In this document: positions 1 to 18,246 of the stretch, piece after piece | Numbering within the stretch: position 1 is the first letter of the stretch | Layout of the letters: each line of letters opens with the position of its first letter | Origin: a virus | Lineage: Duplodnaviria > Heunggongvirae > Uroviricota > Caudoviricetes | Length of the DNA stretch: 18,246 nucleotides | Reading direction: 5' to 3' (one strand) | IMG/VR virus record: IMGVR_UViG_2609459834_000002 | Location: 1-18,246 of that record | Notes under the pieces: generated by a model | The model's database searches: none | Told to the model about the DNA's origin: nothing | Seen by the model: the letters and a program-made list of their open reading frames with translations, nothing else | Translations under genes and position numbers: made by a program

Positions 1-286
1 TCACGGCACGTCGCCAGAACTCATAGGCCACGCACCACCGCTCAAGTACCGCCAGGTCAGTCACGCACAACAGGCCCTGACCGCAGAGTTCTTTGGTTGT
101 CAGTTGCCACATGATCGTGGCGAGAGGGAGATCTTCTTCAGCGAACCACTCCGGTGGCTCAACACCTTTGATGGGCGTAAAAACAGGTTCATCTTTGTTC
201 AGGGCTCGCTTGCCGGGGTTTCCGGCCAGCGCCTTGCGCGCCGTTGGCTTGGGGCGACGCCCGGAACGCCCCGCCGTTCCAGCCAT
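1..286 (-). CDS. Phage terminase small subunit (P27 family), N-terminal 95 codons; gene continues beyond the window start
   Basis: Minus-strand ATG at 286-284, open to position 1 with no stop. N-terminus MAGTAGRSGRRPKPTARKALAGNPGKRALNKDEP is the characteristic P27-family terS opening. Sits beside an HNH endonuclease, as in HK97-like packaging modules. Absent from the ORF track because it is truncated. Confidence 0.75.
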   Translation of the reverse strand, partial: MAGTAGRSGRRPKPTARKALAGNPGKRALNKDEPVFTPIKGVEPPEWFAEEDLPLATIMWQLTTKELCGQGLLCVTDLAVLERWCVAYEFWRRAV

Positions 287-411
287 ATGCGGCACTCCTG
301 GTTAAATTTCATTTTTCGCGGGTATAAAAAAACGATGGGGCGGGCAGTCCGGAAGACGTCAGGCCACAGGGATTTGCCCCGCCCCTCCCCTCAGGCAGTT
401 GAGAATTATTA

Positions 412-762
412 TCACTTTAGCCGTTCACGGGCCGTCTTCGTCTTATGGCACGACCAGCACAGGCTCTGCAGATTACTGTCTGCATCAGTGCCGCCATGCG
501 CTTTAGGAATGATGTGGTCAACGGTTTTCGCCTCACGCACCACACCAGCACGCAGACATAACTGACACAGGCCTTTGTCACGCTTCAATATGCGCACGCG
601 GATACTGTCCCACTTCGAACCGTAGCCGCGCTGATGACGGGATTGTCCAGGTTTGTATTGCTTCCAGCCTTCGCTTTTGTGGCTTTCACAATAGCCTGAC
701 GGATCTGTGGTGGTATGGCGGCAACCGCGAACACGGCAGGCTTTTGGGATTCGTGGCGGCAT
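412..762 (-). CDS. HNH endonuclease (terminase-associated)
   Basis: 116-aa ORF with Cys-rich N-terminus (CRVRGCRH...CESH) and HNH core motifs (DHIIPKAHGG...NLQSLCWSCH). Immediately upstream of terS, the established HK97-like arrangement. Confidence 0.85.
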   Translation of the reverse strand: MPPRIPKACRVRGCRHTTTDPSGYCESHKSEGWKQYKPGQSRHQRGYGSKWDSIRVRILKRDKGLCQLCLRAGVVREAKTVDHIIPKAHGGTDADSNLQSLCWSCHKTKTARERLK

Positions 763-1077
763 ATGTACTAATCTCCGATTTATCCAAATTTCACTGCCAT
801 AATGCCGACATTCTCTGCCATTATTGGCTCCGTTTATCCGTTAAAAGGGATATCAGTTAAGTTATCCCGTGCAGGGTATAAGCCATTGTCGAGACCACTC
901 ATTGAATGGCCTCTGCAATAACCGATGTCTTTCCATCAGTCCGCCACCACAAAGAATCTTTTTTGCCATAAGGCTGGAGGTTCATCTTTCAGTGGCTGCC
1001 AGTGTTATTTCCCCACTTACTGGCTTGGGTTGTTTCGCTGTACTGCCGTAATGCAAAAACTGGATTAACCTGCGAAA

Positions 1078-1608
1078 TCACACCATTCCGGGCAAATACA
1101 TTTGCACTTCATTTGCCGCTCTCTCACGTGCAACATGAAGCAATCTTTTTCGCCCACCAACGCCCCACTTAGCCATTTGGCTTGCGCACTGGCTTATCGC
1201 TTTGGTTTCAGTATTGATGATGTGATCGATTCTATTCAGACGGGACATTGCGCCAACGCCGAGACGGACAACCGTTTTGAAAACTTCATAAACTTCGATT
1301 TCAAATTCCGGCTTAATCCATGCTGCATATCTGATTGCCAGAAGTTCAACACCCCACACACCTGGTTCTGCACCACCTTTGATTATTTTAAGTGGCTGAA
1401 TTTGTTCCAAAGTGCTTTTTTGCACTTTGGCCTCCAGTGCTTTTATGAAGCGTTTTATCTGCGCGCTACGCAAAAACTGGCTTGGGCGCTGTTGCTCTGT
1501 AGCCTCTCCATTTGCAACTGCTGCTGCATGGAGATCGTTTAAGTTGTAGCGTCCATCCTCATCAACACGAACGGACACACCATTGACAATAACTGTTGGG
1601 TACTTCAT
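1078..1608 (-). CDS. KilA-N domain protein (moron between lysis cassette and packaging genes)
   Basis: ATG at 1608-1606 with AAGG RBS about 10 nt upstream. N-terminal VIVNGVSVRVDEDGRYNLNDLHAAAVANG matches the KilA-N signature and is paralogous to the N-terminus of the 5788-6597 product. Confidence 0.8.
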   Translation of the reverse strand: MKYPTVIVNGVSVRVDEDGRYNLNDLHAAAVANGEATEQQRPSQFLRSAQIKRFIKALEAKVQKSTLEQIQPLKIIKGGAEPGVWGVELLAIRYAAWIKPEFEIEVYEVFKTVVRLGVGAMSRLNRIDHIINTETKAISQCASQMAKWGVGGRKRLLHVARERAANEVQMYLPGMV

Positions 1609-1752
1609 CAGTAATTACCTTTTAGTGATGAACCTTGTCACACAGGATTCCGGCCCACAGAAAGGTACCGATCACCAAACCGGCATCCTCAAGGGTCATC
1701 CTGAAAGGTTCTGTGTTCATAAGTCGCGCGTGTGAAGCGCGTTTACTGCGGA

Positions 1753-1779
1753 CATAAAAAAGCCCCGCATCGCGAGGCT
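1753..1779 (-). terminator. Candidate rho-independent terminator after the lysis genes (minus strand)
   Basis: Imperfect 8-bp stem (1761-1768 agccccgc / 1772-1779 gcgaggct, one mismatch), 3-nt loop, followed on the minus strand by a U6 run (plus-strand A6 at 1755-1760). Lies about 30 nt downstream of the Rz stop. Confidence 0.45.
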
Positions 1780-1810
1780 CATTAAATGGACTTTGTGATT
1801 TGCAAAAAAA

Positions 1811-2272
1811 TTATTTCAGGCACTGAGCCCTGATGTACTCCTGCAGGTAGTTAACCTGCGCGGTTATCCTGTCTATTCCACTTCGGAGACGGTAATAATT
1901 GAGTTCAGCATCTGCTGTAAGTCTTGGGCTTTCTCCATCGCCCATGCTGCTGGCTCCGGTCGTTGACTTTGCACAGGTGGCGGAGACTTGCAGGCGCTTA
2001 CGACCAGCAGAAACATCAGCACGGAGACTTTCGATAGTGGCGTTAGCATCAGCAAGCTCCTTTGTATATCTGGCATCGAGTTCTGCTACGTCACGTTGAC
2101 GCTTCTGCATATCAGAGATCGTCGCCATAGCCGAATCTAATGCCATAGCGTTTTCATCGCGCTGTTTTTTGTATTCAATGGCTTTATTGTGGTAATGATT
2201 AGCTGACCAGACAAGACCACCAGCAATACAAGCAATAAACGTTAAAATGAGCGCCCAATAACTCGTCTTCAT
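1811..2272 (-). CDS. Rz-like i-spanin (inner-membrane spanin subunit)
   Basis: 153 aa with an N-terminal TM segment (YWALILTFIACIAGGLVW) and coiled-coil-like periplasmic domain. Start overlaps the endolysin stop (ATGA), and a +1-frame lipoprotein ORF is embedded, the hallmark of Rz/Rz1. Confidence 0.8.
   Translation of the reverse strand: MKTSYWALILTFIACIAGGLVWSANHYHNKAIEYKKQRDENAMALDSAMATISDMQKRQRDVAELDARYTKELADANATIESLRADVSAGRKRLQVSATCAKSTTGASSMGDGESPRLTADAELNYYRLRSGIDRITAQVNYLQEYIRAQCLK
1873..2049 (-). CDS. Rz1-like o-spanin (outer-membrane lipoprotein), embedded in Rz in the +1 frame
   Basis: ATG at 2049-2047 with GGAG RBS 8 nt upstream. About 20-aa signal peptide ending in lipobox VSAC, then a Pro-rich mature region (KSPPPVQSQRPEP). 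An alternative upstream ATG at 2076 is in frame. Confidence 0.7.
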   Translation of the reverse strand: MLTPLSKVSVLMFLLVVSACKSPPPVQSQRPEPAAWAMEKAQDLQQMLNSIITVSEVE

Positions 2273-2883
2273 ACCAGCAGCGCCGCCCGCGCCTTGTTGT
2301 ATCGAATCTTACGATCCTCAATACCGTTCAGACCGCCGTTAATGATGCGCGTAACACGATTAATATCGGCACCGTAGACCATGCAGCCTTTAGATGTGTA
2401 GAACCATGCAGCTGAGCGCGCGGCCTGTAGATCCTGCTCCAGTTGTTCAGGTGAAGTCACCAGATCTAACTTCAGCGCCGCGCCACAGATGCGATAATTA
2501 TGGAGGCCAGTGATTTGAATTAATCCTCTACCGCGATATTTCCAGCCATCACCGGGTGCTTTGTTACCCAGCCGGTTGCTATACACAAGATTGGCAATAG
2601 CATCCTGACGAGCTGCATGTCCGGATGTTCTGCCAAGGGCATCAGCCTGCTGCTGTGTGATCCTCTTTCCGAACGTCGCCACAAGCGCAGATGGTGTGTA
2701 GTTAAAATTTTCAACTACGGCGCTAAACCCCATCGACTCATGGCCTACCTGAGCAATAAACATTGCCTGATCCGCTGGTGCTGTAATGCCGAATTCCTTC
2801 ATCGCCGCATCAATGTGCGGAAACCAGCGCGCAGCCAGCCCGGCGCTAATACCAGCCGCCTTTTGAAATAATTGTTGGTTCAT
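2269..2883 (-). CDS. Endolysin, glycoside hydrolase family 19 (chitinase-like phage lysozyme)
   Basis: 204 aa with motifs typical of GH19 phage endolysins (FIAQVGHES, GRGLIQITG, YNKARAAL). Coupled to the upstream membrane-protein gene (TAATG overlap at 2883) and to Rz downstream (ATGA at 2269-2272). Confidence 0.85.
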   Translation of the reverse strand: MNQQLFQKAAGISAGLAARWFPHIDAAMKEFGITAPADQAMFIAQVGHESMGFSAVVENFNYTPSALVATFGKRITQQQADALGRTSGHAARQDAIANLVYSNRLGNKAPGDGWKYRGRGLIQITGLHNYRICGAALKLDLVTSPEQLEQDLQAARSAAWFYTSKGCMVYGADINRVTRIINGGLNGIEDRKIRYNKARAALLV

Positions 2884-3164
2884 TAGTGCCTCAGATGATC
2901 AACCAGACGTGCAACGTTGCCTCTTACGGCCACCAGCACGGAAAGAAAAATAGTGTTCGCCACGATAATGGGCCATGAGGAATGGGGATAAATCCCACAG
3001 AGATAGGCCAACGGAACAGCACTGTATGTAACAGTAATCAGCCAGGCTAAACGTGAAACCCAAGGACGATGCCGCGAATCACCACGACGATAAAACATCA
3101 GAGTAATAACAACACAAGCACATAACAGCGCATTTATAGTTGCTGTCGGGTCATTTAGCTCCAC
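2883..3164 (-). CDS. Small lysis-associated membrane protein (holin/antiholin-like, function unassigned)
   Basis: 93-codon ORF between holin and endolysin with two to three hydrophobic segments. The first codon is GTG at 3164, so the true start is uncertain. Overlaps the holin 3' end by 14 nt. Confidence 0.5.
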   Translation of the reverse strand: MELNDPTATINALLCACVVITLMFYRRGDSRHRPWVSRLAWLITVTYSAVPLAYLCGIYPHSSWPIIVANTIFLSVLVAVRGNVARLVDHLRH

Positions 3165-3537
3165 CTGAACCTCCCCGGCGCGTTATGAGCGCCACCAGCG
3201 AGCCGATATCCTGATTATTCAGGAACGTCAGGATTTTAACGGCTAAAGCAGAGACGATTACGGCACCAATAGCATCCAGAGGTTTATCACTGTATCCGGT
3301 CAAGTTCGCCAGCTTGGAGCCAACCAACCCAGAGCAAAGAATCCCGGCAATATATGACACGATAAAATATGCCAGTCGGCGCGATGCACTCAGATCTGCT
3401 GCTGTTGCTATGTAGAATACAGCCCCTGCAAATGCGCCAAATACAACGCCGTAATCAGTTCCGGTCAGCAGTCCATAAACACTGGCACCCGTCAGGGCAC
3501 CACCAGCCAGCCCAGTACCGGAAATCGGATCGGACAT
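3151..3537 (-). CDS. Putative holin (Gly-rich multi-TM membrane protein)
   Basis: ATG at 3537 with strong GAGGGGG RBS. 128 aa, glycine-zipper-rich hydrophobic segments, charged C-terminal tail. First gene of the lysis cassette downstream of the pR'/tR'-like unit. Confidence 0.65.
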   Translation of the reverse strand: MSDPISGTGLAGGALTGASVYGLLTGTDYGVVFGAFAGAVFYIATAADLSASRRLAYFIVSYIAGILCSGLVGSKLANLTGYSDKPLDAIGAVIVSALAVKILTFLNNQDIGSLVALITRRGGSGGAK

Positions 3538-3616
3538 TTAGCCCCCTCTTAATTGCTGTTGGTCCTCTCAGATATGAGGGGAAGGGATCTTAATGACAGT
3601 CTGTTTATTATTTCAG

Positions 3617-3874
3617 TCAAATACTACCCTGTTGATGATTTCTCAGAAGCGAACTTGACTCCCAAGGGAAACTCAACTTTCCGTTAAAACCACCAGCAGA
3701 CATTCGTTCAATTTCCACAGAAATATCACTGAGCCGTTCTTCAAGCTCTGCTTTTTCTTTTACCAGACGGTTATAGCGGCTTAGATGAAGCTTTTGCTGC
3801 TCCAGCCAGTCTTCAAGCTGTTCAACAGTCATACCAGGGTTAAAAAAATATGGCTGCTGCTTTTCGCCCTGCAT
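3617..3874 (-). CDS. Hypothetical small protein (85 aa), first ORF of the late transcript
   Basis: Track ORF 3617-3943 trimmed to the ATG at 3874-3872, which has GGAGG 6 nt upstream. The longer version would include the terminator hairpin. Predicted helical, acidic; no family recognised. Confidence 0.5.
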   Translation of the reverse strand: MQGEKQQPYFFNPGMTVEQLEDWLEQQKLHLSRYNRLVKEKAELEERLSDISVEIERMSAGGFNGKLSFPWESSSLLRNHQQGSI

Positions 3875-3892
3875 TATTGACCTCCAGAAAAG

Positions 3893-3914
3893 CAAAAACC
3901 CCGCCGAAGCGAGG
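3893..3914 (-). terminator. tR'-like rho-independent terminator downstream of Q (minus strand)
   Basis: Minus-strand RNA CCUCGC-UUCG-GCGGGG (6-bp stem including one G-U pair, UUCG tetraloop) followed by U5. Lies about 50-60 nt downstream of the candidate late promoter, as for lambda pR'/tR'. Confidence 0.5.
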
Positions 3915-3964
3915 TTTGTTATGATTTCGTTAACGGCAGACATACAAAGCCCATCGTTAGGAGA

Positions 3965-3993
3965 ATCCTAACCAGATTTTTTGAAAAATGCAA
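3965..3993 (-). promoter_or_regulatory. Candidate late promoter (pR'-like) with presumed qut region
   Basis: Minus strand: -35 TTGCAT (plus 3988-3993), 17-nt spacer, -10 TAGGAT (plus 3965-3970), directly downstream of the Q stop at 4025. Hexamers are only moderate matches; the position is what supports the call. Confidence 0.3.
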
Positions 3994-4024
3994 GAATCAT
4001 GTCGCTATCTTCGGCGAAAATCAT

Positions 4025-4777
4025 TTATCTCGTCACTTTTCTTAATTGCGCCTCAGCATATGCTTCTTCCTGCCAGCACTTTGTCACCAGTTTATCAATG
4101 ACATCTGCATATCCTTTGTACCACTGATAATCCGTCAGGTCTGGTACCAGCTTCTGGACATGATGCCGCGCCAGTGTGGTTGGTAAACGGCTAAACCGGT
4201 TTCCATTGCAACGCCCACAAATCTTATAAACAGGCATGCCATGAAGCCGGGTTCTTTTTTCATCCAGGACAATACCTTTGCCCTTACACCCTCTGCACGC
4301 TGTGCTGACTTCTCCCTTACCATGACAATGCTGACATAGTTCCTTCACCCACTCTTCCTTGATAACAGATTCCCCGTTTCTGGAGTGTTTCACCACTTCG
4401 CGCAATACATTATGAAATCCCGTACCTGCACAATGCTCACAGCGAGCCTTACTTGCCGCAGATCTGGAATAATCAGCAAAGGCAAAATTCACAAGGTAAG
4501 GAATGATCTGTAGCCGGGTTTCTTCACTCAATTTATTCAATGTCGGGTTATCCAGTGCCATCGCGTAATTGAGCAGACCTTCAATCGCAAACTGAGGATC
4601 CTGAACACCAACTTTTGCCAGGAATAAGGCAAACCCAAGCGGTGCTTTCGACTGCACCATCCCCTGCGCAGCCATCACATCCGTAATCGTTAAACCACCT
4701 GAGCCTGTCGCCGGTGCGTCATCGCTCAATTTTGGAGATTTTGGGGAGTAATATTTTGGTAAGGCTTCAAGGTTCAT
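4025..4777 (-). CDS. Late-gene antitermination protein Q (phage 21/82-like Q family)
   Basis: ATG at 4777 with GGAG RBS 8 nt upstream, after trimming a 14-codon in-frame extension. Contains CxxC...CxxC zinc-binding-like motifs (CEHCAGTG, CQHCHGKG, CRGCKGKG, CGRCNG) and sits immediately upstream of the late promoter and lysis cassette. Confidence 0.85.
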   Translation of the reverse strand: MNLEALPKYYSPKSPKLSDDAPATGSGGLTITDVMAAQGMVQSKAPLGFALFLAKVGVQDPQFAIEGLLNYAMALDNPTLNKLSEETRLQIIPYLVNFAFADYSRSAASKARCEHCAGTGFHNVLREVVKHSRNGESVIKEEWVKELCQHCHGKGEVSTACRGCKGKGIVLDEKRTRLHGMPVYKICGRCNGNRFSRLPTTLARHHVQKLVPDLTDYQWYKGYADVIDKLVTKCWQEEAYAEAQLRKVTR

Positions 4778-4790
4778 GCTCGTTCTCCAC

Positions 4791-5786
4791 TTACGCCAGT
4801 ACGCCAATTGCCAGCGCACGATCGATAAAACGAAATATCAGCTCCAGCTGGGAGCCATACTTCTCTTCAAATGCCACGGTATCCGCATGCAGCTCGTCGT
4901 GATGCTTTCTGCACAAAGGCAACACAAAGAGGTCATGCGCTTTTGTTCCCATTCCACCCTGACCGTGACCTATCAGGTGGTGGGGATCATCAGCAGGCTT
5001 ACCACAACATGCACACGGCTGTGTCTTAACCCAGCGCGTGTACTTTTCATTAACCCAGCGGCGACGTTTTGGGCGTAACATAAAAGACTCCGGCGACTCC
5101 GGATCCACTTTCAGCGCCAGCACCTTTTTCGCTTTATCCTGGATAATGCTGGTGGCAGGAACCGAAGGCACAAGGTCACTCTCCCGGGTGACAGACGGCA
5201 CAACAGGCTTCGGTAATCTCAGTGCCTTACGGGCTGCACTTTCCGGTAAGGCATCCGCCAGATCATTACGAACCAGCCACCAACACAGTTCCGGCATTGT
5301 CACAACGTGACTGTCATCAAAACCGAGATCCCGACGCACAACAGACAACACCCAGCGGGCACAGTTATCCGTTGCCATTGATTCCAGCCGTTCCGTGAAC
5401 TGATCGCGCAGCTGGTTATCGCAGTGCCAGCACAGACGGATTGCGCCCGGAGCGTGTCGCATTGTGGTCATGTTCTCGCTGTGCCAGTCGGAATGAGGCC
5501 ACTGGCAGCCTTTTTCACGAAGTAACCAGCTTTCAAGACATTCCACGCCACCAGCACGACGGATCACTGCCTCATTGCGGAACACGGCCCGAACGGCAGG
5601 ATCATCCGCCAGCGGTTGTGATGCCGCCGGAACGGCACCACTGGCGAAAGATGAATAACGTTCCGGCTCAGGCTCCAGCAGAACACGCCCCTGCATAAAC
5701 AGGGGCATCAGCTCTGAACCTGGCCTGAACAATACGATCCCCATACGCGGGGCAATTTCAGGGGTCAGTAGTGCTCTCACGGTCAC
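4791..5786 (-). CDS. DUF968-family protein (YdfU-like) with HNH-like C-terminal motif
   Basis: 331-codon ORF. C-terminus has CACCGKPADDPHHLIGHGQGGMGTKAHD...CRKHHDELH. Recalled as resembling the E. coli Qin-prophage gene upstream of its Q. The first codon at 5786 is GTG directly after the KilA-N stop, so the start is uncertain. Confidence 0.75.
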   Translation of the reverse strand: MTVRALLTPEIAPRMGIVLFRPGSELMPLFMQGRVLLEPEPERYSSFASGAVPAASQPLADDPAVRAVFRNEAVIRRAGGVECLESWLLREKGCQWPHSDWHSENMTTMRHAPGAIRLCWHCDNQLRDQFTERLESMATDNCARWVLSVVRRDLGFDDSHVVTMPELCWWLVRNDLADALPESAARKALRLPKPVVPSVTRESDLVPSVPATSIIQDKAKKVLALKVDPESPESFMLRPKRRRWVNEKYTRWVKTQPCACCGKPADDPHHLIGHGQGGMGTKAHDLFVLPLCRKHHDELHADTVAFEEKYGSQLELIFRFIDRALAIGVLA

Positions 5787-5787
5787 C

Positions 5788-6597
5788 TCAATGAACGGTA
5801 TCGAGCAGCTTTAACAGCTCAGGGAATCGGGATTCGAAGAAATGCGGCTGCGTCTCGCGCGGATTTGCAGGACTGGTGATGTTCTTGCCGAACATGCAGC
5901 CTTTCGCTGTCAGCGACCAGAATTTTTTGATGTTGTTAATCGCAGTGCGGCTGTATCGTTCACGTTGTTCAACGATCCCCAGCTTCGCCATCTGGTGATA
6001 TGCCTGATTAGCTGTCAGGCGGATACCATACTGCTTCAGCAGTGCACTCAATGATAGCGTGGGGCGGCTTGAGCCATCAGGCGCGTCAGCAGGAGCATCA
6101 ATGGCATAGCGTGGTGCCAGATTCGGTAAGCCAACAGCCTCCTGGAGTTTCTGACAGGCACCAAGCACAGATGAGTTAGACAGGTTTAATTCCCGACGCA
6201 TAAAGTCCAGCAGAATCACACCAGCCTGCATCTTGTCAGCAGCCTGCCCGGATAATTTTTCCGGTGCGCTGGTTACCATATCGAAAGTACGGATCACCTT
6301 CAGATGGAATGACGGGCTGATCCACATTGCATAGGCATACACCAGTTCCTTGCAGACATACGTTCCCCGTTCATTTCCCCCATGAATCACACTCACCGGG
6401 TCAACACCCAAATTCTGGGTGTTGGTCAATTCATGAACAAGCTCAACAGTTTGTTGGCTGGAAAGAAACTTTCCCGGCTCCTTGGTTCTGGCATTTGCAC
6501 CAGATGCTACTGCTGCGCGATGCAGATCGTTCAGGCTGTAACGCCCATAAGCATCACGACGAACTTCAATACCATCAATGACCATCAGATTATTCAT
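5788..6597 (-). CDS. KilA-N domain protein (antirepressor-like), second paralogue
   Basis: ATG at 6597 overlapping the RusA stop. N-terminal MVIDGIEVRRDAYGRYSLNDLHRAAVASG is a KilA-N signature; the 170-aa C-terminal domain is unassigned. Confidence 0.8.
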   Translation of the reverse strand: MNNLMVIDGIEVRRDAYGRYSLNDLHRAAVASGANARTKEPGKFLSSQQTVELVHELTNTQNLGVDPVSVIHGGNERGTYVCKELVYAYAMWISPSFHLKVIRTFDMVTSAPEKLSGQAADKMQAGVILLDFMRRELNLSNSSVLGACQKLQEAVGLPNLAPRYAIDAPADAPDGSSRPTLSLSALLKQYGIRLTANQAYHQMAKLGIVEQRERYSRTAINNIKKFWSLTAKGCMFGKNITSPANPRETQPHFFESRFPELLKLLDTVH

Positions 6598-7006
6598 ACT
6601 TCGTTTCTCCTCTTAATCGGGCGGCTGCCCCCGCCGTTTTCTCGTACTTACTGATAGTGATCTCGACCTTCCCTTCCGGGATAACCGGTCCCCACTCCAC
6701 CAGCATTCTTTTCACCTGACTGTCGTCTTCCCACACACCCGCGTGGGTCAGGGCGTCAAACAGCGCCTTGTTATAGTTGTCCAGATCGCGGATCCGGTTA
6801 TCCGGAGGAAACAACACGATCTCCACTGAAGCAGGTGCCGACGTTGGTTTCGGCAGACGACGTAACTGCTCAACTATTGCTGCGCACGCCGCGCTCTGAA
6901 ATTTTCGCCCCGCCGCGCTTATCAGGCTCTTACCAGCAAATGCCCCTTTATTGGGGTGTCGCCAGTACGTGTTCACGCTGGGCGGGAAAGGCAGGATCAG
7001 CTTCAT
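6590..7006 (-). CDS. rusA: Crossover junction endodeoxyribonuclease RusA (Holliday junction resolvase)
   Basis: 138 aa; N-terminal MKLILPFPPSVNTYW and RDLDNYNKALFDAL are RusA signatures. ATGA-coupled to the upstream gene. Confidence 0.9.
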   Translation of the reverse strand: MKLILPFPPSVNTYWRHPNKGAFAGKSLISAAGRKFQSAACAAIVEQLRRLPKPTSAPASVEIVLFPPDNRIRDLDNYNKALFDALTHAGVWEDDSQVKRMLVEWGPVIPEGKVEITISKYEKTAGAAARLRGETKYE

Positions 7007-7329
7007 ACTTTCAGGCCCCTCTCATGTAACCAGTGGGTTGCACGCAGCCTGGCGTTTTCCTCACCGGCAAGCAGTGAGCGGATAATCCCGACCGCCTCGC
7101 TGTCGTCGTCCTTCACCGCGGTATGAAGAGTGATACCCCGGGCCACGCCACGCTTTATCGTGATGACGCCTTTTTTCTCCAGTGCGCGAAGATGTTCCAC
7201 CGCTGCATTCACTGAACGGTATCCCAGCATGGTTGCCACCTCCTGATTGGTTGGCGGGAAGCCACGTTCTTTCTGGTAAGAAATCAGCATATCCAGCACC
7301 TGCTGCTGGCATTGAGTTAACGTCGTCAT
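7003..7329 (-). CDS. LexA-type N-terminal DNA-binding domain protein (no peptidase domain)
   Basis: 108 aa; LTQCQQQVLDMLISYQKERGFPPTNQEVATMLGYRSVNAAVEHLRALEKKGVI resembles the LexA winged-HTH. No S24 protease motifs. ATGA-coupled on both sides. Confidence 0.6.
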   Translation of the reverse strand: MTTLTQCQQQVLDMLISYQKERGFPPTNQEVATMLGYRSVNAAVEHLRALEKKGVITIKRGVARGITLHTAVKDDDSEAVGIIRSLLAGEENARLRATHWLHERGLKV

Positions 7330-7979
7330 GCCGCCATCTCCCTGACCAGTTTTTCCGCCTGCTGGCGAACCTGCGCCAGAAACGCCTCACCACATGCCTC
7401 AAGTTCATCACGCCCGATGTAGCTGATTGCCGGTCCCTTCCAGGTCTTGTCGAAAACAGCAATAGCACCAGCGAAGAAAGCGCCTGTCGGCACCTGCTTC
7501 TCGTCCTTCGGTATAAACCAGGCAGGCAGTTCAAAACCAATACGCCCGCGAATAAAAGCAATATGATCTGCATCTTCCGGCCACCACACTTCGCTGGTGG
7601 CCGCTTTGATCAGGAAAACATAGCGCCCGCCCTTATCACGCATGGCACTGGCATGTTTCATGATGTAACGCATGCCGGTGATGTATTGCCCCTCATGCTG
7701 ACTGGCGCGGCTGTATGGGGGATTACCAAAGGCAGCACCTTTAAGCTCCGCAAGACGTTCTGACCAGTCATGCGCCAGCGCGTTATCTTCCGCCGTGTAA
7801 TACGCGGCACATTTGGCGTTATCACCGTCAGTAAACAGATCCAGAACAAACGGGCCAAACAAGGTGTTAATTCCCCAGAAAATGTTATCCGGCGTGCGCC
7901 ACTGATCGCCCACTTCCTTCAGTTCATGGGCTGGTTTGTTCCGCAGTTCCACCAGCGCCTGGCAATATTTATTACTCAT
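7326..7979 (-). CDS. Phage DNA N-6-adenine methyltransferase (Dam family)
   Basis: Start assigned to ATG at 7979-7977 (MSNKYCQ...), which overlaps the upstream TAA as TAATG. Contains the catalytic NPPY motif (FGNPPYS). The track start at 8012 is an in-frame upstream extension. Confidence 0.85.
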   Translation of the reverse strand: MSNKYCQALVELRNKPAHELKEVGDQWRTPDNIFWGINTLFGPFVLDLFTDGDNAKCAAYYTAEDNALAHDWSERLAELKGAAFGNPPYSRASQHEGQYITGMRYIMKHASAMRDKGGRYVFLIKAATSEVWWPEDADHIAFIRGRIGFELPAWFIPKDEKQVPTGAFFAGAIAVFDKTWKGPAISYIGRDELEACGEAFLAQVRQQAEKLVREMAA

Positions 7980-8467
7980 TAAGCCCCCACGTAATTCCCT
8001 GAGAGATACCACTCTTCACCCGATGCAGCGCGCTTGCTGCTTTTCCGTAAGCACCGCTCACGACGCGCCAGAAAATTGTTTCGTTCTGGCTGGGAGTGGC
8101 TTTCACGGAATGCCGCCATCCACACGGTTGCAGCACGACGGTATAAGCCCCTTGACTCCAGTTCTTCAGCCTGGCGGGTCAGGCACAAAATCACCCGGGG
8201 GTCGTTAGTGCCGACATAGAACTTGCGCACAGGTCTGGTTTCACGAACTGGTTGTGGTTCCGGCTCCTGCGCTCTCTCAGTCAGGCGCGGGAAATGTCTG
8301 CGTGTATCCCCTTCACAACGGTGAGCCACACGCCCACTCTGACGTAACTTGCTTGCTGACTGCAGAACGCGCTGCCGTGAGTAACCAGCAAAAGCATCCG
8401 CAATGTCTCCGGAAGTACACCCCGGATGGGCTTCAATGAATTTCTGAACTTCATTCAAAAGACTCAT
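7979..8467 (-). CDS. Hypothetical regulator, PerC/ANR-like (tentative)
   Basis: Start at ATG 8467-8465 (the track begins at GTG 8473). C-terminal LESRGLYRRAATVWMAAF...RRERCLRK resembles PerC/ANR-family proteins as recalled; N-terminus looks like a small HTH. Assignment from memory only. Confidence 0.45.
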   Translation of the reverse strand: MSLLNEVQKFIEAHPGCTSGDIADAFAGYSRQRVLQSASKLRQSGRVAHRCEGDTRRHFPRLTERAQEPEPQPVRETRPVRKFYVGTNDPRVILCLTRQAEELESRGLYRRAATVWMAAFRESHSQPERNNFLARRERCLRKSSKRAASGEEWYLSGNYVGA

Positions 8468-8469
8468 GA

Positions 8470-9288
8470 TCACCCCCTGAATCCTGCCGGGATCTGGCTG
8501 TAGTCCACGTTGTCGTAACTGGCTTTGAAGTACGGGTCCTCGCGTCTGGCTGCAGATACCGCAGGAACTTCCCAGGATTCTTCGAAATGACGATCCGGAC
8601 CAAAGAACGTGACAGCCTGTTTCACAAATTGTGTGCCGCTGTTACCCATCGCAGATACCCAGCCCGCGTAGCGTTTCACACCTTCCAGCATGGTTTCGGG
8701 GTTTACTCCCTCATTCAAACGGGCTTTCCAGGCTTTGAAGGCTGCAGATTTTGAATTGCCACCAGCACGTTTGGGATATGCCAGCCATGCCTGCTCAAAC
8801 TCCGGAGAGTATTCCGGTCGGTTTGAACGAACTCGCACGGACTCATCAACTGATGCACCAACAGCTATTGGTTCATTGACTGGTTCTTTGACTGGTTCAA
8901 AAGAGTGACTGGTTCTGGGTGAATCTCCTGCACTACCCCCTGGTGCAACTCCTGCACTACCTGGTGAATTTGCTGCACCAGATAGTGAATTATTTGCACT
9001 ACCCCCTAGTGAATCTCCTGCACCATCCAGATGAAGGAGATAGATATTACTTGAGTTACCTTTTTCACCTTTCCGGGTGACTTTTTTTACCAGCCCGGAC
9101 TCACAAAGGGCCGCAATATGATTCATCACAGAACGTTTGCTAATCTCGCACTGGTCAGCAATATGCTGATAGCTGGGCCAGCACTCACCCTGATCGCTGG
9201 CATTATCAGCCAGCTTGATCAGAACCAGTTTTCGCAATGGATTACCCACTCGAATTTTCATCGCTTTAACCATCAGCTCCATACTCAT
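8470..9288 (-). CDS. Phage replication initiation protein (N-terminal HTH domain, repeat linker, C-terminal domain)
   Basis: 272 aa. N-terminal HTH (PLRKLVLIKLADNASDQGECWPSYQHIADQCEISKRSVMNHIAALCESGLV), a Gly/Ser/Ala-rich linker encoded by tandem DNA repeats, and a basic C-terminal domain. Sits at the lambda O position after the cro/CII-like genes. Confidence 0.7.
   Translation of the reverse strand: MSMELMVKAMKIRVGNPLRKLVLIKLADNASDQGECWPSYQHIADQCEISKRSVMNHIAALCESGLVKKVTRKGEKGNSSNIYLLHLDGAGDSLGGSANNSLSGAANSPGSAGVAPGGSAGDSPRTSHSFEPVKEPVNEPIAVGASVDESVRVRSNRPEYSPEFEQAWLAYPKRAGGNSKSAAFKAWKARLNEGVNPETMLEGVKRYAGWVSAMGNSGTQFVKQAVTFFGPDRHFEESWEVPAVSAARREDPYFKASYDNVDYSQIPAGFRG
8877..9028. repeat. Iteron-like tandem repeat array inside the replication gene (candidate phage origin)
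   Basis: Five tandem 21-24-bp repeats at 8917-8940, 8941-8961, 8962-8982, 8983-9006 and 9007-9028, consensus tGGTGAATctcCTGCACTACCccc. Three copies of TGACTGGTTC at 8877, 8889 and 8907. A moderately AT-rich stretch follows at 9029-9090. Confidence 0.5.
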
Positions 9289-9509
9289 GCTGCACCTCCG
9301 AGATGCTTCATGTTTTTTCCGGAGCGAAAGGCTATAAGCGGCATACTGACGCGGTAATTACGGCCCAGCGGTTCACAAACCACCTTCTGACATTCACGGT
9401 CAACCAGGCTAACACGTAGAACATGCCCTGCAGGCGTGGTGTACCACTGACCGGGGCGAGGACAACGGAAAGTCTGATTGGTAAATCGTTTGAAAATATT
9501 CCGGATCAT
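9285..9509 (-). CDS. Hypothetical protein (74 aa), translationally coupled between Rha-like and replication genes
   Basis: ATG at 9509 overlaps the Rha stop (ATGA) and its stop overlaps the replication-gene ATG at 9288 (ATGA). No recognised domain. Confidence 0.5.
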   Translation of the reverse strand: MIRNIFKRFTNQTFRCPRPGQWYTTPAGHVLRVSLVDRECQKVVCEPLGRNYRVSMPLIAFRSGKNMKHLGGAA

Positions 9510-10063
9510 TTGCGCCCCCTTACCTCTGAAGAGTTCAGCGACGAATGAATAAGACGGGCAAGAAATGCCGCATCGTTAATTCGGTCATACAGACTTACAG
9601 CCAGAGGTGATTCAGCTTTTTCCAGCATGGGATAAAGCTGCTGCAACCAGACCTGATGAATTGATGAAATGTAGGAATAGAGAACGCTGGCGTTATGTGC
9701 AACGTCGCTCGGTACAGAGGGCTTTGAAAGCTGTTTCTCCATCTGGTTAAAGGCATTGATGTATGCCTCTTTGAACTGGGCAGCACGTTTCCCCGTGAAA
9801 CCCATAGCAAGAAACGCAAAGCCGTCGCGGGTTATTTGATAGCAAGGAAGTTTGCGAGTACCGCCGTTGGGCTGGCGTACCAAAATTGATGTCTCCGCAA
9901 AATTGCGGGCACAAAACTCTGGAGAACAATCCAAAATGCGGATCTTTTTCAGAACATCGTCATGACGTTTAGAGAAGAAGTCAGCAACAGCCAAAGAAGA
10001 TGTAACAGCCTGACCATCAACGATGGCAATTTCAGGTTGAGAGAGGGTTGGGAGAGTAGTCAT
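9506..10063 (-). CDS. Phage regulatory protein, Rha family
   Basis: Product from the internal ATG at 10063-10061 (MTTLPTLSQPEIAIVDGQAVTSSLAVADFFSKRHDDVLKKIRIL...YQITRDGFAFLAMGFTGKRAAQFKEAYINAF) matches the Rha N-terminal domain. The track ORF extends in frame to 10669; that extension is treated separately in findings. Confidence 0.75.
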   Translation of the reverse strand: MTTLPTLSQPEIAIVDGQAVTSSLAVADFFSKRHDDVLKKIRILDCSPEFCARNFAETSILVRQPNGGTRKLPCYQITRDGFAFLAMGFTGKRAAQFKEAYINAFNQMEKQLSKPSVPSDVAHNASVLYSYISSIHQVWLQQLYPMLEKAESPLAVSLYDRINDAAFLARLIHSSLNSSEVRGRK

Positions 10064-10665
10064 GGTGACAGCCCCGGTAGTCAGTTTTTTAGAAAACTCA
10101 CCACATGGGACGCCAATCACAGAGGTGGTGAGACGTACAGGGTTGGCGTTACCGGAGACTACCGAACCCGGCCCGACCGAAGTCGGCCCTGTACGCCCCA
10201 CCATAATTTGGGCGTAGCAATGCTCATGACACGAAAAAACCGCATGAGCGCGGTTATGCTCAGTAATCAATTTCAGGACGCCAATCCCGGCACCCGTTTT
10301 ATAAGGTGCCTGAACAGTGTAACGTCCCGGAATGGCAGAATCAATGTGCTGGTGGTCCTTCACACTCAACAAAATCACGCCTGAATTTCCACAAAGGACT
10401 AAAGCACTCATGCGGGTAGTCTTTGCGAAGATAGATAACGCGCTGTGTTTCTGGCTCCCAACGAATAACATGAACATAAAGTCCTCTTCCGTCACGAAAC
10501 CAGCGGTTAAGTTCCTGCACAACTCGCCCCCCACAGTCAGGTAAAGTTCTCTGTGGTTACTTACAGCCAGGTGATTTGGTAATCTGCATTCATGCCGTAA
10601 CAACAGGTGTTCAGCGACGCTGACCACCTGTTGTTGCGACAAACGGTTATTTGCCGTTAAACTGT

Positions 10666-11229
10666 TCATGCGTTAGTTTCTCCACAGACACAAAACGCCA
10701 CGACGCCCGGAGCTGCACACTCGCGGGCGTCACTCTTTTCTGGAGCGCAAAAGATTTTGTAGACCAGTGCTGCATGCTCCTGGAGCTTCGAAATTGACAG
10801 ATACAACTCATCATTAATTGCTGTCTGCTCGTGTGGCTCCACTACCCCATCTTCGATTGCCGAACGAATCTGCTTTGAGTAACTCCCGATCTGTTCGATG
10901 ACTTCCAGCAGGCGCTGGTTTATATCGGCGTTCTCTACTTCCTCAATTTCAGGAAGCGATACAAACACCCCACCAGCAGACTGTGCGACAGCATCCGCAA
11001 TGTAGTGAGTGCCAGCCGCGCGCTGTAAAATCATTGCCCATCCCAGCGGGAAAATCTGATCGCCATCTGCACGAAGGCGGTTGAATAAAGCGTTCTCTGT
11101 TACATCCAGCCACTCAGCAGCTTCAGCGTAACCCCCCGGCAACGCCGCGATAGTTTTTCTGACAGCTTTCACGTACCACTCAGGCTGTTTTTCTACTTTC
11201 CAGTGATGCTTACCCACGGTTAGCCTCAT
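10666..11229 (-). CDS. CII-like / YdaT-like regulatory protein (tentative)
   Basis: 187-codon ORF immediately downstream of the cro-like gene on the same strand, the CII position. No strong RBS at ATG 11229; an in-frame GTG at 11217 has GAGG upstream. Family assignment is by position and weak recollection. Confidence 0.45.
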   Translation of the reverse strand: MRLTVGKHHWKVEKQPEWYVKAVRKTIAALPGGYAEAAEWLDVTENALFNRLRADGDQIFPLGWAMILQRAAGTHYIADAVAQSAGGVFVSLPEIEEVENADINQRLLEVIEQIGSYSKQIRSAIEDGVVEPHEQTAINDELYLSISKLQEHAALVYKIFCAPEKSDARECAAPGVVAFCVCGETNA

Positions 11230-11260
11230 CGTTCTGTGGTTAAAAATTGAAGGTGTTCTG

Positions 11261-11461
11261 TTAATCTTTCGGATAGATATCCGGTCTTAAGTCAGATTTC
11301 GTAATTGCACCTGACGTGCATTGCTCAAGTTTTTTAGCCAGCACAAAACTGGCTTTTTTATAACCATTGAAAACCAGCCGTAAGTAGCCTGGTGTTGAGC
11401 CAACTTTTCCGGCCAACTCGCCCTGCTGTTCTTTGGTTAAAGAGTCCCAATACGCTTTCAT
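11261..11461 (-). CDS. Cro-like HTH regulator (YdaS-like)
   Basis: ATG at 11461-11459 with GGAGG RBS about 10 nt upstream. The 66-aa product MKAYWDSLTKEQQGELAGKVGSTPGYLRLVFNGYKKAS...LRPDIYP is divergent from the repressor gene. The 167-aa track ORF is an upstream extension running through the operator region. Confidence 0.7.
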   Translation of the reverse strand: MKAYWDSLTKEQQGELAGKVGSTPGYLRLVFNGYKKASFVLAKKLEQCTSGAITKSDLRPDIYPKD

Positions 11462-11464
11462 ACA

Positions 11465-11536
11465 ATATGTACCTCCGATATACATATTACATGATTGAGA
11501 TGAACCTTCAAGATACTTGTACCCTATCGGTACAAA
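11465..11536. promoter_or_regulatory. Immunity operator/promoter region (OR-like; pR leftward, pRM-like rightward)
   Basis: Two operator-like inverted repeats: 11465-11487 ATATGTA-N9-TACATAT and 11518-11536 TTGTACC-N5-GGTACAA. Candidate pR on minus: -35 TTGAAG (plus 11504-11509) and -10 TAATAT (plus 11482-11487). The cI-like ATG at 11552 has no convincing RBS, suggesting a leaderless or weakly initiated mRNA. Confidence 0.5.
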
Positions 11537-11551
11537 GGTTTTAATTTCGTT

Positions 11552-12226
11552 ATGAAAACAGTCCATGACATCCGGCGGTCTAACGCCAGAAAACTGAGAG
11601 ATGGTGTTGGCGGGAATTCTTCCTTTGCCACCATGATTGATCGCGAGCCAACCCAGACCAGCAGGTTTATGGGGGATGGTGCTACTAAAAATATCGGTGA
11701 CAGCATGGCACGGCACATCGAAAAATGTTTCGACCTGCCTGTCGGATGGCTTGATCAAGAACACCAGACAACAAACATCACAAAAAAACCTGATGTTTCA
11801 ATCACTAACAAACAAATAACGTTAGTCCCTGTCATATCATGGGTACAGGCCGGAGCATGGAAAGAAGTTGGCTATTCTGAGGTTGATTTGAGCACAGCAG
11901 AAACTTATCCCTGCCCTGTACCCTGTGGCGAAATGACTTATATCTTGCGGGTGATTGGTGATTCAATGATTGATGAGTACCGCCCGGGAGACATGATTTT
12001 TGTTGATCCCGAAGTCCCTGCCTGCCACGGTGACGACGTTATTGCATTGATGCACGATACAGGCGAAACCACCTTTAAGCGGTTGATAGAAGATGGAACA
12101 CAGCGTTATCTCAAAGCATTAAACCCAAACTGGCCTGAACCTTACATTAAGATCAACGGTAATTGCTCTATAATTGGCACAGTGATTTTCTCAGGAAAAC
12201 CAAGAAGATACAAAATAAAGGCCTAA
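11552..12226 (+). CDS. CI-like prophage repressor (HTH plus LexA-like S24 peptidase domain)
   Basis: 224 aa. C-terminal domain has the S24 autocleavage-fold motifs (VIGDSMIDEYRPGDMIFVDPE). Divergent from the cro-like gene and followed by a strong terminator. Confidence 0.85.
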   Translation: MKTVHDIRRSNARKLRDGVGGNSSFATMIDREPTQTSRFMGDGATKNIGDSMARHIEKCFDLPVGWLDQEHQTTNITKKPDVSITNKQITLVPVISWVQAGAWKEVGYSEVDLSTAETYPCPVPCGEMTYILRVIGDSMIDEYRPGDMIFVDPEVPACHGDDVIALMHDTGETTFKRLIEDGTQRYLKALNPNWPEPYIKINGNCSIIGTVIFSGKPRRYKIKA

Positions 12227-12239
12227 TCAATATTTATAA

Positions 12240-12260
12240 CCTGCTTCGGCAGGTTTTTTT
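12240..12260 (+). terminator. Rho-independent terminator after the repressor gene
   Basis: CCTGC-TTCG-GCAGG hairpin followed by T7 (12254-12260), 14 nt after the cI-like stop. Confidence 0.7.
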
Positions 12261-12264
12261 ATAC

Positions 12265-12297
12265 TTGACAATGTACCCTCGAGATACATAATGTATC
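12265..12297 (+). promoter_or_regulatory. pL-like promoter with overlapping operator (OL-like)
   Basis: -35 TTGACA at 12265-12270, 17-nt spacer, -10 ATAATG at 12288-12293. The spacer holds a 19-bp operator-like site ATGTACC-N5-GATACAT (12271-12289), overlapped by the perfect palindrome GATACAT-A-ATGTATC (12283-12297). Confidence 0.5.
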
Positions 12298-12575
12298 TAA
12301 AAGAAACATGTCACAGGCAAGATTAAACAAAATTTGGTTGTAACACGGCGTATGGCACATGCGTCGTTAGCGGTCTGGGGACGTTAAAGGGGACAATCCA
12401 CTCCTTGCTCGGGCAAACAAACCAGGTAGCCGGAATGTGCAAGTCAATGATGATGCTGATAAGACGCCTAACCAGCGTGGCGGTTCGGTTTGACACCTGG
12501 GAAGAGACCAGGGTGCAACGATGAGGGCATTTATGGAACCGCGACAAAGTGTGGTGCCGTAACTGGCTAAGTGCT

Positions 12576-12596
12576 CTCAGCGTTGTGGTGAATGCG
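12576..12596 (+). repeat. 21-bp direct repeat, copy 1 (CTCAGCGTTGTGGTGAATGCG), followed by a GC hairpin
   Basis: Differs from the copy at 13204-13224 by one base. Followed by hairpin GCGCA-GGCTGA-TGCGC at 12594-12609. Lies in the roughly 450-nt leader between the pL-like promoter and the first small ORF. Confidence 0.6.
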
Positions 12597-12739
12597 CAGG
12601 CTGATGCGCGAAAGACATTGCAGCTATTGCGGAAAAGAGCTGTTCGGCGGGGCAATTAAACGCCCGTATCTGGAGGTTAAAGAACAAAATGAAAGTCCAG
12701 ATTTTAAACAATAACTGTGAAGTCGTTTGGGCGTAAAAC

Positions 12740-12946
12740 ATGACCGCGCGTAGACCAAGGGAGGAAAAAGTGGGAATAGTTAGAAATCAAGCAGATATAT
12801 TGAAAATCAGCTCTGAATTGCTTGGAGTTTTGAAAAGTGAGCTCACCGCACATGGCATCGAGCCCACTGACGAAAATTTAAGTTGGGTTTTGTCGATTAT
12901 TCAACAATCACTCAAGCCCAGCCTCAGCAAACTTTTTATCGAGTAG
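12740..12946 (+). CDS. Hypothetical small protein (68 aa) at the N-gene position; possible N-like factor or moron product
   Basis: ATG at 12740 lies 3 nt after the stop of a 15-codon upstream ORF (12689-12736, MKVQILNNNCEVVWA, GGAGG at 12672-12676). An in-frame GTG at 12770 has a strong GGGAGG RBS. N-terminus MTARRPREEK is mildly Arg-rich. Sits in a visibly AT-rich island. Confidence 0.4.
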   Translation: MTARRPREEKVGIVRNQADILKISSELLGVLKSELTAHGIEPTDENLSWVLSIIQQSLKPSLSKLFIE

Positions 12947-13099
12947 TGCTTCGAACTTATCGTAAAGCTTGCTTATGTCGTCTATCGGGTTTTCTGACGT
13001 ACTGTAATTTTTATCTGATGTCATGGCAGCAGTCTGATATGCAGTGTGAGTCTTAACCGATAGTTGGAATAAATAAAGAATTTTTTCTTCTTTGGTCAT
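12908..13099 (-). CDS. Hypothetical small protein (63 aa), convergent with and overlapping the 12740-12946 ORF
   Basis: ATG at 13099-13097 with AAGGA RBS 7 nt upstream. Product MTKEEKILYLFQLSVKTHTAYQ...DKKFAEAGLE. Its 3' end overlaps the convergent ORF by 39 nt. No family recognised. Confidence 0.4.
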   Translation of the reverse strand: MTKEEKILYLFQLSVKTHTAYQTAAMTSDKNYSTSENPIDDISKLYDKFEALLDKKFAEAGLE

Positions 13100-13203
13100 G
13101 ACTATTTCCTTCTTGGCTATATGAAAACACCAAGATACCACCGAGCCTGAAGTGGTGAAAAGACAGGCACATAACAGCTAAGTATTTTCAACCAGAGAGA
13201 ATC

Positions 13204-13224
13204 CTTAGCGTTGTGGTGAATGCG
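13204..13224 (+). repeat. 21-bp direct repeat, copy 2 (CTTAGCGTTGTGGTGAATGCG), followed by a short GC hairpin
   Basis: Near-identical to 12576-12596 (20 of 21). Followed by TGCG-GCTCAG-CGCA at 13221-13234. Marks the right boundary of the AT-rich island. Confidence 0.6.
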
Positions 13225-13355
13225 GCTCAGCGCACGCGGGTTAAGGTTGAGGCTGACAGTCGACCTTCTGTGGATACCCACCCGCCTGGTGTGCAACCTT
13301 CGCCAGGCACCGGGAGGCACCCGGCACCACAACTTTATGCTGTGTGTAGTCCTAG

Positions 13356-13400
13356 CGGTACCAGCTTGTACCATTGCTTCCGGCTGGTACCGTCCTTTTT
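13356..13400 (+). terminator. Terminator-like hairpin (tL1-like candidate) upstream of rdgC
   Basis: Perfect 10-bp inverted repeat CGGTACCAGC (13356-13365) / GCTGGTACCG (13383-13392) with a 17-nt loop, followed by TCCTTTTT (13393-13400). The loop is long for a canonical intrinsic terminator. Confidence 0.4.
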
Positions 13401-13565
13401 ACAAAACAGAGAAGAGCATCACCGGACGACGGGCTCATAACCCAATCCACCCGGGCAAAAAGAAAGCGGTCTCTGCAAGCCGCCGACCAATGCAGGTGCC
13501 CTTCTCTGTTGTGTATGGAGAAACTAACTTTTTAGCGCCGGTGCAGAGGCGTTGAGGAACCGAGA

Positions 13566-14483
13566 ATGAACAATCCGTTTTTCAAAAATATGTTGGTGTA
13601 TCGCATTAGTCGCGATTTCACCATCAACCAGGAAGAGCTGGAACAGCAGCTTGAACTATTTCGCTTCACTCCATGCGGTAGCCAGGATATGGCAAAAACC
13701 GGTTGGGTATCACCACTTGGTCAGCTGTCAGATCGCTTGCATCACACTGTCAATAATCAAGTGTTGTTGGTTATTCGCCGGGAAGAAAAAATACTGCCAT
13801 CTCCTGTCATTGCTGAAGAACTGCGCAAGCGTGTGGCGCGTCTGGAATCCGATCAGGGGCGTCGCCTCAAAAAAACTGAGAAAGATTCGCTGCGTGATGA
13901 AGTGTTGCACTCCCTGCTTCCTCGGGCGTTCTCCAAAAACTCGACTGTTAGTTTGTGGATCAACGTCACAGACGGTCTGATCATGGTTGATACAGCCAGC
14001 GCTAAACGTGCCGAAGACTCACTGGCCCTGCTTCGTAAAACTCTCGGTTCTCTCCCGGTGGTACCGCTGACTATGGAAACGCCGATCGAACTAACTATTA
14101 CCGACTGGGTTCGTTCCGGTAGTGCCCCTGCTGGCTTTAGCCTGGGTGATGAAGCCGAACTGAAAGCTATTCTTGTAGATGGCGGTATTGGACGCTTTAA
14201 AAAACAGACTTTGGTCAGTGACGAAATTCATGTGCATCTGGAAGCTGGCAAAGTAGTTACAAAGCTGTCTATCGACTGGCAACAGCGCATTCAGTTCGTT
14301 CTTTGCGATGACGGCAGCATCAAACGCCTTAAGTTCTCTAATGAGATTACAGAACAAAACGACGATATCTACCGTGATGATGCGGCTCAGCGGTTCGACG
14401 CTGACTTTGTTCTAATGACCGGCGAGCTTATCTCTCTCATTAACGGATTAACAACCTCTCTCGGCGGCGAAGCCAAGCGATAA
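13566..14483 (+). CDS. rdgC: Recombination-associated protein RdgC (prophage-encoded homologue)
   Basis: 305 aa with GAGGA RBS 8 nt upstream. Matches recalled E. coli RdgC along its length ([123 protein letters not shown]). Confidence 0.9.
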
Positions 14484-14562
14484 ACACCAGGCAGCAATTA
14501 CCCCATAAGCATGGGTTGGGTTGCTGCACTCCAAATCTGGCGAAGGTTGGTTCGGATGGCAG

Positions 14563-14817
14563 ATGAATCATATCGAATTTATTGAGAAGAACGTCAGGGA
14601 AATCCTTATAAAACAAGGCTTTTCTTCTTCAGTAGCGCAGGGGGGGGCATGGCAAGCGATTGATTTATATAAGCGCATGTCACAAGCCAGTAAAAAGGGT
14701 GCAATTTTTGATGACGTGATGAGGCATGCGAAAGCATGGGCAGATAAACAGGTTTCGAAAACTGAAGTCACGAAAAGTAAACGCAATCAACCTAAAAACC
14801 AAGGTGGTCTGTTTTAA
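14563..14817 (+). CDS. Hypothetical protein (84 aa)
   Basis: Track ORF 14521-14817 begins at TTG; trimmed to ATG 14563 (MNHIEFIEKNV...). Weak RBS. Basic C-terminus. No family recognised. Confidence 0.45.
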   Translation: MNHIEFIEKNVREILIKQGFSSSVAQGGAWQAIDLYKRMSQASKKGAIFDDVMRHAKAWADKQVSKTEVTKSKRNQPKNQGGLF

Positions 14818-14869
14818 ATATTCAGGCCAATAAGTTTGCGCGGTGCAGCGCGCCAATATGGAGAAAACC

Positions 14870-15196
14870 ATGAGCTACATTCAGACATTATCCGGTAAAA
14901 AATTTAACTACCTGACCGCCACAATCGACGATATCGATGTAGAGGATATCGCGACGGCGCTTTCCAACATCTGTCGATTCGCTGGGCATCTCCCAGAGTT
15001 CTACAGCGTGGCTCAGCACTCTGTGCTTGTAAGCCAGATTGTGCCGCCAGAGTTCGCCTTTGAAGCGCTGAAATTCGATGACTTCCAGATTGTCCACTAT
15101 GGCGGTTCTGAGGATTACGCGAAAGGTTATATCGACTGCCAAAACAACTACAACAAAGCTCTGACCGCCGCTGGCATTGGCGTGAAGGGGAAGTGA
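14870..15196 (+). CDS. HD-domain-like protein (YfbR-type 5'-nucleotidase fold), short and with the HD dyad altered; possibly degenerate
   Basis: ATG at 14870 with GGAG RBS 6 nt upstream (MSYIQTLSGKKF...). Motif CRFAGHLPEFYSVAQHS resembles the first metal-binding region of HD hydrolases, but the expected L-H-D-A motif reads EALKFDD (His replaced by Phe). The protein stops at 108 aa, against roughly 180-200 for intact HD domains. Confidence 0.45.
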   Translation: MSYIQTLSGKKFNYLTATIDDIDVEDIATALSNICRFAGHLPEFYSVAQHSVLVSQIVPPEFAFEALKFDDFQIVHYGGSEDYAKGYIDCQNNYNKALTAAGIGVKGK

Positions 15197-15197
15197 G

Positions 15198-15672
15198 ATG
15201 GCGGAGCAAACCATTTTAGACATGTGCTGCGGTTCCCGCATGTTCTGGTTCAACAAGCAGGACACCCGCGCCGTGTTCACTGATATCCGCGCCGAAGAGC
15301 ACGAGCTGTGCGACGGTCGCCGCCTGGTTATCAGTCCAGACCTGATTGCCGACTTTCGTTCACTGCCGTTCGCTGATTCTTCTTTTCCGGTTGTGGTGTT
15401 TGACCCACCGCACTTGGAGCGCGTTGGCCAGTCTGCCTGGATGGGTAAAAAATACGGGCGACTGAACAAAAAAAACGTGGCGCTCTGACTTACGCGCCGG
15501 TTTCAAAGAAGCGTTTCGGGTGCTGTGGCCACGCGGCGTACTTATTTTCAAATGGAACGAAACACAAATCCCAGTGAGCCAGATTCTGGCGCTTACAGAT
15601 GTGAAACCTGCAATTGGCCAGCGTACCGGGAAGAACGATAAAACCCACTGGATTATTTTTGTGAAGGACTAA
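15198..15672 (+). CDS. Small SAM-dependent DNA amino-methyltransferase (DPPH motif) interrupted by a +1 frameshift at an A8 tract
   Basis: Frame 0 (15198-15488, 96 aa) carries motif I LDMCCGS and motif IV FDPPH and stops at TGA 15486-15488. The +1 frame is open from 15466 to the TAA at 15670-15672, ending 3 nt before the next ATG. The only region open in both frames (15466-15485) contains the A8 run at 15468-15475. One fewer A would give a single product of about 156 aa. Confidence 0.6.
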
Positions 15673-15675
15673 CTC

Positions 15676-16230
15676 ATGACAACTAAACACCCGGCGCACG
15701 GTCCTTTATCCCTCGATCGCCTGCACCAGATACGCGAACACCTGCAGCATGATACCCAGTACTCAAACGGCGGGAACAGAGCTTATATTCTCGCTGATAT
15801 GTTGAAGGTGATTGATGAGGTGCTGGCATCGAGGAACGCAGAGCCAGTATTGCCAGATGAAAAGCCGATGCCAGAAGCGTCGAAAATGCATGCAATAGAC
15901 GCTGTAGCTGCAATCGCAGAGGTCAGAGGATGGAACGCCTGCCGCGCCGTCATGCTTAAGGCTGGCAACTCTCCGGTAACTCAGGATGGTTACGTGCTGG
16001 TCCCGAAGAAACTAACCGCTGAGAACGGCGCAAAGAGTGTGCTGTCCGGTGAGTTTTCAGAAACGAAATTTATAAACTGCCCAGAGTGTTTTGGTGATGA
16101 TGATTGCGAAACCTGCGACGGCAGCGGAAGAATTGAAATCACCGTTCCTGTCACATGGACGACCATCAAAGCTATTTGGGCTAAAGGTGTCGAGCATTTC
16201 GCAGCAGCACCGCAGCAGGAGAATGTATAA
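15676..16230 (+). CDS. Hypothetical protein with C-terminal CxxC...CxxCxGxG zinc-finger-like motif
   Basis: 184 aa, tightly packed between neighbours. Motif CPECFGDDDCETCDGSG resembles a DnaJ-type zinc-finger repeat. Otherwise unassigned. Confidence 0.6.
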   Translation: MTTKHPAHGPLSLDRLHQIREHLQHDTQYSNGGNRAYILADMLKVIDEVLASRNAEPVLPDEKPMPEASKMHAIDAVAAIAEVRGWNACRAVMLKAGNSPVTQDGYVLVPKKLTAENGAKSVLSGEFSETKFINCPECFGDDDCETCDGSGRIEITVPVTWTTIKAIWAKGVEHFAAAPQQENV

Positions 16231-16804
16231 CGTGAACAATTTAATGATCGACCTTGAGTCCATGGGCAAAAAACCGAATGCCCCTATTGTCTCCATTGGT
16301 GCCGTATTCTTCGATCCGCAAAGCGGTGATCTTGGTCAGGAGTTTTACACCGCCGTTAATCTTGAAAGCGCTATGGAGCAGGGAGCTGTGCCGGATGGTG
16401 ACACTATTCTGTGGTGGTTAAGACAAAGCTCAGAAGCACGATCAGCAATCTGTGTTGATGATGCGATGCCGATATCGTCTGCCCTATCTGAACTGAGCCA
16501 TTTCATTAATCGGCATTCTGATAACCCAAAATATTTAAAAGTTTGGGGCAATGGAGCTACTTTCGACAACGTTATATTGCGCGGCGCATATGAGCGCGCC
16601 GGCCAGCTTTGCCCGTGGCAATTTTGGAACGATCACGACGTCAGAACCATCGTCACATTAGGCAGAGTTGTGGGTTTCGATCCAAAGCGAGATATGCCAT
16701 TCGATGGGGTTGCACATAACGCACTGGCCGATGCGCGACATCAAGCAAAATACGTGTCCGCGATCTGGCAGAAGTTGATTCCGGCCACCAGCAGAGACCT
16801 GTAA
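16223..16804 (+). CDS. DnaQ-like 3'-5' exonuclease (DEDD family)
   Basis: Exo I motif LMIDLESMG, later H-x4-D-type motif (GVAHNALADARHQAKY), about 190 aa. Start is ambiguous among ATG 16223, GTG 16232 (best-spaced relative to AGGAG at 16217-16221) and ATG 16244. Track ORF 16091-16804 is an in-frame upstream extension. Confidence 0.8.
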   Translation: MYNVNNLMIDLESMGKKPNAPIVSIGAVFFDPQSGDLGQEFYTAVNLESAMEQGAVPDGDTILWWLRQSSEARSAICVDDAMPISSALSELSHFINRHSDNPKYLKVWGNGATFDNVILRGAYERAGQLCPWQFWNDHDVRTIVTLGRVVGFDPKRDMPFDGVAHNALADARHQAKYVSAIWQKLIPATSRDL

Positions 16805-16842
16805 TTTTCCCTGGGTGCAGCCAGGTTGTATGGAGAATGTCT

Positions 16843-17115
16843 ATGAATACTTTGTTTTTACTTATGGCTGAGTTCAACACGCCTAACATCGAGCTGTCAG
16901 CTGTATGCCAAAAGTATTTCGGTATGAGCCCTAACACAGCAGAAGCGAAAGCAAATGCCTGTCAGTTGCCGATCCCGACTTATCGTGTAGGAACATCACA
17001 GAAAGCGAAGCGCTGCATCAACATTCAGGATCTTGCTGAGTATATAGACCAGCGGCGTGAAGAAGGCAGAATTGAGTGGGAAAGGGTCAGAACGAACAAA
17101 CAGAAAAATAGTTGA
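16843..17115 (+). CDS. PrtN-like small DNA-binding protein (tentative)
   Basis: Start at second ATG 16843 (GGAG 7 nt upstream). MNTLFLLMAEF...CQKYFGMSPNTAEAKANACQLPIPTYRVGTSQKAKRCINIQDLAEYID resembles the pyocin-activator PrtN family as recalled. Followed by a terminator. Confidence 0.5.
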   Translation: MNTLFLLMAEFNTPNIELSAVCQKYFGMSPNTAEAKANACQLPIPTYRVGTSQKAKRCINIQDLAEYIDQRREEGRIEWERVRTNKQKNS

Positions 17116-17141
17116 GTTTCACACAGATAAAAAAAGAAAAA

Positions 17142-17157
17142 CCCGCCAGATGGCGGG
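17142..17157. terminator. Rho-independent terminator between convergent genes (strong for minus strand, weaker for plus)
   Basis: CCCGCC-AGAT-GGCGGG hairpin. The minus-strand RNA is followed by a U-rich run (plus-strand A-rich 17128-17141); the plus strand has only CTTT after the stem. Confidence 0.6.
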
Positions 17158-17180
17158 CTTTCAAAAAGCACCAGCTATGA

Positions 17181-17354
17181 TCATGCTGCCTTGCGACGAC
17201 GAAGCTTACCCTGCTGCTCTTTACCAGAGACAATAGCGTGAGTGAACGCGTTAGGAGCAGCCTTCATCAGAACTTCAACAGCAGCACCCATACCTGCGAA
17301 TGCTTTCATTGTGTCGAACTTAACCTGTGGCTTGGTTGCTTTTTGATCTTTCAT
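17181..17354 (-). CDS. Hypothetical small basic protein (57 aa), absent from the ORF track
   Basis: ATG at 17354-17352 with GGGAG RBS 8 nt upstream; stop at 17183-17181. Product MKDQKATKPQVKFDTMKAFAGMGAAVEVLMKAAPNAFTHAIVSGKEQQGKLRRRKAA. Terminator about 20 nt downstream. Confidence 0.5.
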   Translation of the reverse strand: MKDQKATKPQVKFDTMKAFAGMGAAVEVLMKAAPNAFTHAIVSGKEQQGKLRRRKAA

Positions 17355-17549
17355 AGAAAACTCCCGAGACGATAAGGGCGCCTCTAACCTCTTAGTTAAA
17401 GTTAGCTTGTCCAGCCAACTTGTGCCAATCGGTTCCTCCGATTGGTGACATCGTTTTCAGTAGTGCGAATACATAACGACTGTCCCAGATGTACCTTTAA
17501 GGTAATCCGGATGGATATCCTACAATCTGTAGACACTCGGCGTCTACAT

Positions 17550-18083
17550 CTATTGTGCGAATTTAAGAAATGTCTCTTGCAGATTATCTGTGGCTGTAGA
17601 CATTACGTAGCCACACTTTTCCATACAAAAACCGAACGACTCATAAAATGGCCGCAATTCAGGAACTGGTTCAATGATTTGAACAACCTCACACTCGACA
17701 GCCTTACAAAAAACAAAGGCACTCATTAGTGTGAGCAAAACCATTCGCCCTTTTAGTGGGTGTGATTCATCTTCCCTTGAGAACCTTTCAACAATATGGA
17801 TGCGAAAGATTTTATCTTCAACCCCGTAAACACAAATTGCCGCCCCTGAAGGAATCCCCTGCACTACTCCTTGCTGAACAAGTTTGATGCAAAATTCATA
17901 CTTGTCATCAGAATTACCATAGGCACCGAGCATATAGTCCCACTCAAGCTCGCCATAACCACCACAGAGGATCTTGTAATCTTCATCACTGATCGGGCCA
18001 ACTGCGAGAGGCAACCCCACATGGTCAATAACTAACTGAATGTTGTTACGAACAGATTGACCTATCTCGTCTAAAGTGAGCAT
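17550..18083 (-). CDS. Hypothetical protein, possibly GNAT-like (acyl-CoA N-acyltransferase) fold; function unassigned
   Basis: 177 aa with GAGAGG RBS and a perfect TATAAT (plus 18117-18122, read on minus) upstream. C-terminal ELRPFYESFGF resembles the GNAT beta-bulge/C-terminal region, but no clear Q/RxxGxG/A acetyl-CoA motif was seen. Confidence 0.45.
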   Translation of the reverse strand: MLTLDEIGQSVRNNIQLVIDHVGLPLAVGPISDEDYKILCGGYGELEWDYMLGAYGNSDDKYEFCIKLVQQGVVQGIPSGAAICVYGVEDKIFRIHIVERFSREDESHPLKGRMVLLTLMSAFVFCKAVECEVVQIIEPVPELRPFYESFGFCMEKCGYVMSTATDNLQETFLKFAQ

Positions 18084-18246
18084 TAGAGCCTCTCAAGCGG
18101 AACGGCGAAAGACCCCATTATACCTATTCCCGCCATGCAATGCCTGGTAAGAGTTGCGTATTAAATTAAAAACATCGGGTCCCCAATAGGCCCCCATAAA
18201 ACACACAACACCGCTATTTCTCTGTACAATCCGTCCTATCGAGCAT

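Follow-up and report, generated by a model that had tools for sequence, protein, structure and literature searches.

The window analysed here, the whole stretch of 18,246 nt, is for the most part an ordinary lambdoid early and late region that encodes a cI-like repressor, a CII-like protein, Rha/Ash, replication genes, Dam, RusA, Q, holins, a GH19 lysin and Rz. At one end of it every gene lies on the minus strand, where an HNH endonuclease gene, an intergenic gap and the 5' part of a terminase small subunit gene (terS) follow one another, with the first 95 terS codons only falling inside the window. The gap measures 125 nt, rather than the 124 bp given in an initial annotation of the same DNA, and it houses the cos elements that are discussed in the following paragraphs. 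Their positions are collected in Table 1, both in window numbering and in cos coordinates, the latter being counted from the downstream edge of the cohesive end.

Table 1. Elements of the HNH-terS junction and the position of the Q gene. In cos coordinates the overhang occupies -10 to -1 and position +n corresponds to window position 337 minus n; a caret marks a nick.
Feature	Window position	cos position	Strand	Remarks
HNH endonuclease gene, 116 aa	762-412		minus	Pfam HNH, 6.7e-17
HNH-terS gap	287-411			125 nt
G-box, GGGGAGGGGCGGGG	390-377	-54 to -41	minus	includes the plus-strand arm 375-385
CAAATC motif	376-371	-40 to -35	minus	adjoins the G-box
Variable spacer	351-370			fixed length; holds a non-conserved GACGTC palindrome
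GGAC at the 5' edge of the overhang	347-350		minus
Predicted bottom-strand nick (HNH)	between 346 and 347	between -11 and -10	plus	5'-GGGGCGGGCA^GTCC-3'
Cohesive end, TGCCCGCCCC	346-337	-10 to -1	minus	10 nt, probable 3' overhang; identical to the mapped end of SfI
Predicted top-strand nick (TerL)	between 337 and 336	between -1 and +1	minus	10 nt from the bottom-strand nick
Candidate TerS recognition block, cosB-like, TTTTTTT ATACCCGCG AAAAA TGAAATTTAA	332-302	+5 to +35	minus
terS Shine-Dalgarno sequence, AGGAG	295-299		minus
terS, 5' part, P27 family (Terminase_4)	286-1		minus	ATG 286-284; continues beyond the window edge
Q gene	4025-4819

The HNH protein combines an N-terminal Cys-rich, zinc-ribbon-like part (C9x4C14 and C25xxH28) with the core residues C66xxC69, H83, N97, C102xxC105 and H106, all as read from the translation. 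The motifs of the group-1 zinc-ribbon HNH nicking endonucleases, as listed in PMC3592412 (zinc ribbon, [CxxC]2 and the H-N-H residues), are present, and the layout of CxxxxC/CxxH followed by a [CxxC]2 HNH core is shared with the nickases N.phiGamma, N.phiE2 and N.phi105. The top PDB match is the HNH protein of Geobacillus virus E2 (GVE2; 5h0m), which aligns over the full length with an E value of 2e-12. Identity amounts to 34% with phage Gamma gp53, that is N.phiGamma (E = 9e-15), and to 37% with HK97 gp74 (E = 7e-12), from which the N-terminal zinc-ribbon part is missing. The small subunit is assigned to the P27 family, with Pfam Terminase_4 matched at 9.2e-5 by the terS fragment and at 2.3e-21 by the full-length SfV orthologue, and with the RefSeq label 'phage terminase small subunit P27 family'. 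BLASTP found no similarity between the window TerS and HK97 gp1, which falls outside Terminase_4, and no sequence match to P27-family TerS was found among solved structures. The window ends before the large subunit gene, and TerL was judged through SfV, whose cos region and terS are near-identical to those of the window; SfV TerL aligns with HK97 gp2 along its entire length, with 26% identity in 520 aa (E = 4e-31), and both proteins contain the Pfam domains TerL_ATPase and TerL_nuclease.

What the gap represents is best read from phages whose genome ends have been mapped or annotated. Both termini of SfI virion DNA have been run-off sequenced and compared with the prophage, leaving a 10-nt gap of 5'-TGCCCGCCCC-3' between the reads (PMC3636060), and this 10-mer is found exactly on the minus strand of the window. 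In phiP27 (AJ298298) the annotated 10-nt 'cos-site', CGCCCGCCCC, differs by one base and, placed between the HNH and terS genes of that phage, keeps the same register. The HK97 record ends in ...TGAC CGCCGCCAAA and that of phiE125 in ...GGGAC CGCCCGCTTC, and the window site, GGAC^TGCCCGCCCC^ATCGTTTTTTT, has the same conserved register of GAC, 10 nt and a T-rich stretch. HK97 genome ends carry 10-nt 3' overhangs (PMC9410871), with the HNH protein gp74 being required for efficient cleavage of its cos (PMC9410871, PMC11331095). For the window site we infer the same 3' polarity, because a gap, rather than an overlap, between the SfI run-off reads is expected only with recessed template 5' ends. 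The comparison with cos sites of related phages that the initial annotation had recommended thus returned an SfI-identical 10-mer with P27, HK97 and phiE125 in register and, along with the homology of the HNH proteins, it upholds the suggestion made there of a candidate cos region in an HK97-like module between HNH and terS. We therefore regard the gap, with a probability of about 0.8, as the cos site of a lambdoid prophage of the SfV/SfI/P27 kind, served by an HK97-type packaging machine composed of TerS, TerL and an HNH accessory nuclease. The site as such is already known through SfI, SfV and P27.

Among these relatives, SfI, SfII, SfIV, SfV and phiP27 all have their cos in the same place between HNH and a P27-family terS, with the same G-rich box (G-box, Table 1), spacer length and downstream block. 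The window departs from them by a G rather than a T at -41 (GGGGCAAATC versus GGGTCAAATC) and by a few changes in the spacer, and otherwise in nothing material. Towards HK97 the likeness extends to the order HNH-cos-terS-terL, to the 10-nt 3' overhang after GAC and to the homology of HNH and, as judged via SfV, of TerL, whereas the TerS sequences are unrelated.

Deposited records do not all agree on where such genomes end. In a megablast comparison with phage records, several Shigella phage records proved to be linearised inside the gap, with SfI ending at window position 337, SfV and SfIV ending at 354 and SfII starting at 411. It would be extremely unlikely for the SfV and SfIV break, ...GACGTCT^TCCGGAC... 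(between 354 and 353, 7 nt upstream of the predicted plus-strand nick), to mark the true ends, even though two deposited records break there, since the SfV cos is called 'postulated' in the SfI paper (PMC3636060), the SfIV record was linearised by analogy, and the break lies within the variable spacer and out of register with HK97, phiE125, P27, SfI and Gamma. A further question is whether the site is in use at all. The window does not reach the TerL, portal and head genes or the remainder of terS, so the prophage could be defective, or could package by a headful mechanism and retain the site as a relic. This we consider very improbable, given that the three cos elements are intact, that the region is 99% identical over 411 nt to that of SfII, a plaque-forming phage, that the late genes nearby (Q, holins, lysin, Rz and HNH) are likewise intact, and that 1177 of 5426 complete E. 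coli genomes have retained the module. The best matches in E. coli are 98.5% identical.

The anatomy of the site was delineated with three sets of HNH-terS junctions, namely 80 close IMG/VR relatives, annotated phages, and 80 loci located through HNH alignment in bacterial genomes taken at one genome per species. The first scan of viral contigs returned relatives of at least 93% identity only and is informative for fine-scale variation. An nhmmer profile, seeded with seven sequences (phages with deposited or mapped ends, namely HK97, SfI, P27 and phiE125, with Kp4886-1 and Kp4879-1 as relatives, and the window) and then iterated, aligned 50 loci from several phyla, 36 of them non-redundant; being profile-guided, this family alignment leans toward its own consensus. 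Several distant Clostridia loci, with GAG^CG or other variants, were left out of it. The site of phage Gamma was missed by the profile because of a 1-nt difference in the spacer and was read by eye. The ends of mycobacteriophage ShowerHandel, in which the family architecture is not clearly seen, were excluded from the comparison.

The upstream element is the G-box, which occurs once in the window and takes the family form GGG(A/G)(G/A)GGG(C/G)GGG at -53 to -42, its G positions being 86-100% conserved among the 36 non-redundant loci. It is followed by (T/G)(C/A)AAAT(C/G), in which AAA at -39 to -37 is 91-100% conserved, and it is present in HK97, phiE125, Gamma and Geobacillus E2 as well. An alignment-free count (at least 10 G in 13 nt) gave 53 G-boxes on the downstream side of HNH genes (75.5 kb) and 5 on the upstream side (102 kb), an enrichment of about 14-fold that is confined to that strand, with C-boxes free of such a bias. 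As regards a G-quadruplex reading of the G-box, the window holds only three runs of four G.

Distances within the site are held nearly constant. The G-box and CAAATC motif together (390-371) stand a fixed 24 nt before the nick region, and in HK97, P27, SfI, Kp4886-1, Kp4879-1 and the window alike, 34 nt separate the end of CAAATC from the top-strand nick downstream of it, with HK97 and the window both presenting a G-run plus TCAAATC at this point. The spacer in between varies more than any other stretch when 33 close variants are compared, and has a low information content in the family alignment, its length being kept within 1 nt. At the nick itself, G-13 is conserved in 85%, A-12 and C-11 in 33 of 33, and G-9 again in 33 of 33, with C at -10 in 27 and T in 6, and the C-rich overhang follows. 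Further downstream, T at +7 to +9 is 92-100% conserved. The same layout can be recognised on inspection in Bacillus phage Gamma and Geobacillus virus E2, and this three-part site recurs in prophages of Lachnospiraceae, Anaerolineales, Sedimentisphaerales and others.

The third element lies in the terS leader and begins with a T7 tract (326-332), which is the A-run of the initial annotation seen on the opposite strand, and continues with CCCGCG and an A-tract. Across the loci, the +5 to +35 sequences fall into groups that match the N-terminal types of the TerS proteins encoded next to them. The block TTTTTATACCCGCGAAAAATGAAATTTAACC accompanies TerS proteins starting MAGTAGRSGRR... (the window, the Sf phages and Kp4886-1), CCTTTTTTCACATCGCCGCAGGTTAGAAAAC-T7 accompanies those starting M(S/P/A)GPPKTP..., and ATTTTTAC(A/G)CCCGCGAAATTAAAAA accompanies the P27 and phiE125 type, the Kp4879-1-type downstream block being CACATCGCCGCAGGTTAGAAAAC. 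Ungapped identity between Kp4886-1 and Kp4879-1 is 84% upstream, 90% in the overhang and 38% downstream, and between the window and Kp4886-1 it is 58%, 50% and 93%, respectively, which indicates that overhang and G-box stay linked to the HNH side and the downstream block to TerS. HK97 TerS binds +15 to +29, where it contacts the G in CCCG and needs the adjacent A-tract (PMC11331095); the window carries ATACCCGCG-A5 at +12 to +25, after its T-tract, which starts at +5, and the DNA on the TerS side differs between the two. The block is likely to be the docking site of TerS, an assignment based on its position, its composition and its co-variation with TerS type, protein homology having no part in it. 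Because the window TerS is unlike HK97 gp1 in sequence, the analogy between the two docking sites is positional and compositional only.

Attention had originally been drawn to the gap by an imperfect inverted repeat preceded by an A-run. The sequences are indeed there, with GGGGCGGGCAG at 337-347, TGCCCCGCCCC at 375-385 and AAAAAAA at 326-332 of the plus strand, and they contain a perfect 8-nt inverted repeat (GGGGCGGG at 337-344 and CCCGCCCC at 378-385) with 33 nt between its arms, or 10 pairs if a one-base bulge is allowed. As a repeat, however, it does not go beyond chance. Dinucleotide shuffling of the gap produced a perfect inverted repeat of 8 nt or more within 60 nt in 164 of 2000 cases (8.2%), 12 of 145 segments of 125 nt taken without overlap from the same sequence contain one at least as long, and the hairpin folding energy equals that of the shuffles (z = -0.11 as RNA and +0.04 as DNA). 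What does exceed chance is the separate conservation of each arm among relatives, the arm at 337-347 being the overhang plus one base and that at 375-385 the 3' half of the G-box.

A GC-rich hairpin with a U-run in minus-strand RNA might also be taken for an intrinsic terminator or a regulatory RNA between HNH and terS, and the sense strand does offer a stem, GGGGCGGG(G)CA...UGCCCGCCCC, with U7 following 4 nt later. An intrinsic terminator is defined by a GC-rich stem, a loop of 3-8 nt and a U-run 0-2 nt from the stem, whereas here the loop spans about 29 nt, the U-run is detached by 4 nt and the fold is no better than the shuffled z of -0.11 already given. A terminator scan of positions 1-1200 returned no site, the gap has no Rfam match, and the T-tract is kept in relatives that lack the complementarity. 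Moreover, the late genes of such lambdoid phages are read through from a Q-dependent promoter, which counts against a terminator at this place, and transcriptional or RNA-level function of the hairpin is accordingly judged to have hardly any likelihood.

The repeat could instead act in its own right at the DNA level, as a symmetric site for a dimeric nuclease or terminase or as a cruciform for cos cleavage, in the manner of the partial two-fold symmetry of lambda cosN, and its 8 perfect base pairs (10 with the bulge) are in fact kept across the whole SfV/P27 clade. Functional complementarity, though, should make each G-box match its own nick region better than those of other loci, and the mean longest complementary run was 5.13 for own pairs against 5.05 for swapped ones (permutation p = 0.31). 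In HK97 and phiE125, whose ends were defined experimentally, the complementarity between G-box and overhang comes to only 3 nt, and neither phage has the symmetry seen in the window. Among close variants, a change of CCCC to CCTC in the overhang is accompanied by no change in the G-box. In addition, the arms are about 40 bp apart and off-centre from the nicks, and the DNA fold is at the shuffled level (z = 0.04). A function of the repeat itself is thus very unlikely. What shows up as an inverted repeat is a side product of two cos elements that are each conserved in their own right. With a G-rich box facing a C-rich overhang, such a repeat arises in any case where the overhang chances to be YGCCCGCCCC.

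The conserved parts of the site invite comparison with lambda cos (cosQ-cosN-cosB), with which they have a tripartite plan in common (a termination element upstream, a site of nicking and, in the leader of terS, sites for TerS downstream, the outer two being predicted in the window), as well as a G/C-rich cohesive end that has a CGCCGCC core in many family members. The systems differ in that lambda has a 12-nt 5' overhang, the Nu1/gpA terminase, IHF dependence and no HNH protein, whereas the window TerS belongs to Terminase_4. The resemblance to lambda cosN noted in the initial annotation is only compositional; the cosN 12-mer, GGGCGGCGACCT, is absent from the gap, its sole match in the window with at most two mismatches (15314-15325) is at chance level, and the TerS is of the P27 family rather than Nu1.

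A mechanism can be proposed on these grounds. With cos read on the minus strand, which would be the packaging direction, staggered nicks at GGAC^TGCCCGCCCC^A would leave a 10-nt 3' overhang at the right, HNH-side, end of the genome. TerS, bound downstream, would arrest and position TerL, the HNH protein would nick the plus strand of the window at CA^GT, and TerL would nick the minus strand at the other edge of the overhang. The G-box, read by the HNH/TerL side of the machine, would correspond to cosQ, and its fixed distance, strand specificity and linkage to the HNH/TerL side do suggest a cosQ-like upstream termination signal.

The assignment of the bottom-strand nick to HNH draws on biochemical work that was carried out in another context. 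Ten phage HNH enzymes were purified and their nicks mapped by Xu and Gupta, with N.phiGamma and N.phiE2 cutting CG^GT (AC^CG), N.phi105 cutting YG^GTY (RAC^CR) and others cutting close variants; the nick site was not linked to cos by these authors, who proposed relief of supercoiling or homing (PMC3592412). In most family members the bottom-strand site reads CG^GT and matches the measured specificity of these homologous nickases. The phage Gamma record breaks at ...GTCCGTAC^CGCCGCCCCC..., which is the AC^CG site of its own enzyme (GTAC^CGCC), at the expected distance from a G-box; in Geobacillus virus E2 the sequence GGGAC^CGGC is likewise spaced from the G-box as expected, and the right-end fragment of phi105 stops at ...GGAGAC. 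For N.phiGamma and N.phiE2 cleavage at AC^CG has been measured; the predicted site of the window HNH is AC^TG, not the preferred AC^CG. The invariant AC^YG at the edge of the overhang favours HNH as the bottom-strand nickase by a little more than even odds. We go no higher because gp74-type enzymes look non-specific when alone, because of the AC^TG of the window, and because the conservation could equally reflect TerL. Such non-specific behaviour in isolation is on record for HK97 gp74, phage sk1 HrdP and staphylococcal HNH proteins (PMC3592412, PMC12967558).

In the main competing account the cos site is the same, and TerL makes both nicks. GAC^YG and the G-box would then be recognised by TerL (or TerS), and the part of HNH would be confined to stimulating TerL, whether allosterically or by handling metal, with no cut of its own at a defined position. 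In vitro the effect of HK97 gp74 is only to raise cos cleavage, and by itself the protein is non-specific (PMC13595911, PMC3592412), HrdP of sk1 is non-specific too (PMC12967558), and TerL is conserved together with the upstream block. Chechik et al. offer two options of equal standing, 'one strand by TerL, the other by gp74' and 'TerL cuts, translocates, then cuts again' (PMC11331095), and a 2026 study terms cooperative nicking 'suggested' (PMC12967558). Against TerL as the sole nuclease stands the 5' boundary of the overhang, which corresponds exactly to the cutting specificity measured for three homologous nickases, those of Gamma, E2 and phi105, as well as the finding that a metal-binding His of gp74 is essential for the gp74 effect (PMC13595911). 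Cleavage of both strands by TerL is on balance rather unlikely, while remaining the most serious competitor to nicking by HNH.

Extended to the whole family, nicking by HNH becomes part of a broader and more tentative proposal, towards which we lean less than evenly. The HNH-dependent cos sites of Proteobacteria, Bacillota, Chloroflexota and other phyla may share one ancient architecture, in which a strand-specific G-box lies about 30 bp upstream of an invariant AC^CG, HNH and not TerL would nick the bottom strand there, TerL would nick the top strand 9-10 nt downstream, and the G-box would position or arrest the HNH-TerL complex at termination. In the literature searched, whose scope did not take in Kala et al. 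(2014), Juhala et al. (2000) and Allison et al. (2002), no statement was found of the family-wide architecture of G-box, AC^CG and TerS block or of its match to HNH specificity.

For the window itself the result is ordinary annotation. It places the genome ends of a type of prophage that about one in five complete E. coli genomes carries, and it shows annotators where SfV-like records should be linearised. The anatomy of G-box, AC^CG and TerS block, together with the match to HNH nick specificity, is of wider comparative interest and worth specialist attention. It predicts which DNA segment sets TerS specificity, a matter of relevance to hijacking by satellites (PICI/SaPI) and to cos-based packaging vectors. 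Furthermore, which nuclease makes which nick at an HK97-type cos, and why an extra nuclease is needed, was left open by papers of 2024 (PMC11331095) and 2026 (PMC12967558); if true, nicking of the bottom strand by HNH would resolve how the two strands are shared out between the nucleases in HK97-type packaging.

Deposited genomes of near-identical phages are opened at three different linearisation points within the gap between the HNH endonuclease gene and terS, and the records are inconsistent with one another as to where cos lies. The mapped cohesive end coincides with the break point of the SfI record only, the other breaks being placed as listed in the table below.

Several features outside the gap are collected in the same table. 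The start codon of the HNH gene (762) is closely preceded by a direct repeat, TTCACTGCCATAAT and TTCTCTGCCATTAT, with a spacing of 21 nt. Further upstream, the Proteo-phage-1 sRNA family of Rfam is matched weakly, at 23 bits against a gathering score of 42 (E 0.14). Two separate ORFs with a KilA-N domain are present within one prophage. The DUF968 protein, with its weak HNHc_6 match, is a possible second HNH-like nuclease.

Record breaks, prophage genes and other features, with positions as in the window except for the last row, which refers to other loci
Feature	Position	Strand	Remark
Record break	411/412		Directly past the HNH stop codon; SfII KC736978.1 and three IMG/VR contigs (L038, L041, L042)
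Record break	353/354		7 nt upstream of the overhang 5' edge; SfV U82619.2, SfIV KC814930.1
Direct repeat	790-803, 811-824		
Proteo-phage-1 sRNA, weak match	994-1065	-	Intergenic, KilA-N ORF to HNH gene
KilA-N domain ORF	1078-1608	-	Between Rz and HNH
KilA-N domain ORF	5788-6597	-	Between RusA and DUF968 protein
DUF968 protein	4791-5786	-	Weak HNHc_6 match; directly upstream of Q, overlapping Q start
LexA DNA-binding domain-only protein, 108 aa	7003-7329	-	Adjoins Dam methylase gene
RdgC homologue, full-length	13566-14483	+	Pfam E 2e-113; early-left region of prophage
Variants replacing GAC^CG	~40 nt past G-boxes		Prophages of Christensenellaceae and other Clostridia

In the Bacillus phage phi105 (L184; L35561.1, 1440-1491), a C-rich box, CCCCCCACCC, precedes TTAAATCCCT; this box corresponds to the G-box turned to the inverted orientation, while the orientation of the terminal GAGAC and of the AAATC motif is unchanged, and the deposited record ends at ...GGAGAC. 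Beyond phages, G-rich runs flank a T-rich element in the pac1/pac2 signals of herpesviruses, with, in addition, a CGCGGCG motif adjoining a T-rich region and cleavage occurring at a fixed distance (PMC13595911). This arrangement superficially resembles the G-box, CGCCGCC and T-tract of the phage cos region, a likeness that may be coincidence.

The predicted nick site itself (marked by a caret) differs in the Clostridia prophages, where (A/C)AGAG^CGGGGCCGCAG or ACAG^CGGGGCC replaces GAC^CG in loci L155, L160, L162, L165, L166, L169 and L173. The Clostridia GAG^CG is similar to GAG^CA, the differing nick specificity reported for the HNH protein of Lactobacillus phage Sal2, and these variants could be a case in which nick site and enzyme co-vary.

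Follow-up and report, generated by a model that had tools for sequence, protein, structure and literature searches.

The initiator gene and its surroundings

The window, by which we mean the whole analysed stretch of 18,246 bases, covers the early and lysis regions of a lambdoid prophage. On the minus strand follow one another a cro-like gene, a cII-like gene (PF06892), a Rha/Ash regulator, an open reading frame (ORF) of 74 amino acids and the replication initiator gene at 8470-9288; the cI repressor gene (PF00717) is divergent. Downstream of the initiator gene lie PerC/YfdN, Dam, a LexA-like product that consists of the LexA DNA-binding domain alone, RusA, KilA-N, DUF968, antiterminator Q, holins, endolysin and Rz. 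Past the cro, cII-like and Rha genes, the initiator gene occupies the position of gene O in lambda. Neither a helicase-loader gene nor a P gene is encoded in the window, and the 74-amino-acid ORF upstream was rejected as a conserved partner: phage ZF40 has an ORF of equal length, but the two products are not similar.

The initiator gene was recognised from the ORF list and its translation, two family matches and its identity to a known phage gene. The protein is 100% identical to orf39 of SfV (tblastn) as well as to its homologue in Stx2c phages, and 88% identical to Sb42 of ST64B. Pfam family PF13730 (HTH_36) matches amino acids 17-67 with 44.1 bits, passing the gathering threshold (cutoff 25), and PHROG 270, annotated as 'replication initiation protein', matches with an E value of 1.7e-88; a search of NCBIfam gave nothing useful and a sequence search of the PDB nothing meaningful. 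Among the replication types of Stx phages, 'Eru6' is the one to which the region belongs (PMC8951638); its representative Stx2a_WGPS2 shares 98.6% nucleotide identity with the initiator gene. The gene and its two structured domains are:

8470-9288, minus strand: replication initiator gene, 272 amino acids and a stop codon
9031-9288, minus strand: predicted N-terminal winged-helix DNA-binding domain, amino acids 1-86
8473-8817, minus strand: C-terminal helical domain, amino acids 158-272

The protein is laid out as a winged-helix N-terminal domain, a disordered linker and a helical C-terminal domain. Only for the N-terminal domain did AlphaFold2 return a good model (four helices and a beta hairpin, pLDDT 79-94), for which Foldseek found generic winged-helix matches only (E about 0.02); the assignment of this domain also draws on the comparison of helix classes described below, and its predicted recognition helix reads ISKRSVMNHI. 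Residues 91-157 are predicted to be disordered, which covers the peptide encoded by the repeats and the conserved element treated in the following sections. In the C-terminal domain helices were modelled at residues 162-214 with a pLDDT of about 70-78. This domain matches no Pfam family, and the C-terminal domains of its relatives are likewise unclassified by Pfam; its PHROG matches, however, are annotated as 'DnaD-like helicase loader' (E 8e-33) and 'primosomal protein', and it is probably an adaptor to the helicase-loading machinery.

The iteron array

Within the linker-coding DNA lie five dyad-symmetric sites of 15 bp, of the form GTG[C/A]A-N5-T[G/T]CAC, at 8919-9023:

9009-9023: iteron 1, promoter-proximal, coding strand GTGCAGGAGATTCAC
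8985-8999: iteron 2, coding strand GTGCAAATAATTCAC
8964-8978: iteron 3, coding strand GTGCAGCAAATTCAC
8943-8957: iteron 4, perfect 5-bp dyad, coding strand GTGCAGGAGTTGCAC
8919-8933: iteron 5, coding strand GTGCAGGAGATTCAC, always ending 2 nt before the conserved element

The pattern GTGMANNNNNTKCAC has exactly five matches in the window, all on the plus strand, compared with a mean of 0.11 in 200 dinucleotide-preserving shuffles of the window, none of which reached five. Tandem Repeats Finder and a second repeat search recovered the same array, and no second repeat array was found elsewhere in the window. On the coding (minus) strand the cores are spaced by 24, 21, 21 and 24 bp, and all five copies are therefore in frame, encoding units of the G(S)AGDSP type at amino acids 89-125. 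The original prediction of five tandem repeats inside the ORF at 8917-9028, encoding the interdomain linker, thus holds with small corrections.

The initiator has roughly 5,400 homologues, and three sets of relatives were used: annotated phages found by protein similarity (tblastn), 80 prophages in bacterial genomes found with the N-terminal domain alone and therefore unbiased with regard to the repeats, and viral contigs found with a 27-mer. Since the loci on viral contigs were picked with the 27-mer itself, only the sets chosen by protein similarity are unbiased, and the contigs served for questions of architecture only.

The linker of more than 150 relatives contains 3-8 dyad sites in a phase of 21/24 bp. 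Reduced to 56 non-redundant lineages, each carries 3-8 sites of 15 bp, spaced by 21 bp or by a pair of 23 and 22 bp, the last spacing always being 24 bp. At the site next to the conserved element, dyad symmetry of at least 4/5 is found in 46 of the 56 lineages, compared with 2.2% of background 15-mers. The pairs of 23 and 22 bp shift one site into a different reading frame, and among 205 distinct GTGNA-N5-TNCAC sites 24 (about 12%) lie outside the usual frame; GTGCAGGAGATTCAC yields SAGDSP at one location and VQEIH, within the peptide GVVQEIHQG, at another. Iteron number, compared across related prophages, varies even among near-identical proteins of E. coli, where 1, 2, 5, 7, 8 or 9 units occur (8 in the isolated phage cdtI), and some prophage alleles have only one or two iterons or lack the conserved element.

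Dyads, the 21/24-bp phase, the reading of the same DNA in other frames and the variable number argue for selection on the DNA, as expected for iterons. We consider it highly likely, on the strength of these comparisons, that the repeats are binding sites of the initiator, and likely, with somewhat less confidence, that they form the origin of replication.

Recognition helices and iteron classes

The recognition helix and the iterons covary: among the relatives, four classes of recognition helix pair one to one with four classes of iteron.

Helix x[KR]RS[VA][MI]xH: site GTG[CA]A-N5-T[GT]CAC, always co-occurring, the class of the window
Helix SKSAVRxH: site TGCC-N7-GGCA
Helix DRSTVR[KR]H: site TAGGC...AGCA
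Helix GRSTVK[VL]H: site GGGCA-N5-TGCCC

Both arms of the iteron change together between the classes, so that the dyad is preserved. In two natural recombinants (P0062 and P0072) the N-terminal domain stays with its own iterons. It should also be noted that helix and sites lie next to each other, so that part of this association is due to linkage, and that shared ancestry may contribute as well; the match between helix class and iteron class is supportive of recognition, not proof of it.

The conserved GAACC element

Exactly 2 nt past the last iteron, nearly every relative carries an element of the form CC-AGAACCAGTCAC-TCTTTT-GAACCAGTCAAn-GAACC. In the window it is found as follows:

8870-8918, minus strand: candidate origin-core element, coding strand CC AGAACCAGTCAC TCTTTT GAACCAGTCAAA GAACCAGTCAAT GAACC

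Its GAACC units start at 8915, 8898, 8886 and 8874, with spacings of 17, 12 and 12. Three copies of a further repeat had been predicted at 8877-8916, and indeed the 10-mer TGACTGGTTC is present there in three exact copies, at 8877-8886, 8889-8898 and 8906-8915, and is absent from the rest of the window (GAACCAGTCA has three exact copies across 8877-8915); a fourth GAACC follows at 8870-8874. One copy translates as RTSH and the other two as EPV, which means that this DNA is used in two frames. An inverted AGAACCAGT copy at 9220-9229 was set aside as a chance occurrence: it is not conserved, its Val being encoded by GTT in only 9 of 59 relatives.

In the unbiased set found with the N-terminal domain, if up to 6 mismatches in 29 nt are allowed, 72 of 78 complete genes carry the element in its canonical frame. 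Among 59 relatives selected by protein similarity and with less than 90% nucleotide identity, synonymous variation in the element is almost absent: Arg is encoded by AGA in 54 of 54, Thr by ACC in 40 of 40, Ser by AGT in 57 of 57 and by TCT in 56 of 56, His by CAC in 51 of 51, Glu by GAA in 58 of 58 and 54 of 54, and Val by GTC in 53 of 54 cases. For comparison, conserved residues of the N-terminal domain use 3.5 codons on average in the 59 sequences, with the top codon accounting for 53%. Where the element does vary, the substitutions are non-synonymous (T/I, H/N, F/S/L/P, P/S, R/G), and its T-run is the most variable part. The same codons persist in prophages of Pseudomonas, where the element keeps a GC content of 0.40-0.42 against about 0.6 in the flanks, which follow the host.

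Among the lineages the element is read in three frames. Five prophages of Shewanella and Parashewanella have the same DNA in another frame (PEPVT for RTSH), with units 15 nt apart as opposed to 17; mEp013, where the reading is NQS, carries CC-TAACCAGTCAT-ATA-TAACCAGTAAA and then an A/T run; PotUPM1, with an N-terminal domain of 34% identity, has CC-AGAACCGTAAT-AGAACCAACAAG-GAACCGTCAGCA-GAACCGCAA, again in another frame; and three copies of AACCATCA are present in a Vibrio phage. GAAYC occurs at +1, +18, +30 and +42 in 87, 86, 82 and 23 of 87 lineages, respectively, against a background of 0.67 per position; the window holds all four units.

The constancy of the element across frames points to a constraint on the nucleotide sequence itself, independent of the frame. 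Judged by these alignments, the three copies of TGACTGGTTC are part of a family-wide element conserved at the nucleotide level and not a local oddity, and selection at the level of DNA is evident for the repeats and the element alike. As to its role, we give the element an even chance of being the unwinding or helicase-entry core of the origin. Across the lineages its units are spaced by 12, 14, 15 or 17 nt, and such variable spacing would suit recognition of a flexible single strand better than binding to a stiff duplex.

Modular organisation

Right after the element the proteins of the relatives diverge into about 41 unrelated C-terminal domains. In 34 lineages the next gene could be compared, being DnaC/IstB-like in 12, lambda P in 10, a DnaB-type helicase in 5 and a Toprim primase in 2. 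In one prophage (L133) the N-terminal domain is 84% identical to that of the window and is accompanied by the same iterons and the same element, and the C-terminal domain aligns with the C-terminal half of lambda O at 37% identity (E 3e-22), starting at residue 155 of lambda O, just right of the lambda AT-rich region. In this hybrid the cassette of N-terminal domain, iterons and element therefore holds the place of the N-terminal domain of lambda O together with the lambda ori. A lambda P homologue, which would be expected beside a C-terminal domain of the lambda O type, was not found there, the next gene of L133 being DnaC-like instead. Relatives that share the C-terminal domain of the window, such as L090, do have a helicase loader.

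The cassette is widespread. The element region is present in 924 of 5,426 complete E. coli genomes, and the cassette also occurs in the phages SfV, ST64B and cdtI, in Stx2c and Stx2a phages, and in prophages of Pseudomonas, Shewanella, Aeromonas, Vibrio, Xenorhabdus and others.

As the element is placed exactly where two modules meet, its uniformity may owe something to recombination. The element could even be chiefly a patch of homology for the swapping of C-terminal domains, with no direct part in initiation: the unrelated C-terminal domains begin directly past it, conservation falls to background past +36, and the recombinants P0062 and P0072 are joined exactly at the element. We regard this as unlikely, although it is the strongest of the competing explanations. 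A mere patch should have drifted at synonymous positions as one goes from phages of Pseudomonas to those of Vibrio and E. coli, and no such drift is seen; distant relatives such as PotUPM1 lack the 37-mer and nevertheless keep CC-(A)GAACC units at 11-12 nt; and a periodicity of 12 nt combined with a variable number of units is what would be expected of a repeated recognition unit. A role as patch and a role of the element in the origin may also coexist.

Flanking DNA and sites for host factors

The prediction further held that a moderately AT-rich stretch adjoins the repeats. Such DNA is present in a weak form only, on either side of the array. The least stable duplex of the region lies beside the array on the side of the N-terminal domain:

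9029-9068: least stable duplex (nearest-neighbour dG), promoter-proximal side

For this 40-mer a dG of -45.7 was calculated, compared with a window mean of -55.2 (sd 3.9), and relatives from hosts with high GC content likewise show a dip in GC at -150 to -120. Being moderately unstable by this calculation, 9029-9068 might act as an alternative or second easily melted flank. On the GAACC side, windows of 30 nt have 40-43% GC. A strongly AT-rich tract adjoining the last iteron was not found, and neither flank resembles the long A/T run of lambda. Of potential host-factor sites, there is no perfect DnaA box in 8600-9300 (two matches with one mismatch lie at 8618 and 9061) and no GATC in 8800-9100; no sigma-70-like promoter was found, and the single match to the IHF consensus is away from the array.

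With no strong AT-rich DNA unwinding element (DUE) beside the sites, one might ask whether they are mainly operators through which the initiator regulates itself, by roadblocking or copy control, the origin being elsewhere. Sites within the initiator's own gene could block its transcription, and the iterons of plasmids have a double role in origin function and in autoregulation and copy control. Against a purely regulatory function speak the lack of any other repeat array in the window, the strictly conserved flanking element with its fixed junction of 2 nt, which operators would hardly explain, and an arrangement that is the same as in lambda, where intragenic iterons constitute the origin (PMC7466680). 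All in all we find it improbable that the sites are operators first and foremost, and prefer to see in them the iterons of an origin.

Could the repeats simply be a low-complexity linker of Gly, Ser, Ala and Pro, lengthened and shortened by slippage and devoid of any function in the DNA? Their variable copy number and the fact that all five copies in the window are in frame and encode a disordered linker would agree with this, but dyad symmetry, helical phasing and conservation across frames are needed by the sites of a dimeric protein and none of them by a flexible linker. With dyads in 46 of 56 lineages against 2.2% of the background, the same 15-mer conserved in different frames with different peptides, a strict helical phase and a site class that matches the recognition helix, this explanation is very improbable. 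Equally remote is an action of the element as RNA, as a translational pause, a frameshift site or a target of an sRNA: it does lie within the mRNA and contains a rare AGA codon and the TCTTTT run, but its frame differs between lineages, so that no codon-level signal is preserved, the T-run is its most variable part, as a single strand it folds no better than shuffled sequence and thus appears unstructured, and Rfam holds no real match (mir-875, whose 22 bits fall far short of the gathering score of 84, is a chance hit).

A proposed model of the probable origin

Taking these lines of evidence together, we propose, with a probability of roughly 70%, that the replication origin of a lambdoid prophage of the SfV/ST64B type lies at 8870-9023 and perhaps reaches to 9068, inside the gene of its own initiator. 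Binding, unwinding and helicase loading, which we infer from sequence comparisons, would proceed in the following way. Dimers of the N-terminal winged-helix domain would bind the five dyad-symmetric iterons of 15 bp, and as these are phased about two helical turns apart, binding would build a nucleoprotein complex resembling the O-some of lambda. This complex may destabilise the adjoining element with its GAACC repeats of 12 nt, and sequence-specific contact with one of the melted strands may help, by analogy with the 13-mers in the DUEs of plasmids and oriC. The interchangeable C-terminal domain would then recruit whichever helicase system the phage uses; the phage of the window has no loader gene, so the helicase would probably be provided by the host as DnaB-DnaC.

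More tentatively, and at somewhat less than even odds, CC-AGAACCAGTCAC-N6-GAACCAGTCAAn-GAACC may be a sequence-specific signal for melting or helicase entry, made of 12-nt units repeated on one strand and read either by a highly conserved part of the initiator's N-terminal domain or by a host factor common to Gammaproteobacteria. If this is true, the signal is shared by prophages that differ in iteron specificity as well as in helicase loading, and a whole class of prophages, the Eru5 and Eru6 Stx phages among them, would possess a portable core of the origin.

Comparison with known replication origins

Origin iterons inside the initiator gene are of an already known kind, the lambda ori in gene O being the example. 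In lambda, the intragenic iterons of gene O are the origin, lambda-type iterons form a direct array of imperfect inverted repeats whose number varies between phages, and binding by lambda O to single-stranded A/T-rich DNA has been reported (PMC7466680). As in the lambda ori and in the six-iteron Stx phages 933W and P27, the putative origin of the window is located midway along the initiator gene, where the DNA encodes the linker. The initiator gene belongs to the early rightward operon past cro/cII, and at least four direct repeats with inverted symmetry lie between its domains. In common with lambda are furthermore a type-specific N-terminal DNA-binding domain combined with a C-terminal domain that would recruit a helicase loader, a putative easily melted region on the promoter-distal side, and the existence of a sibling of the window protein with a C-terminal domain of the lambda O type.

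There are differences as well. Whereas lambda O matches PF04492 with 123 bits in our control search, the N-terminal domain of the window belongs to PF13730 and shows no PF04492 at E <= 0.01, which places the window outside the lambda ori family; BLASTP of the window protein against lambda O gave nothing significant, the C-terminal domain included. The iterons of the window have 15-bp cores at 21/24 bp, those of lambda are sites of 18-19 bp; lambda has an A/T run such as AAAAGACACTATTACAAAAGAAAAAAGAAAAGATTATT where the window has a nearly invariant element of GAACC 12-mers with 40% GC; and the C-terminal domain, which in lambda is paired with a P gene, is unrelated in the window and has no P gene beside it. 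Sequence and gene order indicate that the window very probably holds an intragenic origin of the lambda arrangement with a distinct family of initiators. The original prediction of initiator-binding iterons within the initiator gene, as in lambda, finds support in the gene position, the dyads, the phasing, the match of helix and iteron classes and the neighbouring genes.

Winged-helix initiators, phased iterons and adjacent repeats of about 12-13 nt also link the window with RK2/TrfA, F/RepE, pPS10/RepA and oriC, the helical phase of 21/24 bp being found in all 56 lineages. The dyad symmetry of the iterons suggests binding of dimers. Unlike in iteron plasmids and oriC, however, the putative origin is intragenic and has no DnaA box. 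A further parallel is offered by oriL of the Bacillus phage SPP1 inside gene 38, where the initiator G38P binds repeats within that gene, after which a helicase loader takes over, and by the replisome organisers of the DnaD type, which bind repeats in their own gene before the helicase loader follows. The window protein differs from this group in scoring 24.3 bits with DnaD_N, below the Pfam cutoff of 27, so that the name DnaD is used in the PHROG annotation only, in having a C-terminal domain without any Pfam or DnaB_2-type match, and in its host range. In iteron plasmids the initiator contacts one melted strand of the DUE 13-mers (PMC10602881), and origins of iteron plasmids and oriC with repeated 13-mer DUEs have been reviewed (PMC4980987, PMC10797057).

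Significance

In the searchable literature, whose coverage leaves out the SfV genome paper of 2002, no published description of this origin or element was found. Queries on SfV, ST64B, iterons and origin returned nothing on this family of initiators, full-text searches with the motif strings (GAACCAGTCA, AGAACCAGTCAC, RTSHSFEPV, TGACTGGTTC) returned unrelated primer matches only, and the two papers on the Eru types make no mention of iterons or an origin; according to the paper that defined these types, nothing is known of the proteins that take part in replicating the Stx phages concerned (PMC8951638). What appears to be new is a family-wide core of GAACC repeats, conserved letter for letter from prophages of E. 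coli to those of Pseudomonas and Vibrio. The preservation of one DNA signal in a coding sequence, whichever of three frames is used, is at the same time a clean example of overlapping constraints. A defined origin, together with a rule connecting recognition helix and iteron and a core of 37 nt, would offer a testable model of phage copy number and hence of the Stx dose, and may find use in predicting replicon incompatibility and in the typing of prophages.

Conservation and exchange of the candidate origin

The initiators of a distant set of phages, namely Pseudomonas phage PotUPM1 (L214), mEp013 (L012) and two Vibrio phages (L213 and L216), show only 34-55% identity in the N-domain and nevertheless keep the same order of dyad iterons, then CC, then repeat units, the latter being (A)GAACC, TAACCAGT or AACCATCA and occurring once per 10-14 nt. 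Since this layout is kept at such a level of identity, the design predates the exact 37-mer, the conserved nucleotide signal found 2 nt after the last iteron.

The same signal, the GAACC element, is exactly where two natural chimeras are joined: P0062 and P0072 combine an N-domain, in one case of the Eru5 type (a replication-region type of Stx phages) and in the other of Klebsiella type, with the SfV-type C-domain, and each retains its own iterons. Shorter versions of the candidate origin region are found in the E. coli initiator alleles P0042, P0028 and P0040, among which there are a 1-iteron allele, a 2-iteron allele (present on 64 contigs) and an allele whose deletion takes away the GAACC element together with the final iteron. 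These alleles may belong to defective prophages, or else they may mark the minimum requirement of the candidate origin.

Probable chance features within the initiator gene

Two further features were found inside the gene:

9220-9229, inverted AGAACCAGT copy, within the N-domain coding region
9065-9080, + strand, terminator-like hairpin with T-run, antisense to the initiator gene

As a signal the inverted AGAACCAGT was rejected: relatives do not keep it (GTT for Val in only 9/59), and because of this lack of conservation in the sequences compared, it is probably a chance occurrence. The hairpin is probably fortuitous as well, since the scan found 1 terminator-like site vs 1.0 predicted from shuffles.

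Genes surrounding the initiator

3617-3943, - strand, 108-aa ORF between the antiterminator Q and holin genes
7003-7329, - strand, 108-aa protein with the LexA DNA-binding domain alone (PF01726, 69 bits)
7326-8473, - strand, PerC/YfdN, then Dam, in the place after the initiator
9506-10669, - strand, 387-aa protein that combines an Ash (PF10554) with a Rha (PF09669) domain, after the cII-like gene and before the initiator
11261-11764, - strand, 167-aa ORF with a cro-like (YdaS-type) HTH at its C-terminus
11552-12226, + strand, divergent cI gene

The ORF at 3617-3943, for which no Pfam match was found, occupies the position, between Q and the holins, at which stx is found in Stx phages. Upstream, the 167-aa cro-like ORF runs into the beginning of cI on the opposite strand, and the true cro start probably lies further downstream. 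Ash/Rha-type proteins have been recorded in Eru6, Eru7 and Eru9 by the Eru papers, without an assigned role.

The LexA-like protein lacks the S24 peptidase domain and could be an uncleavable LexA mimic acting on SOS boxes.

No helicase-loader gene follows the initiator in this phage (7326-8473, -). At least one relative sharing the same C-domain (L090) carries a DnaC/IstB-like gene in that place, and in AsXd-1 (L002) the genes located there carry no annotation. SfV-type phages may depend on the DnaC of their host.

Follow-up and report, generated by a model that had tools for sequence, protein, structure and literature searches.

The gene of a Rha-family regulator in an e14-like lambdoid prophage is preceded by 606 nucleotides that stay open in its own reading frame, which raises the question of whether this extension encodes part of the protein, belongs to a separate gene or serves to control Rha. 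The window, i.e., the whole stretch of 18,246 nucleotides that was analysed, corresponds to positions 1 to 18,246 of the IMG/VR record IMGVR_UViG_2609459834_000002. On its minus strand, a long open reading frame of 387 codons extends from 10669 to 9506, the last 185 codons being those of Rha. Rha has its ATG at 10063-10061, in the same frame as the ATG at 10669 and 202 codons further on; the ATG at 10669 overlaps the stop codon of ymfL as ATGA. The initial annotation had reported this stop-free frame as improbable by chance, and both statements hold: (61/64)^202 amounts to 6.1e-5, and none of 5000 dinucleotide-preserving shuffles of the 606 nucleotides remained stop-free in frame (0/5000). In our reading, the extension is probably a mosaic regulatory region of the minus strand and contains no uncharacterised protein domain. 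The locus is a further example of an already known phage control region, which combines a small gene in its own right with a promoter and a pair of regulatory RNAs.

Along the minus strand, the ATGA junction of the ymfL stop and the ATG of the long frame is followed by a hairpin, a DUF4222 gene, a promoter, the small RNA isrK, the antisense RNA C4, the sites a2 and b2, and finally the Shine-Dalgarno sequence and ATG (10063) of Rha. Successive 4-nt overlaps of start and stop codons connect ymfL, the long ORF, orf74, an O-like gene and PerC. No tRNA or tmRNA was found in the window.

Both RNAs are recognised by Rfam covariance models. The isrK sRNA (equivalent to seqA of P4 and a1/b1 of P1) is located at 10309-10233 and scores 60.1 bits with RF01394 against a gathering score of 50. 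It carries the decoy sites a1 (10284-10278) and b1 (10268-10261), and an intrinsic terminator consisting of a stem at 10255-10238 and a U run was found there by the terminator scan. The C4/CI-type antisense RNA at 10208-10121 gives a full-length match (1-87) to RF01695 with 82.3 bits against a gathering score of 45 (E 3.7e-15). Its 17-bp closing stem encloses the UUCG hairpin at 10186-10173 and a second hairpin, whose loop bears b' (10164-10157), and a' is found at 10149-10143. The CCGAC-UUCG-GUCGG hairpin had already been noticed at exactly this place on the minus strand, and it is the apical stem-loop of a C4-type antisense RNA. Among 60 unique sequences, 98.6% of the C4 pairing is kept, with compensatory double changes in 11 of 27 pairs, five pairs being fixed by the search pattern. 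Moreover, the RNA contains a conserved AUG at 10204-10202 (C4 position 5). Rfam detects isrK and C4 together in all 10 E. coli loci examined, and also in P4 and Gifsy-1. The initial annotation was mistaken in finding no recognisable domain in the extension, as Pfam Phage_ASH covers residues 117-212 of the 387-aa ORF (E 7e-11) and a DUF4222 gene lies in another frame. The presence of an RNA immunity cassette explains why the Phage_ASH "domain" tracks two RNA genes.

Immediately upstream of isrK, a sigma-70 promoter is predicted at 10344-10316, with a -35 element TTGATT (10344-10339), a 17-nt spacer, a -10 element TACACT (10321-10316) and a predicted start 6 nt further on at G10309. The stop codon of the DUF4222 gene falls inside the -35 element. 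A generic promoter scan did not call it. The arrangement is kept across unrelated upstream contexts, and the T/A/T of the -10 element are invariant in 106-109 of 109 related cassettes, a set drawn mostly from enterobacterial prophages, whose members are phylogenetically non-independent and share 23 C4 positions fixed by the search pattern. The sequence can be aligned with the Gifsy-1 region in which the isrK promoter has been defined by experiment (PMC4825925), and it is probably a PisrK-like promoter of the constitutive type.

Downstream of C4, a region complementary to its loops extends from 10116 to 10072 (equivalent to seqC of P4 and a2/b2 of P1). The site a2 (UUGGCGU, 10116-10110) has the same sequence as a1, and both are complementary to a' (ACGCCAA). 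Similarly, b2 (GACUACCG, 10082-10075) is complementary to b' (CGGUAGUC) and adjoins the GGGG Shine-Dalgarno sequence (10075-10072) of the Rha start, and the decoy b1 (GAUUACUG) pairs with b' using two G-U pairs. Loops and targets co-vary over the 109 cassettes, in which 37 different b loops and 20 different a regions occur; the complementarity of cognate pairs reaches 9.0, 7.0, 7.4 and 6.8 nt compared with about 4.7-5.0 nt for non-cognate pairs. In most cassettes the b2 match stops 11-14 nt short of the downstream ATG, and this ATG, with its Shine-Dalgarno sequence, is the same whether a Rha, Icd-like, "ash" or Kil gene follows. Recognition of the cassette fixes the start of the 185-aa Rha gene (10063-9506) at 10063. 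The product matches Pfam Phage_pRha (PF09669) with E 2e-27 and 96 bits against a cut-off of 29.9, and TIGR02681 with 90.8 bits against 45.95. The domain lies entirely downstream of the ATG; in the 387-aa ORF the Pfam match covers residues 223-312. The initial annotation had placed the start of the domain at the ATG 10063; the Pfam domain itself begins about 20 codons later.

The cassette is of the same kind as the immI region of P1, the immunity region of P4 and the isrK-orf45-anrP region of Gifsy-1, here situated within an e14-like lambdoid prophage. In the immI operon of P1 and P7, the c4 antisense RNA is followed by icd and ant, and P1 c4 is the founding member of the Rfam C4 family. The loops a' and b' of P1 c4 base-pair to a2 and b2, which lie at the ribosome-binding site of the gene that follows, the decoys a1 and b1 being located upstream. 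The controlled product is an antirepressor, and the co-variation of loop and target sets the immunity specificity. Co-variation of this P1 kind was observed among the cassettes analysed here, the details of P1 being general background. In P1, c4 acts on icd, and the expression of ant depends on translational coupling, whereas in the window b2 directly adjoins the Rha Shine-Dalgarno sequence. An Icd-like gene stands after the cassette in one E. coli locus (L009).

The order of elements is also common to the window and the immunity region of the satellite P4 (PLE - seqA - cI, encoding CI RNA - seqC, with nested eta and kil). Control in P4 operates mainly via Rho-dependent termination at timm. 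Counted from its first ATG, the eta ORF of P4 has 214 codons; it begins before the internal promoter, covers seqA, CI and seqC and shares its frame with the conserved C4 AUG, as does the long ORF of the window. Eta matches the full Pfam Phage_ASH (PF10554) profile, the same family as residues 117-212 of the window ORF. Furthermore, the start of P4 kil (MATTLTP...) aligns with the Rha start (MTTLPT...), an in-frame internal ATG in both. These likenesses suggest that the long frame corresponds to the eta ORF and that Rha occupies in it the nested position of kil. There are, however, differences. The window belongs not to a satellite but to an e14-like lambdoid prophage, whose immunity region is of the CI/Cro/CII type, its nested gene encodes a 185-aa Rha instead of a 65-aa Kil, and its long ORF additionally overprints the DUF4222 gene and a 49-nt hairpin. 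The upstream coupling of the long ORF is to ymfL via ATGA, and in P4 to an alpA/vis homologue, according to the summary in PMC10111431.

The Salmonella region isrK-orf45(STnc1160)-anrP of Gifsy-1 has isrK and C4 in the same order and spacing as the window, upstream of an antirepressor-like gene. The AUG of orf45 is the conserved AUG at C4 position 5, i.e., 10204 in the window, and Rfam c4-a1b1 overlaps isrK in Gifsy-1. The middle region of isrK pairs with the a' region of C4, which corresponds to helix b-I of the Gifsy-1 study (PMC4825925). By experiment, IsrK supplied in trans turns on translation of the downstream gene in Gifsy-1 (Hershko-Shalev et al. 2016, PMC4825925). On the other hand, the Gifsy-1 C4 loop is 4 nt shorter, so that orf45 ends at the anrP AUG (AUGA) and does not continue in frame into the gene. 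A TGA in the same frame, 6 nt ahead of the orf45 AUG, means that Gifsy-1 has no eta-like long ORF. AnrP is an ORF6N protein, and no similarity was detectable between it and the Rha of the window. The Gifsy-1 cassette is located after antQ in the late region, whereas that of the window is placed between cII-like and replication genes.

A separate upstream gene, as one of the earlier suggestions had it, does exist, but in a frame other than that of the long ORF. The DUF4222 gene at 10520-10341 encodes 59 aa and starts with GTG after a GGGGGG/GAG Shine-Dalgarno-like run. It matches Pfam PF13973 with E 9.5e-14 and 51.1 bits against a cut-off of 27, as well as phrog_1343 with E 1e-36, and is annotated by PGAP in relatives. 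Third codon positions account for 24 of 44 variable sites and, in a larger set, for 47 of 86 (23/16/47 by codon position). The codon-substitution analysis that had been recommended was carried out, and it supports the DUF4222 frame (omega 0.03-0.27) and not the long frame across the same segment (omega 1-4). The diverged copies used for it were taken from loci already collected, as a search of viral contigs with the DUF4222 protein gave 80 identical copies without divergence. DUF4222 is a real gene.

The K-12 prophage e14 offers a further comparison. Its gene ymfM (YmfM / SfiC division inhibitor) shows the same ATGA overlap with ymfL and the same MNSLT start, and the first ~110 codons of the long ORF are its positional homologue (BLASTP 32% identity, E 4e-7). 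It also contains a DUF4222 ORF in another frame, which starts with TTG, and the out-of-frame DUF4222 peptide is unannotated there. K-12 e14 has no Rha, ymfM ends 10 nt before ymfN/oweE, and neither isrK nor C4 was found in it at E <= 0.1.

The openness of the long frame has been selected without selection on its amino acids. A stop codon interrupts it in only 6 of the 109 cassettes, against 90 and 108 in the other two frames, and stops have arisen at 10 distinct positions, against 29-31. The distance from isrK to C4 is 101, 98 or 110 nt; the insertions and deletions are multiples of 3, with which the alignment agrees. Upstream of isrK, the frame is also open in unrelated contexts. Over the first 50 DUF4222 codons it is stop-free in all 37 unique sequences, and in three e14-type sequences it is stopped near the 3' end of the DUF4222 gene. 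The chance of openness across DUF4222 is 0.03-0.10 per lineage, and ~7e-6 for four lineages saturated at synonymous sites. Pure chance is rejected for the whole frame by the stop counts across cassettes, the shuffles and this product. At the same time, codon-position periodicity is absent from the extension (0.80/0.86/0.82 compared with 0.43/0.35/0.85 in Rha), and hence it is the openness and not the amino-acid sequence that has been selected. The amino acids vary wherever the RNA stems co-vary. The abundance of rare codons claimed for the extension is real but modest, with 13 of 202 codons (7 TTA, 2 AGA, 1 AGG, 1 CGG and 2 GGA) compared with 6 of 185 in Rha. Stops in homologous prophages had been proposed as a sign of noncoding sequence. 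They are rare (6/109), yet the segment is no protein domain, and this test is misleading. Conversely, a 387-aa product would not argue against RNA-based control, as the frame is kept open as in P4 eta.

Among the initial suggestions, a long structured leader controlling Rha is essentially right for 10344-10064, a stretch with the promoter, isrK and its terminator, and C4, in which the C4 target sites overlie the ribosome-binding site of Rha. By homology with P1, P4 and Gifsy-1, C4 would be processed and Rha repressed as follows. In a lysogen, PisrK would yield the short isrK RNA and some read-through transcript, from which C4 would be excised, by RNase P as for C4-type RNAs in general. By pairing with a2 and b2, the two C4 loops would then cover the ribosome-binding site of Rha, keeping the antirepressor-like Rha protein off. 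The look-alike sites a1 and b1 of isrK could sequester C4 and thereby tip the switch.

The most likely role of the long frame is that ribosomes coming from ymfL would translate across the cassette on early-promoter transcripts. When transcription from the early promoter passes through ymfT-ymfL, ribosomes ending ymfL may restart at the ATG 10669 and cross the hairpin, DUF4222, the promoter, isrK, C4 and the target sites. Their passage would block RNA structures, C4 pairing and termination, and early transcription into Rha and the replication genes would thereby become insensitive to the RNA immunity. The mechanism of P4 eta and kil is summarised in PMC10111431, citing Forti et al. 1999; anti-termination by translation of such a frame is not known to have been demonstrated outside P4 eta. 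More tentatively, it is possible that all 606 nt of the frame, of which the first third is homologous to e14 ymfM, form a "translational bridge" in which only openness is selected and the amino acids are unconstrained. The strong hairpin at 10641-10593 falls within the proposed translated bridge and is left unexplained by this model. Additionally, the eta-like bridge is not universal, since Gifsy-1 is without the long frame.

Among the competing explanations, the one that survives best is that the open frame has no function and is a by-product of nucleotide conservation in the RNA genes and DUF4222, plus chance. It is unlikely, although several points speak for it. Taken alone and shuffled in the same way, the three sub-segments are stop-free with chances of 0.09, 0.055 and 0.06, i.e., each is 5-9% likely to be open; the conservation and high G+C content of isrK and C4 would preserve a frame that was open in an ancestor; the sampled cassettes are related to each other; and Gifsy-1 works without a long frame (PMC4825925). 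However, the 606 nucleotides as a whole were never open in the shuffles, and the stop positions gained by the other frames, the multiples of 3 among the indels, the openness in unrelated contexts upstream of isrK and the product of ~7e-6 in the synonymous-saturated lineages all stand against it. Moreover, experiments on P4 eta give a reason why a frame of this kind should exist, as summarised in PMC10111431.

Somewhat less probable still is that the palindrome at 10599-10635 acts as an operator (for CI/YmfK, Cro/YmfT, YmfL or Rha) or as an intrinsic terminator governing Rha. The 37-bp palindrome exists exactly as initially described, with perfect 11-bp arms. With its flanks, it forms 24-nt arms (10593-10616 and 10618-10641) that are 88% complementary, directly after the ymfL stop in the ymfL-DUF4222 spacer (10641-10593). 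The RNA is predicted to fold with -31.4 kcal/mol (z = -4.6; 0 of 200 shuffles fold as well), and such stability would suit either function. In one relative (L003) a symmetric double change (A>C, T>G) leaves the palindrome perfect, and in another (L130) the sequence is different but again forms a hairpin, both of which speak for this reading. Against this, most relatives of 98-99% identity carry two uncompensated changes in one arm, the hairpin is weak in L024/L092 (z -1.2), and it is absent from other contexts that keep the cassette. An intrinsic terminator is rejected because the G+C-rich stem has no U tract on either strand and the terminator scan is silent. An operator array is likewise rejected: the half-site occurs nowhere else in the window, the dyad is poorly conserved and no promoter is adjacent, the one predicted to drive isrK, C4 and Rha being more than 280 nt downstream. 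Nor does it belong to a known RNA family, as the Rfam search gave only sub-threshold chance matches to mir-2032 and a togavirus frameshift element. The palindrome forms a strong hairpin, but its conservation is poor, and it is not a conserved operator.

A true fusion protein, in which the N-terminal 202 residues would be a functional folded domain on Rha, is very improbable: its conserved open frame, the ATGA overlap that suggests translation, the Pfam family Phage_ASH for the middle part, and the 321-383 aa "Rha family" proteins of PGAP and phrog_821, which treat extended versions as proteins, are outweighed by the lack of third-position bias anywhere in the extension (strong in the Rha part), omega of 1-4 across DUF4222 against 0.03-0.27 in the other frame, amino acids that shift with the RNA stems, modules that also occur separately, joined to unrelated genes or to none, and a promoter, a terminator and two Rfam RNAs inside the region, so that the N-terminal protein domain proposed in the initial annotation is rejected.

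The reading of the extension as a regulatory region has consequences for annotation and for phage biology. Across the region, RefSeq/PGAP and PHROGs annotate proteins of 297-383 aa as "Rha family" or "ash family" with inconsistent starts, the real DUF4222 gene is sometimes demoted to a pseudogene, and the two sRNAs are left unannotated. Such cassettes are present in many lambdoid prophages, including Stx phages, mEp460, cdtI, ST64B and SfV. It appears that the P4/P1-type switch of RNA immunity and its eta-like read-through ORF form a portable module that guards antirepressor-like genes, and the distribution of this module bears on the induction of these lambdoid prophages. Furthermore, stop avoidance without amino-acid constraint over the 109 cassettes represents a clean case in which the act of translation is under selection and its product is not. 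If the bridge reading is true, the SOS-inducible SfiC division inhibitor of K-12 would more likely be the conserved DUF4222 peptide than YmfM, and the overlap of ymfM and DUF4222 bears on which frame causes SfiC filamentation.

The window spans the immunity and early genes of a lambdoid E. coli prophage resembling e14, with the 606-nt segment at 10669-10064 on its minus strand, and near-identical DNA is found in hundreds of E. coli genomes as well as in phage 1720a-02. The plus-strand gene ymfK (LexA/S24 repressor, 11552-12226) is followed by the minus-strand genes ymfT (Cro-like, 11461-11261) and ymfL (CII/CP76 family, 11229-10666), the segment itself, Rha (10063-9506), orf74 (phrog_1153, function unknown, 9509-9285), an O-like replication gene (9288-8470) and a PerC-family gene (8473-7979). 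Four consecutive 4-nt start/stop overlaps connect ymfL, the long ORF ending in Rha, orf74, the O-like gene and the PerC-family gene, and this chain suggests one translationally coupled early operon. The long ORF (10669 to 9506, minus strand, 387 aa) begins at an ATG overlapping the ymfL stop codon as ATGA, the ATG at 10063 follows in frame 202 codons further 3', and the Pfam Rha domain occupies residues 223-312. The initial annotation had considered the stop-free extension improbable by chance; indeed, none of 5000 dinucleotide-preserving shuffles of the 606-nt segment was stop-free in the long frame, so the open frame is not due to chance. Overall, the features noted there are real and non-random, and they are parts of an already known regulatory system, represented by Gifsy-1 isrK, P1 immI and P4 immunity (eta/kil).

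At Rfam gathering thresholds, the segment contains the isrK sRNA (10309-10233, 60.1 bits) and C4 antisense RNA (10208-10121, 82.3 bits). The CCGAC-UUCG-GUCGG hairpin reported earlier at 10186-10173 is present exactly as described and constitutes the first internal hairpin of C4. An intrinsic terminator is located at the isrK end, and a putative promoter (TTGATT-17 nt-TACACT) lies 6 nt 5' of isrK and aligns with the Gifsy-1 PisrK region. The sequence of C4 segment b' (CGGUAGUC, 10164-10157) complements that of b2 (GACUACCG, 10082-10075), and b2 adjoins the GGGG Shine-Dalgarno sequence preceding ATG 10063. Segment a' (ACGCCAA, 10149-10143) has two complements, a2 (UUGGCGU, 10116-10110) and the identical a1 in isrK (10284-10278), and b1 (GAUUACUG), also in isrK, pairs with b' via two G-U pairs. 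In total, 109 unique cassettes of isrK, C4 and target sites were collected by searching viral contigs with a frame-neutral DNA pattern and adding annotated E. coli loci. Their promoter geometry is repeated in unrelated upstream contexts, with T, A and T of the -10 hexamer invariant in 106-109 of the 109. The b loop occurs in 37 versions and the a segment in 20; the mean longest exact complement of cognate partners was 9.0 nt for b'-b2, 7.0 nt for a'-a2, 7.4 nt for b'-b1 and 6.8 nt for a'-a1, compared with about 4.7-5.0 nt for non-cognate partners in all four pairings. Additionally, pairing within the C4 stems reaches 98.6%, and 11 of 27 pairs show compensatory double changes. The putative RNA switch of the window follows the P1 c4 / P4 CI logic.

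A separate gene, one of the readings proposed for the segment, does exist within it, though in a different frame. This 59-aa minus-strand ORF at 10520-10341, out of the long frame, matches DUF4222 (E 9.5e-14) and phrog_1343 (E 1e-36), and its stop codon lies inside the promoter -35 hexamer. Substitutions across 10520-10341 favour codon position three when read in the DUF4222 frame (24 of 44 variable sites among relatives; 47 of 86 in 37 unique sequences), which corresponds to position two in the long frame. Omega for the DUF4222 reading is 0.03-0.27, against 1-4 for the long (ymfM) frame. In each of the 37 sequences the long frame lacks stops over DUF4222 codons 1-50; its sole stop, in three e14-type sequences, falls close to the DUF4222 3' end. 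With synonymous codons resampled, the chance of such openness is 3-10% per lineage, and the product over four lineages with saturated synonymous sites is about 7e-6. The e14 gene ymfM begins at the same ATGA after ymfL, with the same MNSLT start and in the frame of the window long ORF, and 4323-4661 of the E. coli K-12 e14 locus (L133) is homologous to window 10669-~10340. K-12 ymfM, annotated as 'cell division inhibitor YmfM' (SfiC), encloses in another frame an intact unannotated DUF4222 ORF of ~61 aa that starts at TTG behind an AAGGAG Shine-Dalgarno sequence. The study assigning filamentation to ymfM used a clone of the complete ORF, so either frame may be responsible; searching the text of the preprint returned no mention of a start codon, stop codon or frame-specific mutant. 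That the long frame is continuous with e14 ymfM and crosses a strongly constrained DUF4222 gene in another frame goes beyond the literature found. DUF4222 is also found alone, and RefSeq treats it variously as a gene, a pseudogene or uncalled. In one E. coli strain (locus L006:1556-2117), a RelE/ParE toxin-antitoxin pair stands between the cassette and a DUF4222 gene carrying an internal stop.

The AUG conserved at position 5 of C4 (window 10204) shares the frame of Rha and the 387-aa ORF. From the isrK start to the downstream ATG, stops occur in this frame in 6 of 109 cassettes, in the second frame in 90 and in the third in 108, at 10, 29 and 31 distinct positions, respectively. In most cassettes the open stretch of the C4-AUG frame extends 165 nt or more upstream, across diverse contexts, and cassette indels are multiples of three, the isrK-to-C4 distance being 101, 98 or 110 nt. 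The proposal that the extension is an N-terminal protein domain of Rha is not upheld, as its variability lacks a codon-position signature (0.80/0.86/0.82, compared with 0.43/0.35/0.85 in the Rha region of the same loci). Stop avoidance, multiple-of-three indels and flat variability thus lead to the conclusion that the long frame is selected for openness and the encoded residues are not under selection. No counterpart of this quantitative evidence for stop-avoidance-only selection was present in the literature found. In P2-like prophages (L010, L011:1133-1454), the isrK-C4 pair occupies an unannotated gap 5' of a 'derepression protein' gene out of the C4-AUG frame, and that frame is still open for 648 nt, spanning the whole gene. 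Furthermore, Phage_ASH (PF10554), the PGAP 'ash family protein' and PHROGs 821, 995 and 3960 correspond to translated isrK and C4 RNA genes with their target sites; codon-position periodicity is absent from the 'domain' at window 10034-10321 (aa 117-212) and comparison locus L131:1331-1705. RefSeq Rha CDSs of 297, 321 or 383 aa have differing starts, always across isrK and C4; examples of inconsistent calls are comparison loci L001:2281-2376 and 2330-3295, L002:1781-1960 and 1890-2783, and L003:912-2063.

The 37-bp palindrome at 10599-10635 had been correctly described and forms a strong RNA hairpin (-31.4 kcal/mol, z -4.6), the sole element assigned to 10669-10521; all other parts of the 606 nt have further assigned elements. 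It has no 3' U tract and no Rfam family, and no further copies of its half-site occur in the window. Perfect 11-bp arms are peculiar to the window: the left arm carries two uncompensated differences in most relatives of 98-99% identity, L003 has a symmetric compensated change (A>C/T>G pair), a different sequence at the site in L130 again folds, and L024 and L092 fold weakly. With a single-copy half-site and arms imperfect in most close relatives, the palindrome is disfavoured as a controller of Rha. It is regarded as a semi-conserved RNA hairpin of the ymfL-DUF4222 spacer, which may affect re-initiation at 10669 or have a part in the processing or stability of the mRNA. Speculatively, the two neighbouring changes perfecting the window dyad and the L003 pair are compatible with templated quasi-palindrome mutation.

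The isrK-C4 cassette stands ahead of different genes in different elements, namely Rha, non-Rha 'ash' proteins, Icd-like genes, the P2-type 'derepression protein' (RNAs without an annotated ORF over them), P4 Kil and the Gifsy-1 ORF6N protein AnrP. Named phages bearing it include Stx2a/2c phages, mEp460, cdtI, ST64B and SfV, where it is annotated as 'immunity region'. In locus L038:9289-11266 (also L025, L026, L073, L087 and L091), two or three isrK-C4-ORF cassettes are arranged in tandem with a ~656-nt period. Their ORFs of 219-220 aa each start just 5' of their own promoter and overlap the next by 4 nt; the C4 and isrK loops differ and the ORF C-terminal domains are nearly identical. An O157:H7 Rac-like prophage (L008) with kilR, ydaE and ydaF also carries DicF sRNA (909-960; Rfam, 55 bits) about 240 nt 5' of an isrK-C4-Rha cassette.

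The homologous Gifsy-1 locus has been dissected by experiment, as described in PMC4825925. There, PisrK transcribes isrK and, by read-through, orf45-anrP; the longer RNA stays translationally silent until IsrK in trans activates it, and STnc1160 (~80 nt) is processed out of the orf45 region. The Rfam C4 match sits exactly on orf45/STnc1160, and the 'a1,b1 target' family match on isrK. In phage P4, Rfam finds the same pair as seqA (isrK) and CI (C4), and the ORF spanning both, which is eta with the terminal part from MATTLTP being kil, covers the Pfam Phage_ASH profile over its full length (E 4.5e-23); residues 117-212 of the window ORF match the same family. The kil start MATTLTP aligns with the Rha start MTTLPT. 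According to PMC10111431 (citing Forti et al. 1999), transcription from a constitutive promoter within eta is soon terminated via CI and seqA interactions, Kil is produced only on read-through, and eta translation prevents termination. The window has each structural element of P4 eta/kil, Rha taking the place of kil and ymfL that of the gene coupled upstream, and the extension is therefore taken, by analogy, as an eta-like bridge, a frame kept open so that ribosomes coming from ymfL can cross. Translation across it would suppress both termination and C4 action.

Follow-up and report, generated by a model that had tools for sequence, protein, structure and literature searches.

The region between approximately positions 11246 and 12325 of the window, meaning the whole 18,246-bp stretch of viral DNA analysed here, is very probably the immunity cassette of an e14/SfV-type lambdoid prophage, with a lambda-style two-repressor switch acting through 17-bp operators. 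It represents one more copy of an already known, very common cassette, in which the operator region has already been annotated and the leaderless repressor mRNA has already been published. All 224 residues of the CI-like repressor agree with YmfK/CohE, encoded by the cryptic prophage e14 of E. coli K-12, and the cI product of the Shigella phage SfV is likewise 100% identical. At the DNA level, the locus shares 97-99% identity with the immunity regions of phages cdtI, SfV, SfIV, Ayreon and a set of Stx2c-converting phages. The GenBank record of SfV contains a 'putative operator region' that corresponds to positions 11467-11535 of the window, exactly from the site designated Oa through the site designated Oc (Table 1). 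The function of these sites as operators is strongly supported, at the level of sequence, by phylogenetic footprinting and by the way in which the motif tracks the DNA-binding domain of the repressor through natural domain swaps.

Of 5426 complete E. coli genomes, 1324 (24%) contain an 881-bp core of the cassette, K-12 being one of them. Few lambdoid immunity cassettes are commoner in E. coli than the e14/SfV type, which is also carried by a set of Stx2c-converting phages and by the cdtI toxin phage. It is noted that the earlier note on this DNA did not recognise the known e14/SfV immunity cassette. The comparative data provide a five-site operator map, a 17-bp consensus and promoter assignments that are transferable to ymfK and ymfT of K-12, two regulators still labelled 'putative'. 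The map predicts the superinfection immunity and the SOS inducibility of the toxin-carrying relatives. Its value is one of annotation, and it introduces no new principle.

Genes, predicted operators and promoters of the immunity region

The cI-like and cro-like genes form a divergent pair, in which an HTH-type Cro-like protein stands opposite an S24 repressor. The Cro-like protein gives weak matches to HTH_3 and YdaS in a domain search. The C-terminal domain of the repressor resembles that of lambda CI in a PDB sequence search (PDB 1F39, E = 1.9e-9), and the self-cleavage residues A100-G101 (Ala-Gly), S138 and K176 all lie in conserved alignment columns. The N-terminal HTH received no Pfam call. 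The PDB sequence search returned no close, characterised homologue of this domain; its only match was a weak one, to the N-terminal domain of SPC32H Rep (5D50, E = 0.0026). The gene that follows cro has the position of ymfL in e14 and carries a Pfam domain of the 186-type, or 186/P2-type, CII (CP76) family.

Table 1. Features of the immunity region, with positions in the window
Feature	Positions	Strand	Description
cro-like gene, 66 aa	11261..11461	minus	ORF and translation; counterpart of RefSeq ymfT in E. coli K-12 e14
Oa, strong predicted operator	11468..11484		TGTACCTCCGATATACA; exact pattern match; PWM score 19.4
pR-like promoter for cro, putative	11484..11511	minus	-35 TTGAAG 11511-11506, 16-nt spacer, -10 TAATAT 11489-11484
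Ob, weak predicted operator	11501..11517		TGAACCTTCAAGATACT; two mismatches to consensus; PWM score 8.7
pRM-like promoter	11517..11552	plus	-35 TTGTAC 11517-11522, 17-nt spacer, -10 TTTAAT 11540-11545, 6 nt, ATG 11552
Oc, strongest predicted operator	11518..11534		TGTACCCTATCGGTACA; perfect inverted repeat; exact match; PWM score 22.5
cI-like repressor gene, 224 aa	11552..12226	plus	Peptidase_S24 C-terminal domain, E = 1.5e-26
Intrinsic terminator of cI transcript, just before pL	12238..12262	plus	terminator scan
pL-like promoter, reading away from cI	12265..12292	plus	TTGACA-16-CATAAT; 11/12 consensus matches
OLa, strong predicted operator	12272..12288		TGTACCCTCGAGATACA; exact match; PWM score 21.9
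OLb, probable weak operator	12292..12308		TGTATCTAAAAGAAACA; PWM score 11.9

The earlier note had described three related palindromes that flank the repressor gene, and all of them are present at the places given for them, two between the cro-like and cI-like genes and the third in the pL spacer. The pattern TGTAY-N7-RTACA has exactly three matches (Oa, Oc and OLa) on both strands of the 18,246 bp, against 0.03 expected, and none of 200 shuffles of the window reaches three. The sites are real, but two particulars of the original description are to be revised. The conserved core is 17 bp rather than 19 bp, with the consensus TGTACC-N5-GGTACA; the first interval, 11465-11487, in fact spans 23 bp, and its flanking bases are unconserved. 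In addition, the count is five rather than three. Repeat finding and a mismatch-tolerant search revealed two sites that had been missed, Ob, which abuts Oc, and OLb, which is 20 bp from OLa, so that three sites are assigned to OR and two to OL.

All five sites stand out in a scan with a symmetrised PWM, which was trained on other loci only, with the window left out. The six highest-scoring matches in the window are Oc, OLa and Oa, a stray match at 17490 (score 12.2), OLb and Ob, after which the score drops from 8.7 to 1.5. We did not accept the stray match, which spans 17490-17506, as functional. It carries two mismatches, a level at which 1.4 matches are expected by chance; it is also present in the heteroimmune phage mEp460, within the shared flank, and it has no counterpart near int/xis in e14. 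No binding, footprint or reporter data on these operators were found in the searchable literature on SfV, Stx2c, e14, ymfK and cohE, and a full-text literature search with the operator sequences themselves gave no match.

The position of pRM is fixed by the published transcription start of ymfK at its ATG, together with the near-identity of K-12 and the window in this segment, where a single base differs between Oc and the ATG. Published dRNA-seq counts ymfK among five leaderless mRNAs of E. coli; its transcription begins with the A of the ATG, and its leader length is 0 nt (PMC4681348, main text and Table S3). The proposal of a leaderless, pRM-type repressor mRNA was thus correct, and had already been demonstrated for the identical ymfK of e14, the gene on which the measurement was made (PMC4681348). 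In 18 of 18 aligned loci the start codon is an ATG with a -10-like hexamer 6-7 nt upstream, and no Shine-Dalgarno sequence for cI is conserved either in the aligned loci or in the Pseudomonas phages discussed below.

The pR promoter was read from the sequence. With 8 of 12 consensus matches it falls under the threshold of the promoter scan; its TTG and the position of its -10 are conserved across loci. Both hexamers of pL are invariant in the 18 loci, and pL is annotated as a promoter in the record of phage Ayreon. At the position of the terminator that precedes pL, a hairpin with a T-run is found in most related loci, and a terminator is annotated in the GenBank records of SfV and Ayreon. An Rfam search of the pL leader (12280-12720) returned one sub-threshold chance match and nothing else.

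Starts are predicted at about 11477 on the minus strand for pR and at about 12299 on the plus strand for pL. Each of the five sites has a defined position relative to these promoters. Oa begins at the final base of the pR -10 and reaches about +10 (about -7 to +10 of pR) and holds the Shine-Dalgarno sequence of cro, GGAGG, on the minus strand. Ob lies over the pR -35, with its centre at -43 relative to the start of pRM, while Oc covers the -35 and the spacer of pRM and is centred at -26. On the other side of the repressor gene, OLa fills the pL spacer and overlaps the first two bases of the -10. OLb lies over the pL start, beginning with the last T of the -10, in the same register that Oa has at pR.

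Conservation of the sites and their link to the repressor N-terminal domain

A phylogenetic footprint was constructed from the window and 17 distinct loci taken from a genome scan (18 in total), with repressors 73-100% identical to that of the window. The 17 loci are from Escherichia, Pseudocitrobacter, Klebsiella, Leclercia, Atlantibacter, Phytobacter, Enterobacter, Pantoea, Trabulsiella, Kluyvera, Limnobaculum, Rahnella, Edwardsiella and other genera. Over the 18 loci, the half-sites carry 1.83 bits of information at Oa, 1.81 at Ob, 1.95 at Oc and 1.92 at OLa. The central five bases carry 0.48 bits at Oc and 0.50 bits at OLa, and these bases drift at about the neutral rate, the third codon positions of cI having 0.74 bits. 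The centre of Oa is fixed by the Shine-Dalgarno sequence of cro and that of Ob by the TTG of the pR -35, so part of the conservation of Ob is promoter-driven. At OLb, the left half carries 1.9 bits and the right half 0.85 bits. The spacing is invariant, with 33 bp between Oa and Ob, 17 bp between Ob and Oc, and 20 bp between OLa and OLb, and the ATG follows Oc at 34-35 bp.

The same picture is obtained at closer and at wider range. An alignment scan of IMG/VR gave only 100%-identical copies of the repressor, which are usable for microvariation and not for covariation. Among the 78 IMG/VR loci, the operator differences lie almost entirely in the centre bases and at positions 13-14 of Oa, and a few loci have single half-site changes in Ob and OLb. 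In about 5.6 kb around each of the 17 loci there is no extra site above score 8, except for a weak match inside cI in three E. coli-type loci. Across the 15.6 kb that span e14 in K-12, the PWM gives its three highest scores to members of this set of five sites, which also make up five of the six matches above score 6.

It is unlikely that only Oa, Oc and OLa are operators and that Ob and OLb have been kept for promoter reasons, which would leave OR with two sites and OL with one. Such a reduced set would agree with the PWM scores of Ob and OLb (8.7 and 11.9, compared to 19-22 for the strong sites), with the pR -35 TTG in the centre of Ob, and with the near-neutral right half of OLb, which some loci lack. 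However, the left half of Ob, TGAACC, is invariant in 18 of 18 loci even though it falls within the spacer of pR, a stretch whose sequence promoters do not dictate, and the Pseudomonas counterpart of Ob has the canonical TGTACC in the same place. The 17-bp register from Ob to Oc is invariant as well. The left half of OLb is an exact TGTACC in 16 of the 18 loci, and its register to the -10 of pL is that of Oa at pR. We favor the five-site map, in which the near-neutral right half suggests that OLb is a weaker and partly dispensable site.

The motif tracks the N-terminal domain of the repressor. The presumed recognition-helix residues R31, T34, Q35, S37 and R38 are invariant, including in a Pseudomonas phage repressor. 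Where the repressor of a Pseudomonas phage shares 58-61% of the N-terminal domain, OR again consists of the same three sites, placed at -85, -50 and -34 relative to the ATG, and the geometry of a -10, 6 nt and the ATG is kept as well. The three-site OR is retained both where the C-terminal domain is homologous and diverged (CF60a group) and where it is a different one (L170-L174). Conversely, repressors with the same C-terminal domain (70-78%) but an unrelated N-terminal domain do not have the motif at their loci, where other repeats are found instead.

A natural exchange of the whole segment leads to the same relationship. The heteroimmune phage mEp460 shares the flanks of the window up to 11245 and from 12326 and has a different cI/cro pair, and the motif is absent from its swapped segment, 11246-12325. 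The homology to SfV ends at 12308, which is the last base of OLb. The boundaries in mEp460 and SfV together delimit the cassette that carries immunity specificity to about 11246-12325. The statement of the earlier note that the sites and the repressor define the immunity specificity of the prophage fits these data, as mEp460 swaps exactly this segment and lacks the motif there.

Two further explanations of the sites were considered. It is highly improbable that the palindromes are RNA hairpins or terminators rather than protein-binding DNA. The terminator scan does list 11517-11535, then AGGTTTTAAT (Oc plus TTTTAAT), but the stem of Oc has only three G-C pairs, its T-run is unconserved in relatives (for example CACAATGTTTAAT), and both arms of the palindrome are invariant, so that there is no covariation. 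A terminator at Oc would stop transcripts entering cI from upstream, and the mapped cI transcript begins downstream of Oc. This terminator call was rejected on the evidence of the stem, the T-run, the transcript start and the covariation; moreover, the same 17-bp motif occurs at OLa in a promoter spacer from which no RNA is made.

Binding by a host factor such as LexA at SOS boxes, in place of the phage repressor, is hardly credible either, given that the LexA box is CTGT-N8-ACAG whereas TGT and ACA are 11 nt apart here, and that the motif follows the phage repressor N-terminal domain from E. coli to Pseudomonas hosts and is gone when that domain is swapped. A review does list 'potential SOS boxes' near the e14 genes ymfE, ymfI and intE (PMC6590174), and genes of e14 are inducible by SOS; the e14 division inhibitor, however, is reportedly not under LexA repression (bioRxiv 10.1101/2020.11.19.390815).

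Proposed operation of the switch and the OR-OL distance

We propose that dimers of the CI-like repressor would bind the TGTACC-N5-GGTACA operators through the N-terminal domain, and that Cro probably binds the same sites. We infer the site-by-site binding by CI or Cro, and its order, as follows. CI at Oa would block the start of pR. CI at Ob could stimulate pRM, by analogy with lambda, in which CI at OR2 activates pRM. Occupancy of Oc, over the pRM -35, could provide negative autoregulation, or alternatively Oc could be the site used by Cro for cI shut-off. OLa in the pL spacer and OLb over the start would jointly block pL. The cI transcript starts at its ATG, as has been shown for e14, and ends at the terminator before pL.

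After DNA damage, RecA-stimulated self-cleavage of CI would release pR and pL, again by analogy with lambda; this part of the proposal is based on the presence of the Ala-Gly site and of the catalytic Ser and Lys in the repressor. The expression of the e14 division inhibitor, which is reportedly SOS-inducible and LexA-independent (bioRxiv 10.1101/2020.11.19.390815), agrees with induction by RecA-dependent cleavage.

Looping between OR and OL through CI is plausible by analogy. The distance from Oc to OLa is 754 bp in the window and 753-756 bp in 18 of 20 loci, the other two having 765 and 782 bp. It is 754 or 755 bp in the 78 IMG/VR loci. The figure, which corresponds to about 72 helical turns, is suggestive, but it should be mentioned that this constancy is not evidence for a loop, since it is largely explained by an indel-free cI and the tight packing of the terminator and the promoter. 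An apparent compensation between the length of cI and the spacer from the stop codon to OL, which could have pointed to selection on loop length, was also rejected, as it reflects a shift of the stop codon without indels.

The most symmetric and best-conserved site, Oc, on the pRM -35, the weakened and abutting Ob (always TGAACC) three turns away from Oa, and the OR-OL distance of about 755 bp could also be taken to indicate a switch that does not follow lambda logic. Negative autoregulation would then be dominant, sites 33 bp apart would pair cooperatively, and the loop between OR and OL would be compact and phase-constrained, in a design present in K-12 itself and conserved as far as Pseudomonas phages. 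We consider this reading doubtful and prefer the lambda-style switch outlined above.

Comparison with e14/SfV-type, Pseudomonas and lambda switches

The closest relatives are e14 (ymfK/cohE and ymfT/croE), SfV and SfIV, and the cdtI and Stx2c phages, which have the same cro, five sites, spacing, terminator and pL as the window. The repressors of the cdtI and Stx2c phages are 99% identical to that of the window. The differences are in the non-contacted centre bases and in a few half-site positions, and the flanking early genes are mosaic. For example, the right half of Oa is TATACA in the window and GTGTACA in K-12; another example is the left half of OLb, TGTATC compared to TGTACC. According to the SfIV paper, SfIV, like SfII and SfV, has no homologues of N, cII or cIII (PMC3851460), a further difference from lambda.

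A more distant comparison can be made with the repressors of the Pseudomonas aeruginosa vB_Pae_CF60a type, which are 58% identical in the N-terminal domain to the repressor of the window and share with it the recognition-helix motif REPTQxSR. The OR of this type consists of TGTACCTCCTGGGTACA, then after 35 bp TGTACCGTCAAGGTTCT, the counterpart of Ob, then after 16 bp TGTACATTTCTGGTACA. In contrast, the linker of the CF60a-type repressor is longer and its C-terminal domain has diverged, giving an overall identity of 33%. The locus also differs in having no OL pair directly after the gene, with a single matching site about 1.85-1.9 kb downstream.

In lambda, cI and cro diverge, the operators are 17 bp long and partially symmetric, OR has three sites, and a second cluster lies over pL beyond cI. 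Its pRM is leaderless, with a -10 followed by 6 nt and the ATG; the middle OR site is at about -42/-43, and the pRM-proximal site is over the pRM -35. The window shares all of this layout. A divergent pair of an S24 repressor and a Cro-like protein, several operators over pR and pRM, a second cluster over an outward pL beyond cI (with half of OLb conserved) and a leaderless cI transcript are all found here. Ob is at the position of lambda OR2, and the S24 domain is homologous to that of lambda CI.

The differences from lambda lie in the sites themselves and in their arrangement. The half-site, TGTACC, is unrelated to TATCAC in lambda. The centre-to-centre spacing is 33 and 17 bp at OR and 20 bp at OL, compared to 23-24 bp in lambda, and Ob and Oc abut without a spacer. 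There are two OL sites here and three in lambda. The OR-OL distance is about 0.75-0.8 kb, with no rex genes intervening, compared to about 2.4 kb in lambda, and the CII domain encoded after cro is not that of lambda CII. The most symmetric site, Oc, is on the pRM -35, which is the reverse of what lambda OR3 would suggest. With Oc in this position, and pRM nevertheless active in K-12 lysogens, the affinity hierarchy of the operators may be different from that of lambda.

Mosaic borders of the immunity cassette and a distal operator-like match

The immunity cassette is tightly bracketed by mosaic junctions at 11245/11246 and 12308-12326. Homology of the heteroimmune phage mEp460 to the window ends in the interval that separates cro from the cII-like gene, at 11245, and restarts at 12326; that of Shigella phage SfV ends at 12308, the final base of the predicted pL operator OLb. 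TGTACCTTTAAGGTAAT at 17490-17506, close to the distal limit of the early-left genes, resembles an operator with two mismatches (score of 12.2 with the operator matrix built from other loci). This match is probably due to chance rather than a true operator, since the identical sequence is present in mEp460 and no counterpart was found near int/xis of e14.

The pL leader and repeats beyond the repressor gene

A conserved element occupies the first ~70 nt of the pL transcript in about 10 of the 17 related Enterobacterales loci (listed for L003, L006, L008-L011, L013, L016 and L020). It consists of ACAGGCAGGACGCCCACGAAGTAGCCGCC, followed by a stem of 5 bp whose 12-nt loop is conserved, and then ATGATTCGC, with covariation at three stem pairs; in L003, a boxA-like GCTCTTTAACAA lies farther downstream. 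The element could serve as a leader RNA signal, of the nut/boxB-like kind or another. The window retains only fragments of it, a diverged version, at 12311-12372.

The Pseudomonas phages L028, L112 and L132 carry a different palindrome, TGTATATACA, in two copies directly 3' of the repressor gene. They also have a single TGTAC-N7-GTACA-like site ~1.85-1.9 kb downstream of OR, which may be the OL equivalent.

Genes and RNAs downstream of cro

Positions of features in the window and in the Pseudomonas phage loci
Feature	Position	Strand	Basis
Gene after cro	10666-11229	minus	Pfam "Phage regulatory protein CII (CP76)", E = 8.5e-15
Antirepressor-annotated ORF, 387 aa	9506-10669		Annotation in relatives
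C4 antisense RNA	10121-10208	minus	Rfam, 82 bits
isrK	10233-10309	minus	Rfam, 60 bits
TGTATATACA/downstream-site observation	L028 2300-2400; L112 ~3008; L132 ~3101

The gene following cro, which matches e14 ymfL by position, encodes a CII domain of the phage 186/P2 type. SfIV, SfII and SfV were described as lacking cII (PMC3851460), so it is possible that an activator of establishment went unnoticed.

Both RNA matches (together 10121-10309) fall inside the antirepressor-annotated ORF, on the same DNA that encodes its Pfam Phage_ASH match (aa 117-212); a Rha domain follows. Either the ORF is over-called, or this stretch has a dual use as RNA and coding sequence. In the dual-use reading, it would resemble the modules that control antirepressors in P1/P7 immI-like or Gifsy isrK-type systems.

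What the first reader, a model, noticed from the sequence alone, without database searches (positions are those of the whole stretch)
12576..13224. AT-rich island bounded by near-identical 21-bp direct repeats, at the N/rexAB-equivalent position
Two copies of CT(C/T)AGCGTTGTGGTGAATGCG (12576-12596, 13204-13224), each followed by a short GC hairpin, bracket about 610 bp that is visibly AT-richer than its GC-rich surroundings. The island holds a 15-codon uORF, a 68-codon ORF and a convergent overlapping 63-codon ORF. It sits between the pL-like promoter and a terminator-like hairpin upstream of rdgC, a slot where lambdoid phages carry N/nut or exclusion morons. The repeats could be att-like cores of a small inserted cassette, duplicated nut/put-like RNA elements, or recombination scars.
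Basis: partly seen in the sequence, partly recalled or inferred. Interest (0 to 1): 0.75.

Follow-up and report, generated by a model that had tools for sequence, protein, structure and literature searches.

The report
Accessory cassette between duplicated sRNA starts
The two 21-bp repeats are the conserved starts of two copies (one broken, one intact) of a known multi-copy prophage small-RNA gene, and the AT-rich stretch between them is an ordinary swappable accessory-gene cassette in a hypervariable slot beside the phage's early-left promoter, not an inserted mobile element.

Summary
In detail: CT(C/T)AGCGTTGTGGTGAATGCG occurs at 12576-12596 and 13204-13224, nowhere else in the window, and flanks 607 bp at 41% GC. 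The repeat is not an att core. It is the 5' strand of the 9-bp closing helix (GUUGUGGUG/CACCACAAC), plus the junction, of an STnc100/PasD-family structured prophage sRNA. Compensatory changes support this helix. Copy 2 starts an intact gene: core 13207-13337, terminator 13355-13400, Rfam RF02076 43.2 bits (E 1.4e-6, just under the gathering score). Copy 1 starts a 95-nt 5' fragment of a different allele (mEp460 type), broken at 12669. Between them lie a conserved linker with a 15-codon uORF, two small convergent genes (58 and 63 aa, conserved in Klebsiella, Atlantibacter and Kluyvera prophages, function unknown) and the sRNA's conserved upstream region. Among 126 related loci, 117 have one copy and 9 have two. 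The same cassette occurs without the left repeat in at least 31 loci. An alternative cassette sits between the same flanks, and at least 7 other cargos abut the sRNA gene. The island is therefore a mosaic recombination product in a hypervariable slot next to pL. The sRNA's function and the cargo's function remain unknown. Interest is modest.

The parts
11552..12226 (+). cI-like LexA/S24 repressor (YmfK-like), followed by its terminator at 12238-12255
   Evidence: Pfam PF00717 E 1.5e-26. Terminator scan. 94.7% identical to e14 ymfK and about 98% to Ayreon cI.
12265..12292 (+). pL-like sigma-70 promoter, TTGACA-16-CATAAT
   Evidence: 11/12 match to consensus. Annotated as a promoter at the homologous place in phage Ayreon.
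12293..12575 (+). Untranslated pL leader. The part 12326-12575 is a mEp460/Ayreon-type module. Its 3' hairpin (about 12513-12581) is homologous to the spacer hairpins of P1-type arrays.
   Evidence: 99% identical to mEp460 and about 98% to Ayreon. About 82% identical to the P1-like plasmid sequence between tRNA-Ile and dnaB/ban. Fold, flanks.
12576..12596 (+). Repeat copy 1. It holds the 5' strand of the closing helix (GTTGTGGTG, 12582-12590) and the junction AATGCG.
12576..12669 (+). Truncated 5' fragment of a mEp460-type (type B) STnc100-family RNA gene. It has the 5' arm, P1 and two hairpins, but no CCGG hairpin and no 3' arm.
   Evidence: Collinear with the intact mEp460 RNA up to ...AAACGCCCGT, then diverges. 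Model R1 gives 54.8 bits, against 125 bits for the intact type B. The break point is identical in all 9 two-copy loci.
12670..12757 (+). Left conserved linker ('Lend'). It holds SD GGAGG and the 15-codon uORF at 12689-12736 (MKVQILNNNCEVVWA*).
   Evidence: Shared by cassette A and cassette B loci. In SKA5 the same ATG opens a 91-aa ORF.
12770..12946 (+). ORF58 (phrog_15476; the mechanical ORF is 68 codons from 12740). A small conserved protein predicted as a two-helix hairpin.
   Evidence: PHROG E 7e-50. Homologues of 58-59 aa at 66-83% identity, including Kluyvera. Present with a GTG start and SD in L133. AlphaFold pLDDT 71.
12908..13099 (-). ORF63 (phrog_2605). A small conserved protein, antisense to pL, predicted as a two-helix hairpin.
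   Evidence: PHROG E 1.4e-33. Homologues at 64-84% identity in Atlantibacter and Klebsiella prophages in the same slot and orientation. AlphaFold pLDDT 78.
13134..13203 (+). Right conserved linker ('Rend'), the upstream region of the sRNA gene. It has a -10-like CATAAC at 13170-13175. The Rfam STnc100 alignment starts at 13180.
   Evidence: Present upstream of type A RNA genes whatever cargo precedes them. Rfam alignment. The promoter role is inferred.
13204..13224 (+). Repeat copy 2, the 5' arm (13210-13218) and junction of the intact RNA
13207..13337 (+). Intact STnc100-family RNA core: a multibranch fold closed by GUUGUGGUG (13210-13218) and CACCACAAC (13325-13333)
   Evidence: Rfam RF02076 at 13180-13402, 43.2 bits, E 1.4e-6. 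MFE -83 kcal/mol, z -3.0. Model R1 80.2 bits. Covariation.
13355..13400 (+). Intrinsic terminator: a 12-bp GC-rich stem (13355-13366 with 13382-13393) followed by a U-run
   Evidence: Fold. Conserved in Ayreon, mEp460, SfII, SKA5 and e14. Annotated as a terminator in SfV.
13566..14483 (+). rdgC, the first large gene of the left operon
   Evidence: PF04381 E 2.2e-113.

Best explanation
The repeats are the homologous 5' ends of two alleles of one gene, an STnc100/PasD-family structured prophage sRNA. This RNA sits at the end of the pL leader in e14/SfV/mEp460-like lambdoid phages. The 21-mer supplies the 5' strand of the RNA's 9-bp closing helix and the junction into stem P1. That is why it is the best-conserved stretch among otherwise divergent alleles. 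Copy 2 begins an intact gene: upstream region, about 130-nt multibranch core, intrinsic terminator. Copy 1 begins a 95-nt stump of a mEp460-type allele, broken at 12669/12670.

The 'island' is the sequence that recombination placed between stump and intact gene. It consists of a conserved linker with a uORF, a two-gene accessory cassette (ORF58 on the pL strand and ORF63 antisense to it), and the sRNA's own upstream region. The slot just upstream of the sRNA gene is hypervariable. The conserved flanks (Lend, Rend plus the 5' arm, and the terminator) serve as homology anchors for cassette exchange between phages.

Shown: the anatomy, the RNA fold with covariation, single-copy relatives, alternative cargos, and cassettes lacking the left repeat.

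Inferred: after induction, pL transcribes leader, stump, uORF/ORF58, sRNA core and terminator in that order. In lysogens the sRNA is made from its own promoter in Rend, as STnc100 copies are in O157 and LT2 lysogens. ORF63 is a lysogen-expressed moron of unknown function. The stump is a non-functional relic that now serves as 5' UTR.
For: The repeat is real and non-random. Rfam STnc100 aligns full length (1-206) at 13180-13402, at 43.2 bits and E 1.4e-6. Three alleles with unrelated interiors (window, mEp460, Ayreon) fold into the same closed multibranch core plus terminator. RNAalifold on 8 diverse units gives a 9-bp closing helix with 3 doubly compensated pairs and 1 of 72 cells broken. On 21 distinct units, 94% of cells are paired and 8 pairs change on both sides, against 1.7 +/- 0.9 in shuffles (0/500); slid controls reach at most 66%.

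Of 126 loci with the 18-mer, 117 have one copy and 9 have two, at spacing 628 or 655. Ayreon, mEp460, cdtI and the Stx2c phages have the leader, one copy and their own RNA body, with no island. Copy 1 is collinear with the intact mEp460 RNA to 12667/12669 and then breaks, at the same point in all two-copy loci. The cassette Lend-cargo-Rend occurs without a left repeat in at least 31 loci, 7 of them with cI-pL directly adjacent (SfII; L133). An alternative cargo B sits between the same flanks. CX21 carries tandem cassettes. At least 7 further cargos abut Rend.

ORF58 and ORF63 are conserved across genera in the same slot. The STnc100 family is multi-copy, prophage-borne and expressed in uninduced cultures, with one copy confirmed by Northern blot (PMC5331693; PMC10794520; bioRxiv 10.64898/2026.05.13.724894).
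Against: No transcript data exist for this window. The sRNA promoter in Rend is only a weak -10-like match, and the promoter scan did not call it. The Rfam score is below the gathering cut-off (43.2 against 47).

The left junction at 12669/12670 shows no obvious microhomology, so how it formed is unknown. The stump is kept at 92-100% identity in 9 loci and also serves as the inter-cassette linker in CX21-type arrays. That could mean it is selected for some function. In the equilibrium fold of the whole transcript, the copy-1 arm, not copy 2, pairs with the single 3' arm. A functional interplay is therefore not excluded.

The functions of the sRNA and of both cargo proteins are unknown. The covariation alignment was fitted to the model, which favours the structure.
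Confidence: 0.75

Rival explanations
1. The duplication is functional. Two 5' arms compete for the single 3' arm (13325-13333). pL transcripts carry both arms and fold differently from transcripts started at the sRNA's own promoter, which carry copy 2 only. This would tune sRNA maturation or read-through of the 13355-13400 terminator into rdgC, acting as a cis-regulatory, put- or attenuator-like switch.
For: There is one 3' arm but two perfect 5' arms. The MFE of the 841-nt transcript pairs copy 1, not copy 2, with the 3' arm. The stump is conserved in 9 loci and used as a linker in tandem arrays. The element lies directly upstream of a strong terminator that gates the left operon, and these phages show no N homologue in the slot.
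Against: 117 of 126 loci manage with one copy. The stump's break point is identical everywhere, which suggests one accidental event that later spread. Co-transcriptional folding should favour the nearby copy-2 arm over one 620 nt upstream. STnc100 RNAs accumulate as discrete terminated species, so the core does not abolish termination. There is no similarity to HK022 put. P1-type arrays have the cores without terminators.
Confidence: 0.1
2. An in-situ tandem duplication of the sRNA gene's 5' region occurred within one phage lineage, by unequal crossing-over or slippage. Divergence and cargo gain between the copies followed.
For: The arrangement is a direct repeat. Similarity extends upstream of both copies (TAAC.GCTAAGT). 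Tandem cassette arrays exist.
Against: The body after copy 1 is a different allele (type B) from that after copy 2 (type A). Each is 97-99% identical to the body found in separate single-copy phages, mEp460 and SfII. This fits a joining of two parents better than duplication followed by divergence.
Confidence: 0.07
3. The island is a small mobile cassette inserted by site-specific recombination. The 21-mers are att-like cores, or a target duplication.
For: Near-identical direct repeats flank an AT-rich, compositionally foreign segment. Relatives with one copy and no island exist.
Against: The cassette occurs without the left repeat in at least 31 loci, including other genera. Homology breakpoints do not coincide with the inner edges of the repeats. 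The first 73 bp 'inside' the island are the continuation of an RNA gene. The island encodes no recombinase. The single-copy 'empty' relatives carry a different RNA body after the repeat, so none is a precise empty site. The 21-mer is explained by RNA structure with compensatory changes.
Confidence: 0.03
4. The repeat marks the start of protein-coding genes. The ATG inside GTGAATGCG opens a 111-aa YmfH-like ORF (13220-13555) at copy 2 and a 40-aa ORF (12592-12714) at copy 1.
For: Both ORFs exist. Homologues are annotated as YmfH in K-12 and SfII_35 in SfII. The 40-aa ORF has a CSYCGKEL motif resembling a ClpX zinc finger.
Against: Neither ORF has a Pfam or PHROG match. The 111-aa ORF runs through a strong intrinsic terminator. 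Alleles keep the helix arms by compensatory change while their interiors are unrelated and do not preserve a reading frame. The SD spacing is poor. The CX21 homologue is annotated as frameshifted.
Confidence: 0.03

Closest known systems
STnc100 (Rfam RF02076) and PasD prophage sRNAs of Salmonella and E. coli
   Same: Full-length alignment to the covariance model. Shared features include the UGGUGAAU 5' arm, the CACCGGGAGGCACCCGGCACCA 3' module, a terminal intrinsic terminator, multiple copies, and a lambdoid-prophage location.
   Different: The score is below Rfam's gathering cut-off (43.2 against 47). The interior hairpins differ. Here the gene sits at the end of the pL leader, whereas the literature places PasD downstream of Q and other STnc100 copies downstream of stx2. 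The truncated second copy and the role as anchor of a variable slot have not been described in the papers read.
Morons and hypervariable accessory slots of lambdoid phages (established knowledge: lambda rexAB between cI and pL, sieB, bor, lom)
   Same: An AT-rich, compositionally distinct small gene module near the immunity region. One gene is antisense to the early operon. Different cargos sit between conserved flanks in related phages.
   Different: No promoter or terminator pair of its own was detected. The cargo proteins have no known function and match no defence model. The slot's right anchor is an sRNA gene.
HK022 put RNAs (putL/putR), cis-acting antiterminator RNAs
   Same: A structured RNA encoded just downstream of pL. 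In SKA5 the 5' arm starts a few nt after the predicted transcription start. It lies upstream of terminators in a phage with no N gene in the slot.
   Different: There is no sequence or model similarity. Put is a two-stem RNA of about 70 nt, whereas this is a multibranch core of about 130 nt. No second copy lies downstream of pR. The family's RNAs accumulate as terminated sRNAs.
Lambda nutL / N antitermination
   Same: The position between pL and the first genes of the left operon.
   Different: No boxA lies on the + strand of the leader, and boxA-like matches in the window are at chance level. There is no boxB-type hairpin and no N-like gene.
Integron cassettes with attC sites, and att-flanked islets
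   Same: Gene cassettes separated by structured imperfect palindromes. Tandem cassette arrays occur in CX21-type prophages.
   Different: The arm order (GTTG...CAAC) does not fit RYYYAAC...GTTRRRY. No integrase is associated with the cassettes. Cassettes exist without the left element. The element is an expressed RNA gene.

Membership tests
STnc100 (Rfam RF02076) | Covariance-model score at or above the curated gathering score (47 bits) | tested here: not met
   43.2 bits, E 1.4e-6, full-length alignment 1-206 at 13180-13402. The near-identical SKA5 copy scores 45.2, SfII 39.5 and e14 29.2. I treat it as a divergent relative, not as a curated member.
STnc100 (Rfam RF02076) | Closing helix UGGUG/CACCA enclosing hairpins, with the CCGGGAGGCACCCGG hairpin next to the 3' arm, then an intrinsic terminator | tested here: met
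   Alignment, fold, covariation.
STnc100 (Rfam RF02076) | Expressed as a discrete sRNA of about 200 nt | not testable with these tools
   Shown only for other copies, in EDL933 (Northern blot, RNA-seq) and LT2.
Site-specific insertion (att-flanked cassette) | Element always bounded by two core copies; precise empty site with one core | tested here: not met
   At least 31 loci carry the cassette without the left copy. Single-copy relatives have a different RNA body after the repeat, so none is a precise empty site.
Site-specific insertion (att-flanked cassette) | Associated recombinase | tested here: not met
   The island ORFs are 15, 58 and 63 aa helical proteins with no Pfam domain.
Lambda-type nut site | boxA (YGCTCTTWA) followed by a boxB hairpin, with an N-like ARM protein | tested here: not met
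   No + strand boxA between 12293 and 13566 at up to 1 mismatch; the window count is at chance. No N-like gene was found.
HK022-type put RNA | Sequence or structure similarity to putL/putR; paired sites after pL and pR | tested here: not met
   Model R1 finds nothing in the HK022 pL-pR region L003. The sequences are unrelated by eye. The only hits in the window are the two copies in the pL leader.
HK022-type put RNA | Confers terminator read-through in cis | not testable with these tools
   Needs reporter or in vitro transcription assays.
Moron / accessory cassette | Variable presence and alternative cargo at a fixed position between conserved flanks in related phages | tested here: met
   Cargo A, cargo B and at least 7 other cargos between pL and Rend.
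Moron / accessory cassette | Own promoter and terminator; expression from the repressed prophage | tested here: inconclusive
   The consensus scan found no promoter or terminator for ORF63. The orientation antisense to pL is conserved across genera.

The most novel reading that the evidence does not exclude
The STnc100-like core may be a modular, stand-alone structured RNA unit rather than a classical base-pairing sRNA. It is the fixed right-hand anchor of a hypervariable accessory-gene slot at pL in e14/SfV/mEp460-like phages. The same unit occurs 5-6 times in tandem, interleaved with tRNA genes and tRNA-like hairpins, in P1, P7, D6 and P1-like plasmids. The window's leader is also homologous to P1 sequence next to tRNA-Ile. 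If so, the truncated copies used as inter-cassette linkers, and the competition between two 5' arms and one 3' arm, could reflect an RNA-level function. Possibilities are processing punctuation, insulation of untranslated early transcripts from Rho or nucleases, or a decoy for a host factor. In that case they would not be mere scars.
Probability: 0.15. Interest if true: 0.6.

Novelty: new member of a known kind. Interest (0 to 1): 0.33.

Why it matters
The result converts an apparent 'mini-island with att-like repeats' into an ordinary case of phage mosaicism. It gives an exact parts list for a poorly annotated region that about half of complete E. coli genomes carry in some form. In those genomes the region is usually annotated as hypothetical proteins (YmfH, SfII_35, Upl) lying over what is really a structured RNA gene and its terminator.

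It also shows that an sRNA gene, through its structurally constrained 5' arm and its terminator, provides the conserved homology that lets diverse small accessory genes be swapped next to pL. Finally, it flags two small conserved proteins (ORF58 and ORF63), and the unannotated P1 arrays of the same RNA, as candidates for experiment.

Tried and rejected
- HK022 put: I fetched the pL-putL-nun region and read the cryo-EM paper. There is no similarity, and the model has no hit there.
- King et al. 2011 on new put RNAs could not be retrieved. A literature search for HK639 gave nothing relevant. mEp021 antitermination (Gp17/nut) concerns a different phage group.
- nut: a boxA scan was at chance level. 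A boxA-like TGCTCTTA just upstream of several P1 units turned out to be the 3' strand of spacer hairpins, so I dropped it.
- Hammerhead-like CUGAUG...GAAA in the type B allele is absent from the other alleles, and Rfam reported no ribozyme.
- Integron attC: the arm order is incompatible.
- Cargo function: Pfam, PHROGs and PADLOC gave only unknown-function families. AlphaFold gave two-helix hairpins, so I did not run fold searches, which would be uninformative.
- My first regex-based harvest of units was too noisy. I replaced it with a covariance model.
- Rfam found no STnc100 in the Klebsiella and Atlantibacter loci. Inspection and model R1 show a diverged unit there, at 13 bits and E 0.04. 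This is weak.
Full report
**Observation**

The window holds CTCAGCGTTGTGGTGAATGCG at 12576-12596 and CTTAGCGTTGTGGTGAATGCG at 13204-13224. The shared 18-mer has no other match in the window at up to 3 mismatches. None of 200 shuffles gave two matches. The 607 bp between the copies are 41.4% GC. The leader is 50.2%, the sequence after copy 2 is 61.8% and the whole window is 49.6%.

So does the context. An S24 repressor lies at 11552-12226, followed by its terminator. A TTGACA-16-CATAAT promoter lies at 12265-12292. A strong terminator hairpin lies at 13355-13400, and RdgC lies at 13566-14483. The window is an SfV/mEp460/e14-like lambdoid prophage of Escherichia/Shigella.

**What the repeat is**

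Rfam's STnc100 model (RF02076) aligns over its full length to 13180-13402, at 43.2 bits and E 1.4e-6 against a gathering score of 47. In that alignment GTGGTGAAT is the 5' strand of the long-range closing helix, and CACCAC at 13325 onward is its partner.

I folded three alleles whose interiors are unrelated: window copy 2, mEp460 and Ayreon. All three give the same architecture:
- a closing helix GCGUUGUGGUG/CACCACAAC.GC;
- a P1 hairpin straight after AAU;
- variable middle hairpins;
- a CCGG...CCGG hairpin abutting the 3' arm;
- a 12-13-bp terminator about 20 nt further on.

RNAalifold on eight diverse units recovers the 9-bp closing helix. Three of its pairs are doubly compensated (GC>AU, UA>CG, GC>AU) and one of 72 cells is broken. 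I built a covariance model from these units and used it to collect 21 distinct units. On these, 94% of cells pair. Eight pairs change on both sides, against 1.7 +/- 0.9 in shuffles (0/500), and slid controls fall to 28-66%. One caveat applies: that alignment was fitted to the model.

The 21-mer is therefore the structurally constrained 5' arm plus junction of an RNA gene. The window has two 5' arms (12582, 13210) but only one 3' arm (13325).

**Copy 1 is a stump**

In mEp460 the same leader and the same 21-mer continue into a complete RNA of a different allele (type B) and the shared terminator. The window follows mEp460 at 99% identity up to 12667. It breaks after ...AAACGCCCGT and continues with ATCTGGAGGTTAAAG.... 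The CCGG hairpin and the 3' arm are missing. The model scores the stump at 54.8 bits, against 125 bits for the intact type B.

**Comparative anatomy**

I scanned viral contigs for the exact 18-mer and added the loci I had fetched. This gave 126 loci, of which 117 have one copy and 9 have two, at spacing 628 or 655 bp. After the motif come:
- type A bodies (84 loci, as in window copy 2 and SfII);
- type B bodies (34 loci, as in mEp460);
- the stump followed by the linker (9 loci, always broken at the same base);
- a few rarer alleles.

I mapped window modules onto all loci. The results are:
- leader, type B RNA and terminator with no island in 30 loci;
- the cassette [Lend-cargo A or B-Rend], type A RNA and terminator without any left repeat in at least 31 loci, 7 of them with cI-pL directly adjacent;
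- two-copy versions with either cargo;
- tandem cassettes in CX21-type prophages (Lend-A-Rend-repeat-stump-Lend-B-Rend-repeat-RNA).

At least seven further cargos, mostly minus-strand genes of unknown function, abut the same Rend sequence. They include e14's ymfI/ymfJ.

Homology breakpoints with relatives fall at 12597 (Ayreon), 12667/12669 (mEp460), 12687 (SfII), about 12757 (cargo A against B) and 13106/13134 (e14, SKA5). They are not symmetric about the repeats. A match to the region is present in 2,981 of 5,426 complete E. coli genomes. None has the window's exact leader-stump-Lend junction.

**The cargo**

ORF63 (minus strand, phrog_2605) and ORF58 (plus strand, phrog_15476; true start GTG at 12770 with a strong SD) are real genes. 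Homologues at 64-84% identity occur in Atlantibacter, Klebsiella and Kluyvera prophages. For ORF63 the genomic context was checked. It lies in the same slot between the repressor and RdgC/YfdP/DUF2303 genes, in the same orientation. In L133 the convergent pair, a Rend-like segment, a diverged RNA unit, a terminator and RdgC are all present, with no left repeat.

Both proteins are predicted as two-helix hairpins, with pLDDT 71 and 78. They match no Pfam or PADLOC model. The 15-codon uORF is the conserved N-terminus of a 91-aa ORF in cassette B. It is another mosaic joint.

**Explanation**

The island is a recombination product in a hypervariable slot next to pL. An mEp460-type parent supplied pL, the leader and the first 95 nt of its RNA gene. 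An SfII/CX21-type parent supplied the linker, cargo A, the sRNA upstream region and an intact type A gene. The left joint is illegitimate, with no evident microhomology. The right joint can lie anywhere in the shared terminator region. The direct repeat is a by-product of both parents carrying the same RNA gene. Its conservation reflects RNA structure, not recombinase recognition.

For function I infer the following, by analogy with STnc100 copies. Those are expressed in uninduced O157 and LT2 cultures, and one is confirmed by Northern blot. The intact gene should yield a terminated sRNA of about 200 nt from a promoter in Rend (-10-like CATAAC at 13170-13175; the Rfam model starts at 13180). 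It should also be made as the end of pL transcripts after induction. The stump then acts only as 5' UTR. ORF63 would be a lysogen-expressed moron. None of this is shown for this locus.

**Rivals**

- A functional two-arm switch is not excluded. The equilibrium fold pairs copy 1 with the 3' arm, and the stump is conserved. But most relatives have one arm, and the break is a single shared event.
- In-situ duplication is unlikely, because the two bodies are different alleles that each match separate phages.
- An att-flanked cassette is contradicted by cassettes that lack the left copy, by the breakpoints, and by the absence of a recombinase.
- The YmfH-like ORFs that start at the ATG inside the repeat lack family support, run through a terminator, and are not preserved across alleles.
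- nut and put membership both fail.

**Known and new**

STnc100 and PasD are described prophage sRNAs of unknown function. Mosaic accessory slots are textbook lambdoid biology. What the papers I read do not describe is the sRNA gene acting as the conserved anchor of the slot, the truncated copies, and the tandem arrays of the same core among tRNA genes in P1-family elements.

Noticed in passing
L129 2000-2892 and 4425-4543; L128 4-822 (P1-like plasmids NZ_CP067430, NZ_CP157096); also phages P1, P7, D6, RCS47: Five to six STnc100-like cores lie in tandem, interleaved with tRNA-Asn/Thr/Ser/Ile genes and tRNA-like spacer hairpins. There are no terminators between them, and the closing helices show compensatory changes. 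The region is annotated only as Upl, Plp or hypothetical proteins.
   Followed up: partly
window 12326-12575 (hairpin about 12513-12581): The pL leader is about 82% identical to the P1-like plasmid sequence between tRNA-Ile and dnaB/ban. Its 3' hairpin (GAUGAGGGCAU...AGUGCUCUCAGC) is homologous to the P1 inter-unit spacer hairpins. An internal hairpin differs in stem sequence between the two versions (AAGGGG..CUCCUU against AGGGG..CCCCU). This may be a second structured RNA module.
   Followed up: partly
window 10121-10208 (-) and 10233-10309 (-): A C4 antisense RNA (82 bits) and isrK (60 bits) lie upstream of, or within the 5' part of, an Ash + Rha antirepressor ORF (9509-10669, minus strand). 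This is a P1 immI-like or Gifsy isrK-anrP-like module embedded in the pR operon of a lambdoid prophage.
   Followed up: no
window 8919-9023: Three to four 39-nt iteron-like direct repeats (GTGAATCTCCTGCACTACCCCCT...) lie inside the replication-initiator gene 8473-9288 (minus strand; HTH_36/DnaD_N). This is probably the origin of replication.
   Followed up: no
window 13400-13418 / 13497-13515; 13510-13528 and 10672-10690: A 19-nt inverted repeat (89%) begins right after the sRNA terminator and encloses 78 nt upstream of rdgC. Its distal arm overlaps the motif TGGAGAAACTAAC, which recurs (inverted) just before the ATG at 10669 and before many genes in related phages. It looks like a shared RBS or module-boundary linker.
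   Followed up: no
window 12592-12714; L004 2310-2515: The 40-aa ORF that starts at the ATG inside repeat copy 1 contains CSYCGKEL. This resembles the first CxxC of the small ClpX-type zinc-finger ORF (PF06689, E 1.3e-10 after correcting a poly-A frameshift) that occupies the same position upstream of the linker in CX21-type prophages. It is either a relic or a coincidence.
   Followed up: partly
window 12707-12715: AACAATAAC inside the uORF can pair with the copy-1 5' arm at 7 of 9 positions. The covariance model aligned the stump as if it were full length for this reason. The sequence is not conserved in SKA5, so the match is probably chance.
   Followed up: partly
window 17215-17223 (+): This is the only perfect boxA-consensus match (TGCTCTTTA) in the window. 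It lies next to a terminator-like hairpin that gave a weak rnk-leader Rfam match at 17130-17201 (minus strand). It was not examined.
   Followed up: no

Follow-up and report, generated by a model that had tools for sequence, protein, structure and literature searches.

A mis-delimited small gene in an accessory cassette at the N-gene position of an SfII-type lambdoid prophage

SfII, SfV, and SfIV have been reported to lack a recognizable N gene (PMC3851460). Does the small open reading frame (ORF) at the N-gene position of a lambdoid prophage of this kind encode the missing antiterminator? The question is raised by the window, an 18,246-nt stretch of DNA that comprises the immunity, early, and lysis region of an SfII/SfV/CPS-53-type lambdoid prophage. 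A preliminary description drew attention to an ORF at 12740-12946, which would encode 68 aa beginning MTARRPREEK, and suggested a new antitermination factor on the basis of its arginine-rich N-terminus, a tightly coupled 15-codon upstream ORF (uORF), and a nearby nut-like element. The features themselves are all in place: a GGAGG at 12672-12676 upstream of the uORF ATG at 12689, an ATG at 12740 that lies 3 nt past the uORF stop, a GTG at 12770 with its own GGGAGG, and a hairpin. The ORF proves to contain a genuine small gene whose limits had been misplaced and which belongs to an accessory cassette of an ordinary type. It has no features of N, its assignment as an N-type antiterminator is not supported, and the published lack of N in SfII, SfV, and SfIV stands.

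Pfam matches on the minus strand identify the Q antiterminator (4025-4819), lysis genes, genes for DUF968, KilA-N, RusA, Dam, and PerC, an O-like replication gene, an Ash/Rha gene, a CII-like gene (10666-11229, PF06892), and cro. The plus strand carries cI, encoding an S24 repressor (11552-12226, Pfam Peptidase_S24), and, to its right, rdgC (13566-14483). An intrinsic terminator detected by a terminator scan at the end of cI (12238-12255, plus) is followed by the early-left promoter pL (12265-12292, plus; TTGACA-16-CATAAT, 11 of 12 consensus positions, promoter scan). A 20-nt operator-like element at 12271-12290 overlaps pL and is 85% identical to oR at 11467-11486 in the cro-cI intergenic region, and a second operator-like palindrome is common to the two regions. 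Alignment reveals the same terminator and promoter arrangement after the repressor in Kluyvera L003, which has the same repressor type. Because a near-consensus promoter follows the cI terminator and shares its operators with oR, the plus strand is the early-left direction, and the first gene along it occupies the N slot. The proposed N-gene position is therefore correct: no other conserved protein-coding gene lies between pL and the gene studied here. The intervening pL leader at 12326-12667 (plus) is non-coding and of the mEp460 type, with 99% identity to phage mEp460. A minus-strand ORF at 12323-12655 that is annotated in mEp460 has a junk-looking translation.

The window contains 149 ORFs of at least 40 aa, so the flagged features alone are not beyond chance, and a 15-codon ORF that ends beside an ATG is by itself unremarkable. 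The gene was consequently judged by comparison. Positions 12687-13456 are 99% identical to Shigella phage SfII, and about 3,000 complete E. coli genomes contain pieces of this segment. The comparison set comprised about 60 related loci; the protein family is small (11 clusters and 15 remote hits), which limits comparative power.

Gene Model of the N-Slot ORF

In the part of the ORF that lies outside a 39-nt overlap with an opposing gene, the window, Kluyvera L003, L005, and L006, with protein identities of 66-83%, vary at 24 third, 14 first, and 6 second codon positions, with synonymous changes predominating in the plus frame alone. A 3-nt indel among homologues leaves the frame intact. Diverged homologues (64-83% identity) all begin at the position of GTG 12770, where an ATG or GTG stands behind a Shine-Dalgarno sequence despite sequence turnover; upstream of this position, the frame in these loci is closed or has no ATG. 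In L016 and L048, TTG replaces GTG as the start codon. The predicted anti-Shine-Dalgarno pairing energy is -11.3 kcal/mol for GTG 12770, whose GGGAGG (12759-12764, plus) is separated from it by 5 nt, as compared to -3.1 kcal/mol for ATG 12740; the uORF ATG at 12689 has a value of -10.0 kcal/mol with a 12-nt spacer. A natural variant, L041, carries a 1-nt deletion that takes ATG 12740 out of frame and leaves the ORF from the GTG intact. The coding pattern, the conserved start position, the Shine-Dalgarno strengths, and the L041 variant thus define a gene of 58 aa at 12770-12946 (plus strand) rather than one of 68 aa from ATG 12740. The preliminary description was right that the ORF is a gene and that its internal GTG has a strong ribosome-binding site; it is this GTG, however, that is the conserved start.

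A search of 5.8 billion proteins returned 11 clusters, most of them of 58-59 aa and aligning from residue 11 of the 68-aa ORF. Profile searching afforded a full-length match to phrog_15476 (E 7.4e-50, residues 1-68 covering all 68 profile positions). The model of this PHROG family, which has no assigned function, takes in the non-conserved extension, whereas the start assigned here lies 10 codons later. The 58-aa gene is unannotated in SfII and in the PGAP records of E. coli G5 and K-15KW01, in which the overlapping minus-strand gene alone is annotated, the overlap with the opposite-strand gene being the reason. Every homologue found lies in a prophage or viral setting. In most loci with a detected repressor ORF, the homologue lies 177-577 nt after the repressor stop; in L005, where a second gene pair intervenes, the distance is 881 nt. 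The position just after the repressor gene recurs in Kluyvera and other loci, and in Serratia the repressor gene is missing and the locus is degraded. A scan of species-representative genomes for the locus of the 58-aa gene returned the Kluyvera locus only.

The uORF (12689-12736, plus; MKVQILNNNCEVVWA, 15 codons, TAA at 12734-12736) has a different history from that of the gene it precedes. At 86% identity, positions 12687-12757 match the start of an annotated gene of 91 aa that occupies the same slot after the repressor in E. coli O157:H7 F1273 and YD786 (MKVQILNNNCEVVWSYDIAAP..., phrog_3195; WP_021563905.1 in O157:H7). The uORF corresponds to the first 14 codons of this gene and is closed by a new stop. 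Beyond the stop, a further 20 nt, ATG 12740 included, are still 91-aa gene sequence in another reading frame, and the similarity stops at 12757, where the Shine-Dalgarno sequence of the 58-aa gene starts. A sensitive search of complete E. coli genomes with 12660-12800 detected the whole junction in 63 genomes, whereas in about 409 records the match is confined to 12687-12757 (80-90% identity). In G5 and K-15KW01, the GGAGG that stands ahead of the uORF here falls within GGA GGT TAA, the final codons and stop with which a ClpX-type zinc-finger gene ends. A premature stop truncates the uORF in L031, the uORF is lacking in L003-L007 and L054-L059, and diverged homologues have neither the uORF nor the Arg-rich extension. 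The match to the 91-aa gene, the origin of the GGAGG, and the absence from diverged loci indicate that the uORF, ATG 12740, and the in-frame extension MTARRPREEK (12740-12769, plus) are the stump of a displaced 91-aa gene, that is, scars of cassette exchange.

On this evidence, the uORF is a relic and no conserved regulatory feature, and its stop-start spacing is not conserved with the downstream gene. The junction-derived extension has no Shine-Dalgarno sequence and is dispensable in relatives, although a 68-aa isoform could arise in this phage by reinitiation after the relic uORF. Nor is the extension a likely RNA-binding motif: its 10 residues include 3 Arg, 1 Lys, 1 Pro, and 2 Glu, and the conserved 58-aa protein is acidic (5 Lys/Arg versus 7 Asp/Glu, pI 5.2). 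Recombination junctions between alternative cassettes can evidently mimic a uORF with a coupled start.

AlphaFold2, run with a 10-sequence family alignment, places helices at residues 7-27 and 34-55 of the 58-aa protein with a mean pLDDT of 69. The predicted structure is a compact two-helix hairpin, held with moderate confidence given the shallow alignment; a compact helical fold is part of what the preliminary description itself had named as evidence against an antiterminator. The ORF matches no Pfam family at E <= 1, and the protein has no NCBIfam match and no PDB sequence match. A fold search of the model against viral structures and the PDB gave no match at E <= 0.001, helical-hairpin hits being meaningless. 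BLASTP with lambda N gave no alignment to the ORF at E <= 100. A literature search found no mention of the 58-aa protein or of the 63-aa protein encoded by the opposing gene.

More distant relatives were recovered by a profile search of 1.84 billion representatives, which gave 15 hits to the 58-aa domain. These are detectable down to about 35-47% identity, include multi-domain proteins, and also match the phrog_15476 profile; tblastn of the remote homologues against isolated phages returned almost nothing. In several, the domain forms the C-terminal 45-55 residues of phage proteins of 120-200 aa, the N-terminal parts of which belong to unrelated PHROGs (phrog_1744 and phrog_1363). This arrangement suggests a portable protein-binding or dimerization domain. 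The module recurs behind unrelated N-terminal domains, and its probable mode of action is contact with other proteins, not with RNA. In one representative protein, P0035, the domain follows an N-terminal CSFC...CICSDC (CxxC...CxxC), which reads like a ClpX-type zinc finger by eye from the cysteine motif alone and gives no Pfam hit at E <= 0.1. In G5 and K-15KW01, the 58-aa gene is immediately preceded by a 67-aa ClpX-type C4 zinc-finger gene (PF06689, E 2e-10). Together, the P0035 fusion and this adjacent, Pfam-confirmed gene hint at a functional link between the 58-aa module and ClpX-type zinc-finger proteins.

Leader Elements Flanking the Gene

The nut site proposed at 12576-12609 consists of a TGCTCT-like sequence and a hairpin with a 5-bp stem at 12594-12609 (GCGCA-GGCTGA-TGCGC). 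Positions 12576-12596 are identical to 13204-13224 at 20 of 21 nt, and 12566-12579 resembles 13177-13190. The segment 12566-12609, the last part of the pL leader, is by these matches a partial duplicate of the 5' end of an STnc100-like RNA that lies farther downstream. In the other copy, the TGCTCT is TATTTT. No boxA consensus is found near pL, the sole YGCTCTTW match being at 17215, far from both promoters, and nothing corresponding to the hairpin is present in the pR operon. The identification as nut is not borne out.

The STnc100-like structured leader RNA occupies 13180-13402 (plus) and matches Rfam RF02076 over model positions 1-206 of 206, at 43.2 bits versus a gathering score of 47 (E 1.4e-6). 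The leader RNAs of O157 and YD786 have similar STnc100 scores, and the RNA is conserved in other genera. Its fold includes the terminator hairpin at 13356-13400, which is situated between the 58-aa gene and rdgC. The terminator and leader are 94-99% identical in phages without the 58-aa gene, and the gene is thus probably not required to pass the terminator. The postulated new antitermination factor therefore finds no support from its relatives, just as it finds none from similarity to N. We consider the STnc100-like leader RNA a better place to look for passage of the early-left terminator. As a candidate homologue of put, this RNA was rejected: it has no sequence similarity to the HK022 pL-putL-nun region, and the analogy is positional only.

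A Convergent Partner and Exchange of the Cassette

The 58-aa gene converges with a 63-aa gene on the minus strand (12908-13099, WP_000159356.1), the two overlapping by 39 nt at 12908-12946. The 63-aa protein is a full-length match to phrog_2605 (E 1e-33), a family of unassigned function, and its gene varies at 35 third, 13 first, and 5 second codon positions, a coding signature stronger than that of the 58-aa gene. Of the 59 loci that carry the 58-aa gene, 57 have an intact partner that overlaps it to the same extent; in the other two, the 63-aa gene is frameshifted and the 58-aa gene is kept. Serratia symbiotica has a 140-aa plus-strand homologue together with a convergent, overlapping 64-aa homologue of the partner. 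The 63-aa protein is likewise predicted to be a two-helix hairpin (pLDDT 73, shallow alignment). PADLOC has no family for either protein, and neither matches a toxin-antitoxin family in Pfam or NCBIfam.

Just upstream of the 63-aa gene start, a motif at 13132-13167 (minus) reads TTCACC-16-TGgTATCTT in the alignment and encloses the inverted repeat ACCAC-N10-GTGGT. It is almost invariant from Escherichia to Serratia, is a unique 31-mer, and is repeated in L005 ahead of the second gene pair. With 8 of 12 consensus positions and an extended -10 TG, it falls below the promoter-scan threshold; we regard it as the putative promoter of the 63-aa gene.

The gene pair behaves as a unit that is exchanged among relatives. 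Between the same flanks, O157 and YD786 carry the 91-aa gene in place of the cassette, and the interval from pL to the early-left genes in mEp460 and ST64B contains only junk-looking ORFs, none of which is annotated on the pL strand or makes a convincing protein gene. G5 contains two cassettes in tandem, and L005 contains two plus/minus pairs of small genes with the motif after each. The GC content is 0.38-0.44 in the cassette versus 0.50-0.58 in its flanks. Among the hallmarks of a moron, replacement or absence and low GC are thus seen, and an own promoter is represented only by the conserved 8/12 match with an extended -10; no terminator bounding the cassette was found. These comparisons indicate that the two-gene unit is an optional, moron-like accessory cassette heading the pL early-left operon. 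The fallback offered in the preliminary description, an unrelated moron, comes close to this exchangeable low-GC cassette.

Competing Explanations and Comparison with Known Systems

Our proposed explanation brings these observations together. Recombination installed the cassette, leaving the stump of the 91-aa gene. Upon inactivation of the repressor, pL would fire, and the strong Shine-Dalgarno sequence and GTG would direct immediate synthesis of the 58-aa protein. The pL transcript would run antisense through the entire 63-aa gene, whose promoter-like motif faces pL, such that the lysogen would express the 63-aa protein and the induced cell the 58-aa protein. Reciprocal expression of this kind is a tentative proposal, to which we give somewhat less than an even chance. 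We have high confidence that the gene encodes 58 aa and lies just after pL, that the uORF and extension are relics, that the two genes form a convergent pair subject to cassette exchange, and that features of N are lacking. The explanation as a whole, in which an accessory two-gene cassette is expressed reciprocally, acts by protein contact, and supplies no N-type antiterminator, is our favored one and is reasonably probable.

Two alternatives concern whether the gene exists and whether it is an N. If the plus-strand ORF were no gene, its conservation would mirror the 63-aa gene or an RNA element, as might be supposed from the practice of PGAP and the SfII depositors of annotating the minus-strand gene only, and from the near invariance of 12863-12946 even at third positions. 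This supposition is hardly credible, because in the 114 nt outside the overlap changes peak at the plus-frame third position and synonymous dominance is confined to that frame, the 3-nt indel keeps the frame, the start codon and Shine-Dalgarno sequence persist despite sequence turnover, and remote protein homologues, multi-domain ones included, extend to about 35-47% identity. Alternatively, a 68-aa isoform initiated at ATG 12740 and coupled to the uORF could be a new N-like antiterminator that binds 12576-12609 and passes the 13356-13400 terminator. Its position as the first protein gene after pL, the reported absence of a recognizable N from the SfII/SfV/SfIV group (PMC3851460), the terminator ahead of rdgC, and the 5-bp-stem hairpin all suit this idea, which we nevertheless judge very improbable. 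No diverged homologue has the extension or the uORF, and the extension is out of frame in L041 and derives from the beginning of a different gene. Its basic residues number just 3 Arg and 1 Lys, accompanied by Pro and 2 Glu, the conserved protein is acidic, and neither BLASTP against lambda N nor Pfam gives a hit. The supposed nut is a partial copy of an STnc100-like 5' end with neither a boxA nor a nutR-like second copy, and the terminator, or one related to it, is present in mEp460, O157, YD786, and ST64B, none of which has the gene.

The remaining alternatives concern what the pair does. Strict co-occurrence and a 3' overlap conserved across genera would be expected of a toxin/antidote-like or exclusion/anti-exclusion pair, in which the 63-aa protein of the lysogen harms an incoming phage or the host and the 58-aa protein, made first from pL, neutralizes it to let the phage's own lytic cycle proceed. 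The opposing promoters would give the reciprocal expression that such a pair needs, the two predicted helical hairpins of about 60 aa could form a four-helix heterodimer, and the two loci that lost the 63-aa gene by frameshift and kept the 58-aa gene exhibit the order of loss tolerated for a toxin. We nonetheless consider such a pair unlikely, since there is no PADLOC defense model or toxin-antitoxin family match, neither protein resembles a membrane or nuclease toxin, and the plus-strand partner of distant relatives has extra N-terminal domains, which would be unusual in a simple antidote. Rather unlikely as well, and placed lower still, is that the 58-aa protein is an early modulator of lysis-lysogeny or proteolysis, analogous to lambda CIII or acting on ClpXP, that affects the stability of the CII-like or replication protein. 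The phage has a CII-like gene (PF06892, 10666-11229) and no recognized cIII, and the 58-aa protein, like CIII, is small, helical, and early-left. The CxxC...CxxC motif joined to the domain in P0035 and the 67-aa ClpX-zinc-finger gene directly upstream in G5 and K-15KW01 would fit an action on ClpXP. However, the hhalign probability against lambda CIII is 0.4%, there is no Pfam hit, and the gene is optional among close relatives with the same cII; the zinc-finger reading of P0035 comes from the cysteine motif without a Pfam hit, and the fusion is seen in a single representative protein. As a more speculative extension of our favored explanation, the pair might constitute an undescribed two-protein switch tied to the state of pL, in which the lysogen would make the 63-aa protein and induction would first yield the 58-aa protein, its partner being silenced by antisense transcription. 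The 58-aa protein would then be a portable binding module, possibly with a ClpX-type zinc-finger link, leading to control of host proteolysis or exclusion. This is a long shot, albeit one we rank above the toxin/antidote pair.

For the N-less lambdoid prophages of the SfII/SfV/SfIV/CPS-53 kind, the analysis removes a false lead, in that the N-slot ORF is not the missing antiterminator, and it corrects the gene model from 68 aa to 58 aa starting at GTG 12770. A modest interest remains in the widely conserved small convergent gene pair and the structured leader RNA that adjoins it.

As with the N genes of lambda and phi21 and gene 24 of P22, the 58-aa gene is the first gene after pL and is followed by a terminator before the rest of the early-left operon. 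The likeness ends there. Lambdoid N proteins are about 100 aa long and have an Arg-rich motif, whereas the protein here is 58 aa long, acidic, and without sequence similarity to them. The nutL/nutR sites on which N acts consist of boxA and boxB, of which no such pair is present in either early operon here, and the 58-aa gene, unlike N, is optional in relatives that have the same terminator.

HK022 is a lambdoid phage that has no N and uses cis-acting RNA (putL/putR). The group studied here also has no N, its structured RNA at 13180-13402 lies in the pL leader at the place of putL/nutL, and in both cases a protein that is not an antiterminator occupies the N slot. Nun of HK022 has an arginine-rich motif, in contrast to the 58-aa protein. 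The leader RNA has no sequence similarity to putL, and antitermination by it would be a matter of positional analogy.

A further likeness is to the morons and accessory genes near pL in lambdoid phages, such as lambda rexAB and sieB, although rex and sieB have no homology to the cassette, which moreover is not bounded by a terminator. Like these genes, it is a small, lower-GC cassette that is present, absent, or replaced among near-identical prophages, and one of its genes has a putative promoter of its own and faces against the operon. It differs from them in being composed of two convergent genes with a fixed 39-nt 3' overlap, a unit that is conserved across Escherichia, Kluyvera, and Serratia.

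Sequences flanking the small-gene cassette

Downstream of the pL promoter, the leader sequence GAACAGGCAGGACGCCCACGAAGTAGCCGCC is kept in prophages from SfII through Kluyvera and Serratia, immediately 3' of differing promoters. Among the related loci compared, it was located at positions 5900-5960 of L001, 7895-7960 of L003 (the Kluyvera locus), 7905-7970 of L006, and 5925-5965 of L062. The window lacks this sequence and has an mEp460-type leader in its place. A 40-aa ORF (MRRLMRERHCSYCGKELF..., 12592-12714, plus strand), whose sequence as far as position 12667 belongs to that leader, has a single CxxC and gives zinc-ribbon matches that are all weak. In E. coli G5 and K-15KW01, the slot directly upstream of the relic uORF holds a complete 67-aa ClpX C4 zinc-finger gene. 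This comparison also took in positions 5810-6013 of the related locus L002.

The inverted repeat ACCAC-N10-GTGGT forms part of an almost invariant motif at window positions 13132-13167, immediately upstream of the 63-aa gene, and at 6610-6650 of L062 and 5772-5839 of another related locus, L005. In the last of these loci the motif occurs again, in front of a second pair of small convergent genes. This motif may be a promoter or operator in common, or a recombination linker between cassettes. The 63-aa gene itself is frameshifted by a 2-nt deletion in two IMG/VR contigs (L051 and L052), in which the 58-aa gene is intact.

Antisense RNA and Q elsewhere in the window

On the minus strand, C4 antisense RNA scores 82 bits and isrK 60 bits at 10121-10309, both well above Rfam thresholds, within a long Ash/Rha ORF (9506-10669). 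These matches suggest that an antirepressor module of the P1/Gifsy type, controlled by antisense RNA, lies downstream of the CII-like gene; the same RNA pair is present in phage mEp460. A Q-type antiterminator (PF03589; 4025-4819, minus strand), with a further match to the DnaJ CXXCXGXG zinc-finger domain, is the sole protein antiterminator recognizable within the window.

An STnc100-like RNA in the pL leader

The pL leader contains an STnc100-like structured RNA at 13180-13402 (plus strand), before the early-left genes begin. Lambdoid prophages lacking N carry this RNA in Escherichia, Salmonella (ST64B), Cronobacter (phiES15), Kluyvera, and Serratia, with copies at L003 8478-8612, L009 3021-3243, L062 6712-6842, L064 1501-1781, and L065 1501-1637. 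In phiES15, a G-C pair within the closing helix, GUUGUGGUG/CACCACAAC, is changed to A-U. The hairpin at 13310-13324 reads CCGGG-AGGCA-CCCGG in the window, whereas that of Kluyvera reads GGUGG-AGGCA-CCACC, with both sides altered at three pairs.

A 111-aa ORF (13220-13555, plus strand) overlies the RNA and its terminator; the SfII annotation lists it as protein SfII_35, and PGAP calls it a frameshifted pseudogene. A search for a family match to this ORF returned none, and it probably does not encode a protein. The STnc100-like RNA, whose sequence shows no similarity to HK022 putL, is a candidate for a leader or antitermination RNA acting in cis.

Follow-up and report, generated by a model that had tools for sequence, protein, structure and literature searches.

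Two small convergent genes with overlapping coding ends beside the early-left promoter of a lambdoid prophage, and the invariant leader of the antisense gene

The window analyzed here, 18,246 nucleotides of DNA (positions 1 to 18,246 of IMG/VR record IMGVR_UViG_2609459834_000002), is a lambdoid prophage of E. coli/Shigella, of the SfII/SfV/e14/CPS-53 type. Between its early-left promoter and rdgC lie two small genes, which we call A and B, on opposite strands and overlapping at their 3' ends. The features of this region are as follows:

11552-12226, plus strand: cI-type repressor (S24 peptidase, YmfK/CohE-like; Pfam Peptidase_S24, E=1.5e-26), carrying a ymfK/LexA family annotation in relatives
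12238-12255, plus strand: intrinsic terminator after cI, with a 7-bp stem and a T-run; also annotated in SfII and SfV
12265-12308, plus strand: pL-type early-left promoter (TTGACA-16-CATAAT, 12265-12292, 11/12 positions) with two cI operators (12272-12288 and 12292-12308)
12326-12757, plus strand: pL leader, a noncoding block common to many lambdoid phages plus remnants of another cassette (a 21-nt repeat at 12576-12596 and a 15-codon stump of an SfV-orf33-like gene at 12690-12737)
12770-12946, plus strand: gene A, 58 amino acids, GTG start, without RefSeq annotation; phrog_15476
12908-12946, both strands: dual-coding 3' overlap of A and B, 39 nt in codon-antisense register
12908-13099, minus strand: gene B, 63 amino acids, ATG at 13099; WP_000159356.1, SfII_36; phrog_2605
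13180-13402, plus strand: STnc100-like prophage sRNA region (Rfam RF02076, 43.2 bits against a gathering score of 47, E=1.2e-7), given for context only
13566-14483, plus strand: rdgC, the first long early-left gene downstream of the cassette (Pfam RdgC, E=2e-113)

A second copy of the 21-nt repeat is found at 13204-13224, within the STnc100-like region.

Read directly from the sequence, the frames of A and B stand in exact codon-antisense register, with the A stop TAG opposite a Leu codon (CTA) of B and the B stop TGA opposite a Ser codon (TCA) of A. The preliminary description of this DNA had placed the end of the plus ORF at 12946, the minus ORF at 13099 to 12908 and the overlap at 39 nt, all of which is correct, and had credited both ORFs with good ribosome-binding sites, which are indeed present. 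The Shine-Dalgarno sequence of A is GGAGG at 12760-12764, 5 nt from GTG 12770, and that of B is AAGGA, the reverse complement of 13107-13111, 7 nt from ATG 13099. In relatives, GTG 12770 is replaced by ATG, homologues run for 58 to 59 amino acids from that position, and the start codon and Shine-Dalgarno sequence of A are conserved. An upstream ATG at 12740, which would give a 68-amino-acid ORF, was ruled out as the start of A because homologues begin at the position of GTG 12770.

Two further points of that description were less durable. The perfect 10-bp palindrome GTGAGCTCAC does lie at 12837-12846, where it consists of Ser-Glu-Leu codons of A, but no meaning could be attached to it: perfect 10-bp palindromes number 7 in the window and 17.7 +/- 4.2 in shuffles, and this one is not retained in relatives. 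Being rarer than chance gives and unconserved, it was rejected as a site. ORF length, which had been offered as evidence for the two genes, carries little weight in a window with 82 ORFs of at least 60 amino acids.

Better evidence for coding comes from substitution patterns, calculated from an ungapped alignment of nine diverged modules and restricted to the non-overlapping part of each gene. In the A-only part, the own-frame pN/pS is 0.36 (pS 0.60) with no stops in the nine sequences, compared with 11 to 40 stops in the other frames; in the B-only part, the own-frame pN/pS is 0.21 (pS 0.67), again with no stops, compared with 24 to 28. These own-frame ratios and the absence of stops relative to the other frames therefore indicate that A and B are both real protein-coding genes under purifying selection, as the preliminary description had supposed in treating them as a gene pair. 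Extra constraint at the nucleotide level in A codons 33 to 46 (12866-12907), seen in the first nine sequences, was gone once Klebsiella-type sequences were added.

Both genes have a wide range. Initial protein searches returned diverged copies down to 64% identity for B and 64% for A, and homologues of A (58 to 59 amino acids) reach approximately 35 to 40% identity. The same convergent overlapping pair is found on contigs of Kluyvera, Klebsiella, Atlantibacter, and metagenomic prophages, and independent gene calls identify homologues in Kluyvera, Klebsiella, Atlantibacter, Edwardsiella, and Serratia. Within Enterobacterales the B family forms 56 homologue clusters, spread over Escherichia, Salmonella, Citrobacter, Klebsiella, Enterobacter, Kluyvera, Atlantibacter, Buttiauxella, Edwardsiella (where a sequenced phage also carries it), and Serratia symbiotica. 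All are named "hypothetical," and the Shine-Dalgarno sequence, ATG, and length of B are kept across them. A profile search of the genome contigs with B returned only one locus, in Kluyvera. A near-identical pair is carried by 63 of 5426 complete E. coli genomes and, among catalogued phages, by SfII only.

Annotation has treated the two genes differently. RefSeq/PGAP and the SfII authors annotate B and never A: A is missing from the RefSeq annotation of all 63 complete E. coli genomes with the pair, and it is called on only about 100 contigs, whereas at least 1000 record B as a "hypothetical protein." This record is what favors the reading in which B is the sole gene and the A frame is open by chance or through constraints on the 3' region of B. 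We consider that reading extremely unlikely, given that 138 of the 177 nt of A lie outside B and evolve there under the constraint described above, that the start and Shine-Dalgarno sequence of A are conserved, that A is predicted by other gene callers, and that its domain recurs as the C-terminal module of proteins of 92 to 201 amino acids.

We examined the pairing of the two genes with HMMs of A and B run over loci collected independently via B, via A, and via the leader element described below. The A domain is present in 125 loci, from about 20 lineages and several Enterobacterales genera, and B is present in the same 125, leaving no locus with a single gene. The two are always convergent and overlap by 15 to 46 nt. 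The overlaps of intact pairs (39, 27, 45, 33, and 15 nt) are all multiples of three, so that the codon register is kept; the sole 46-nt overlap carries a frameshifted allele of B. The preliminary description had proposed to look for conservation and synteny of the pair across prophages, and had allowed that one of the ORFs might prove unconserved as a protein; both are conserved at the protein level and travel together throughout.

The pairing extends to more distant forms of A. In a profile search with A, a core of approximately 45 residues was also found as the C-terminal module of the longer proteins, one of which is fused to a ClpX-type zinc finger. Each A-domain context examined has a convergent B-family gene next to it, 37 to 41% identical to B and overlapping by 15 to 45 nt, even where gene callers had missed B. 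Frameshifted B alleles beside an intact A also occur (L185, L186, L226, P0008, and P0011); the positions of these frameshifts, close to homopolymers, leave sequencing error as a possible cause.

Because A and B share 39 nt, which makes recombinational separation hard, some of their strict co-occurrence could be due to physical linkage. An early gene and a moron, each an independent accessory gene, might simply abut, with the overlap a product of compaction and the co-occurrence a product of hitch-hiking; the locus is mosaic, with cassettes and cassette parts recombining, and the other occupants of the slot are unrelated proteins. We regard this as unlikely. The pairing persists at approximately 35 to 40% identity and across changes of the overlap from 15 to 45 nt in intact pairs, it survives fusion of the A domain to three different N-terminal parts, and neighboring cassette types do reshuffle, YmfJ-like genes and "RLALELASRVS" A-type genes occurring with different B-type partners. 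A and B form one co-inherited cassette in a hypervariable accessory locus between pL and the early-left genes.

AlphaFold2 models predict a two-helix hairpin for A (helices 7-27 and 34-53, pLDDT 74) and for B (helices 3-28 and 38-59, pLDDT 76). Both are acidic, with pI values of 5.2 (A) and 5.0 (B), and the maximum 19-residue Kyte-Doolittle mean is 0.80 for A and 0.46 for B, without a membrane segment in either. A matches phrog_15476 (E=7e-50, positions 1-68 of 68) and B matches phrog_2605 (E=1e-33, positions 1-63 of 69), two families without assigned function. Neither protein matches Pfam or NCBIfam, and neither matches the PADLOC-DB v2 defence models at E<=0.1. Foldseek searches of the models against the PDB gave no match for B and only matches with E>1 for A; two-helix hairpins are uninformative in a fold search.

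The arrangement around the pair places A under the phage repressor. The 17-bp operator motif TGTAYC-N6-RTACA overlaps the early-left promoter and occurs elsewhere only in the cro/cI intergenic region (11468-84 and 11518-34), with 0.61 occurrences expected by chance; from this distribution we identify the promoter as a repressor-controlled pL. A lies approximately 480 nt downstream in the sense direction, and B is antisense to the pL unit. The sole terminator predicted in 12100-13700 is that of cI, upstream of pL, with none predicted between pL and A or inside the module, and no intrinsic terminator is predicted on the minus strand downstream of B. The interval from pL to A is mosaic, combining a block in common with Stx and other lambdoid phages with the stumps of another cassette, and the slot is filled by other cassettes in SfV, e14, and other relatives. 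A is thus carried on the repressor-controlled pL unit, and B stands antisense to it behind a portable invariant leader.

This leader consists of two features, given here on the strand of B:

13135-13168, minus strand: invariant 34-nt element GCCTGTCTTTTCACCACTTCAGGCTCGGTGGTAT (B sense), with a hairpin ACCAC/GTGGT and an extended -10-like sequence TGgTATCTT at 13132-13140; a putative promoter or leader
13111-13135, minus strand: hairpin 2 (TCTTGG/CCAAGA), between the invariant element and the Shine-Dalgarno sequence of B, with arms that covary across cassettes

In the B sense the order is GCCTGTCTTTTCACCACTTCAGGCTCGGTGGTAT, the hairpin, AAGGA, and ATG. Over these approximately 65 nt ahead of B, conservation far exceeds that of the A and B genes. 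The element has one copy in the window, with none expected, and a scan of IMG/VR using 21 specified bases of it located it on at least 119 contigs. The genes behind it belong to more than 20 unrelated families of 55 to 163 amino acids, but their ATG keeps a constant spacing from it, and no cassette behind the element lacks an ORF in that position. Nearly all of the encoded proteins are without annotation; ten of the other cassette proteins, searched against Pfam and NCBIfam, gave only hints of zinc ribbons and the names "YmfI family" and "ECs1072 family." Conservation starts abruptly at the first G of the element, its 5' end. The sequence upstream is unrelated between cassettes and in some cases belongs to the beginning of the following early-left gene, encoded on the opposite strand.

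Hairpin 2 is conserved in structure and not in sequence. It occurs with at least 12 different arm sequences, such as CTTGG/CCAAG, GCTGG/CCAGC, ACTGG/CCAGT, CCTTTT/AAAAGG, and CCTCT/AGAGG, and 438 of its 448 pairs are Watson-Crick. The mean perfect helix is 5.9 bp, compared with 3.8 +/- 0.17 bp when arms are matched with the wrong partners, and none of 200 such controls reaches 5.9. The remaining pairs, 3 G-U and 7 A-C of the 448, do not tell which strand acts. Hairpin 2 is annotated in SfV as a terminator, a function that we rejected because no T-run follows it on either strand.

Because everything upstream varies, a promoter of B would have to lie inside the element. The candidate is an extended -10 sequence, TGgTATnCT, in which the T, A, T, and final T are invariant; its hexamers match at 8/12 positions, below the threshold of the promoter scan. 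A start approximately 7 nt past TATNCT would fall within hairpin 2, and the putative promoter and the hairpin are therefore hard to reconcile. No Rfam family matches the element at E<=1. Compared by eye, it fits neither a LexA box, a sigma-54 promoter, Chi (GCTGGTGG vs GCTCGGTGG), nor lambda boxB. Neither the invariant leader nor a cassette hotspot at the pL-proximal slot turned up in the open-access literature that we searched.

A leader shared by many cassettes whatever protein they encode might suggest that the B unit acts mainly as RNA, a countertranscript against the pL leader and the A message that would damp early-left expression, with the peptide secondary. P22 sar/sas and lambda OOP are countertranscripts that could serve as models, and the convergent geometry, with no minus-strand terminator predicted downstream of B, would suit such a role. 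The B protein, however, is under purifying selection (pN/pS 0.21), its translation signals and length are kept across the 56 clusters, and an ORF stands at the fixed distance in every cassette behind the element, which makes an RNA-only function very improbable.

The e14 prophage of E. coli K-12 has a slot of the same design. Its cI gene (ymfK), a terminator, and a pL with the same type of operator are followed by a sense gene, ymfJ, facing an antisense gene, ymfI; the two are convergent with a 63-nt 3' overlap, and the identical invariant element lies upstream of ymfI together with a hairpin whose arms are compensated (GCTGG/CCAGC). The layout is shared but the proteins are not: those of K-12 are larger (102 and 113 amino acids), and a BLASTP comparison of A and B with YmfJ and YmfI gave no alignment. 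With no homology between the two pairs, data from K-12 bear on the slot and not on the A and B proteins.

Published K-12 data separate the two positions, ymfJ being under SOS/cI control and ymfI not co-regulated with it. Late in the SOS response, ymfJ rises by log2 4 to 4.8 and its protein becomes detectable, whereas the change in ymfI does not exceed +2 (PMC11002266). The YmfT iModulon includes ymfJ, intE, xisE, and ymfH and excludes ymfI (PMC12132413), and ymfI-ymfJ appears in a list of convergent excludons detected from RNA-seq (ExcludonFinder, PMC12288877). A transcription start site of ymfI was not found in the Cappable-seq or SMRT-Cappable-seq supplements. By analogy, these data fit an opposite regulation of the A and B positions.

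The resemblance extends beyond e14. Many cassettes with the element also have an ORF in the pL direction whose 3' end overlaps the antisense gene by 4 to 83 nt. Sense/antisense pairs with support from annotation or gene callers are e14 ymfJ/ymfI (63 nt), the 108/69-amino-acid pair of L009, the 77/77-amino-acid pair of L138, and SfV orf33 with an unannotated partner of 81 amino acids. Judged by these sequence comparisons, A/B exemplifies a design that recurs at the immunity region in a common prophage family.

The genes and their wiring suggest how the pair may work. The wiring is such that one gene would probably be produced during dormancy and its partner upon induction. Under repression of the prophage, B would be expressed from its own putative promoter in the element. 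On induction or infection, strong transcription from pL would express A and run head-on through B, which would be silenced by transcription collision and antisense pairing, that is, as an excludon. The co-evolving acidic two-helix proteins A and B may bind each other as cognate partners, with A neutralizing an activity of B that is useful in the lysogen and harmful to the phage's own lytic growth. That activity would most plausibly be exclusion of competing phages or another modulation of the host, making the net logic that of an exclusion/escape pair in the manner of P22 sieB-esc-sas. We hold the part concerning the genes and their wiring to be likely. That A antagonizes B, or that the pair serves exclusion, is doubtful, and the chain as a whole, a lysogeny-versus-lysis excludon cassette in which pL-driven A counteracts B, is a tentative proposal to which we give somewhat less than an even chance.

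The silencing step draws on the geometry of the pair. Because the coding regions overlap by 39 nt, any two full-length A and B mRNAs must overlap, and no terminator is predicted inside the module. The preliminary description held that the convergent overlap forces antisense interference; this is a reasonable consequence, given that the overlap is conserved and that the K-12 counterpart is listed among the excludons. Excludons, reportedly described in Listeria, are likewise convergent neighbors with overlapping transcripts, and the analogy predicts mutually exclusive expression of A and B through interference and RNase III cleavage. In classical excludons, the overlap arises from long UTRs, whereas here the coding regions themselves overlap. 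Also unlike them, A and B are coupled to the repressor switch of a phage, with a portable invariant leader on the antisense gene.

For the proposed function, a close comparison is the superinfection-exclusion module sieB-esc-sas, reportedly of P22 and lambda. As proposed for A and B, it combines an accessory gene in the pL region, with its own promoter in the lysogen, with self-protection by a second product and an antisense RNA when the early-left unit is active. A SieB gene (PF14163) occupies the same locus in a relative (L139). The products differ, however: the membrane protein SieB and Esc come from one gene, Esc as an in-frame internal product, and sas is a small RNA, whereas A and B are two separate soluble proteins encoded on opposite strands and without sequence similarity.

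Lambdoid morons and accessory genes adjacent to cI, such as rexAB, HK022 nun, and HK97 gp15, are also comparable. Like these, the module is a low-G+C insert by the immunity region (0.38 to 0.43, compared with 0.50 to 0.58 in the flanks) and varies in presence between otherwise similar phages; its expression may also be autonomous, from the putative promoter of B. Unlike these, it has no terminator of its own, B runs against the flanking operon and is always paired with a sense-strand partner, and the leader is shared.

A toxin/antitoxin or exclusion function had been suggested for the pair from its convergent overlap, and such a function is a plausible hypothesis. No toxin, antitoxin, or defence family was matched, and the standard toxin/antitoxin types fit poorly. 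A type II module was rejected, the genes being convergent on opposite strands in every lineage and not a co-directional operon, with no family or fold match to such systems. Type I loci with convergent 3' overlaps (par/Fst RNAI-RNAII, txpA-RatA, and bsrG-SR4) are closer in that their units converge and overlap at their 3' ends, often in prophages. In type I systems, however, the antitoxin is a noncoding RNA and the toxin a small hydrophobic membrane peptide, whereas A and B are both acidic, soluble, and conserved, and both strands encode proteins under purifying selection; a type I module was rejected as well.

A toxin/antitoxin or addiction-like pair of the opposite polarity would have A as a host-damaging early-lytic protein, modeled on lambda Kil, and B as a protein antidote made in the lysogen, with the B transcript an antisense brake on leaky pL. 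It would draw on the same architecture and co-inheritance data and on a convergent transcript geometry that type I loci share. The frameshifted B alleles beside intact A suggest that loss of B is tolerated in some genomes; yet an antidote role for B implies counter-selection of just such alleles, and the alleles may themselves be sequencing errors. With neither protein hydrophobic and no match to a toxin/antitoxin or PADLOC family, we find this polarity quite unlikely.

As another pair of prophage "hypotheticals," A and B are ordinary. What is unusual is the strict pairing, the dual-coding overlap, the absence of one gene from annotation, and the shared leader that ties the pair to ymfI and ymfJ of K-12. 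Extending the proposed lysogeny-versus-lysis cassette beyond this one pair, the leader and convergent partner might define an undescribed class of switch-coupled two-protein cassettes, in which head-on transcription switches between a hypervariable B-type effector that is on in lysogeny and its cognate, pL-encoded A-type neutralizer. In e14/SfII-type prophages, the pL-proximal slot would on this view be a hotspot of exclusion and anti-exclusion between phages, similar to the defence hotspots of P2/P4 and holding more than 20 protein families that are unexplored. This extension is speculative, and we think it rather unlikely to hold in full.

These results add a real, conserved gene, A, where RefSeq annotation omits one, and they present the element and hairpin as a candidate new cis-regulatory motif, absent from Rfam. 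They point to a recurrent design in which a portable invariant leader stands before highly diverse small genes that oppose the early-left operon, in most cases opposite a sense-strand partner that overlaps them, and through which the uncharacterized K-12 genes ymfI and ymfJ become a directly testable model. If A and B are indeed a lytic neutralizer and a lysogen effector, the slot would be an unexplored reservoir of proteins for phage-phage competition or host modulation, and if the cassettes do form such a class, ymfI and ymfJ would be its ready experimental model.

The convergent A/B gene pair of the window lies among further small genes and RNA-like elements, both between pL (the cI-operator-flanked early-left promoter) and rdgC and farther to the left:

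10121-10208, - strand: C4 antisense RNA (Rfam, 82 bits, gathering-level match)
10233-10309, - strand: isrK (Rfam, 60 bits, gathering-level match)
12326-12667, + strand: noncoding block in the pL leader, 90-100% identical to phage copies
12690-12737: 15-codon stump of an SfV-orf33-type gene (MKVQILNN...)
13180-13402, + strand: STnc100-like prophage sRNA (43.2 bits, E=1.2e-7, just below the gathering score of 47)
13400-13418 and 13497-13515: arms of a 19-nt inverted repeat, 89% complementary and spaced 78 nt apart

The stretch upstream of A (12592-12757) carries leftovers of a different cassette. Besides the SfV-orf33-type stump, it contains a 40-aa ORF with the motif CSYCG, which is the leader of that cassette type. 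In the related locus L017, the SfV-orf33-type cassette is intact and placed after the A/B cassette.

The STnc100-like region begins 12 nt past the invariant element that precedes B, and in relatives it is covered by a PGAP call, "frameshifted hypothetical protein." The 21-nt repeat CTYAGCGTTGTGGTGAATGCG occurs both in its 5' part (13204-13224) and in the pL-leader block (12576-12596), a block common to Stx2 phages, mEp460, cdtI, and Klebsiella phages. This block may represent another, divergent member of the STnc100-like sRNA family or, alternatively, a recombination linker that bounds cassettes. K-12 e14 (L018, 3585-3700) and the related loci L007, L011, and L015 carry a different conserved pL leader (AACAGGCAGGACGCCCACGAAGTAGCC...CCGG...), placed after pL and ahead of the first early-left gene. 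This leader is structured-looking and is missing from the window. At the other end of the interval, rdgC lies just downstream of the inverted repeat.

The C4 antisense RNA and isrK matches are both enclosed by a 387-aa ORF (9506..10669) with Pfam matches to Phage_ASH and Phage_pRha. The region looks like a P1/Gifsy-type isrK-C4-antirepressor module, and the 5' part of the ORF, possibly together with the "Ash" protein match, may really consist of RNA genes.

In related loci, other genes lie at or beside the cassette position:

L017 2499-2702 and L138 2501-2779: "ClpX C4-type zinc finger protein" (WP_001083098.1)
L139 1823-2314, same strand as B: SieB-family superinfection-exclusion gene (PF14163), Serratia symbiotica prophage

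The zinc finger gene is an early-left gene that occupies the A position and has its own convergent partner, and one metagenomic prophage encodes a fusion of this zinc finger with the A domain (protein P0035). Its product may act as a decoy of the ClpX N-domain. In L139, the SieB-family gene is directly upstream of an A/B-type cassette, showing that bona fide exclusion genes use the neighborhood of this cassette.

Follow-up and report, generated by a model that had tools for sequence, protein, structure and literature searches.

Location and composition of the locus

What kind of element occupies the G+C-rich stretch between a small gene island and rdgC in this prophage? The window, i.e. the whole stretch of DNA that was analysed (18,246 nucleotides), comes from a lambdoid prophage, of which it forms the immunity and early region. 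Its rightward operon on the – strand contains CII-like, Ash/Rha, replication, Dam, RusA, Q (4025–4819, PF03589), holin (3151–3537), endolysin and Rz genes. On the + strand, the S24-type repressor gene cI (11552–12226, S24 peptidase by Pfam) is followed by a terminator at 12238–12255 and by a pL-type promoter at 12265–12292 (TTGACA-16-CATAAT, 11 of 12 consensus matches), and the same promoter block is carried by Ayreon and UPEC 26-1. From its sequence, this promoter is presumed to be the source of the early-left transcripts that enter the element. The first long downstream gene is rdgC (13566–14483, + strand; Pfam PF04381, E = 2e-113), with its SD sequence GAGGAA at 13554–13559. The original prediction described 13225–13565 as a G+C-rich, structure-dense and non-coding part of the early-left transcription unit, which could be a tL1-like terminator region subject to antitermination, or a processed or structured RNA. 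The location proved correct, since the element described below sits 3′ of cI and pL.

The G+C richness was confirmed, with 57–58% at 13200–13500 (0.58 at 13200–13399 and 0.57 at 13300–13499) against 49.6% (0.496) in the whole window; the flanks had values of 0.38–0.50, and the span 13225–13565 itself 0.566. This span folded better than its shuffles on the + strand (z = −2.9, 0 of 100), and the signal on the – strand was weaker (z = −2.1, 1 of 100). Folding of the leader at 12298–12600 alone was not significant (z = −1.5). The full leader of the Ayreon type together with its element gave a z of −2.8, which was owed to the element and the terminator.

The island upstream consists of two small genes of unknown function and the remnant of a small zinc-finger gene. 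The two genes (12740–12946 on the + strand and 12908–13099/13141 on the – strand) belong to phage protein families, which are phrog_15476 and phrog_2605. They had been left out of the tally that put more than 800 nt of the early-left transcript as untranslated; part of the RNA between pL and the stretch is therefore coding. Between pL and the element with its terminator, no N-like ORF and no Pfam or PHROG match to such a protein was found. As to a promoter of the element's own, the best candidate (AAGACA-17-TATTTT, 13160–13188) matched the consensus at 8 of 12 positions and fell below the scan cut-off.

A diverged relative of the STnc100 family

It was found that positions 1–206 of the 206 positions of Rfam model RF02076 (STnc100) align to 13180–13402 on the + strand with a score of 43.2 bits (E = 1.1e-7 in the region, 1.4e-6 in the whole window), the sole such match in the window. 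The covariance-model scan proposed together with the original prediction thereby returned an end-to-end alignment, which falls short of the curated gathering score of 47 bits. At gathering thresholds, Rfam reported only C4 and isrK in the whole window, and in 12200–13650 the other families gave chance-level matches only at E values up to 10. Two segments, GGUGAAU (13215–13221) and the 22-nt CACCGGGAGGCACCCGGCACCA (13308–13329), are identical to the STnc100 consensus. Within the latter, the CACCGGG/CCCGGCA motif noticed earlier turned out to be a real hairpin (CCGGG-AGGCA-CCCGG, 13310–13324). This hairpin (P5, CCGGGAGGCACCCGG) abuts CACCA, the 3′ strand of the closing helix P1, as it does in the invariant core of STnc100, and its loop is identical in 80 of the 96 distinct sequences of the superfamily.

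Sub-threshold matches to RF02076 (33–40 bits) were also obtained at the homologous place in SfII, ST64B, phiES15, RCS47 and P1. A pattern scan of viral contigs for the 5′ motif of this subfamily gave at least 119 loci; among the matches listed, there were 44 distinct core sequences, from E. coli, ST64B, phiES15, P1-like and three other subtypes. Our own covariance model, R1, which was built from the alignment of these 44 sequences, scored 171.8 bits on the copy in the window and 40–72 bits on loci fetched by the classical STnc100 motif. By both Rfam and R1 the window contains a single full copy, on the + strand only, with none behind pR; there is no STnc100 copy in the window's own late leader between Q (4025–4819) and holin (3151–3537). 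The Ayreon-type variant was undetected by R1 or Rfam at E < 0.01; it keeps P1, the terminator and the hairpin downstream of it, and is a third, more distant class.

These results make it likely that 13177–13400 encodes a diverged STnc100/PasD prophage sRNA with its own terminator. Homology, fold, terminator-like 3′ end, non-coding status and mosaic anatomy could all be derived by sequence analysis.

Core fold and covariation

The core is a five-helix junction of the STnc100 type (13210–13333, + strand), as supported by the full-length alignment to RF02076. P1 closes it by pairing 13210–13218 with 13325–13333, and encloses the P2 hairpin (13222–13237), P3 (13238–13241 with 13280–13283), P4 (13284–13291 with 13301–13308) and P5 (13310–13314 with 13320–13324). 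Its minimum free energy (MFE) was −58 kcal/mol (z = −2.6). The MFE fold of the copy in the window replaces P3 by two local hairpins (13243–13267 and 13270–13281), whereas P3 is favoured in the relatives. All 44 subfamily sequences share one plan, in which P1 is followed by AAU, P2, P3 (GGGN/NCCC) around a variable insert, P4 and the invariant P5, the last adjoining the 3′ strand of P1.

The covariation check that had been suggested supports this fold, as judged from the alignments. In the 44 distinct subfamily sequences, 96.5% of the cells were paired, compared with 34–48% when the partners were slid. Five pairs changed on both sides, in 59 cells, including U-A to C-G in P1 and, twice, in P4, as well as U-A to G-C in P3. 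For the 96 distinct sequences of the superfamily, the corresponding values were 95.8% and 38–44%; two-sided changes occurred in 28 of 31 pairs, and 0 of 500 shuffles matched this. The 96-sequence alignment was fitted to the model and leans towards the structure, but the slid controls still leave a large margin. Of the processed or structured RNA that had been envisaged, the structured part is borne out by a homologous curated sRNA family and by covariation-backed helices, while processing is something that we infer.

A pseudoknot between the P5 loop (GGC) and an upstream GCC was also considered. Two seeming compensations failed, and GCC was present within 30 nt in only 19 of the 80 sequences with the AGGCA loop; the pseudoknot was rejected.

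The conserved module begins further upstream than the span described originally, at about 13137–13177. Directly before P1 lies the stem-loop P0 (13177–13209, + strand), in which GCUAAGUAUUUUC (13177–13189) pairs with GAGAGAAUCCUUAGC (13197–13209) at 12 of 13 positions around a 7-nt loop, and which is able to extend into the first bases of P1. The fold of 13130–13215 containing P0 had a z of −4.0. A P0 helix with other sequence (−15 to −26 kcal/mol, z values from −2.5 to −6.3) was found in the P1-like, ST64B and phiES15 types and in L088, L079 and L059. The two strands are complementary in P1-like phages (GUAAGAGCAUUCU/AGAAUGCUCUUUC), in ST64B (GAUAAGAGUUUUU/AGAGAACUCUUAUC) and in phiES15 (AUGAAGCGCAUUUC/GGAAUGCGCUUCAU). 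Judged by these strands, P0 covaries between subtypes, which differ in sequence and keep the pairing. The segment before P0 (13137–13176, + strand; ACCACCGAGCCUGAAGUGGU followed by GAAAAGACAGGCACAUAAC) is kept in two E. coli variants, phiES15 and the Nissle prophage; in the last of these the core is missing, and a plain terminator comes next. No covariation fixing a structure was found in this segment.

The reading frame at 13220–13555

The stretch overlaps an ORF of 111 codons (13220–13555, + strand), which is homologous to the CDS annotated as ymfH in e14 and to SfII_35. These annotations, together with the uninterrupted frame of many E. coli copies, would speak for a real small Arg/Pro-rich, YmfH-like protein, but this explanation is barely credible. 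Read from the shared ATG in 66 variants of the homologous loci, the frame was as short as 7 codons and as long as more than 200; it has 7 codons in ST64B, 27–71 in P1-like phages, 41 in phiES15 and 42 in e14. Even near-identical E. coli copies had frames of 17, 28, 56 or 73 codons, premature stops and frameshifts being present among such copies, and RefSeq labels the copy of UPEC 26-1 as 'frameshifted'. In many other copies the frame was fused in-frame to the next gene. Neither this ORF nor that at 13213–13440 matched a Pfam or PHROG family, the terminator sits inside the 13220–13555 frame, and conservation tracks the helices and not the codons. The ORF was rejected as a gene, in agreement with the earlier view that the stretch holds no convincing ORF. 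Our literature search on ymfH and on sRNAs of ST64B found nothing relevant. The protein annotations of ymfH (e14) and SfII_35 should give way to an RNA gene.

The terminator

An intrinsic-terminator-like hairpin (13355–13400, + strand) follows the core. Its stem contains the 10-bp perfect inverted repeat with a T-run that had been pointed out, which was found at 13356–13365/13383–13392 with U5 at 13396–13400. The whole hairpin has a 12-bp stem (13355–13366/13382–13393) and a 15-nt loop, and the stem is followed by CC and then by the U-run UUUUU. The stem had an energy of −20.9 kcal/mol (z = −4.5), and none of 200 shuffles was as good. The loop of 15 nt is unusually large, and the hairpin was missed by a simple terminator scan because that scan admits only loops of up to 8 nt. 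The hairpin aligns to the terminal hairpin of RF02076 (model positions ∼170–206) and has conserved counterparts in SfII, e14 and Ayreon, whose stems stop no more than 1 nt short of the U-run. Neither the MFE nor the centroid structure showed a riboswitch-like alternative to the terminator, which forms in both. From its position and sequence, it is presumed to be both the 3′ end of the sRNA and a barrier before rdgC. In P1, the core is followed by the start of tciA instead of a terminator, which implies that the terminator is not obligatory in the family.

The stretch might act in cis only, as a barrier (a tL1-like terminator or insulator) that stops leaky or early transcription from pL from reaching rdgC and the recombination genes, in which case the upstream structure would have no function as a free RNA. 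The conserved hairpin with its U-run fits such a barrier, and so does the Nissle-type prophage, whose plain terminator without a core stands at the same position before hairpin 2 (see below) and rdgC. Moreover, the late leaders of other phages are filled with terminator-bearing tandem units, which might plausibly insulate the lysis genes. We regard a mere barrier as unlikely, however, since compensatory changes preserve the core in phages whose arms have nothing else in common, and it occurs without a terminator in P1. Relatives also accumulate as discrete Hfq-dependent RNAs with partners (PMC8550237, PMC4104026, PMC5331693). The tL1-like element under antitermination of the original prediction is upheld as to the conserved terminator hairpin with its U-run. 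Its antitermination is not: no N-like gene was found from pL to the terminator, no similarity to HK022 put, and no second copy 3′ of pR.

Hairpin 2 and the mosaic structure of the locus

The rest of the span is a separate conserved module. Hairpin 2 (13396–13520, + strand) has a lower stem formed by the arms 13400–13418 and 13497–13515 and a branched top. The copy in the window gave a z of −3.4. Those of SfII (z = −8.1) and e14 (z = −7.4) have a perfect lower stem of 25 bp that includes the terminator U-run, and that of ST64B gave −4.5. The hairpin is also present in the prophage of Nissle 1917 and is conserved across E. coli and Salmonella phages. Its pairing survives changes of A-U to C-G, A-U to G-C and G-C to A-U, which represent few independent events. 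No Rfam match to it was obtained in the scan of 12200–13650 at E values up to 10.

The 5′ arm of hairpin 2 (ACAAAACAGAGAAGAGCAUC) aligns with the 5′ strand of P0, and its 3′ arm (…CUCUGUUUUGUGGAGAAAC) with the 3′ strand of P0 plus GUUGUGGUGAAU. Because the arms align with P0 and the 5′ strand of P1, hairpin 2 is the 5′ stump of a next unit. By this alignment it is a paralogue of P0 plus the P1 5′ strand, conserved in its own right. A second, truncated copy of the element was recognised at the left edge of the island (12576–12612, + strand), where GAAU and a P2-like hairpin GCGCAGGCUGAUGCGC come after the P1 5′ strand GUUGUGGUG, a strand of 9 nt that lacks a partner nearby. This stump gives rise to a 21-nt direct repeat that flanks the island, 12576–12596 being 95% identical to 13204–13224. 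Phage SKA5 carries the same stump directly 3′ of pL. In phage Ayreon the island is missing, and the corresponding place holds a more distantly related variant of the element.

A mosaic joint was located at 13405–13456. The homology to SfII, e14 and Ayreon ends at 13456, and that to the Nissle-type rdgC cassette starts at 13405. Since the two arm types differ by compensatory changes, the chimeric hairpin 2 carries A x G and A x C mismatches. By sequence, the hairpin 2 of the window is a recombinant with the 5′ arm of one type and the 3′ arm of the other. Classical STnc100 units occur in arrays of two to five in Q-to-lysis leaders, and the locus, judged from its stumps and joints, looks like a broken tandem array in which the cassettes (island and rdgC) were joined at the conserved GUUGUGGUGAAU joint. 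The anatomy of the unit, i.e. P0, platform, free arms, terminator and the stump of the next unit, accounts for the breaking of phage mosaics at this place.

With three joints in or near the element (at the 21-nt repeats on either side of the island, at the 12576–12612 stump and at 13405–13456), and with arrays and partial copies being common, the conserved sequence might be kept as DNA, a recombination linker between phage modules without a function as RNA. We find this highly improbable. A patch of homology needs no compensatory changes, but P1, P0, P4 and hairpin 2 keep their pairing while their sequence changes, and the + strand is the one that suits the strand-specific features (G-U pairs and the U-run). 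We rather take the recombination there to follow from the conservation of the element.

Genomic context of the relatives

In the relatives, the element was always found 3′ of the repressor gene in an early operon, or in the C1-controlled ban operon of P1. Repressor-controlled early operons with the element were found in SfII, SfV, ST64B, phiES15 and e14, to which the P1 ban operon is added. The order in ST64B is cI, leader, terminator, P0 with the core, terminator, hairpin 2 and sb37; in phiES15 it is repressor, gp10, element and kil; and in e14 it is the ymfK repressor, ymfJ/ymfI, the element (annotated as 'ymfH') and xisE-intE. In P1 and RCS47, the element lies without a terminator between upl and tciA in the C1-controlled ban operon. 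The contig L106 has a promoter (TTGACA-N18-TACATT) ∼10 nt before P1, and the layout there is promoter, element, terminator, hairpin 2 and first gene. When 13150–13620 was used as query, a match was obtained in 2775 of 5426 complete E. coli genomes, some of the matches being partial, e.g. of the rdgC-proximal end only. An exact-pattern scan of genome contigs hit only five species representatives, all Escherichia or Shigella, a result of little weight since prophages are strain-specific.

Proposed function

By analogy with its characterised sRNA relatives, the element is most likely a terminated sRNA, probably Hfq-dependent, whose terminator gates rdgC. After loss of the repressor, transcription from pL (12265–12292) would run into the element, and most polymerases would stop at the 13355–13400 terminator. 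Termination would release a structured RNA of ∼190–230 nt with a U-tail, which would probably be stabilised by Hfq and pair with mRNAs in trans, like EcOnc27/sRNA103 and PasD1/2. The terminator would also limit read-through into rdgC and the genes beyond. From the anatomy, read-through RNAs and long precursors are likely to be cut or stabilised at the long duplexes of P0 and hairpin 2; cleavage there would free the sRNA and set the 5′ end of the rdgC message. Because pL is repressed in the lysogen, the copy in the window may be silent in the state in which the relatives were detected. Further observations count against the sRNA reading: the Rfam score is sub-threshold, the own-promoter candidate is weak, the P1 copy has no terminator, the classical members lie in late leaders 3′ of Q and not behind pL, and in the window P3 is competed by local hairpins and hairpin 2 is mismatched.

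A different action is conceivable, in which the RNA works in cis on its own polymerase, as a put-/nut-like antitermination site or an attenuator for N-less lambdoid phages, and early-left transcription would pass the element's own and later terminators. The element of L106 and the stump of SKA5 are transcribed first from pL, like HK022 putL (PMC9378689), but neither the sequence nor the architecture resembles put (∼70 nt, two stems; PMC9378689). The lack of an N-like gene from pL to the terminator would suit such a device, but the window has no second copy behind pR. Each of the two settings in which the family occurs is the leader of a long operon that requires read-through; the relatives, however, evidently end at their own terminators and accumulate as short RNAs, and classical copies are remote from the promoter, being placed after stx2B, and form arrays (PMC12370729). 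That P1, P5 and GGUGAAU do not vary suggests a fixed ligand. No alternative pairing that would break the terminator stem appeared in the MFE or centroid structure. Lastly, the 3′ strand of P0 in several subtypes and in the upstream stump of the window (12572–12580) reads UGCUCUUU/UGCUCUC, which is boxA-like; this string is paired in P0, and it is degenerate in the full copy of the window. On balance, an action in cis appears improbable.

Invariant P1, P5 and GGUGAAU beside free arms go beyond what a plain Hfq sRNA needs and hint at another ligand. It might be supposed, though with rather little probability, that the RNA is more than a trans-acting Hfq sRNA, and that this platform binds the transcribing polymerase or an elongation factor, so that the RNA controls read-through of its own terminator. 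If so, the platform would be an RNA-based early antitermination or attenuation device of N-less lambdoid phages, with the variable arms setting specificity and the P0-type duplexes serving as processing sites. The anatomy offers mutants by which the ligand of the platform, and the passage of the first early-left terminator by N-less phages, could be probed.

Comparison with known systems

In HK022, put is ∼70 nt long with two stems, and copies lie behind both pL and pR (PMC9378689). Some relatives of the element likewise lie just 3′ of pL, and the early-left leader of the present phage has no N-like gene; in contrast, there is one copy here, of ∼190 nt, with five helices and its own terminator. 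Comparison of the HK022 immunity region with the window gave no match beyond chance by blastn, and nothing by Rfam. Identity with put was rejected on the grounds of sequence, architecture and the missing second copy behind pR. The element also does not qualify as a lambda-type nut site: no N-like ORF was found, and the boxA-like string is degenerate (AAUCCUUAG) and paired in P0.

Lambda 6S RNA/tR′ and StxS are promoter-proximal terminated transcripts of pR′, in which a short RNA is made from the start of the operon and the terminator must be passed for operon expression. The layout of promoter, element and terminator in L106 is similar, but the promoter here is of the pL type and repressor-controlled, and there is no sequence relation. 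We know of no Q-type antiterminator that acts at the element. DicF is a small RNA cut from the dicB operon transcript of prophage Qin, and resembles the element as a prophage sRNA embedded in a repressor-controlled early operon; release by processing would be the counterpart here. In P1, a dicF-like region and the STnc100-like element share the ban operon. DicF differs in having no sequence or structural relation to the element.

The closest systems are STnc100 and PasD. Of the prophage sRNA family STnc100, eleven copies are transcribed in EHEC EDL933, and a Northern blot confirmed one of them (PMC5331693). EcOnc27 is an STnc100 copy, an Hfq-crosslinked sRNA just 3′ of stx2B (PMC4104026, PMC12711010, PMC12370729). 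PasD1/2 of EPEC depend on Hfq, were detected by Northern blotting and have partners in RIL-seq (PMC8550237). Discrete, Hfq-dependent transcripts of ∼160–240 nt with RNA partners are thus known from relatives of the element (PMC5331693, PMC4104026, PMC8550237). PasD and STnc100 were reported to be structural homologues, and the function of the Pas sRNAs was stated not to be elucidated (bioRxiv 10.64898/2026.05.13.724894). PasD1/PasD2 of EPEC E2348/69 can be set beside the window by description only, as prophage-encoded, Hfq-dependent structural homologues of STnc100 with 80–240 nt and many RIL-seq partners (bioRxiv 10.64898/2026.05.13.724894; PMC8550237); they differ in being linked to Q and lpxR in late regions.

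With STnc100 (EcOnc27/sRNA103), the element shares the full-length model alignment, the identical GGUGAAU and CACCGGGAGGCACCCGGCACCA, a closing helix round several hairpins, a terminal terminator hairpin, and occurrence in lambdoid prophages of enterobacteria. It differs in P2, which is GCGGCUCAGCGCACGC in the window and CCCCCUGUGCGGAGGGG in the classical form, in the P0 stem-loop and long-range P3 of the window copy, and in a score below the gathering threshold. Classical STnc100 is found in the Q-to-lysis late leader or after stx2B (PMC12370729, PMC4104026), whereas the present element lies behind pL and the repressor, or in the P1 ban operon. What is new is a sub-threshold STnc100 subfamily in a different operon context, together with the conserved stump of a second unit. 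An often-annotated enterobacterial sRNA family thereby gains an unannotated branch just under the Rfam threshold, which sits in repressor-controlled early-left leaders and in the P1 ban operon.

Sequences flanking the STnc100-like module

The RNA module was found to be annotated as a protein gene in three public records, namely as ymfH in e14 (positions 2564-2875 of locus L008), as SfII_35 in SfII (L002, 3534-3872) and, for UPEC 26-1 (L010, 3064-3374), as a 'frameshifted hypothetical protein'.

A conserved segment was observed upstream of the element on the plus strand (window 13137-13176; about 2885-2920 in the relative locus L009), which reads ACCACC-N2-GCCUGAW-GUGG followed by AAAAG(A)CAGGC. 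Two small hairpins could be formed by this segment as alternatives, and no covariation was found in it to choose between them. In the Nissle prophage, the segment is likewise present and precedes a plain terminator, and the junction core is absent there.

Immediately 5' of P1, the closing helix of the core, many subtypes carry the string (A/G)UGCUCU(U/C)(U/A). It was present in the relative loci L006 and L007 (about 2487-2500), L088, L043 and L017, and at window 12572-12580. This string resembles the boxA of rrn and nut sites. The boxA-like string is paired within P0, the stem-loop directly 5' of P1, and in the full copy of the window it is degenerate (AAUCCUUAG).

On the 3' side, L001 (phage Ayreon), L010 and L008 showed a small hairpin between hairpin 2, which it closely follows, and the downstream gene's start codon (about 3345-3365 in L010). 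Compensatory variants of this hairpin were observed among the relatives (CGACCUUGCAGGGUCG versus GCCCCUACGGGGGC); its place in the window is taken by the rdgC cassette's own leader. As for other neighbours, what seems to be a tRNA gene's 3' end (GGTTCGATTCC) directly precedes the element in L017, about 100 nt upstream. In the relative P1 (not the helix of that name), the operon that contains the element also includes three tRNA genes and a dicF-like region.

Classical STnc100 units are arranged in tandem, three to five per array and repeating every ∼250 nt, as in L133 (2316-3364, minus strand), L169 (4368-5467, plus), L144 (1714-2349, plus) and L137 (3137-3751, plus). These arrays take up 1-2 kb of noncoding late leader, from the Q-side genes to the holin/lysozyme genes or a NanS-like esterase gene.

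Small genes and other features of the window

A 40-codon plus-strand ORF containing CSYCGK was located at 12592-12714. Its 3' end region matched that of a small 'ClpX C4-type zinc finger' gene, which is the first after pL, the early-left promoter, in two prophages, that of UPEC 26-1 (67 aa) and that of Nissle 1917 (121 aa). The two island ORFs, at 12740-12946 (plus) and 12908-13141 (minus), belong to the phage protein families phrog_15476 and phrog_2605, respectively. The latter ORF is convergent with transcription from pL; because of the PHROG match, it likely starts at an internal Met to give a product of 63 aa, as in the SfII annotation.

Further along the early-left operon, the plus strand carries a gene for a protein with an Rv2179c-like 3'-5' exoribonuclease domain (16091-16804) and one for a member of the PrtN-like pyocin-activator family (16837-17115). 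The minus strand at 17130-17201 scored 31.9 bits in Rfam against the Pseudomonas rnk leader (gathering threshold 55, E = 0.049), a weak match that was probably due to chance.

C4/isrK pair in the rightward early operon

A C4 antisense RNA and an adjoining isrK were detected at gathering level in Rfam (82 and 60 bits, respectively) at 10121-10309 on the minus strand. The pair is nested within a mechanically called ORF (9506-10669) that encodes a protein with Ash and Rha domains. The same pair was found in phage Ayreon (L001, 922-1110), and the locus appears to be a secondary immunity module of the immI-like (c4/ant) type.

Follow-up and report, generated by a model that had tools for sequence, protein, structure and literature searches.

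The open reading frame (ORF) at positions 14870-15196 (+) of the window (the whole 18,246-nt stretch of viral DNA analyzed here) encodes a chimeric protein of 108 aa, in which the N-terminal part of a YfdR-family HD phosphohydrolase is fused to the C-terminal end of an Ead/Ea22-like protein. Judging from its sequence, it is very probably a pseudogene that arose by deletion and fusion within an E. coli prophage, in the early-left accessory operon. A preliminary description had offered two readings of this ORF, namely a pseudogene remnant in a recently rearranged module, or a noncatalytic variant with the HD dyad replaced and a short C-terminus. The former is borne out, as intact relatives are 175-180 aa long with an HD dyad and the 108-aa form occurs in one strain. 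The latter is not, since the hydrolase homology ends at 15071, and what had appeared to be a short C-terminus is a foreign, Ead/Ea22-like stretch of 40 residues fused in frame at 15071|15072.

The ORF runs from an ATG at 14870 to a TGA at 15194-15196 and is preceded by a GGAG located 8 nt before the ATG, while GenBank places the start at an upstream GTG (14843), resulting in a product of 117 aa (KDV93544.1). It contains the motifs RFAGH (residues 36-40) and YSVAQHS (residues 45-51), followed by K-F-D-D at residues 68-71, where homologues have M-H-D-A, and its stop codon abuts a methyltransferase gene, the ATG of which (15198) is one base past that stop. In all of these respects (length, the three motifs, and the abutting methyltransferase) the ORF had been described correctly at its coordinates. 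Searches of the 108-aa protein against Pfam and NCBIfam gave no significant match. PHROGs, on the other hand, divides the protein, assigning residues 1-67 to PHROG 318 and residues 77-108 to other PHROGs, the latter through weak matches to the C-termini of two families without an assigned function, PHROG 1138 and PHROG 20344. Promoter, terminator and Rfam scans found nothing relevant inside 14800-15250. Two antisense ORFs, 14888-15469 (-) of 193 aa and 14904-15209 (-) of 101 aa, cross the fusion junction and reach into the methyltransferase gene; as they span unrelated modules, they are presumably spurious.

The homology of the N-terminal part to HD hydrolases, which had been noticed before, is far above chance (PHROG 318, E = 6.9e-36; 97% DNA identity over 235 nt). 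By blastn, the similarity to intact genes encoding 179-aa proteins (L004-L011, L017, and L050) begins at 14837, in the leader, and the 235 nt at that identity (14837-15071) comprise the leader with the ribosome-binding site of a yfdR-like gene (14837-14869, +) and the 5' remnant of the YfdR-family hydrolase gene itself (14870-15071, +; codons 1-67 and the first base of codon 68). The DNA match then stops exactly at 15071 (codon 67). Both the N-terminus and the leader are thus homologous to those of the YfdR family (PHROG 318), from which this part of the chimera descends. At the protein level, residues 1-67 are 100% identical to the hydrolases of L050 and L017, and the 5-6 nt differences from these two genes are all synonymous, which suggests that the sequence diverged under selection and that the deletion is recent.

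The match to PHROG 318 (“deoxyribonucleoside 5' monophosphate phosphatase”) is restricted to residues 1-67, which align with profile positions 97-163 of 296. The closest intact relative among the homologues listed, P0003 (179 aa, Citrobacter), spans positions 97-274 (E = 8.2e-94), a full-length family match that is absent in the chimera. Since intact YfdR-type proteins score under the Pfam cut-off for YfbR-like proteins, PHROGs and direct homologues were needed to assign the family. A search of 5.8 billion proteins returned 1,416 homologues of the 108-aa protein, with source names such as “HD family hydrolase” or “5'-deoxynucleotidase YfbR-like”; almost all of those listed cover just 61-68% of the query, in its N-terminal part. 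Among the best 120 of the 1,416, 99 are 170-189 aa long and 97 have the HD dyad after the EAL motif. In the same 120, EAL is followed by MHDA in 90 and by LHDA in four, whereas KFDD is found solely in the window's own protein. Widespread homologues of the same length with FD for HD, which would have spoken for a distinct intact family, were therefore not seen.

The family can be tied to a protein of a known prophage. The cryptic prophage CPS-53/KplE1 of E. coli K-12 encodes YfdR, an HD-domain protein of 178 aa annotated as a 5'-deoxynucleotidase, which is 67% identical to P0003 over 178 aa, and 67% identical to the chimera over about the first 67-70 residues. The operon position is also alike, with early-left accessory genes lying upstream of a TorI/PrtN-like excision factor at both loci. 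In contrast to YfdR, however, the window copy ends at codon 67 and has lost the HD dyad and everything after it, and its upstream neighbors are rdgC and a PHROG 4439 ORF rather than yfdP-yfdQ.

Other broken members of the YfdR family were also noted among the homologues (P0002, P0004, P0022, P0032, and P0091). Their breaks fall within codons 66-72, at the HD motif, and take several forms (EALM|PDNS, EALMH|NVMM, an in-frame deletion of residues 67-96, and two frameshifts). These codons could be a break hot spot, or there could be selection against activity; the sample of truncated homologues is biased in this respect, being ranked by N-terminal score.

The remainder of the ORF (15072-15196, +) consists of the 3' end of an Ead/Ea22-like gene, its stop codon and a TGAGATG joint, and corresponds approximately to residues 71-110 of a 110-aa C. 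braakii protein. Bases 15072-15201 are 96.9% identical to that gene in C. braakii ATCC 51113 (L016, 3729-3858), 96.1% to a viral contig (L017), 95.4% to a metagenome contig (L013), and 84% to C. freundii (L012). In the protein, residues 69-108 share 93-95% identity with the last 40 residues of Ead/Ea22-like proteins of Citrobacter prophages (95% for residues 70-110 of the L016 protein, from which the tail differs by three synonymous changes and one non-synonymous change). When used alone as a query, the 41-residue tail retrieved only proteins with Ead-type C-termini, four in number, which are short ORFs or C-terminal fragments of Citrobacter or metagenomic origin. A tblastn search of the phage collection with the same tail gave no match, and the tail was found in the large protein database and in IMG/VR.

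The tail is present in 13 loci (L012, L013, and L016-L026), each time as the C-terminus of variable proteins (...AELEARTVAVKQFDDFQIVHYGG...GIGVKGE). These proteins share an architecture in which a hypervariable middle separates a conserved N-terminus (MTALNKQALR) from a conserved C-terminus (...AEKRIAELEARTVAVKQFDDFQIVHYGGSEDYAKGYIDCQNNYNKALTAAGIGVKGE), and the conserved C-terminal tail (...KQFDDFQIVHYGGSEDYAKGYIDCQNNYNKALTAAGIGVKGE) is present in the chimera. The highly conserved C-terminus of the Ead/Ea22-like proteins measures 45 aa. All four parent proteins tested (L016, L017, L019, and L023) score above the cut-off of PF13935 (Ead_Ea22), with 35-76 bits versus 27. This score comes from their N-terminal and coiled-coil part, which the Pfam model covers and the chimera lacks. 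What the chimera shares with the Ead/Ea22-like family of lambdoid and P22-like phages is the C-terminal 40 residues, and it has no PF13935 match itself. At 15166-15202, the final ~32 nt together with TGAGATG are common to loci with different downstream genes (L004, L076, and L083), as expected of a mosaic recombination joint.

A three-way alignment places the breakpoint at 15071|15072. To its left, the window agrees with the hydrolase gene at 41 of 42 positions and with the Ead gene at 14 of 42; to its right, the agreement is 44 of 44 with the Ead gene and 13 of 44 with the hydrolase gene. The two homologies abut with neither overlap nor gap, the microhomology amounts to 0-1 nt, and the joint is in frame through a hybrid AAA codon for K68 (15071-15073, +), whose first base belongs to the hydrolase ATG (M68) and whose last two bases belong to the Ead CAA (Q70). 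A crossover at the hexamer TGAAGC, which occurs in both parents, was ruled out, because the window keeps the hydrolase bases GCTGA past the hexamer. The F-D-D of the chimera derives from the Ead sequence KQFDDFQ. The HD dyad is thus absent because the sequence from 15072 onward is that of a different gene, not through a point substitution, and the alignment of F-D with H-D is a coincidence, since F-D-D was brought in with the fused Ead sequence.

What the fusion removed can be read from the catalytic residues of the family. The family profile gives a full-length match to PDB 2GZ4 (Atu1052; E = 7.8e-19), and the intact family matches YfbR, the E. coli HD-domain 5'-deoxyribonucleotidase (PDB 2PAQ), around the HD...E...D segment, where hhalign and HMMER align H69, D70, E73, and D78 with YfbR H68, D69, E72, and D77. 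In the family alignments, H69 and D70 do not vary, and D78 is invariant in one alignment (A3) and at least 90% conserved in the other (A4). At the position of the HD dyad (YfbR H68-D69) the window has the Ead-derived F69-D70, and neither the substrate residue D78 (YfbR D77) nor the distal aspartate D119 (in VKYADL; YfbR D137) has a counterpart. The chimera does retain R36 and F37 of the R-F substrate motif and the first metal-ligand histidine, H50 (in SVAQHS), which is invariant in the family. We take the R-F and VAQH motifs to resemble R18-W19 and H33 of YfbR; H50 is equated with H33 by motif similarity and by its spacing from R-F/R-W, not by a significant alignment.

In YfbR, the metal ligands are H33, H68, D69, and D137, and the enzyme is inactive when these ligands, R18, W19 or D77 are substituted (PMC8177086). 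The chimera has lost four of the five YfbR-type catalytic residues that were mapped, among them three of the four metal ligands. As H69, D70, E73, D78, and D119 (the equivalents of YfbR H68, D69, E72, D77, and D137) are all missing, the chimera cannot be an HD phosphohydrolase. The fold is similarly incomplete. The intact family was modeled with seven predicted helices (mean pLDDT 59.3, based on 28 closely related sequences in a shallow alignment), of which the chimera keeps ~2.5 and lacks about 4.5; its own structure, predicted from the single sequence, has a mean pLDDT of 43.7.

Both parents of the fusion are found together elsewhere. L017 carries them in the same order and orientation, and relative to it the window lacks 1,426 bp, an interval that holds the 3' part of the hydrolase gene, ORFs of 58, 84, and 117 aa, and the 5' part of the Ead gene. 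The same hydrolase-then-Ead order is present in L022, downstream of an rdgC stretch with 95% identity to that of the window, and L050 has an intact hydrolase gene and an intact A7 methyltransferase gene (see below) in the same operon order. In the whole window, tblastn in any frame found no trace of hydrolase residues 68-179, of the Ead N-terminus, or of the intervening genes (best E = 0.005 or weaker). Alignment to intact HD hydrolases, which had been proposed as a means to decide between a frameshift and a deletion, therefore points to a deletion of the missing half. A frameshift is ruled out, as is the survival of hydrolase remnants further downstream in the window, for which a check had also been suggested. 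The ORF accordingly has the marks of a deletion-derived remnant: its homology ends abruptly, syntenic homologues elsewhere are intact, and the other frames hold no trace of the missing part.

We propose that the ancestral operon contained, in order, an intact gene for a 179-aa YfdR-type HD 5'-deoxynucleotidase, two or three small genes, and an Ead/Ea22-like gene. A single non-homologous break-and-join event with 0-1 nt of microhomology would then have removed ~1.4 kb, taking with it hydrolase codons 68-179, the small genes, and all of the Ead-like gene except its last 40 codons. Each break would have fallen after the first base of a codon, giving the in-frame joint. The size and content of this deletion are approximate, because outside the two fused pieces none of the sequenced relatives matches the window on both sides, and the ancestor had to be pieced together from mosaic relatives (L017, L022, and L050). 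The resulting hybrid retains the ribosome-binding site and start of the hydrolase gene and the Ead stop codon one base before the next ATG, and because these start signals and this stop/start joint are kept, it is probably still transcribed and translated, and its translational coupling to the downstream genes is likely preserved. Its product nevertheless probably lacks a function.

A different history could lead to the same product, namely illegitimate recombination between two co-resident phages or prophages. The region is indeed highly mosaic: the window shares its rdgC with L022, its hydrolase allele with L017 and L050, its methyltransferase with L050, L076, and L014, and its right arm with L004, and the Ead tail with the TGAGATG joint is conserved beside different neighbors. 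We nonetheless consider such an exchange unlikely, as the hydrolase and Ead genes already follow one another in a single operon in L004, L017, and L022, which makes an internal deletion more parsimonious, and the junction offers no homology by which an exchange could have been driven. It is less probable still that the ORF is an assembly artefact, i.e., a chimeric contig joining two real genes. The form is known from one strain only, and the window and the one other contig that carries it, from the Logan collection, are 100% identical and may share reads, but misjoins arise at shared repeats, and the parents share 0-1 nt at the joint. The joint is also colinear, with the orientation seen in the natural gene order, and the GenBank and Logan assemblies give the same sequence.

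Two further alternatives would grant the protein a role of its own. YfdR is reported to be a structural homologue of YfbR with a weaker nucleotide affinity, and it binds domain I of DnaA independently of any demonstrated catalysis (PMC4776307), so that a fusion protein could conceivably have retained, or newly acquired, a non-enzymatic role, for example in DnaA binding or through the Ead tail. The in-frame, probably translated joint would fit such a role, but an in-frame joint is expected by chance in one case out of three, the fusion occurs once with no conservation, and only the ~2.5 helices mentioned above are kept; we regard this possibility as very improbable. The same low probability applies to the related, speculative idea that the in-frame fusion is expressed and retained for a non-catalytic activity of its N-terminal part such as DnaA binding, and to the possibility that breaks at the HD motif, as in the broken family members above, are favored because the nucleotidase activity is costly to the lysogen. 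Finally, an intact family of short, noncatalytic HD-like proteins with FD for HD might be suspected from the open frame, the preserved start signals and the perfect conservation of the N-terminal 67 residues. We give it practically no credence, since none of the 1,416 matches has the same architecture, residues 69-108 are Ead/Ea22-like, and the DNA homology to the hydrolases breaks off at 15071.

The earlier suspicion that two adjacent accessory genes in this operon are degenerate is supported by the gene immediately downstream of the fusion. It encodes a small SAM-dependent DNA methyltransferase (15198-15672, +; PHROG 11564/954) and is split by a +1 frameshift into ORFs of 96 and 50 aa. Homologue alignment and three-frame translation trace the frameshift to one extra A in a homopolymer tract (15468-15475, +), which has eight A residues in the window and is in frame with seven. 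Across 79 viral homologues, the tract is A7 in ~57, A6 in three (including Salmonella phage vB_SosS_Oslo), A8 in one (L047), and an interrupted run in ~15. L050 and L076 carry the in-frame A7 allele with flanks identical to those of the window, and besides L047 and the window, A8 is found in an E. coli locus (L014), where the gene is annotated as frameshifted. The frame is thus broken by a homopolymer that varies in length among homologues, and this variation could represent a slippage hot spot, phase variation, or homopolymer sequencing error.

Further downstream, an ORF of 184 aa (15676-16230, +) shares its N-terminus (MTTKHPAHGPLSLDRLHQIREHL...) with differently sized proteins in L016, L017, and L050. 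Its C-terminal half differs and has a zinc-finger-like CxxC...CxxCxGxG motif, so that by its sequence it appears to be a further mosaic protein, in which the head is conserved and the body varies.

The chimera is rare. The exact 108-aa protein was found in a single contig of the Logan collection (SRR1186799), with 9,377 nt at 100% identity to the window, and in GenBank under the accession given above, from E. coli 2-156-04_S1_C3, the only strain in which the chimera is found. As the Logan contig probably derives from the strain or read set behind the window itself, it is not an independent confirmation. A degenerate pattern of the junction gave 0 matches in metagenome_contigs and viral_contigs, and none of the phage records or the 5,426 complete E. 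coli genomes searched crosses the junction. Similarly, no complete E. coli genome contains 80% or more of 14400-16300. The host flank (a DUF2713 gene, zur, yjbJ, and dinF) is 100% E. coli, and the fused modules, like the other early-left modules of the prophage, are nearest to Citrobacter prophages. One related Citrobacter prophage (L004) also adjoins zur-yjbJ-dinF, and the region 9800-12327 of L003 was noted alongside this comparison of prophage and host flank. At its right end, the prophage has a PrtN/TorI-like factor without an integrase next to it, an arrangement also seen in KplE1.

The decay of prophage genes and the presence of mosaic joints are general features of lambdoid phages. The present locus resembles other cases of lambdoid decay in its non-homologous junction within coding sequence, its conserved joint at the flanking gene boundary, and its adjacent homopolymer frameshift. 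It is a textbook case, its one unusual aspect being that the breakpoint can be located exactly and both parents identified. It represents ordinary prophage gene decay, with no new enzyme variant or family. The GenBank entry, currently a hypothetical protein, should be flagged as a yfdR-family remnant with an Ead/Ea22-like 3' end, and should not be counted as a new HD-like family or a “noncatalytic HD variant”. The import beyond annotation is small, yet the locus provides a clean example of accessory-operon decay, in which a microhomology-free internal deletion that stays in frame lies beside a homopolymer frameshift, and it illustrates that a chance alignment of F-D with H-D can mimic an active-site substitution.

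Elsewhere in the prophage, two Rfam matches at gathering level were observed, a C4 antisense RNA at 10121-10208 (-) with 82 bits and an isrK Hfq-binding sRNA at 10233-10309 (-) with 60 bits. Both lie inside an ant/Rha-like ORF (9506-10669, -), and the region looks like a P1/P7-type immunity-I module.

Follow-up and report, generated by a model that had tools for sequence, protein, structure and literature searches.

A probable recent one-base insertion at a recurrently mutating A run splits a conserved small prophage methyltransferase gene in Escherichia coli

The window (the whole stretch of 18,246 nucleotides analysed here) is the complete contig JNPE01000165.1 of E. coli 2-156-04_S1_C3, and it carries a methyltransferase gene distributed over two reading frames. 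The features concerned, with their positions in the window, are the following.

7326-7979, minus strand: intact phage Dam-type N6-adenine methyltransferase (PF05869, 217 aa)
14843-15196, plus strand: upstream deletion chimera, residues 1-76 of an HD-type dNMP phosphatase (phrog_318) joined to the last 41 aa of a 176-aa protein, junction at about 15071/15072
15198-15488, plus strand: 5' part of the methyltransferase gene, 96 aa (KDV93545.1), with motif I LDMCCGS and motif IV FDPPH, ending in NKKNVAL then TGA; PHROG 954/11564 'DNA methyltransferase'
15447-15452, plus strand: A6 run in the same gene, used as internal control; frameshift here in 0 of 182 homologous loci
15463-15465, plus strand: TGA of the +1 frame, upstream limit of the segment 15466-15485
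15468-15475, plus strand: A8 homopolymer; the in-frame state of orthologues is A7 (AAC AAA AAA ACG, N-K-K-T), hence a +1 insertion
15476-15672, plus strand: 3' part of the methyltransferase gene, now in the +1 frame (TWRSDLRAGFKEAFRVLWPRGVLIFKWNE...FVKD, TAA at 15670-15672), which encodes helix 94-108 and the remaining Rossmann beta-strands and has no further lesion
15486-15488, plus strand: premature TGA of frame 0, reached owing to the extra A

Frame 0 begins at an ATG (15198-15200) that adjoins the stop codon of the upstream gene (TGA, 15194-15196) and is preceded by a Shine-Dalgarno-like stretch, GAAGGGGAAG, at 15184-15193. The +1 frame, closed by the TGA at 15463-15465, is open from 15466 to a TAA that falls 3 nucleotides short of the next ATG (15676). 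Both frames are open together only over the 20 nucleotides from 15466 to 15485, and this segment holds the A8 run; no other stretch of A or T in the window is longer than 7. Removing one A from it yields an unbroken ORF of 157 aa. The earlier note on this DNA, which had described a methyltransferase split exactly at the A8 run, is matched base for base in coordinates, frames, motifs and overlap, and the second, Dam-like methyltransferase that it reported as intact is indeed so.

From the repressor to the prophage end, the early arm encodes RdgC, an 84-aa protein, the truncated phosphatase, the methyltransferase, a 184-aa protein and an exonuclease. Across loci, the neighbours of the methyltransferase are phage early genes (RdgC, HD phosphatase, Ead/Ea22, exonuclease, DnaT, DnaC-like), and no restriction or specificity gene was present in any neighbourhood examined, so that the methyltransferase is an orphan. 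The gene directly upstream is an in-frame chimera in which the phosphatase part is cut directly before the HD motif; about 1.19 kb is missing relative to a related locus (L330), and the 176-aa protein that provides the C-terminal 41 aa precedes the methyltransferase in other prophages. Taken with the A8 run, the chimera means that at least two lesions affect the early arm of this isolate, and we counted it in favour of a pseudogene.

What the intact gene would encode was examined on the restored protein. The AlphaFold2 model (pLDDT 95, pTM 0.89) is a bare Rossmann core with the seven strands and the N-terminal glycine-rich SAM-binding motif of class I enzymes, and all Foldseek matches of probability 1.0 are class I methyltransferases. 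In an alignment of 97 diverse homologues, D8, D29, P47, P70, P71 and R107 are invariant, and D8, C11 and G12 are conserved. The sequence FDPPH (residues 68-72) fits motif IV, (D/N/S)PP(Y/F/W/H), with D69 and H72 kept in at least 90% of these homologues. Assignment by sequence to a curated family or a solved structure fell short of a firm match: Methyltransf_11 of Pfam narrowly misses its threshold (20.7 bits for a cutoff of 21.2) and Methyltransf_25 scores 19.8 for a cutoff of 27, no NCBIfam model comes near its cutoff, and PDB sequence searches return generic class I matches only. Searches of the PDB and of the literature, by accession and by topic, gave no characterised close relative and no paper on the family. 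PHROG 954, 'DNA methyltransferase', matches with E = 2.5e-85, PHROG names being annotations.

The best structural neighbours of the model, with TM scores of about 0.6 and identity below 20%, are PH0226, Trm11 (m2G tRNA), Bud23 and M.TaqI. The arrangement of a Rossmann class I fold in which an N-terminal SAM motif is followed by a (D/N)PP(Y/F/H) loop is shared with Trm11 (m2G10 tRNA, 6zxv), M.TaqI (m6A DNA, 1aqi) and the RsmD-like HI0767 (2ift), but identity to these proteins is below 20%, with TM scores of about 0.5-0.6. Moreover, whereas M.TaqI has 382 aa, the catalytic core fills all 157 residues of the model and leaves no separate target-recognition domain. As modelled, the protein would be an amino-methyltransferase-like core without a recognition domain, and its nearest motif-IV matches include RNA m2G enzymes (Trm11, RsmD-like). 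DNA is its putative substrate, as suggested by the PHROG 954 annotation and the DPPH motif.

In the model, K91 and K92, encoded by the tract, lie in a loop, and truncation after 96 aa takes away helix 94-108 together with strands 109-155. No active enzyme is therefore expected from the A8 allele, and its 96-aa product should be inactive, to judge from the model. An enzyme assembled from two pieces, namely the 96-aa product and a 50-aa ORF starting with GTG at 15520, was considered and found unlikely, given that helix 94-108 would be missing and that the arrangement is not conserved.

The family is large: a search of 5.8 billion proteins gave 6579 homologue clusters, and a scan of species representatives found relatives in 243 of them. 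Comparison of orthologues, one of the checks that the earlier note had proposed, was informative on the ancestral state. Most members of the family read N-K-E/D-T at the position of the tract (AAA GAA or AAA GAC), that is, an interrupted AAAGAN without a run. In an enterobacterial subclade, codons 90-93 are AAC AAA AAA ACG (N-K-K-T), which creates an A7 in frame. The nearest species representatives (Citrobacter pasteurii, C. youngae and Citrobacter sp.) carry A7 and are intact, with 94-96% protein identity. In-frame relatives thus carry either A7 or the interrupted AAAGAN, so the A8 of the window represents a +1 insertion.

The insertion appears, as judged from sequence, to be recent and non-programmed. 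The full enzyme of roughly 156 aa anticipated by the earlier note is recovered as a 157-aa protein whose sequence is the same as that of a public, intact one (P0146, named from Citrobacter freundii and found in 50 index blocks), and the corresponding gene differs from that of the window by five synonymous substitutions in 474 nucleotides, plus the extra A (99% DNA identity). Two loci of the P0146 type share the chromosomal insertion site of the window (zur-csbD-dinF-lexA side), but identity between their host flanks and those of the window is no more than about 80%, which assigns these loci to another genus.

Within the N-K-K-T subclade, the second lysine is encoded by AAA in 78 of 78 copies and never by AAG, a count that is weak, as the copies are related and the sampling pattern biases it; such invariance could hint at retention of the run. 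Several other arrangements were seen among homologues. In Phytobacter sp. V91 (L013:3241-3300), the sequence TTG AAA AAA AAC ACA (L-K-K-N-T) contains an A8 that is in frame and represents the intact state there. Many homologues (P0004, P0006, P0013, P0028 and others) have 248 aa: the 157-aa core is the same, the terminal FVKD followed by a stop is replaced by FVKGGDQQ, and about 91 residues follow, so that their C-terminus is either naturally longer or fused to an ORF downstream. On an IMG/VR contig (L145:10150-10430), homology to the methyltransferase starts at about residue 86 (...GRLNKKTWRS...), just upstream of A7; the sequence before it is unrelated, which places a mosaic or recombination junction directly beside the tract. 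In a Salmonella locus (L356:2-604 and 601-1077, allele P0162), a 200-aa MT-A70 family methyltransferase (PF05063) lies upstream with a 4-nucleotide overlap, giving tandem methyltransferases.

Homopolymers being classic sites of error, the question arises whether the isolate is truly A7, its gene intact and the eighth A a product of sequencing or assembly. The exact A8 product of the window allele is known from one sample only. The A8 is also present, at the assembly level, in the Logan assembly of run SRR1186799, obtained with a different assembler; both assemblies appear to derive from the same sequencing of the isolate, however, and so are not independent confirmation. A record with several homopolymer indels in the same gene does exist, that of Salmonella phage SW-37, and the A6 call of phage Oslo (see below) may likewise be an error. 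On the other hand, two different assemblers agree on A8, neither assembly has the scattered homopolymer indels of the noisy SW-37 record, and A8 is certainly real elsewhere, in an E. coli lineage where 233 index blocks, drawn from numerous projects and platforms and including complete genomes, contain it. We therefore regard an artefact as quite improbable.

As to SW-37 itself (L006, CP051275), its record contains several single-base indels at short C/G runs between 1500 and 2020, in addition to the A7 tract; those in the methyltransferase look like sequencing errors at homopolymers, not like real variation of the phage.

In E. coli, indel rates climb exponentially with homopolymer length (PMC8510543). 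The lengths taken by the tract in nature were sampled on IMG/VR contigs fetched with a pattern that permits any tract length. Among the in-context copies, 74 had A7, two had A6 and two had A8, the off-frame alleles being in different backgrounds: one A6 copy (L201) is 2 nucleotides away from an A7 allele, and one A8 copy (L168) is 8 nucleotides away from another. About 95% of tract-bearing copies, and all copies with an interrupted tract, are single in-frame ORFs. An A6 also explains the short CDS (378 nucleotides) annotated in phage Oslo. The protein database holds further truncated products of the A8 type, with three different tails (NVAL*, NVAF* and NVAYRF...). Every frameshifted copy found by tblastn has its break in the tract; the A6 run 16 nucleotides upstream is unbroken in all of them. 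Since A6 and A8 alleles have arisen independently in several backgrounds, we conclude that the tract is a real indel hot spot. The family also has damage of other kinds: a Shigella copy contains several stops, L180 has lost an internal segment, and some copies are truncated.

To estimate how frequent the off state is, the A6 and A8 products were predicted for the four most-sampled A7 alleles and looked up as exact sequences. P0161 (4332 index blocks) has one A8 contig and two A6 contigs, and P0162 (1072 index blocks) has one A8 contig; no A6 or A8 product was found by this look-up for P0163 (475 index blocks) or P0147 (201 index blocks). Off-frame alleles thus make up less than 0.1% in these four heavily sampled A7 alleles. 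The exact A8 product of the window was found in this one isolate only.

E. coli contains a second A8 allele, L001, which is the nearest E. coli orthologue of the window gene (93% DNA identity) and is present in four complete genomes; the sister allele of E. coli 2018-10-1CC is labelled 'class I SAM-dependent methyltransferase, frameshifted' by PGAP. On the 3' side of the tract, read in the restored frame, window and L001 differ by 16 synonymous and no non-synonymous substitutions, and an exact A7 version of each of the two alleles is present in public data, where no A6, A9 or A10 version of either was found. The two genes therefore diverged while intact and gained their A8 separately. Common ancestry of the two A8 tracts with later decay is ruled out by the same observations, and the sequences point to two independent and recent events.

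A larger group is formed by a Rac-like E. coli prophage lineage (RecE, KilR, YdaS/T, DnaT), in which the A8 allele P0136 is found in 233 blocks, with several different late-gene modules. Its A7 twin, P0160, is found in 26 blocks and is named from Citrobacter only. Across ten A8 and ten A7 loci of this lineage, the gene is 100% identical apart from the tract. Over 4.5 kb, the A7 haplotype is one SNP away from each of two A8 haplotypes. Barring recombination, an A7 placed between two A8 haplotypes requires either two insertions or one true reversion from A8 to A7, which makes the tract more dynamic than a one-way decay model would have it. As a rough inference, tract changes in this lineage would occur on a time scale of one or two substitutions per few kilobases. 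This would be fast for a single site, yet orders of magnitude below the rates of 1e-3 to 1e-2 reported for phase-variable loci (PMC7383803).

Three truncated variants of 97 aa from the E. coli A8 lineage (P0137, P0139 and P0142) carry non-synonymous changes, among them D69Y in the DPPH motif of P0139. These changes fit relaxed constraint after the frameshift, bearing in mind that comparison at the protein level hides synonymous variants.

Could the run nevertheless be a contingency locus, in which A7 and A8 are kept for reversible ON/OFF switching of the prophage methyltransferase, as the earlier note had proposed for what would be a second, switchable modification activity? Several observations are in line with this: A6, A7 and A8 alleles all occur in near-identical backgrounds, to the point of full identity outside the tract in the ten A8 and ten A7 loci above; the Rac-like haplotypes are compatible with an A8-to-A7 reversion; the sampled A8 alleles have no secondary lesions; the lysine codons of the tract are always AAA; and short runs of the G7 type phase-vary in some species (PMC7383803). 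However, A7 dominates the sampled alleles, off-frame copies staying at the level given above, and the one lineage rich in OFF alleles, the Rac-like one, is uniformly A8 in E. coli, where this state is stably inherited, its A7 twin being named from Citrobacter only. In addition, a run of 7-8 bases is under the 9-base criterion used for phase-variable methyltransferases (PMC7383803), most family members have the interrupted AAAGAN and no run at all, and the gene is an orphan whose neighbourhoods lack a restriction partner.

By the standards applied to phasevarions, tract polymorphism between ON and OFF among strains is present (A6, A7 and A8), but a tract of at least 9, ON and OFF states that are both common within a lineage, and a Type I/III restriction-modification locus are all absent. 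The locus differs from phasevarions in that its tract has 7-8 bases, not 9 or more, that the gene is an orphan in a prophage, and that its off alleles occur either as rare singletons or as the fixed state of a lineage, not in a balanced mixture; its host, E. coli, is mismatch repair proficient, and known cases of switching at short runs come from other organisms. What the two have in common is a methyltransferase frame set by tract length, with on and off alleles among strains (Type I/III mod, hsdM, hsdS; PMC7383803). A frequently mutating site, with purifying selection against its off alleles and an occasional one becoming fixed, would yield rare singletons and one fixed lineage; from a contingency locus, ON and OFF forms side by side would be expected instead. 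Phase variation therefore appears unlikely.

The run might also be used at the level of expression, the A8 allele still yielding full-length enzyme if RNA polymerase drops one A or adds two, or if ribosomes shift by +1. Eight As are at the lower edge of the lengths on which E. coli RNA polymerase slips (PMC6260861), and in some bacteria 8 As are perhaps productive (PMC1088944). Moreover, the downstream frame is intact and was formerly under purifying selection, and a modest hairpin in the window allele ends 3 nucleotides 5' of the run (z = -2.1). Repair of the frame by loss of one A in the RNA, however, is an event that E. coli RNA polymerase did not produce on the poly(A) runs tested (PMC6260861), and the signal of purifying selection is accounted for by the two exact A7 twins. 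On A runs shorter than 8, Koscielniak et al. detected no slippage by this polymerase, and insertion at A7 amounted to 0.39% (PMC6260861); selection against runs is evident from 9 nucleotides onwards (Baranov et al., PMC1088944). Orthologues are in frame, which means that there is no conserved decoding strategy and that a conserved recoding arrangement is absent.

RNA structure and ribosomal frameshifting lead to the same view. The upstream terminator-like hairpin, possible in only 10 of 38 distinct alleles, is not conserved and was discarded as a signal, as was a downstream stimulatory structure, the RNA 3' of the run being unremarkable (fold z = +0.45). A -1 ribosomal shift on the A run was likewise rejected, for it enters the frame ...KKRGALTYAPV... 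instead of the conserved one, and we infer that no slow A-site codon favours a +1 shift. A conserved out-of-frame arrangement, a run of suitable length and direction for the host polymerase and a conserved RNA structure, which together characterise programmed recoding, are thus all lacking. Systems rescued by transcriptional slippage, such as mboIIM2 deltaA356 in E. coli (PMC6260861), tssM of Citrobacter rodentium (PMC4256274) and IS elements with A9 (PMC1088944), resemble the present case in that an A run in principle permits repair of the frame in the mRNA; they differ in that the run here is shorter, that the A loss needed is undetected for E. coli RNA polymerase on poly(A), and that the orthologues are in frame. 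Dependence on slippage, raised by the earlier note, thus seems very improbable.

The explanation that we consider probable is that a recent A7-to-A8 insertion by replication slippage inactivates a conserved small prophage methyltransferase at a recurrently mutating site. The starting gene would be a conserved prophage class I SAM-dependent methyltransferase of about 157 aa with a (D)PPH amino-methyltransferase motif, in which codons 90-93 (AAC AAA AAA ACG) would have provided the A7 run of the enterobacterial subclade. Slipped-strand mispairing during DNA replication would then have added one A in this E. coli isolate, and translation would stop after 96 residues, ahead of helix 94-108 and of the remaining Rossmann beta-strands. 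Reversion to A7 would be possible at ordinary mutational rates, with no sign of a dedicated or high-frequency switch. Among the possibilities offered by the earlier note for the split gene (phase-variable, slippage-dependent or decaying), it is the last that is retained, along with the anatomy, the one-base repair and the instability of the tract (A6, A7, A8), while the first two are not.

The case resembles frameshift pseudogenes due to homopolymer indels, which PGAP labels 'frameshifted': the same single-base change in a run, intact orthologues, and a product cut within a conserved domain. It departs from an ordinary one in that the site is struck repeatedly, in both directions (A6 and A8) and in independent backgrounds, so that it is better described as a hot spot than as a single lesion. 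Events of this kind are ordinary; what is added here is the record of a hot spot within a widespread family.

A more speculative proposal, which we hold to be doubtful, is that the A7 run acts as a low-frequency reversible 'fuse', by which a prophage of broad host range sheds or regains its methyltransferase when it changes host. Both alleles for which exact twins are known have their A7 form named from Citrobacter and their A8 form in E. coli, and the position of the Rac-like A7 haplotype, one SNP from either A8 haplotype, is in keeping with changes that are repeated or reversible. Methylation-dependent restriction, with which the enzyme would conflict in some E. coli, is a possible driver. 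Counter-selection by E. coli hosts as a general rule is weakened by the other E. coli that carry intact members with an interrupted tract.

For annotation, the consequence is that the 96-aa 'methyltransferase domain protein' and the 97-aa product (148 E. coli contigs) each correspond to one half of a gene with a frameshift, and that A6 and A8 calls in this family reflect a genuine recurrent hot spot, not random noise. In itself the finding is a minor one; it would carry more weight if the tract toggled this very widespread family. The family itself, a 157-aa DPPH core enzyme without a recognition domain, is arguably of more interest.

Two further observations concern the surroundings of the gene. 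The only G8 of the window (14640-14647, plus strand) lies in frame (...VAQGGAWQ...) within the 84-aa gene at 14563-14817 (phrog_4439), of which two homologue copies were fetched, and is potentially another indel hot spot. The prophage end, seen on L088:11646-15326 (the window from 16843 onward plus the host flank beyond it), adjoins genes for DUF2713 (235 aa) and an 84-aa product, together with zur, csbD, dinF and lexA, and this arm of the prophage contains no integrase. The insertion site is one that we take, from the E. coli K-12 map, to be the yjbM/yjbL-zur neighbourhood near dusA, a known integration hot spot, and related prophages in another genus (L329, L332) use the same site.
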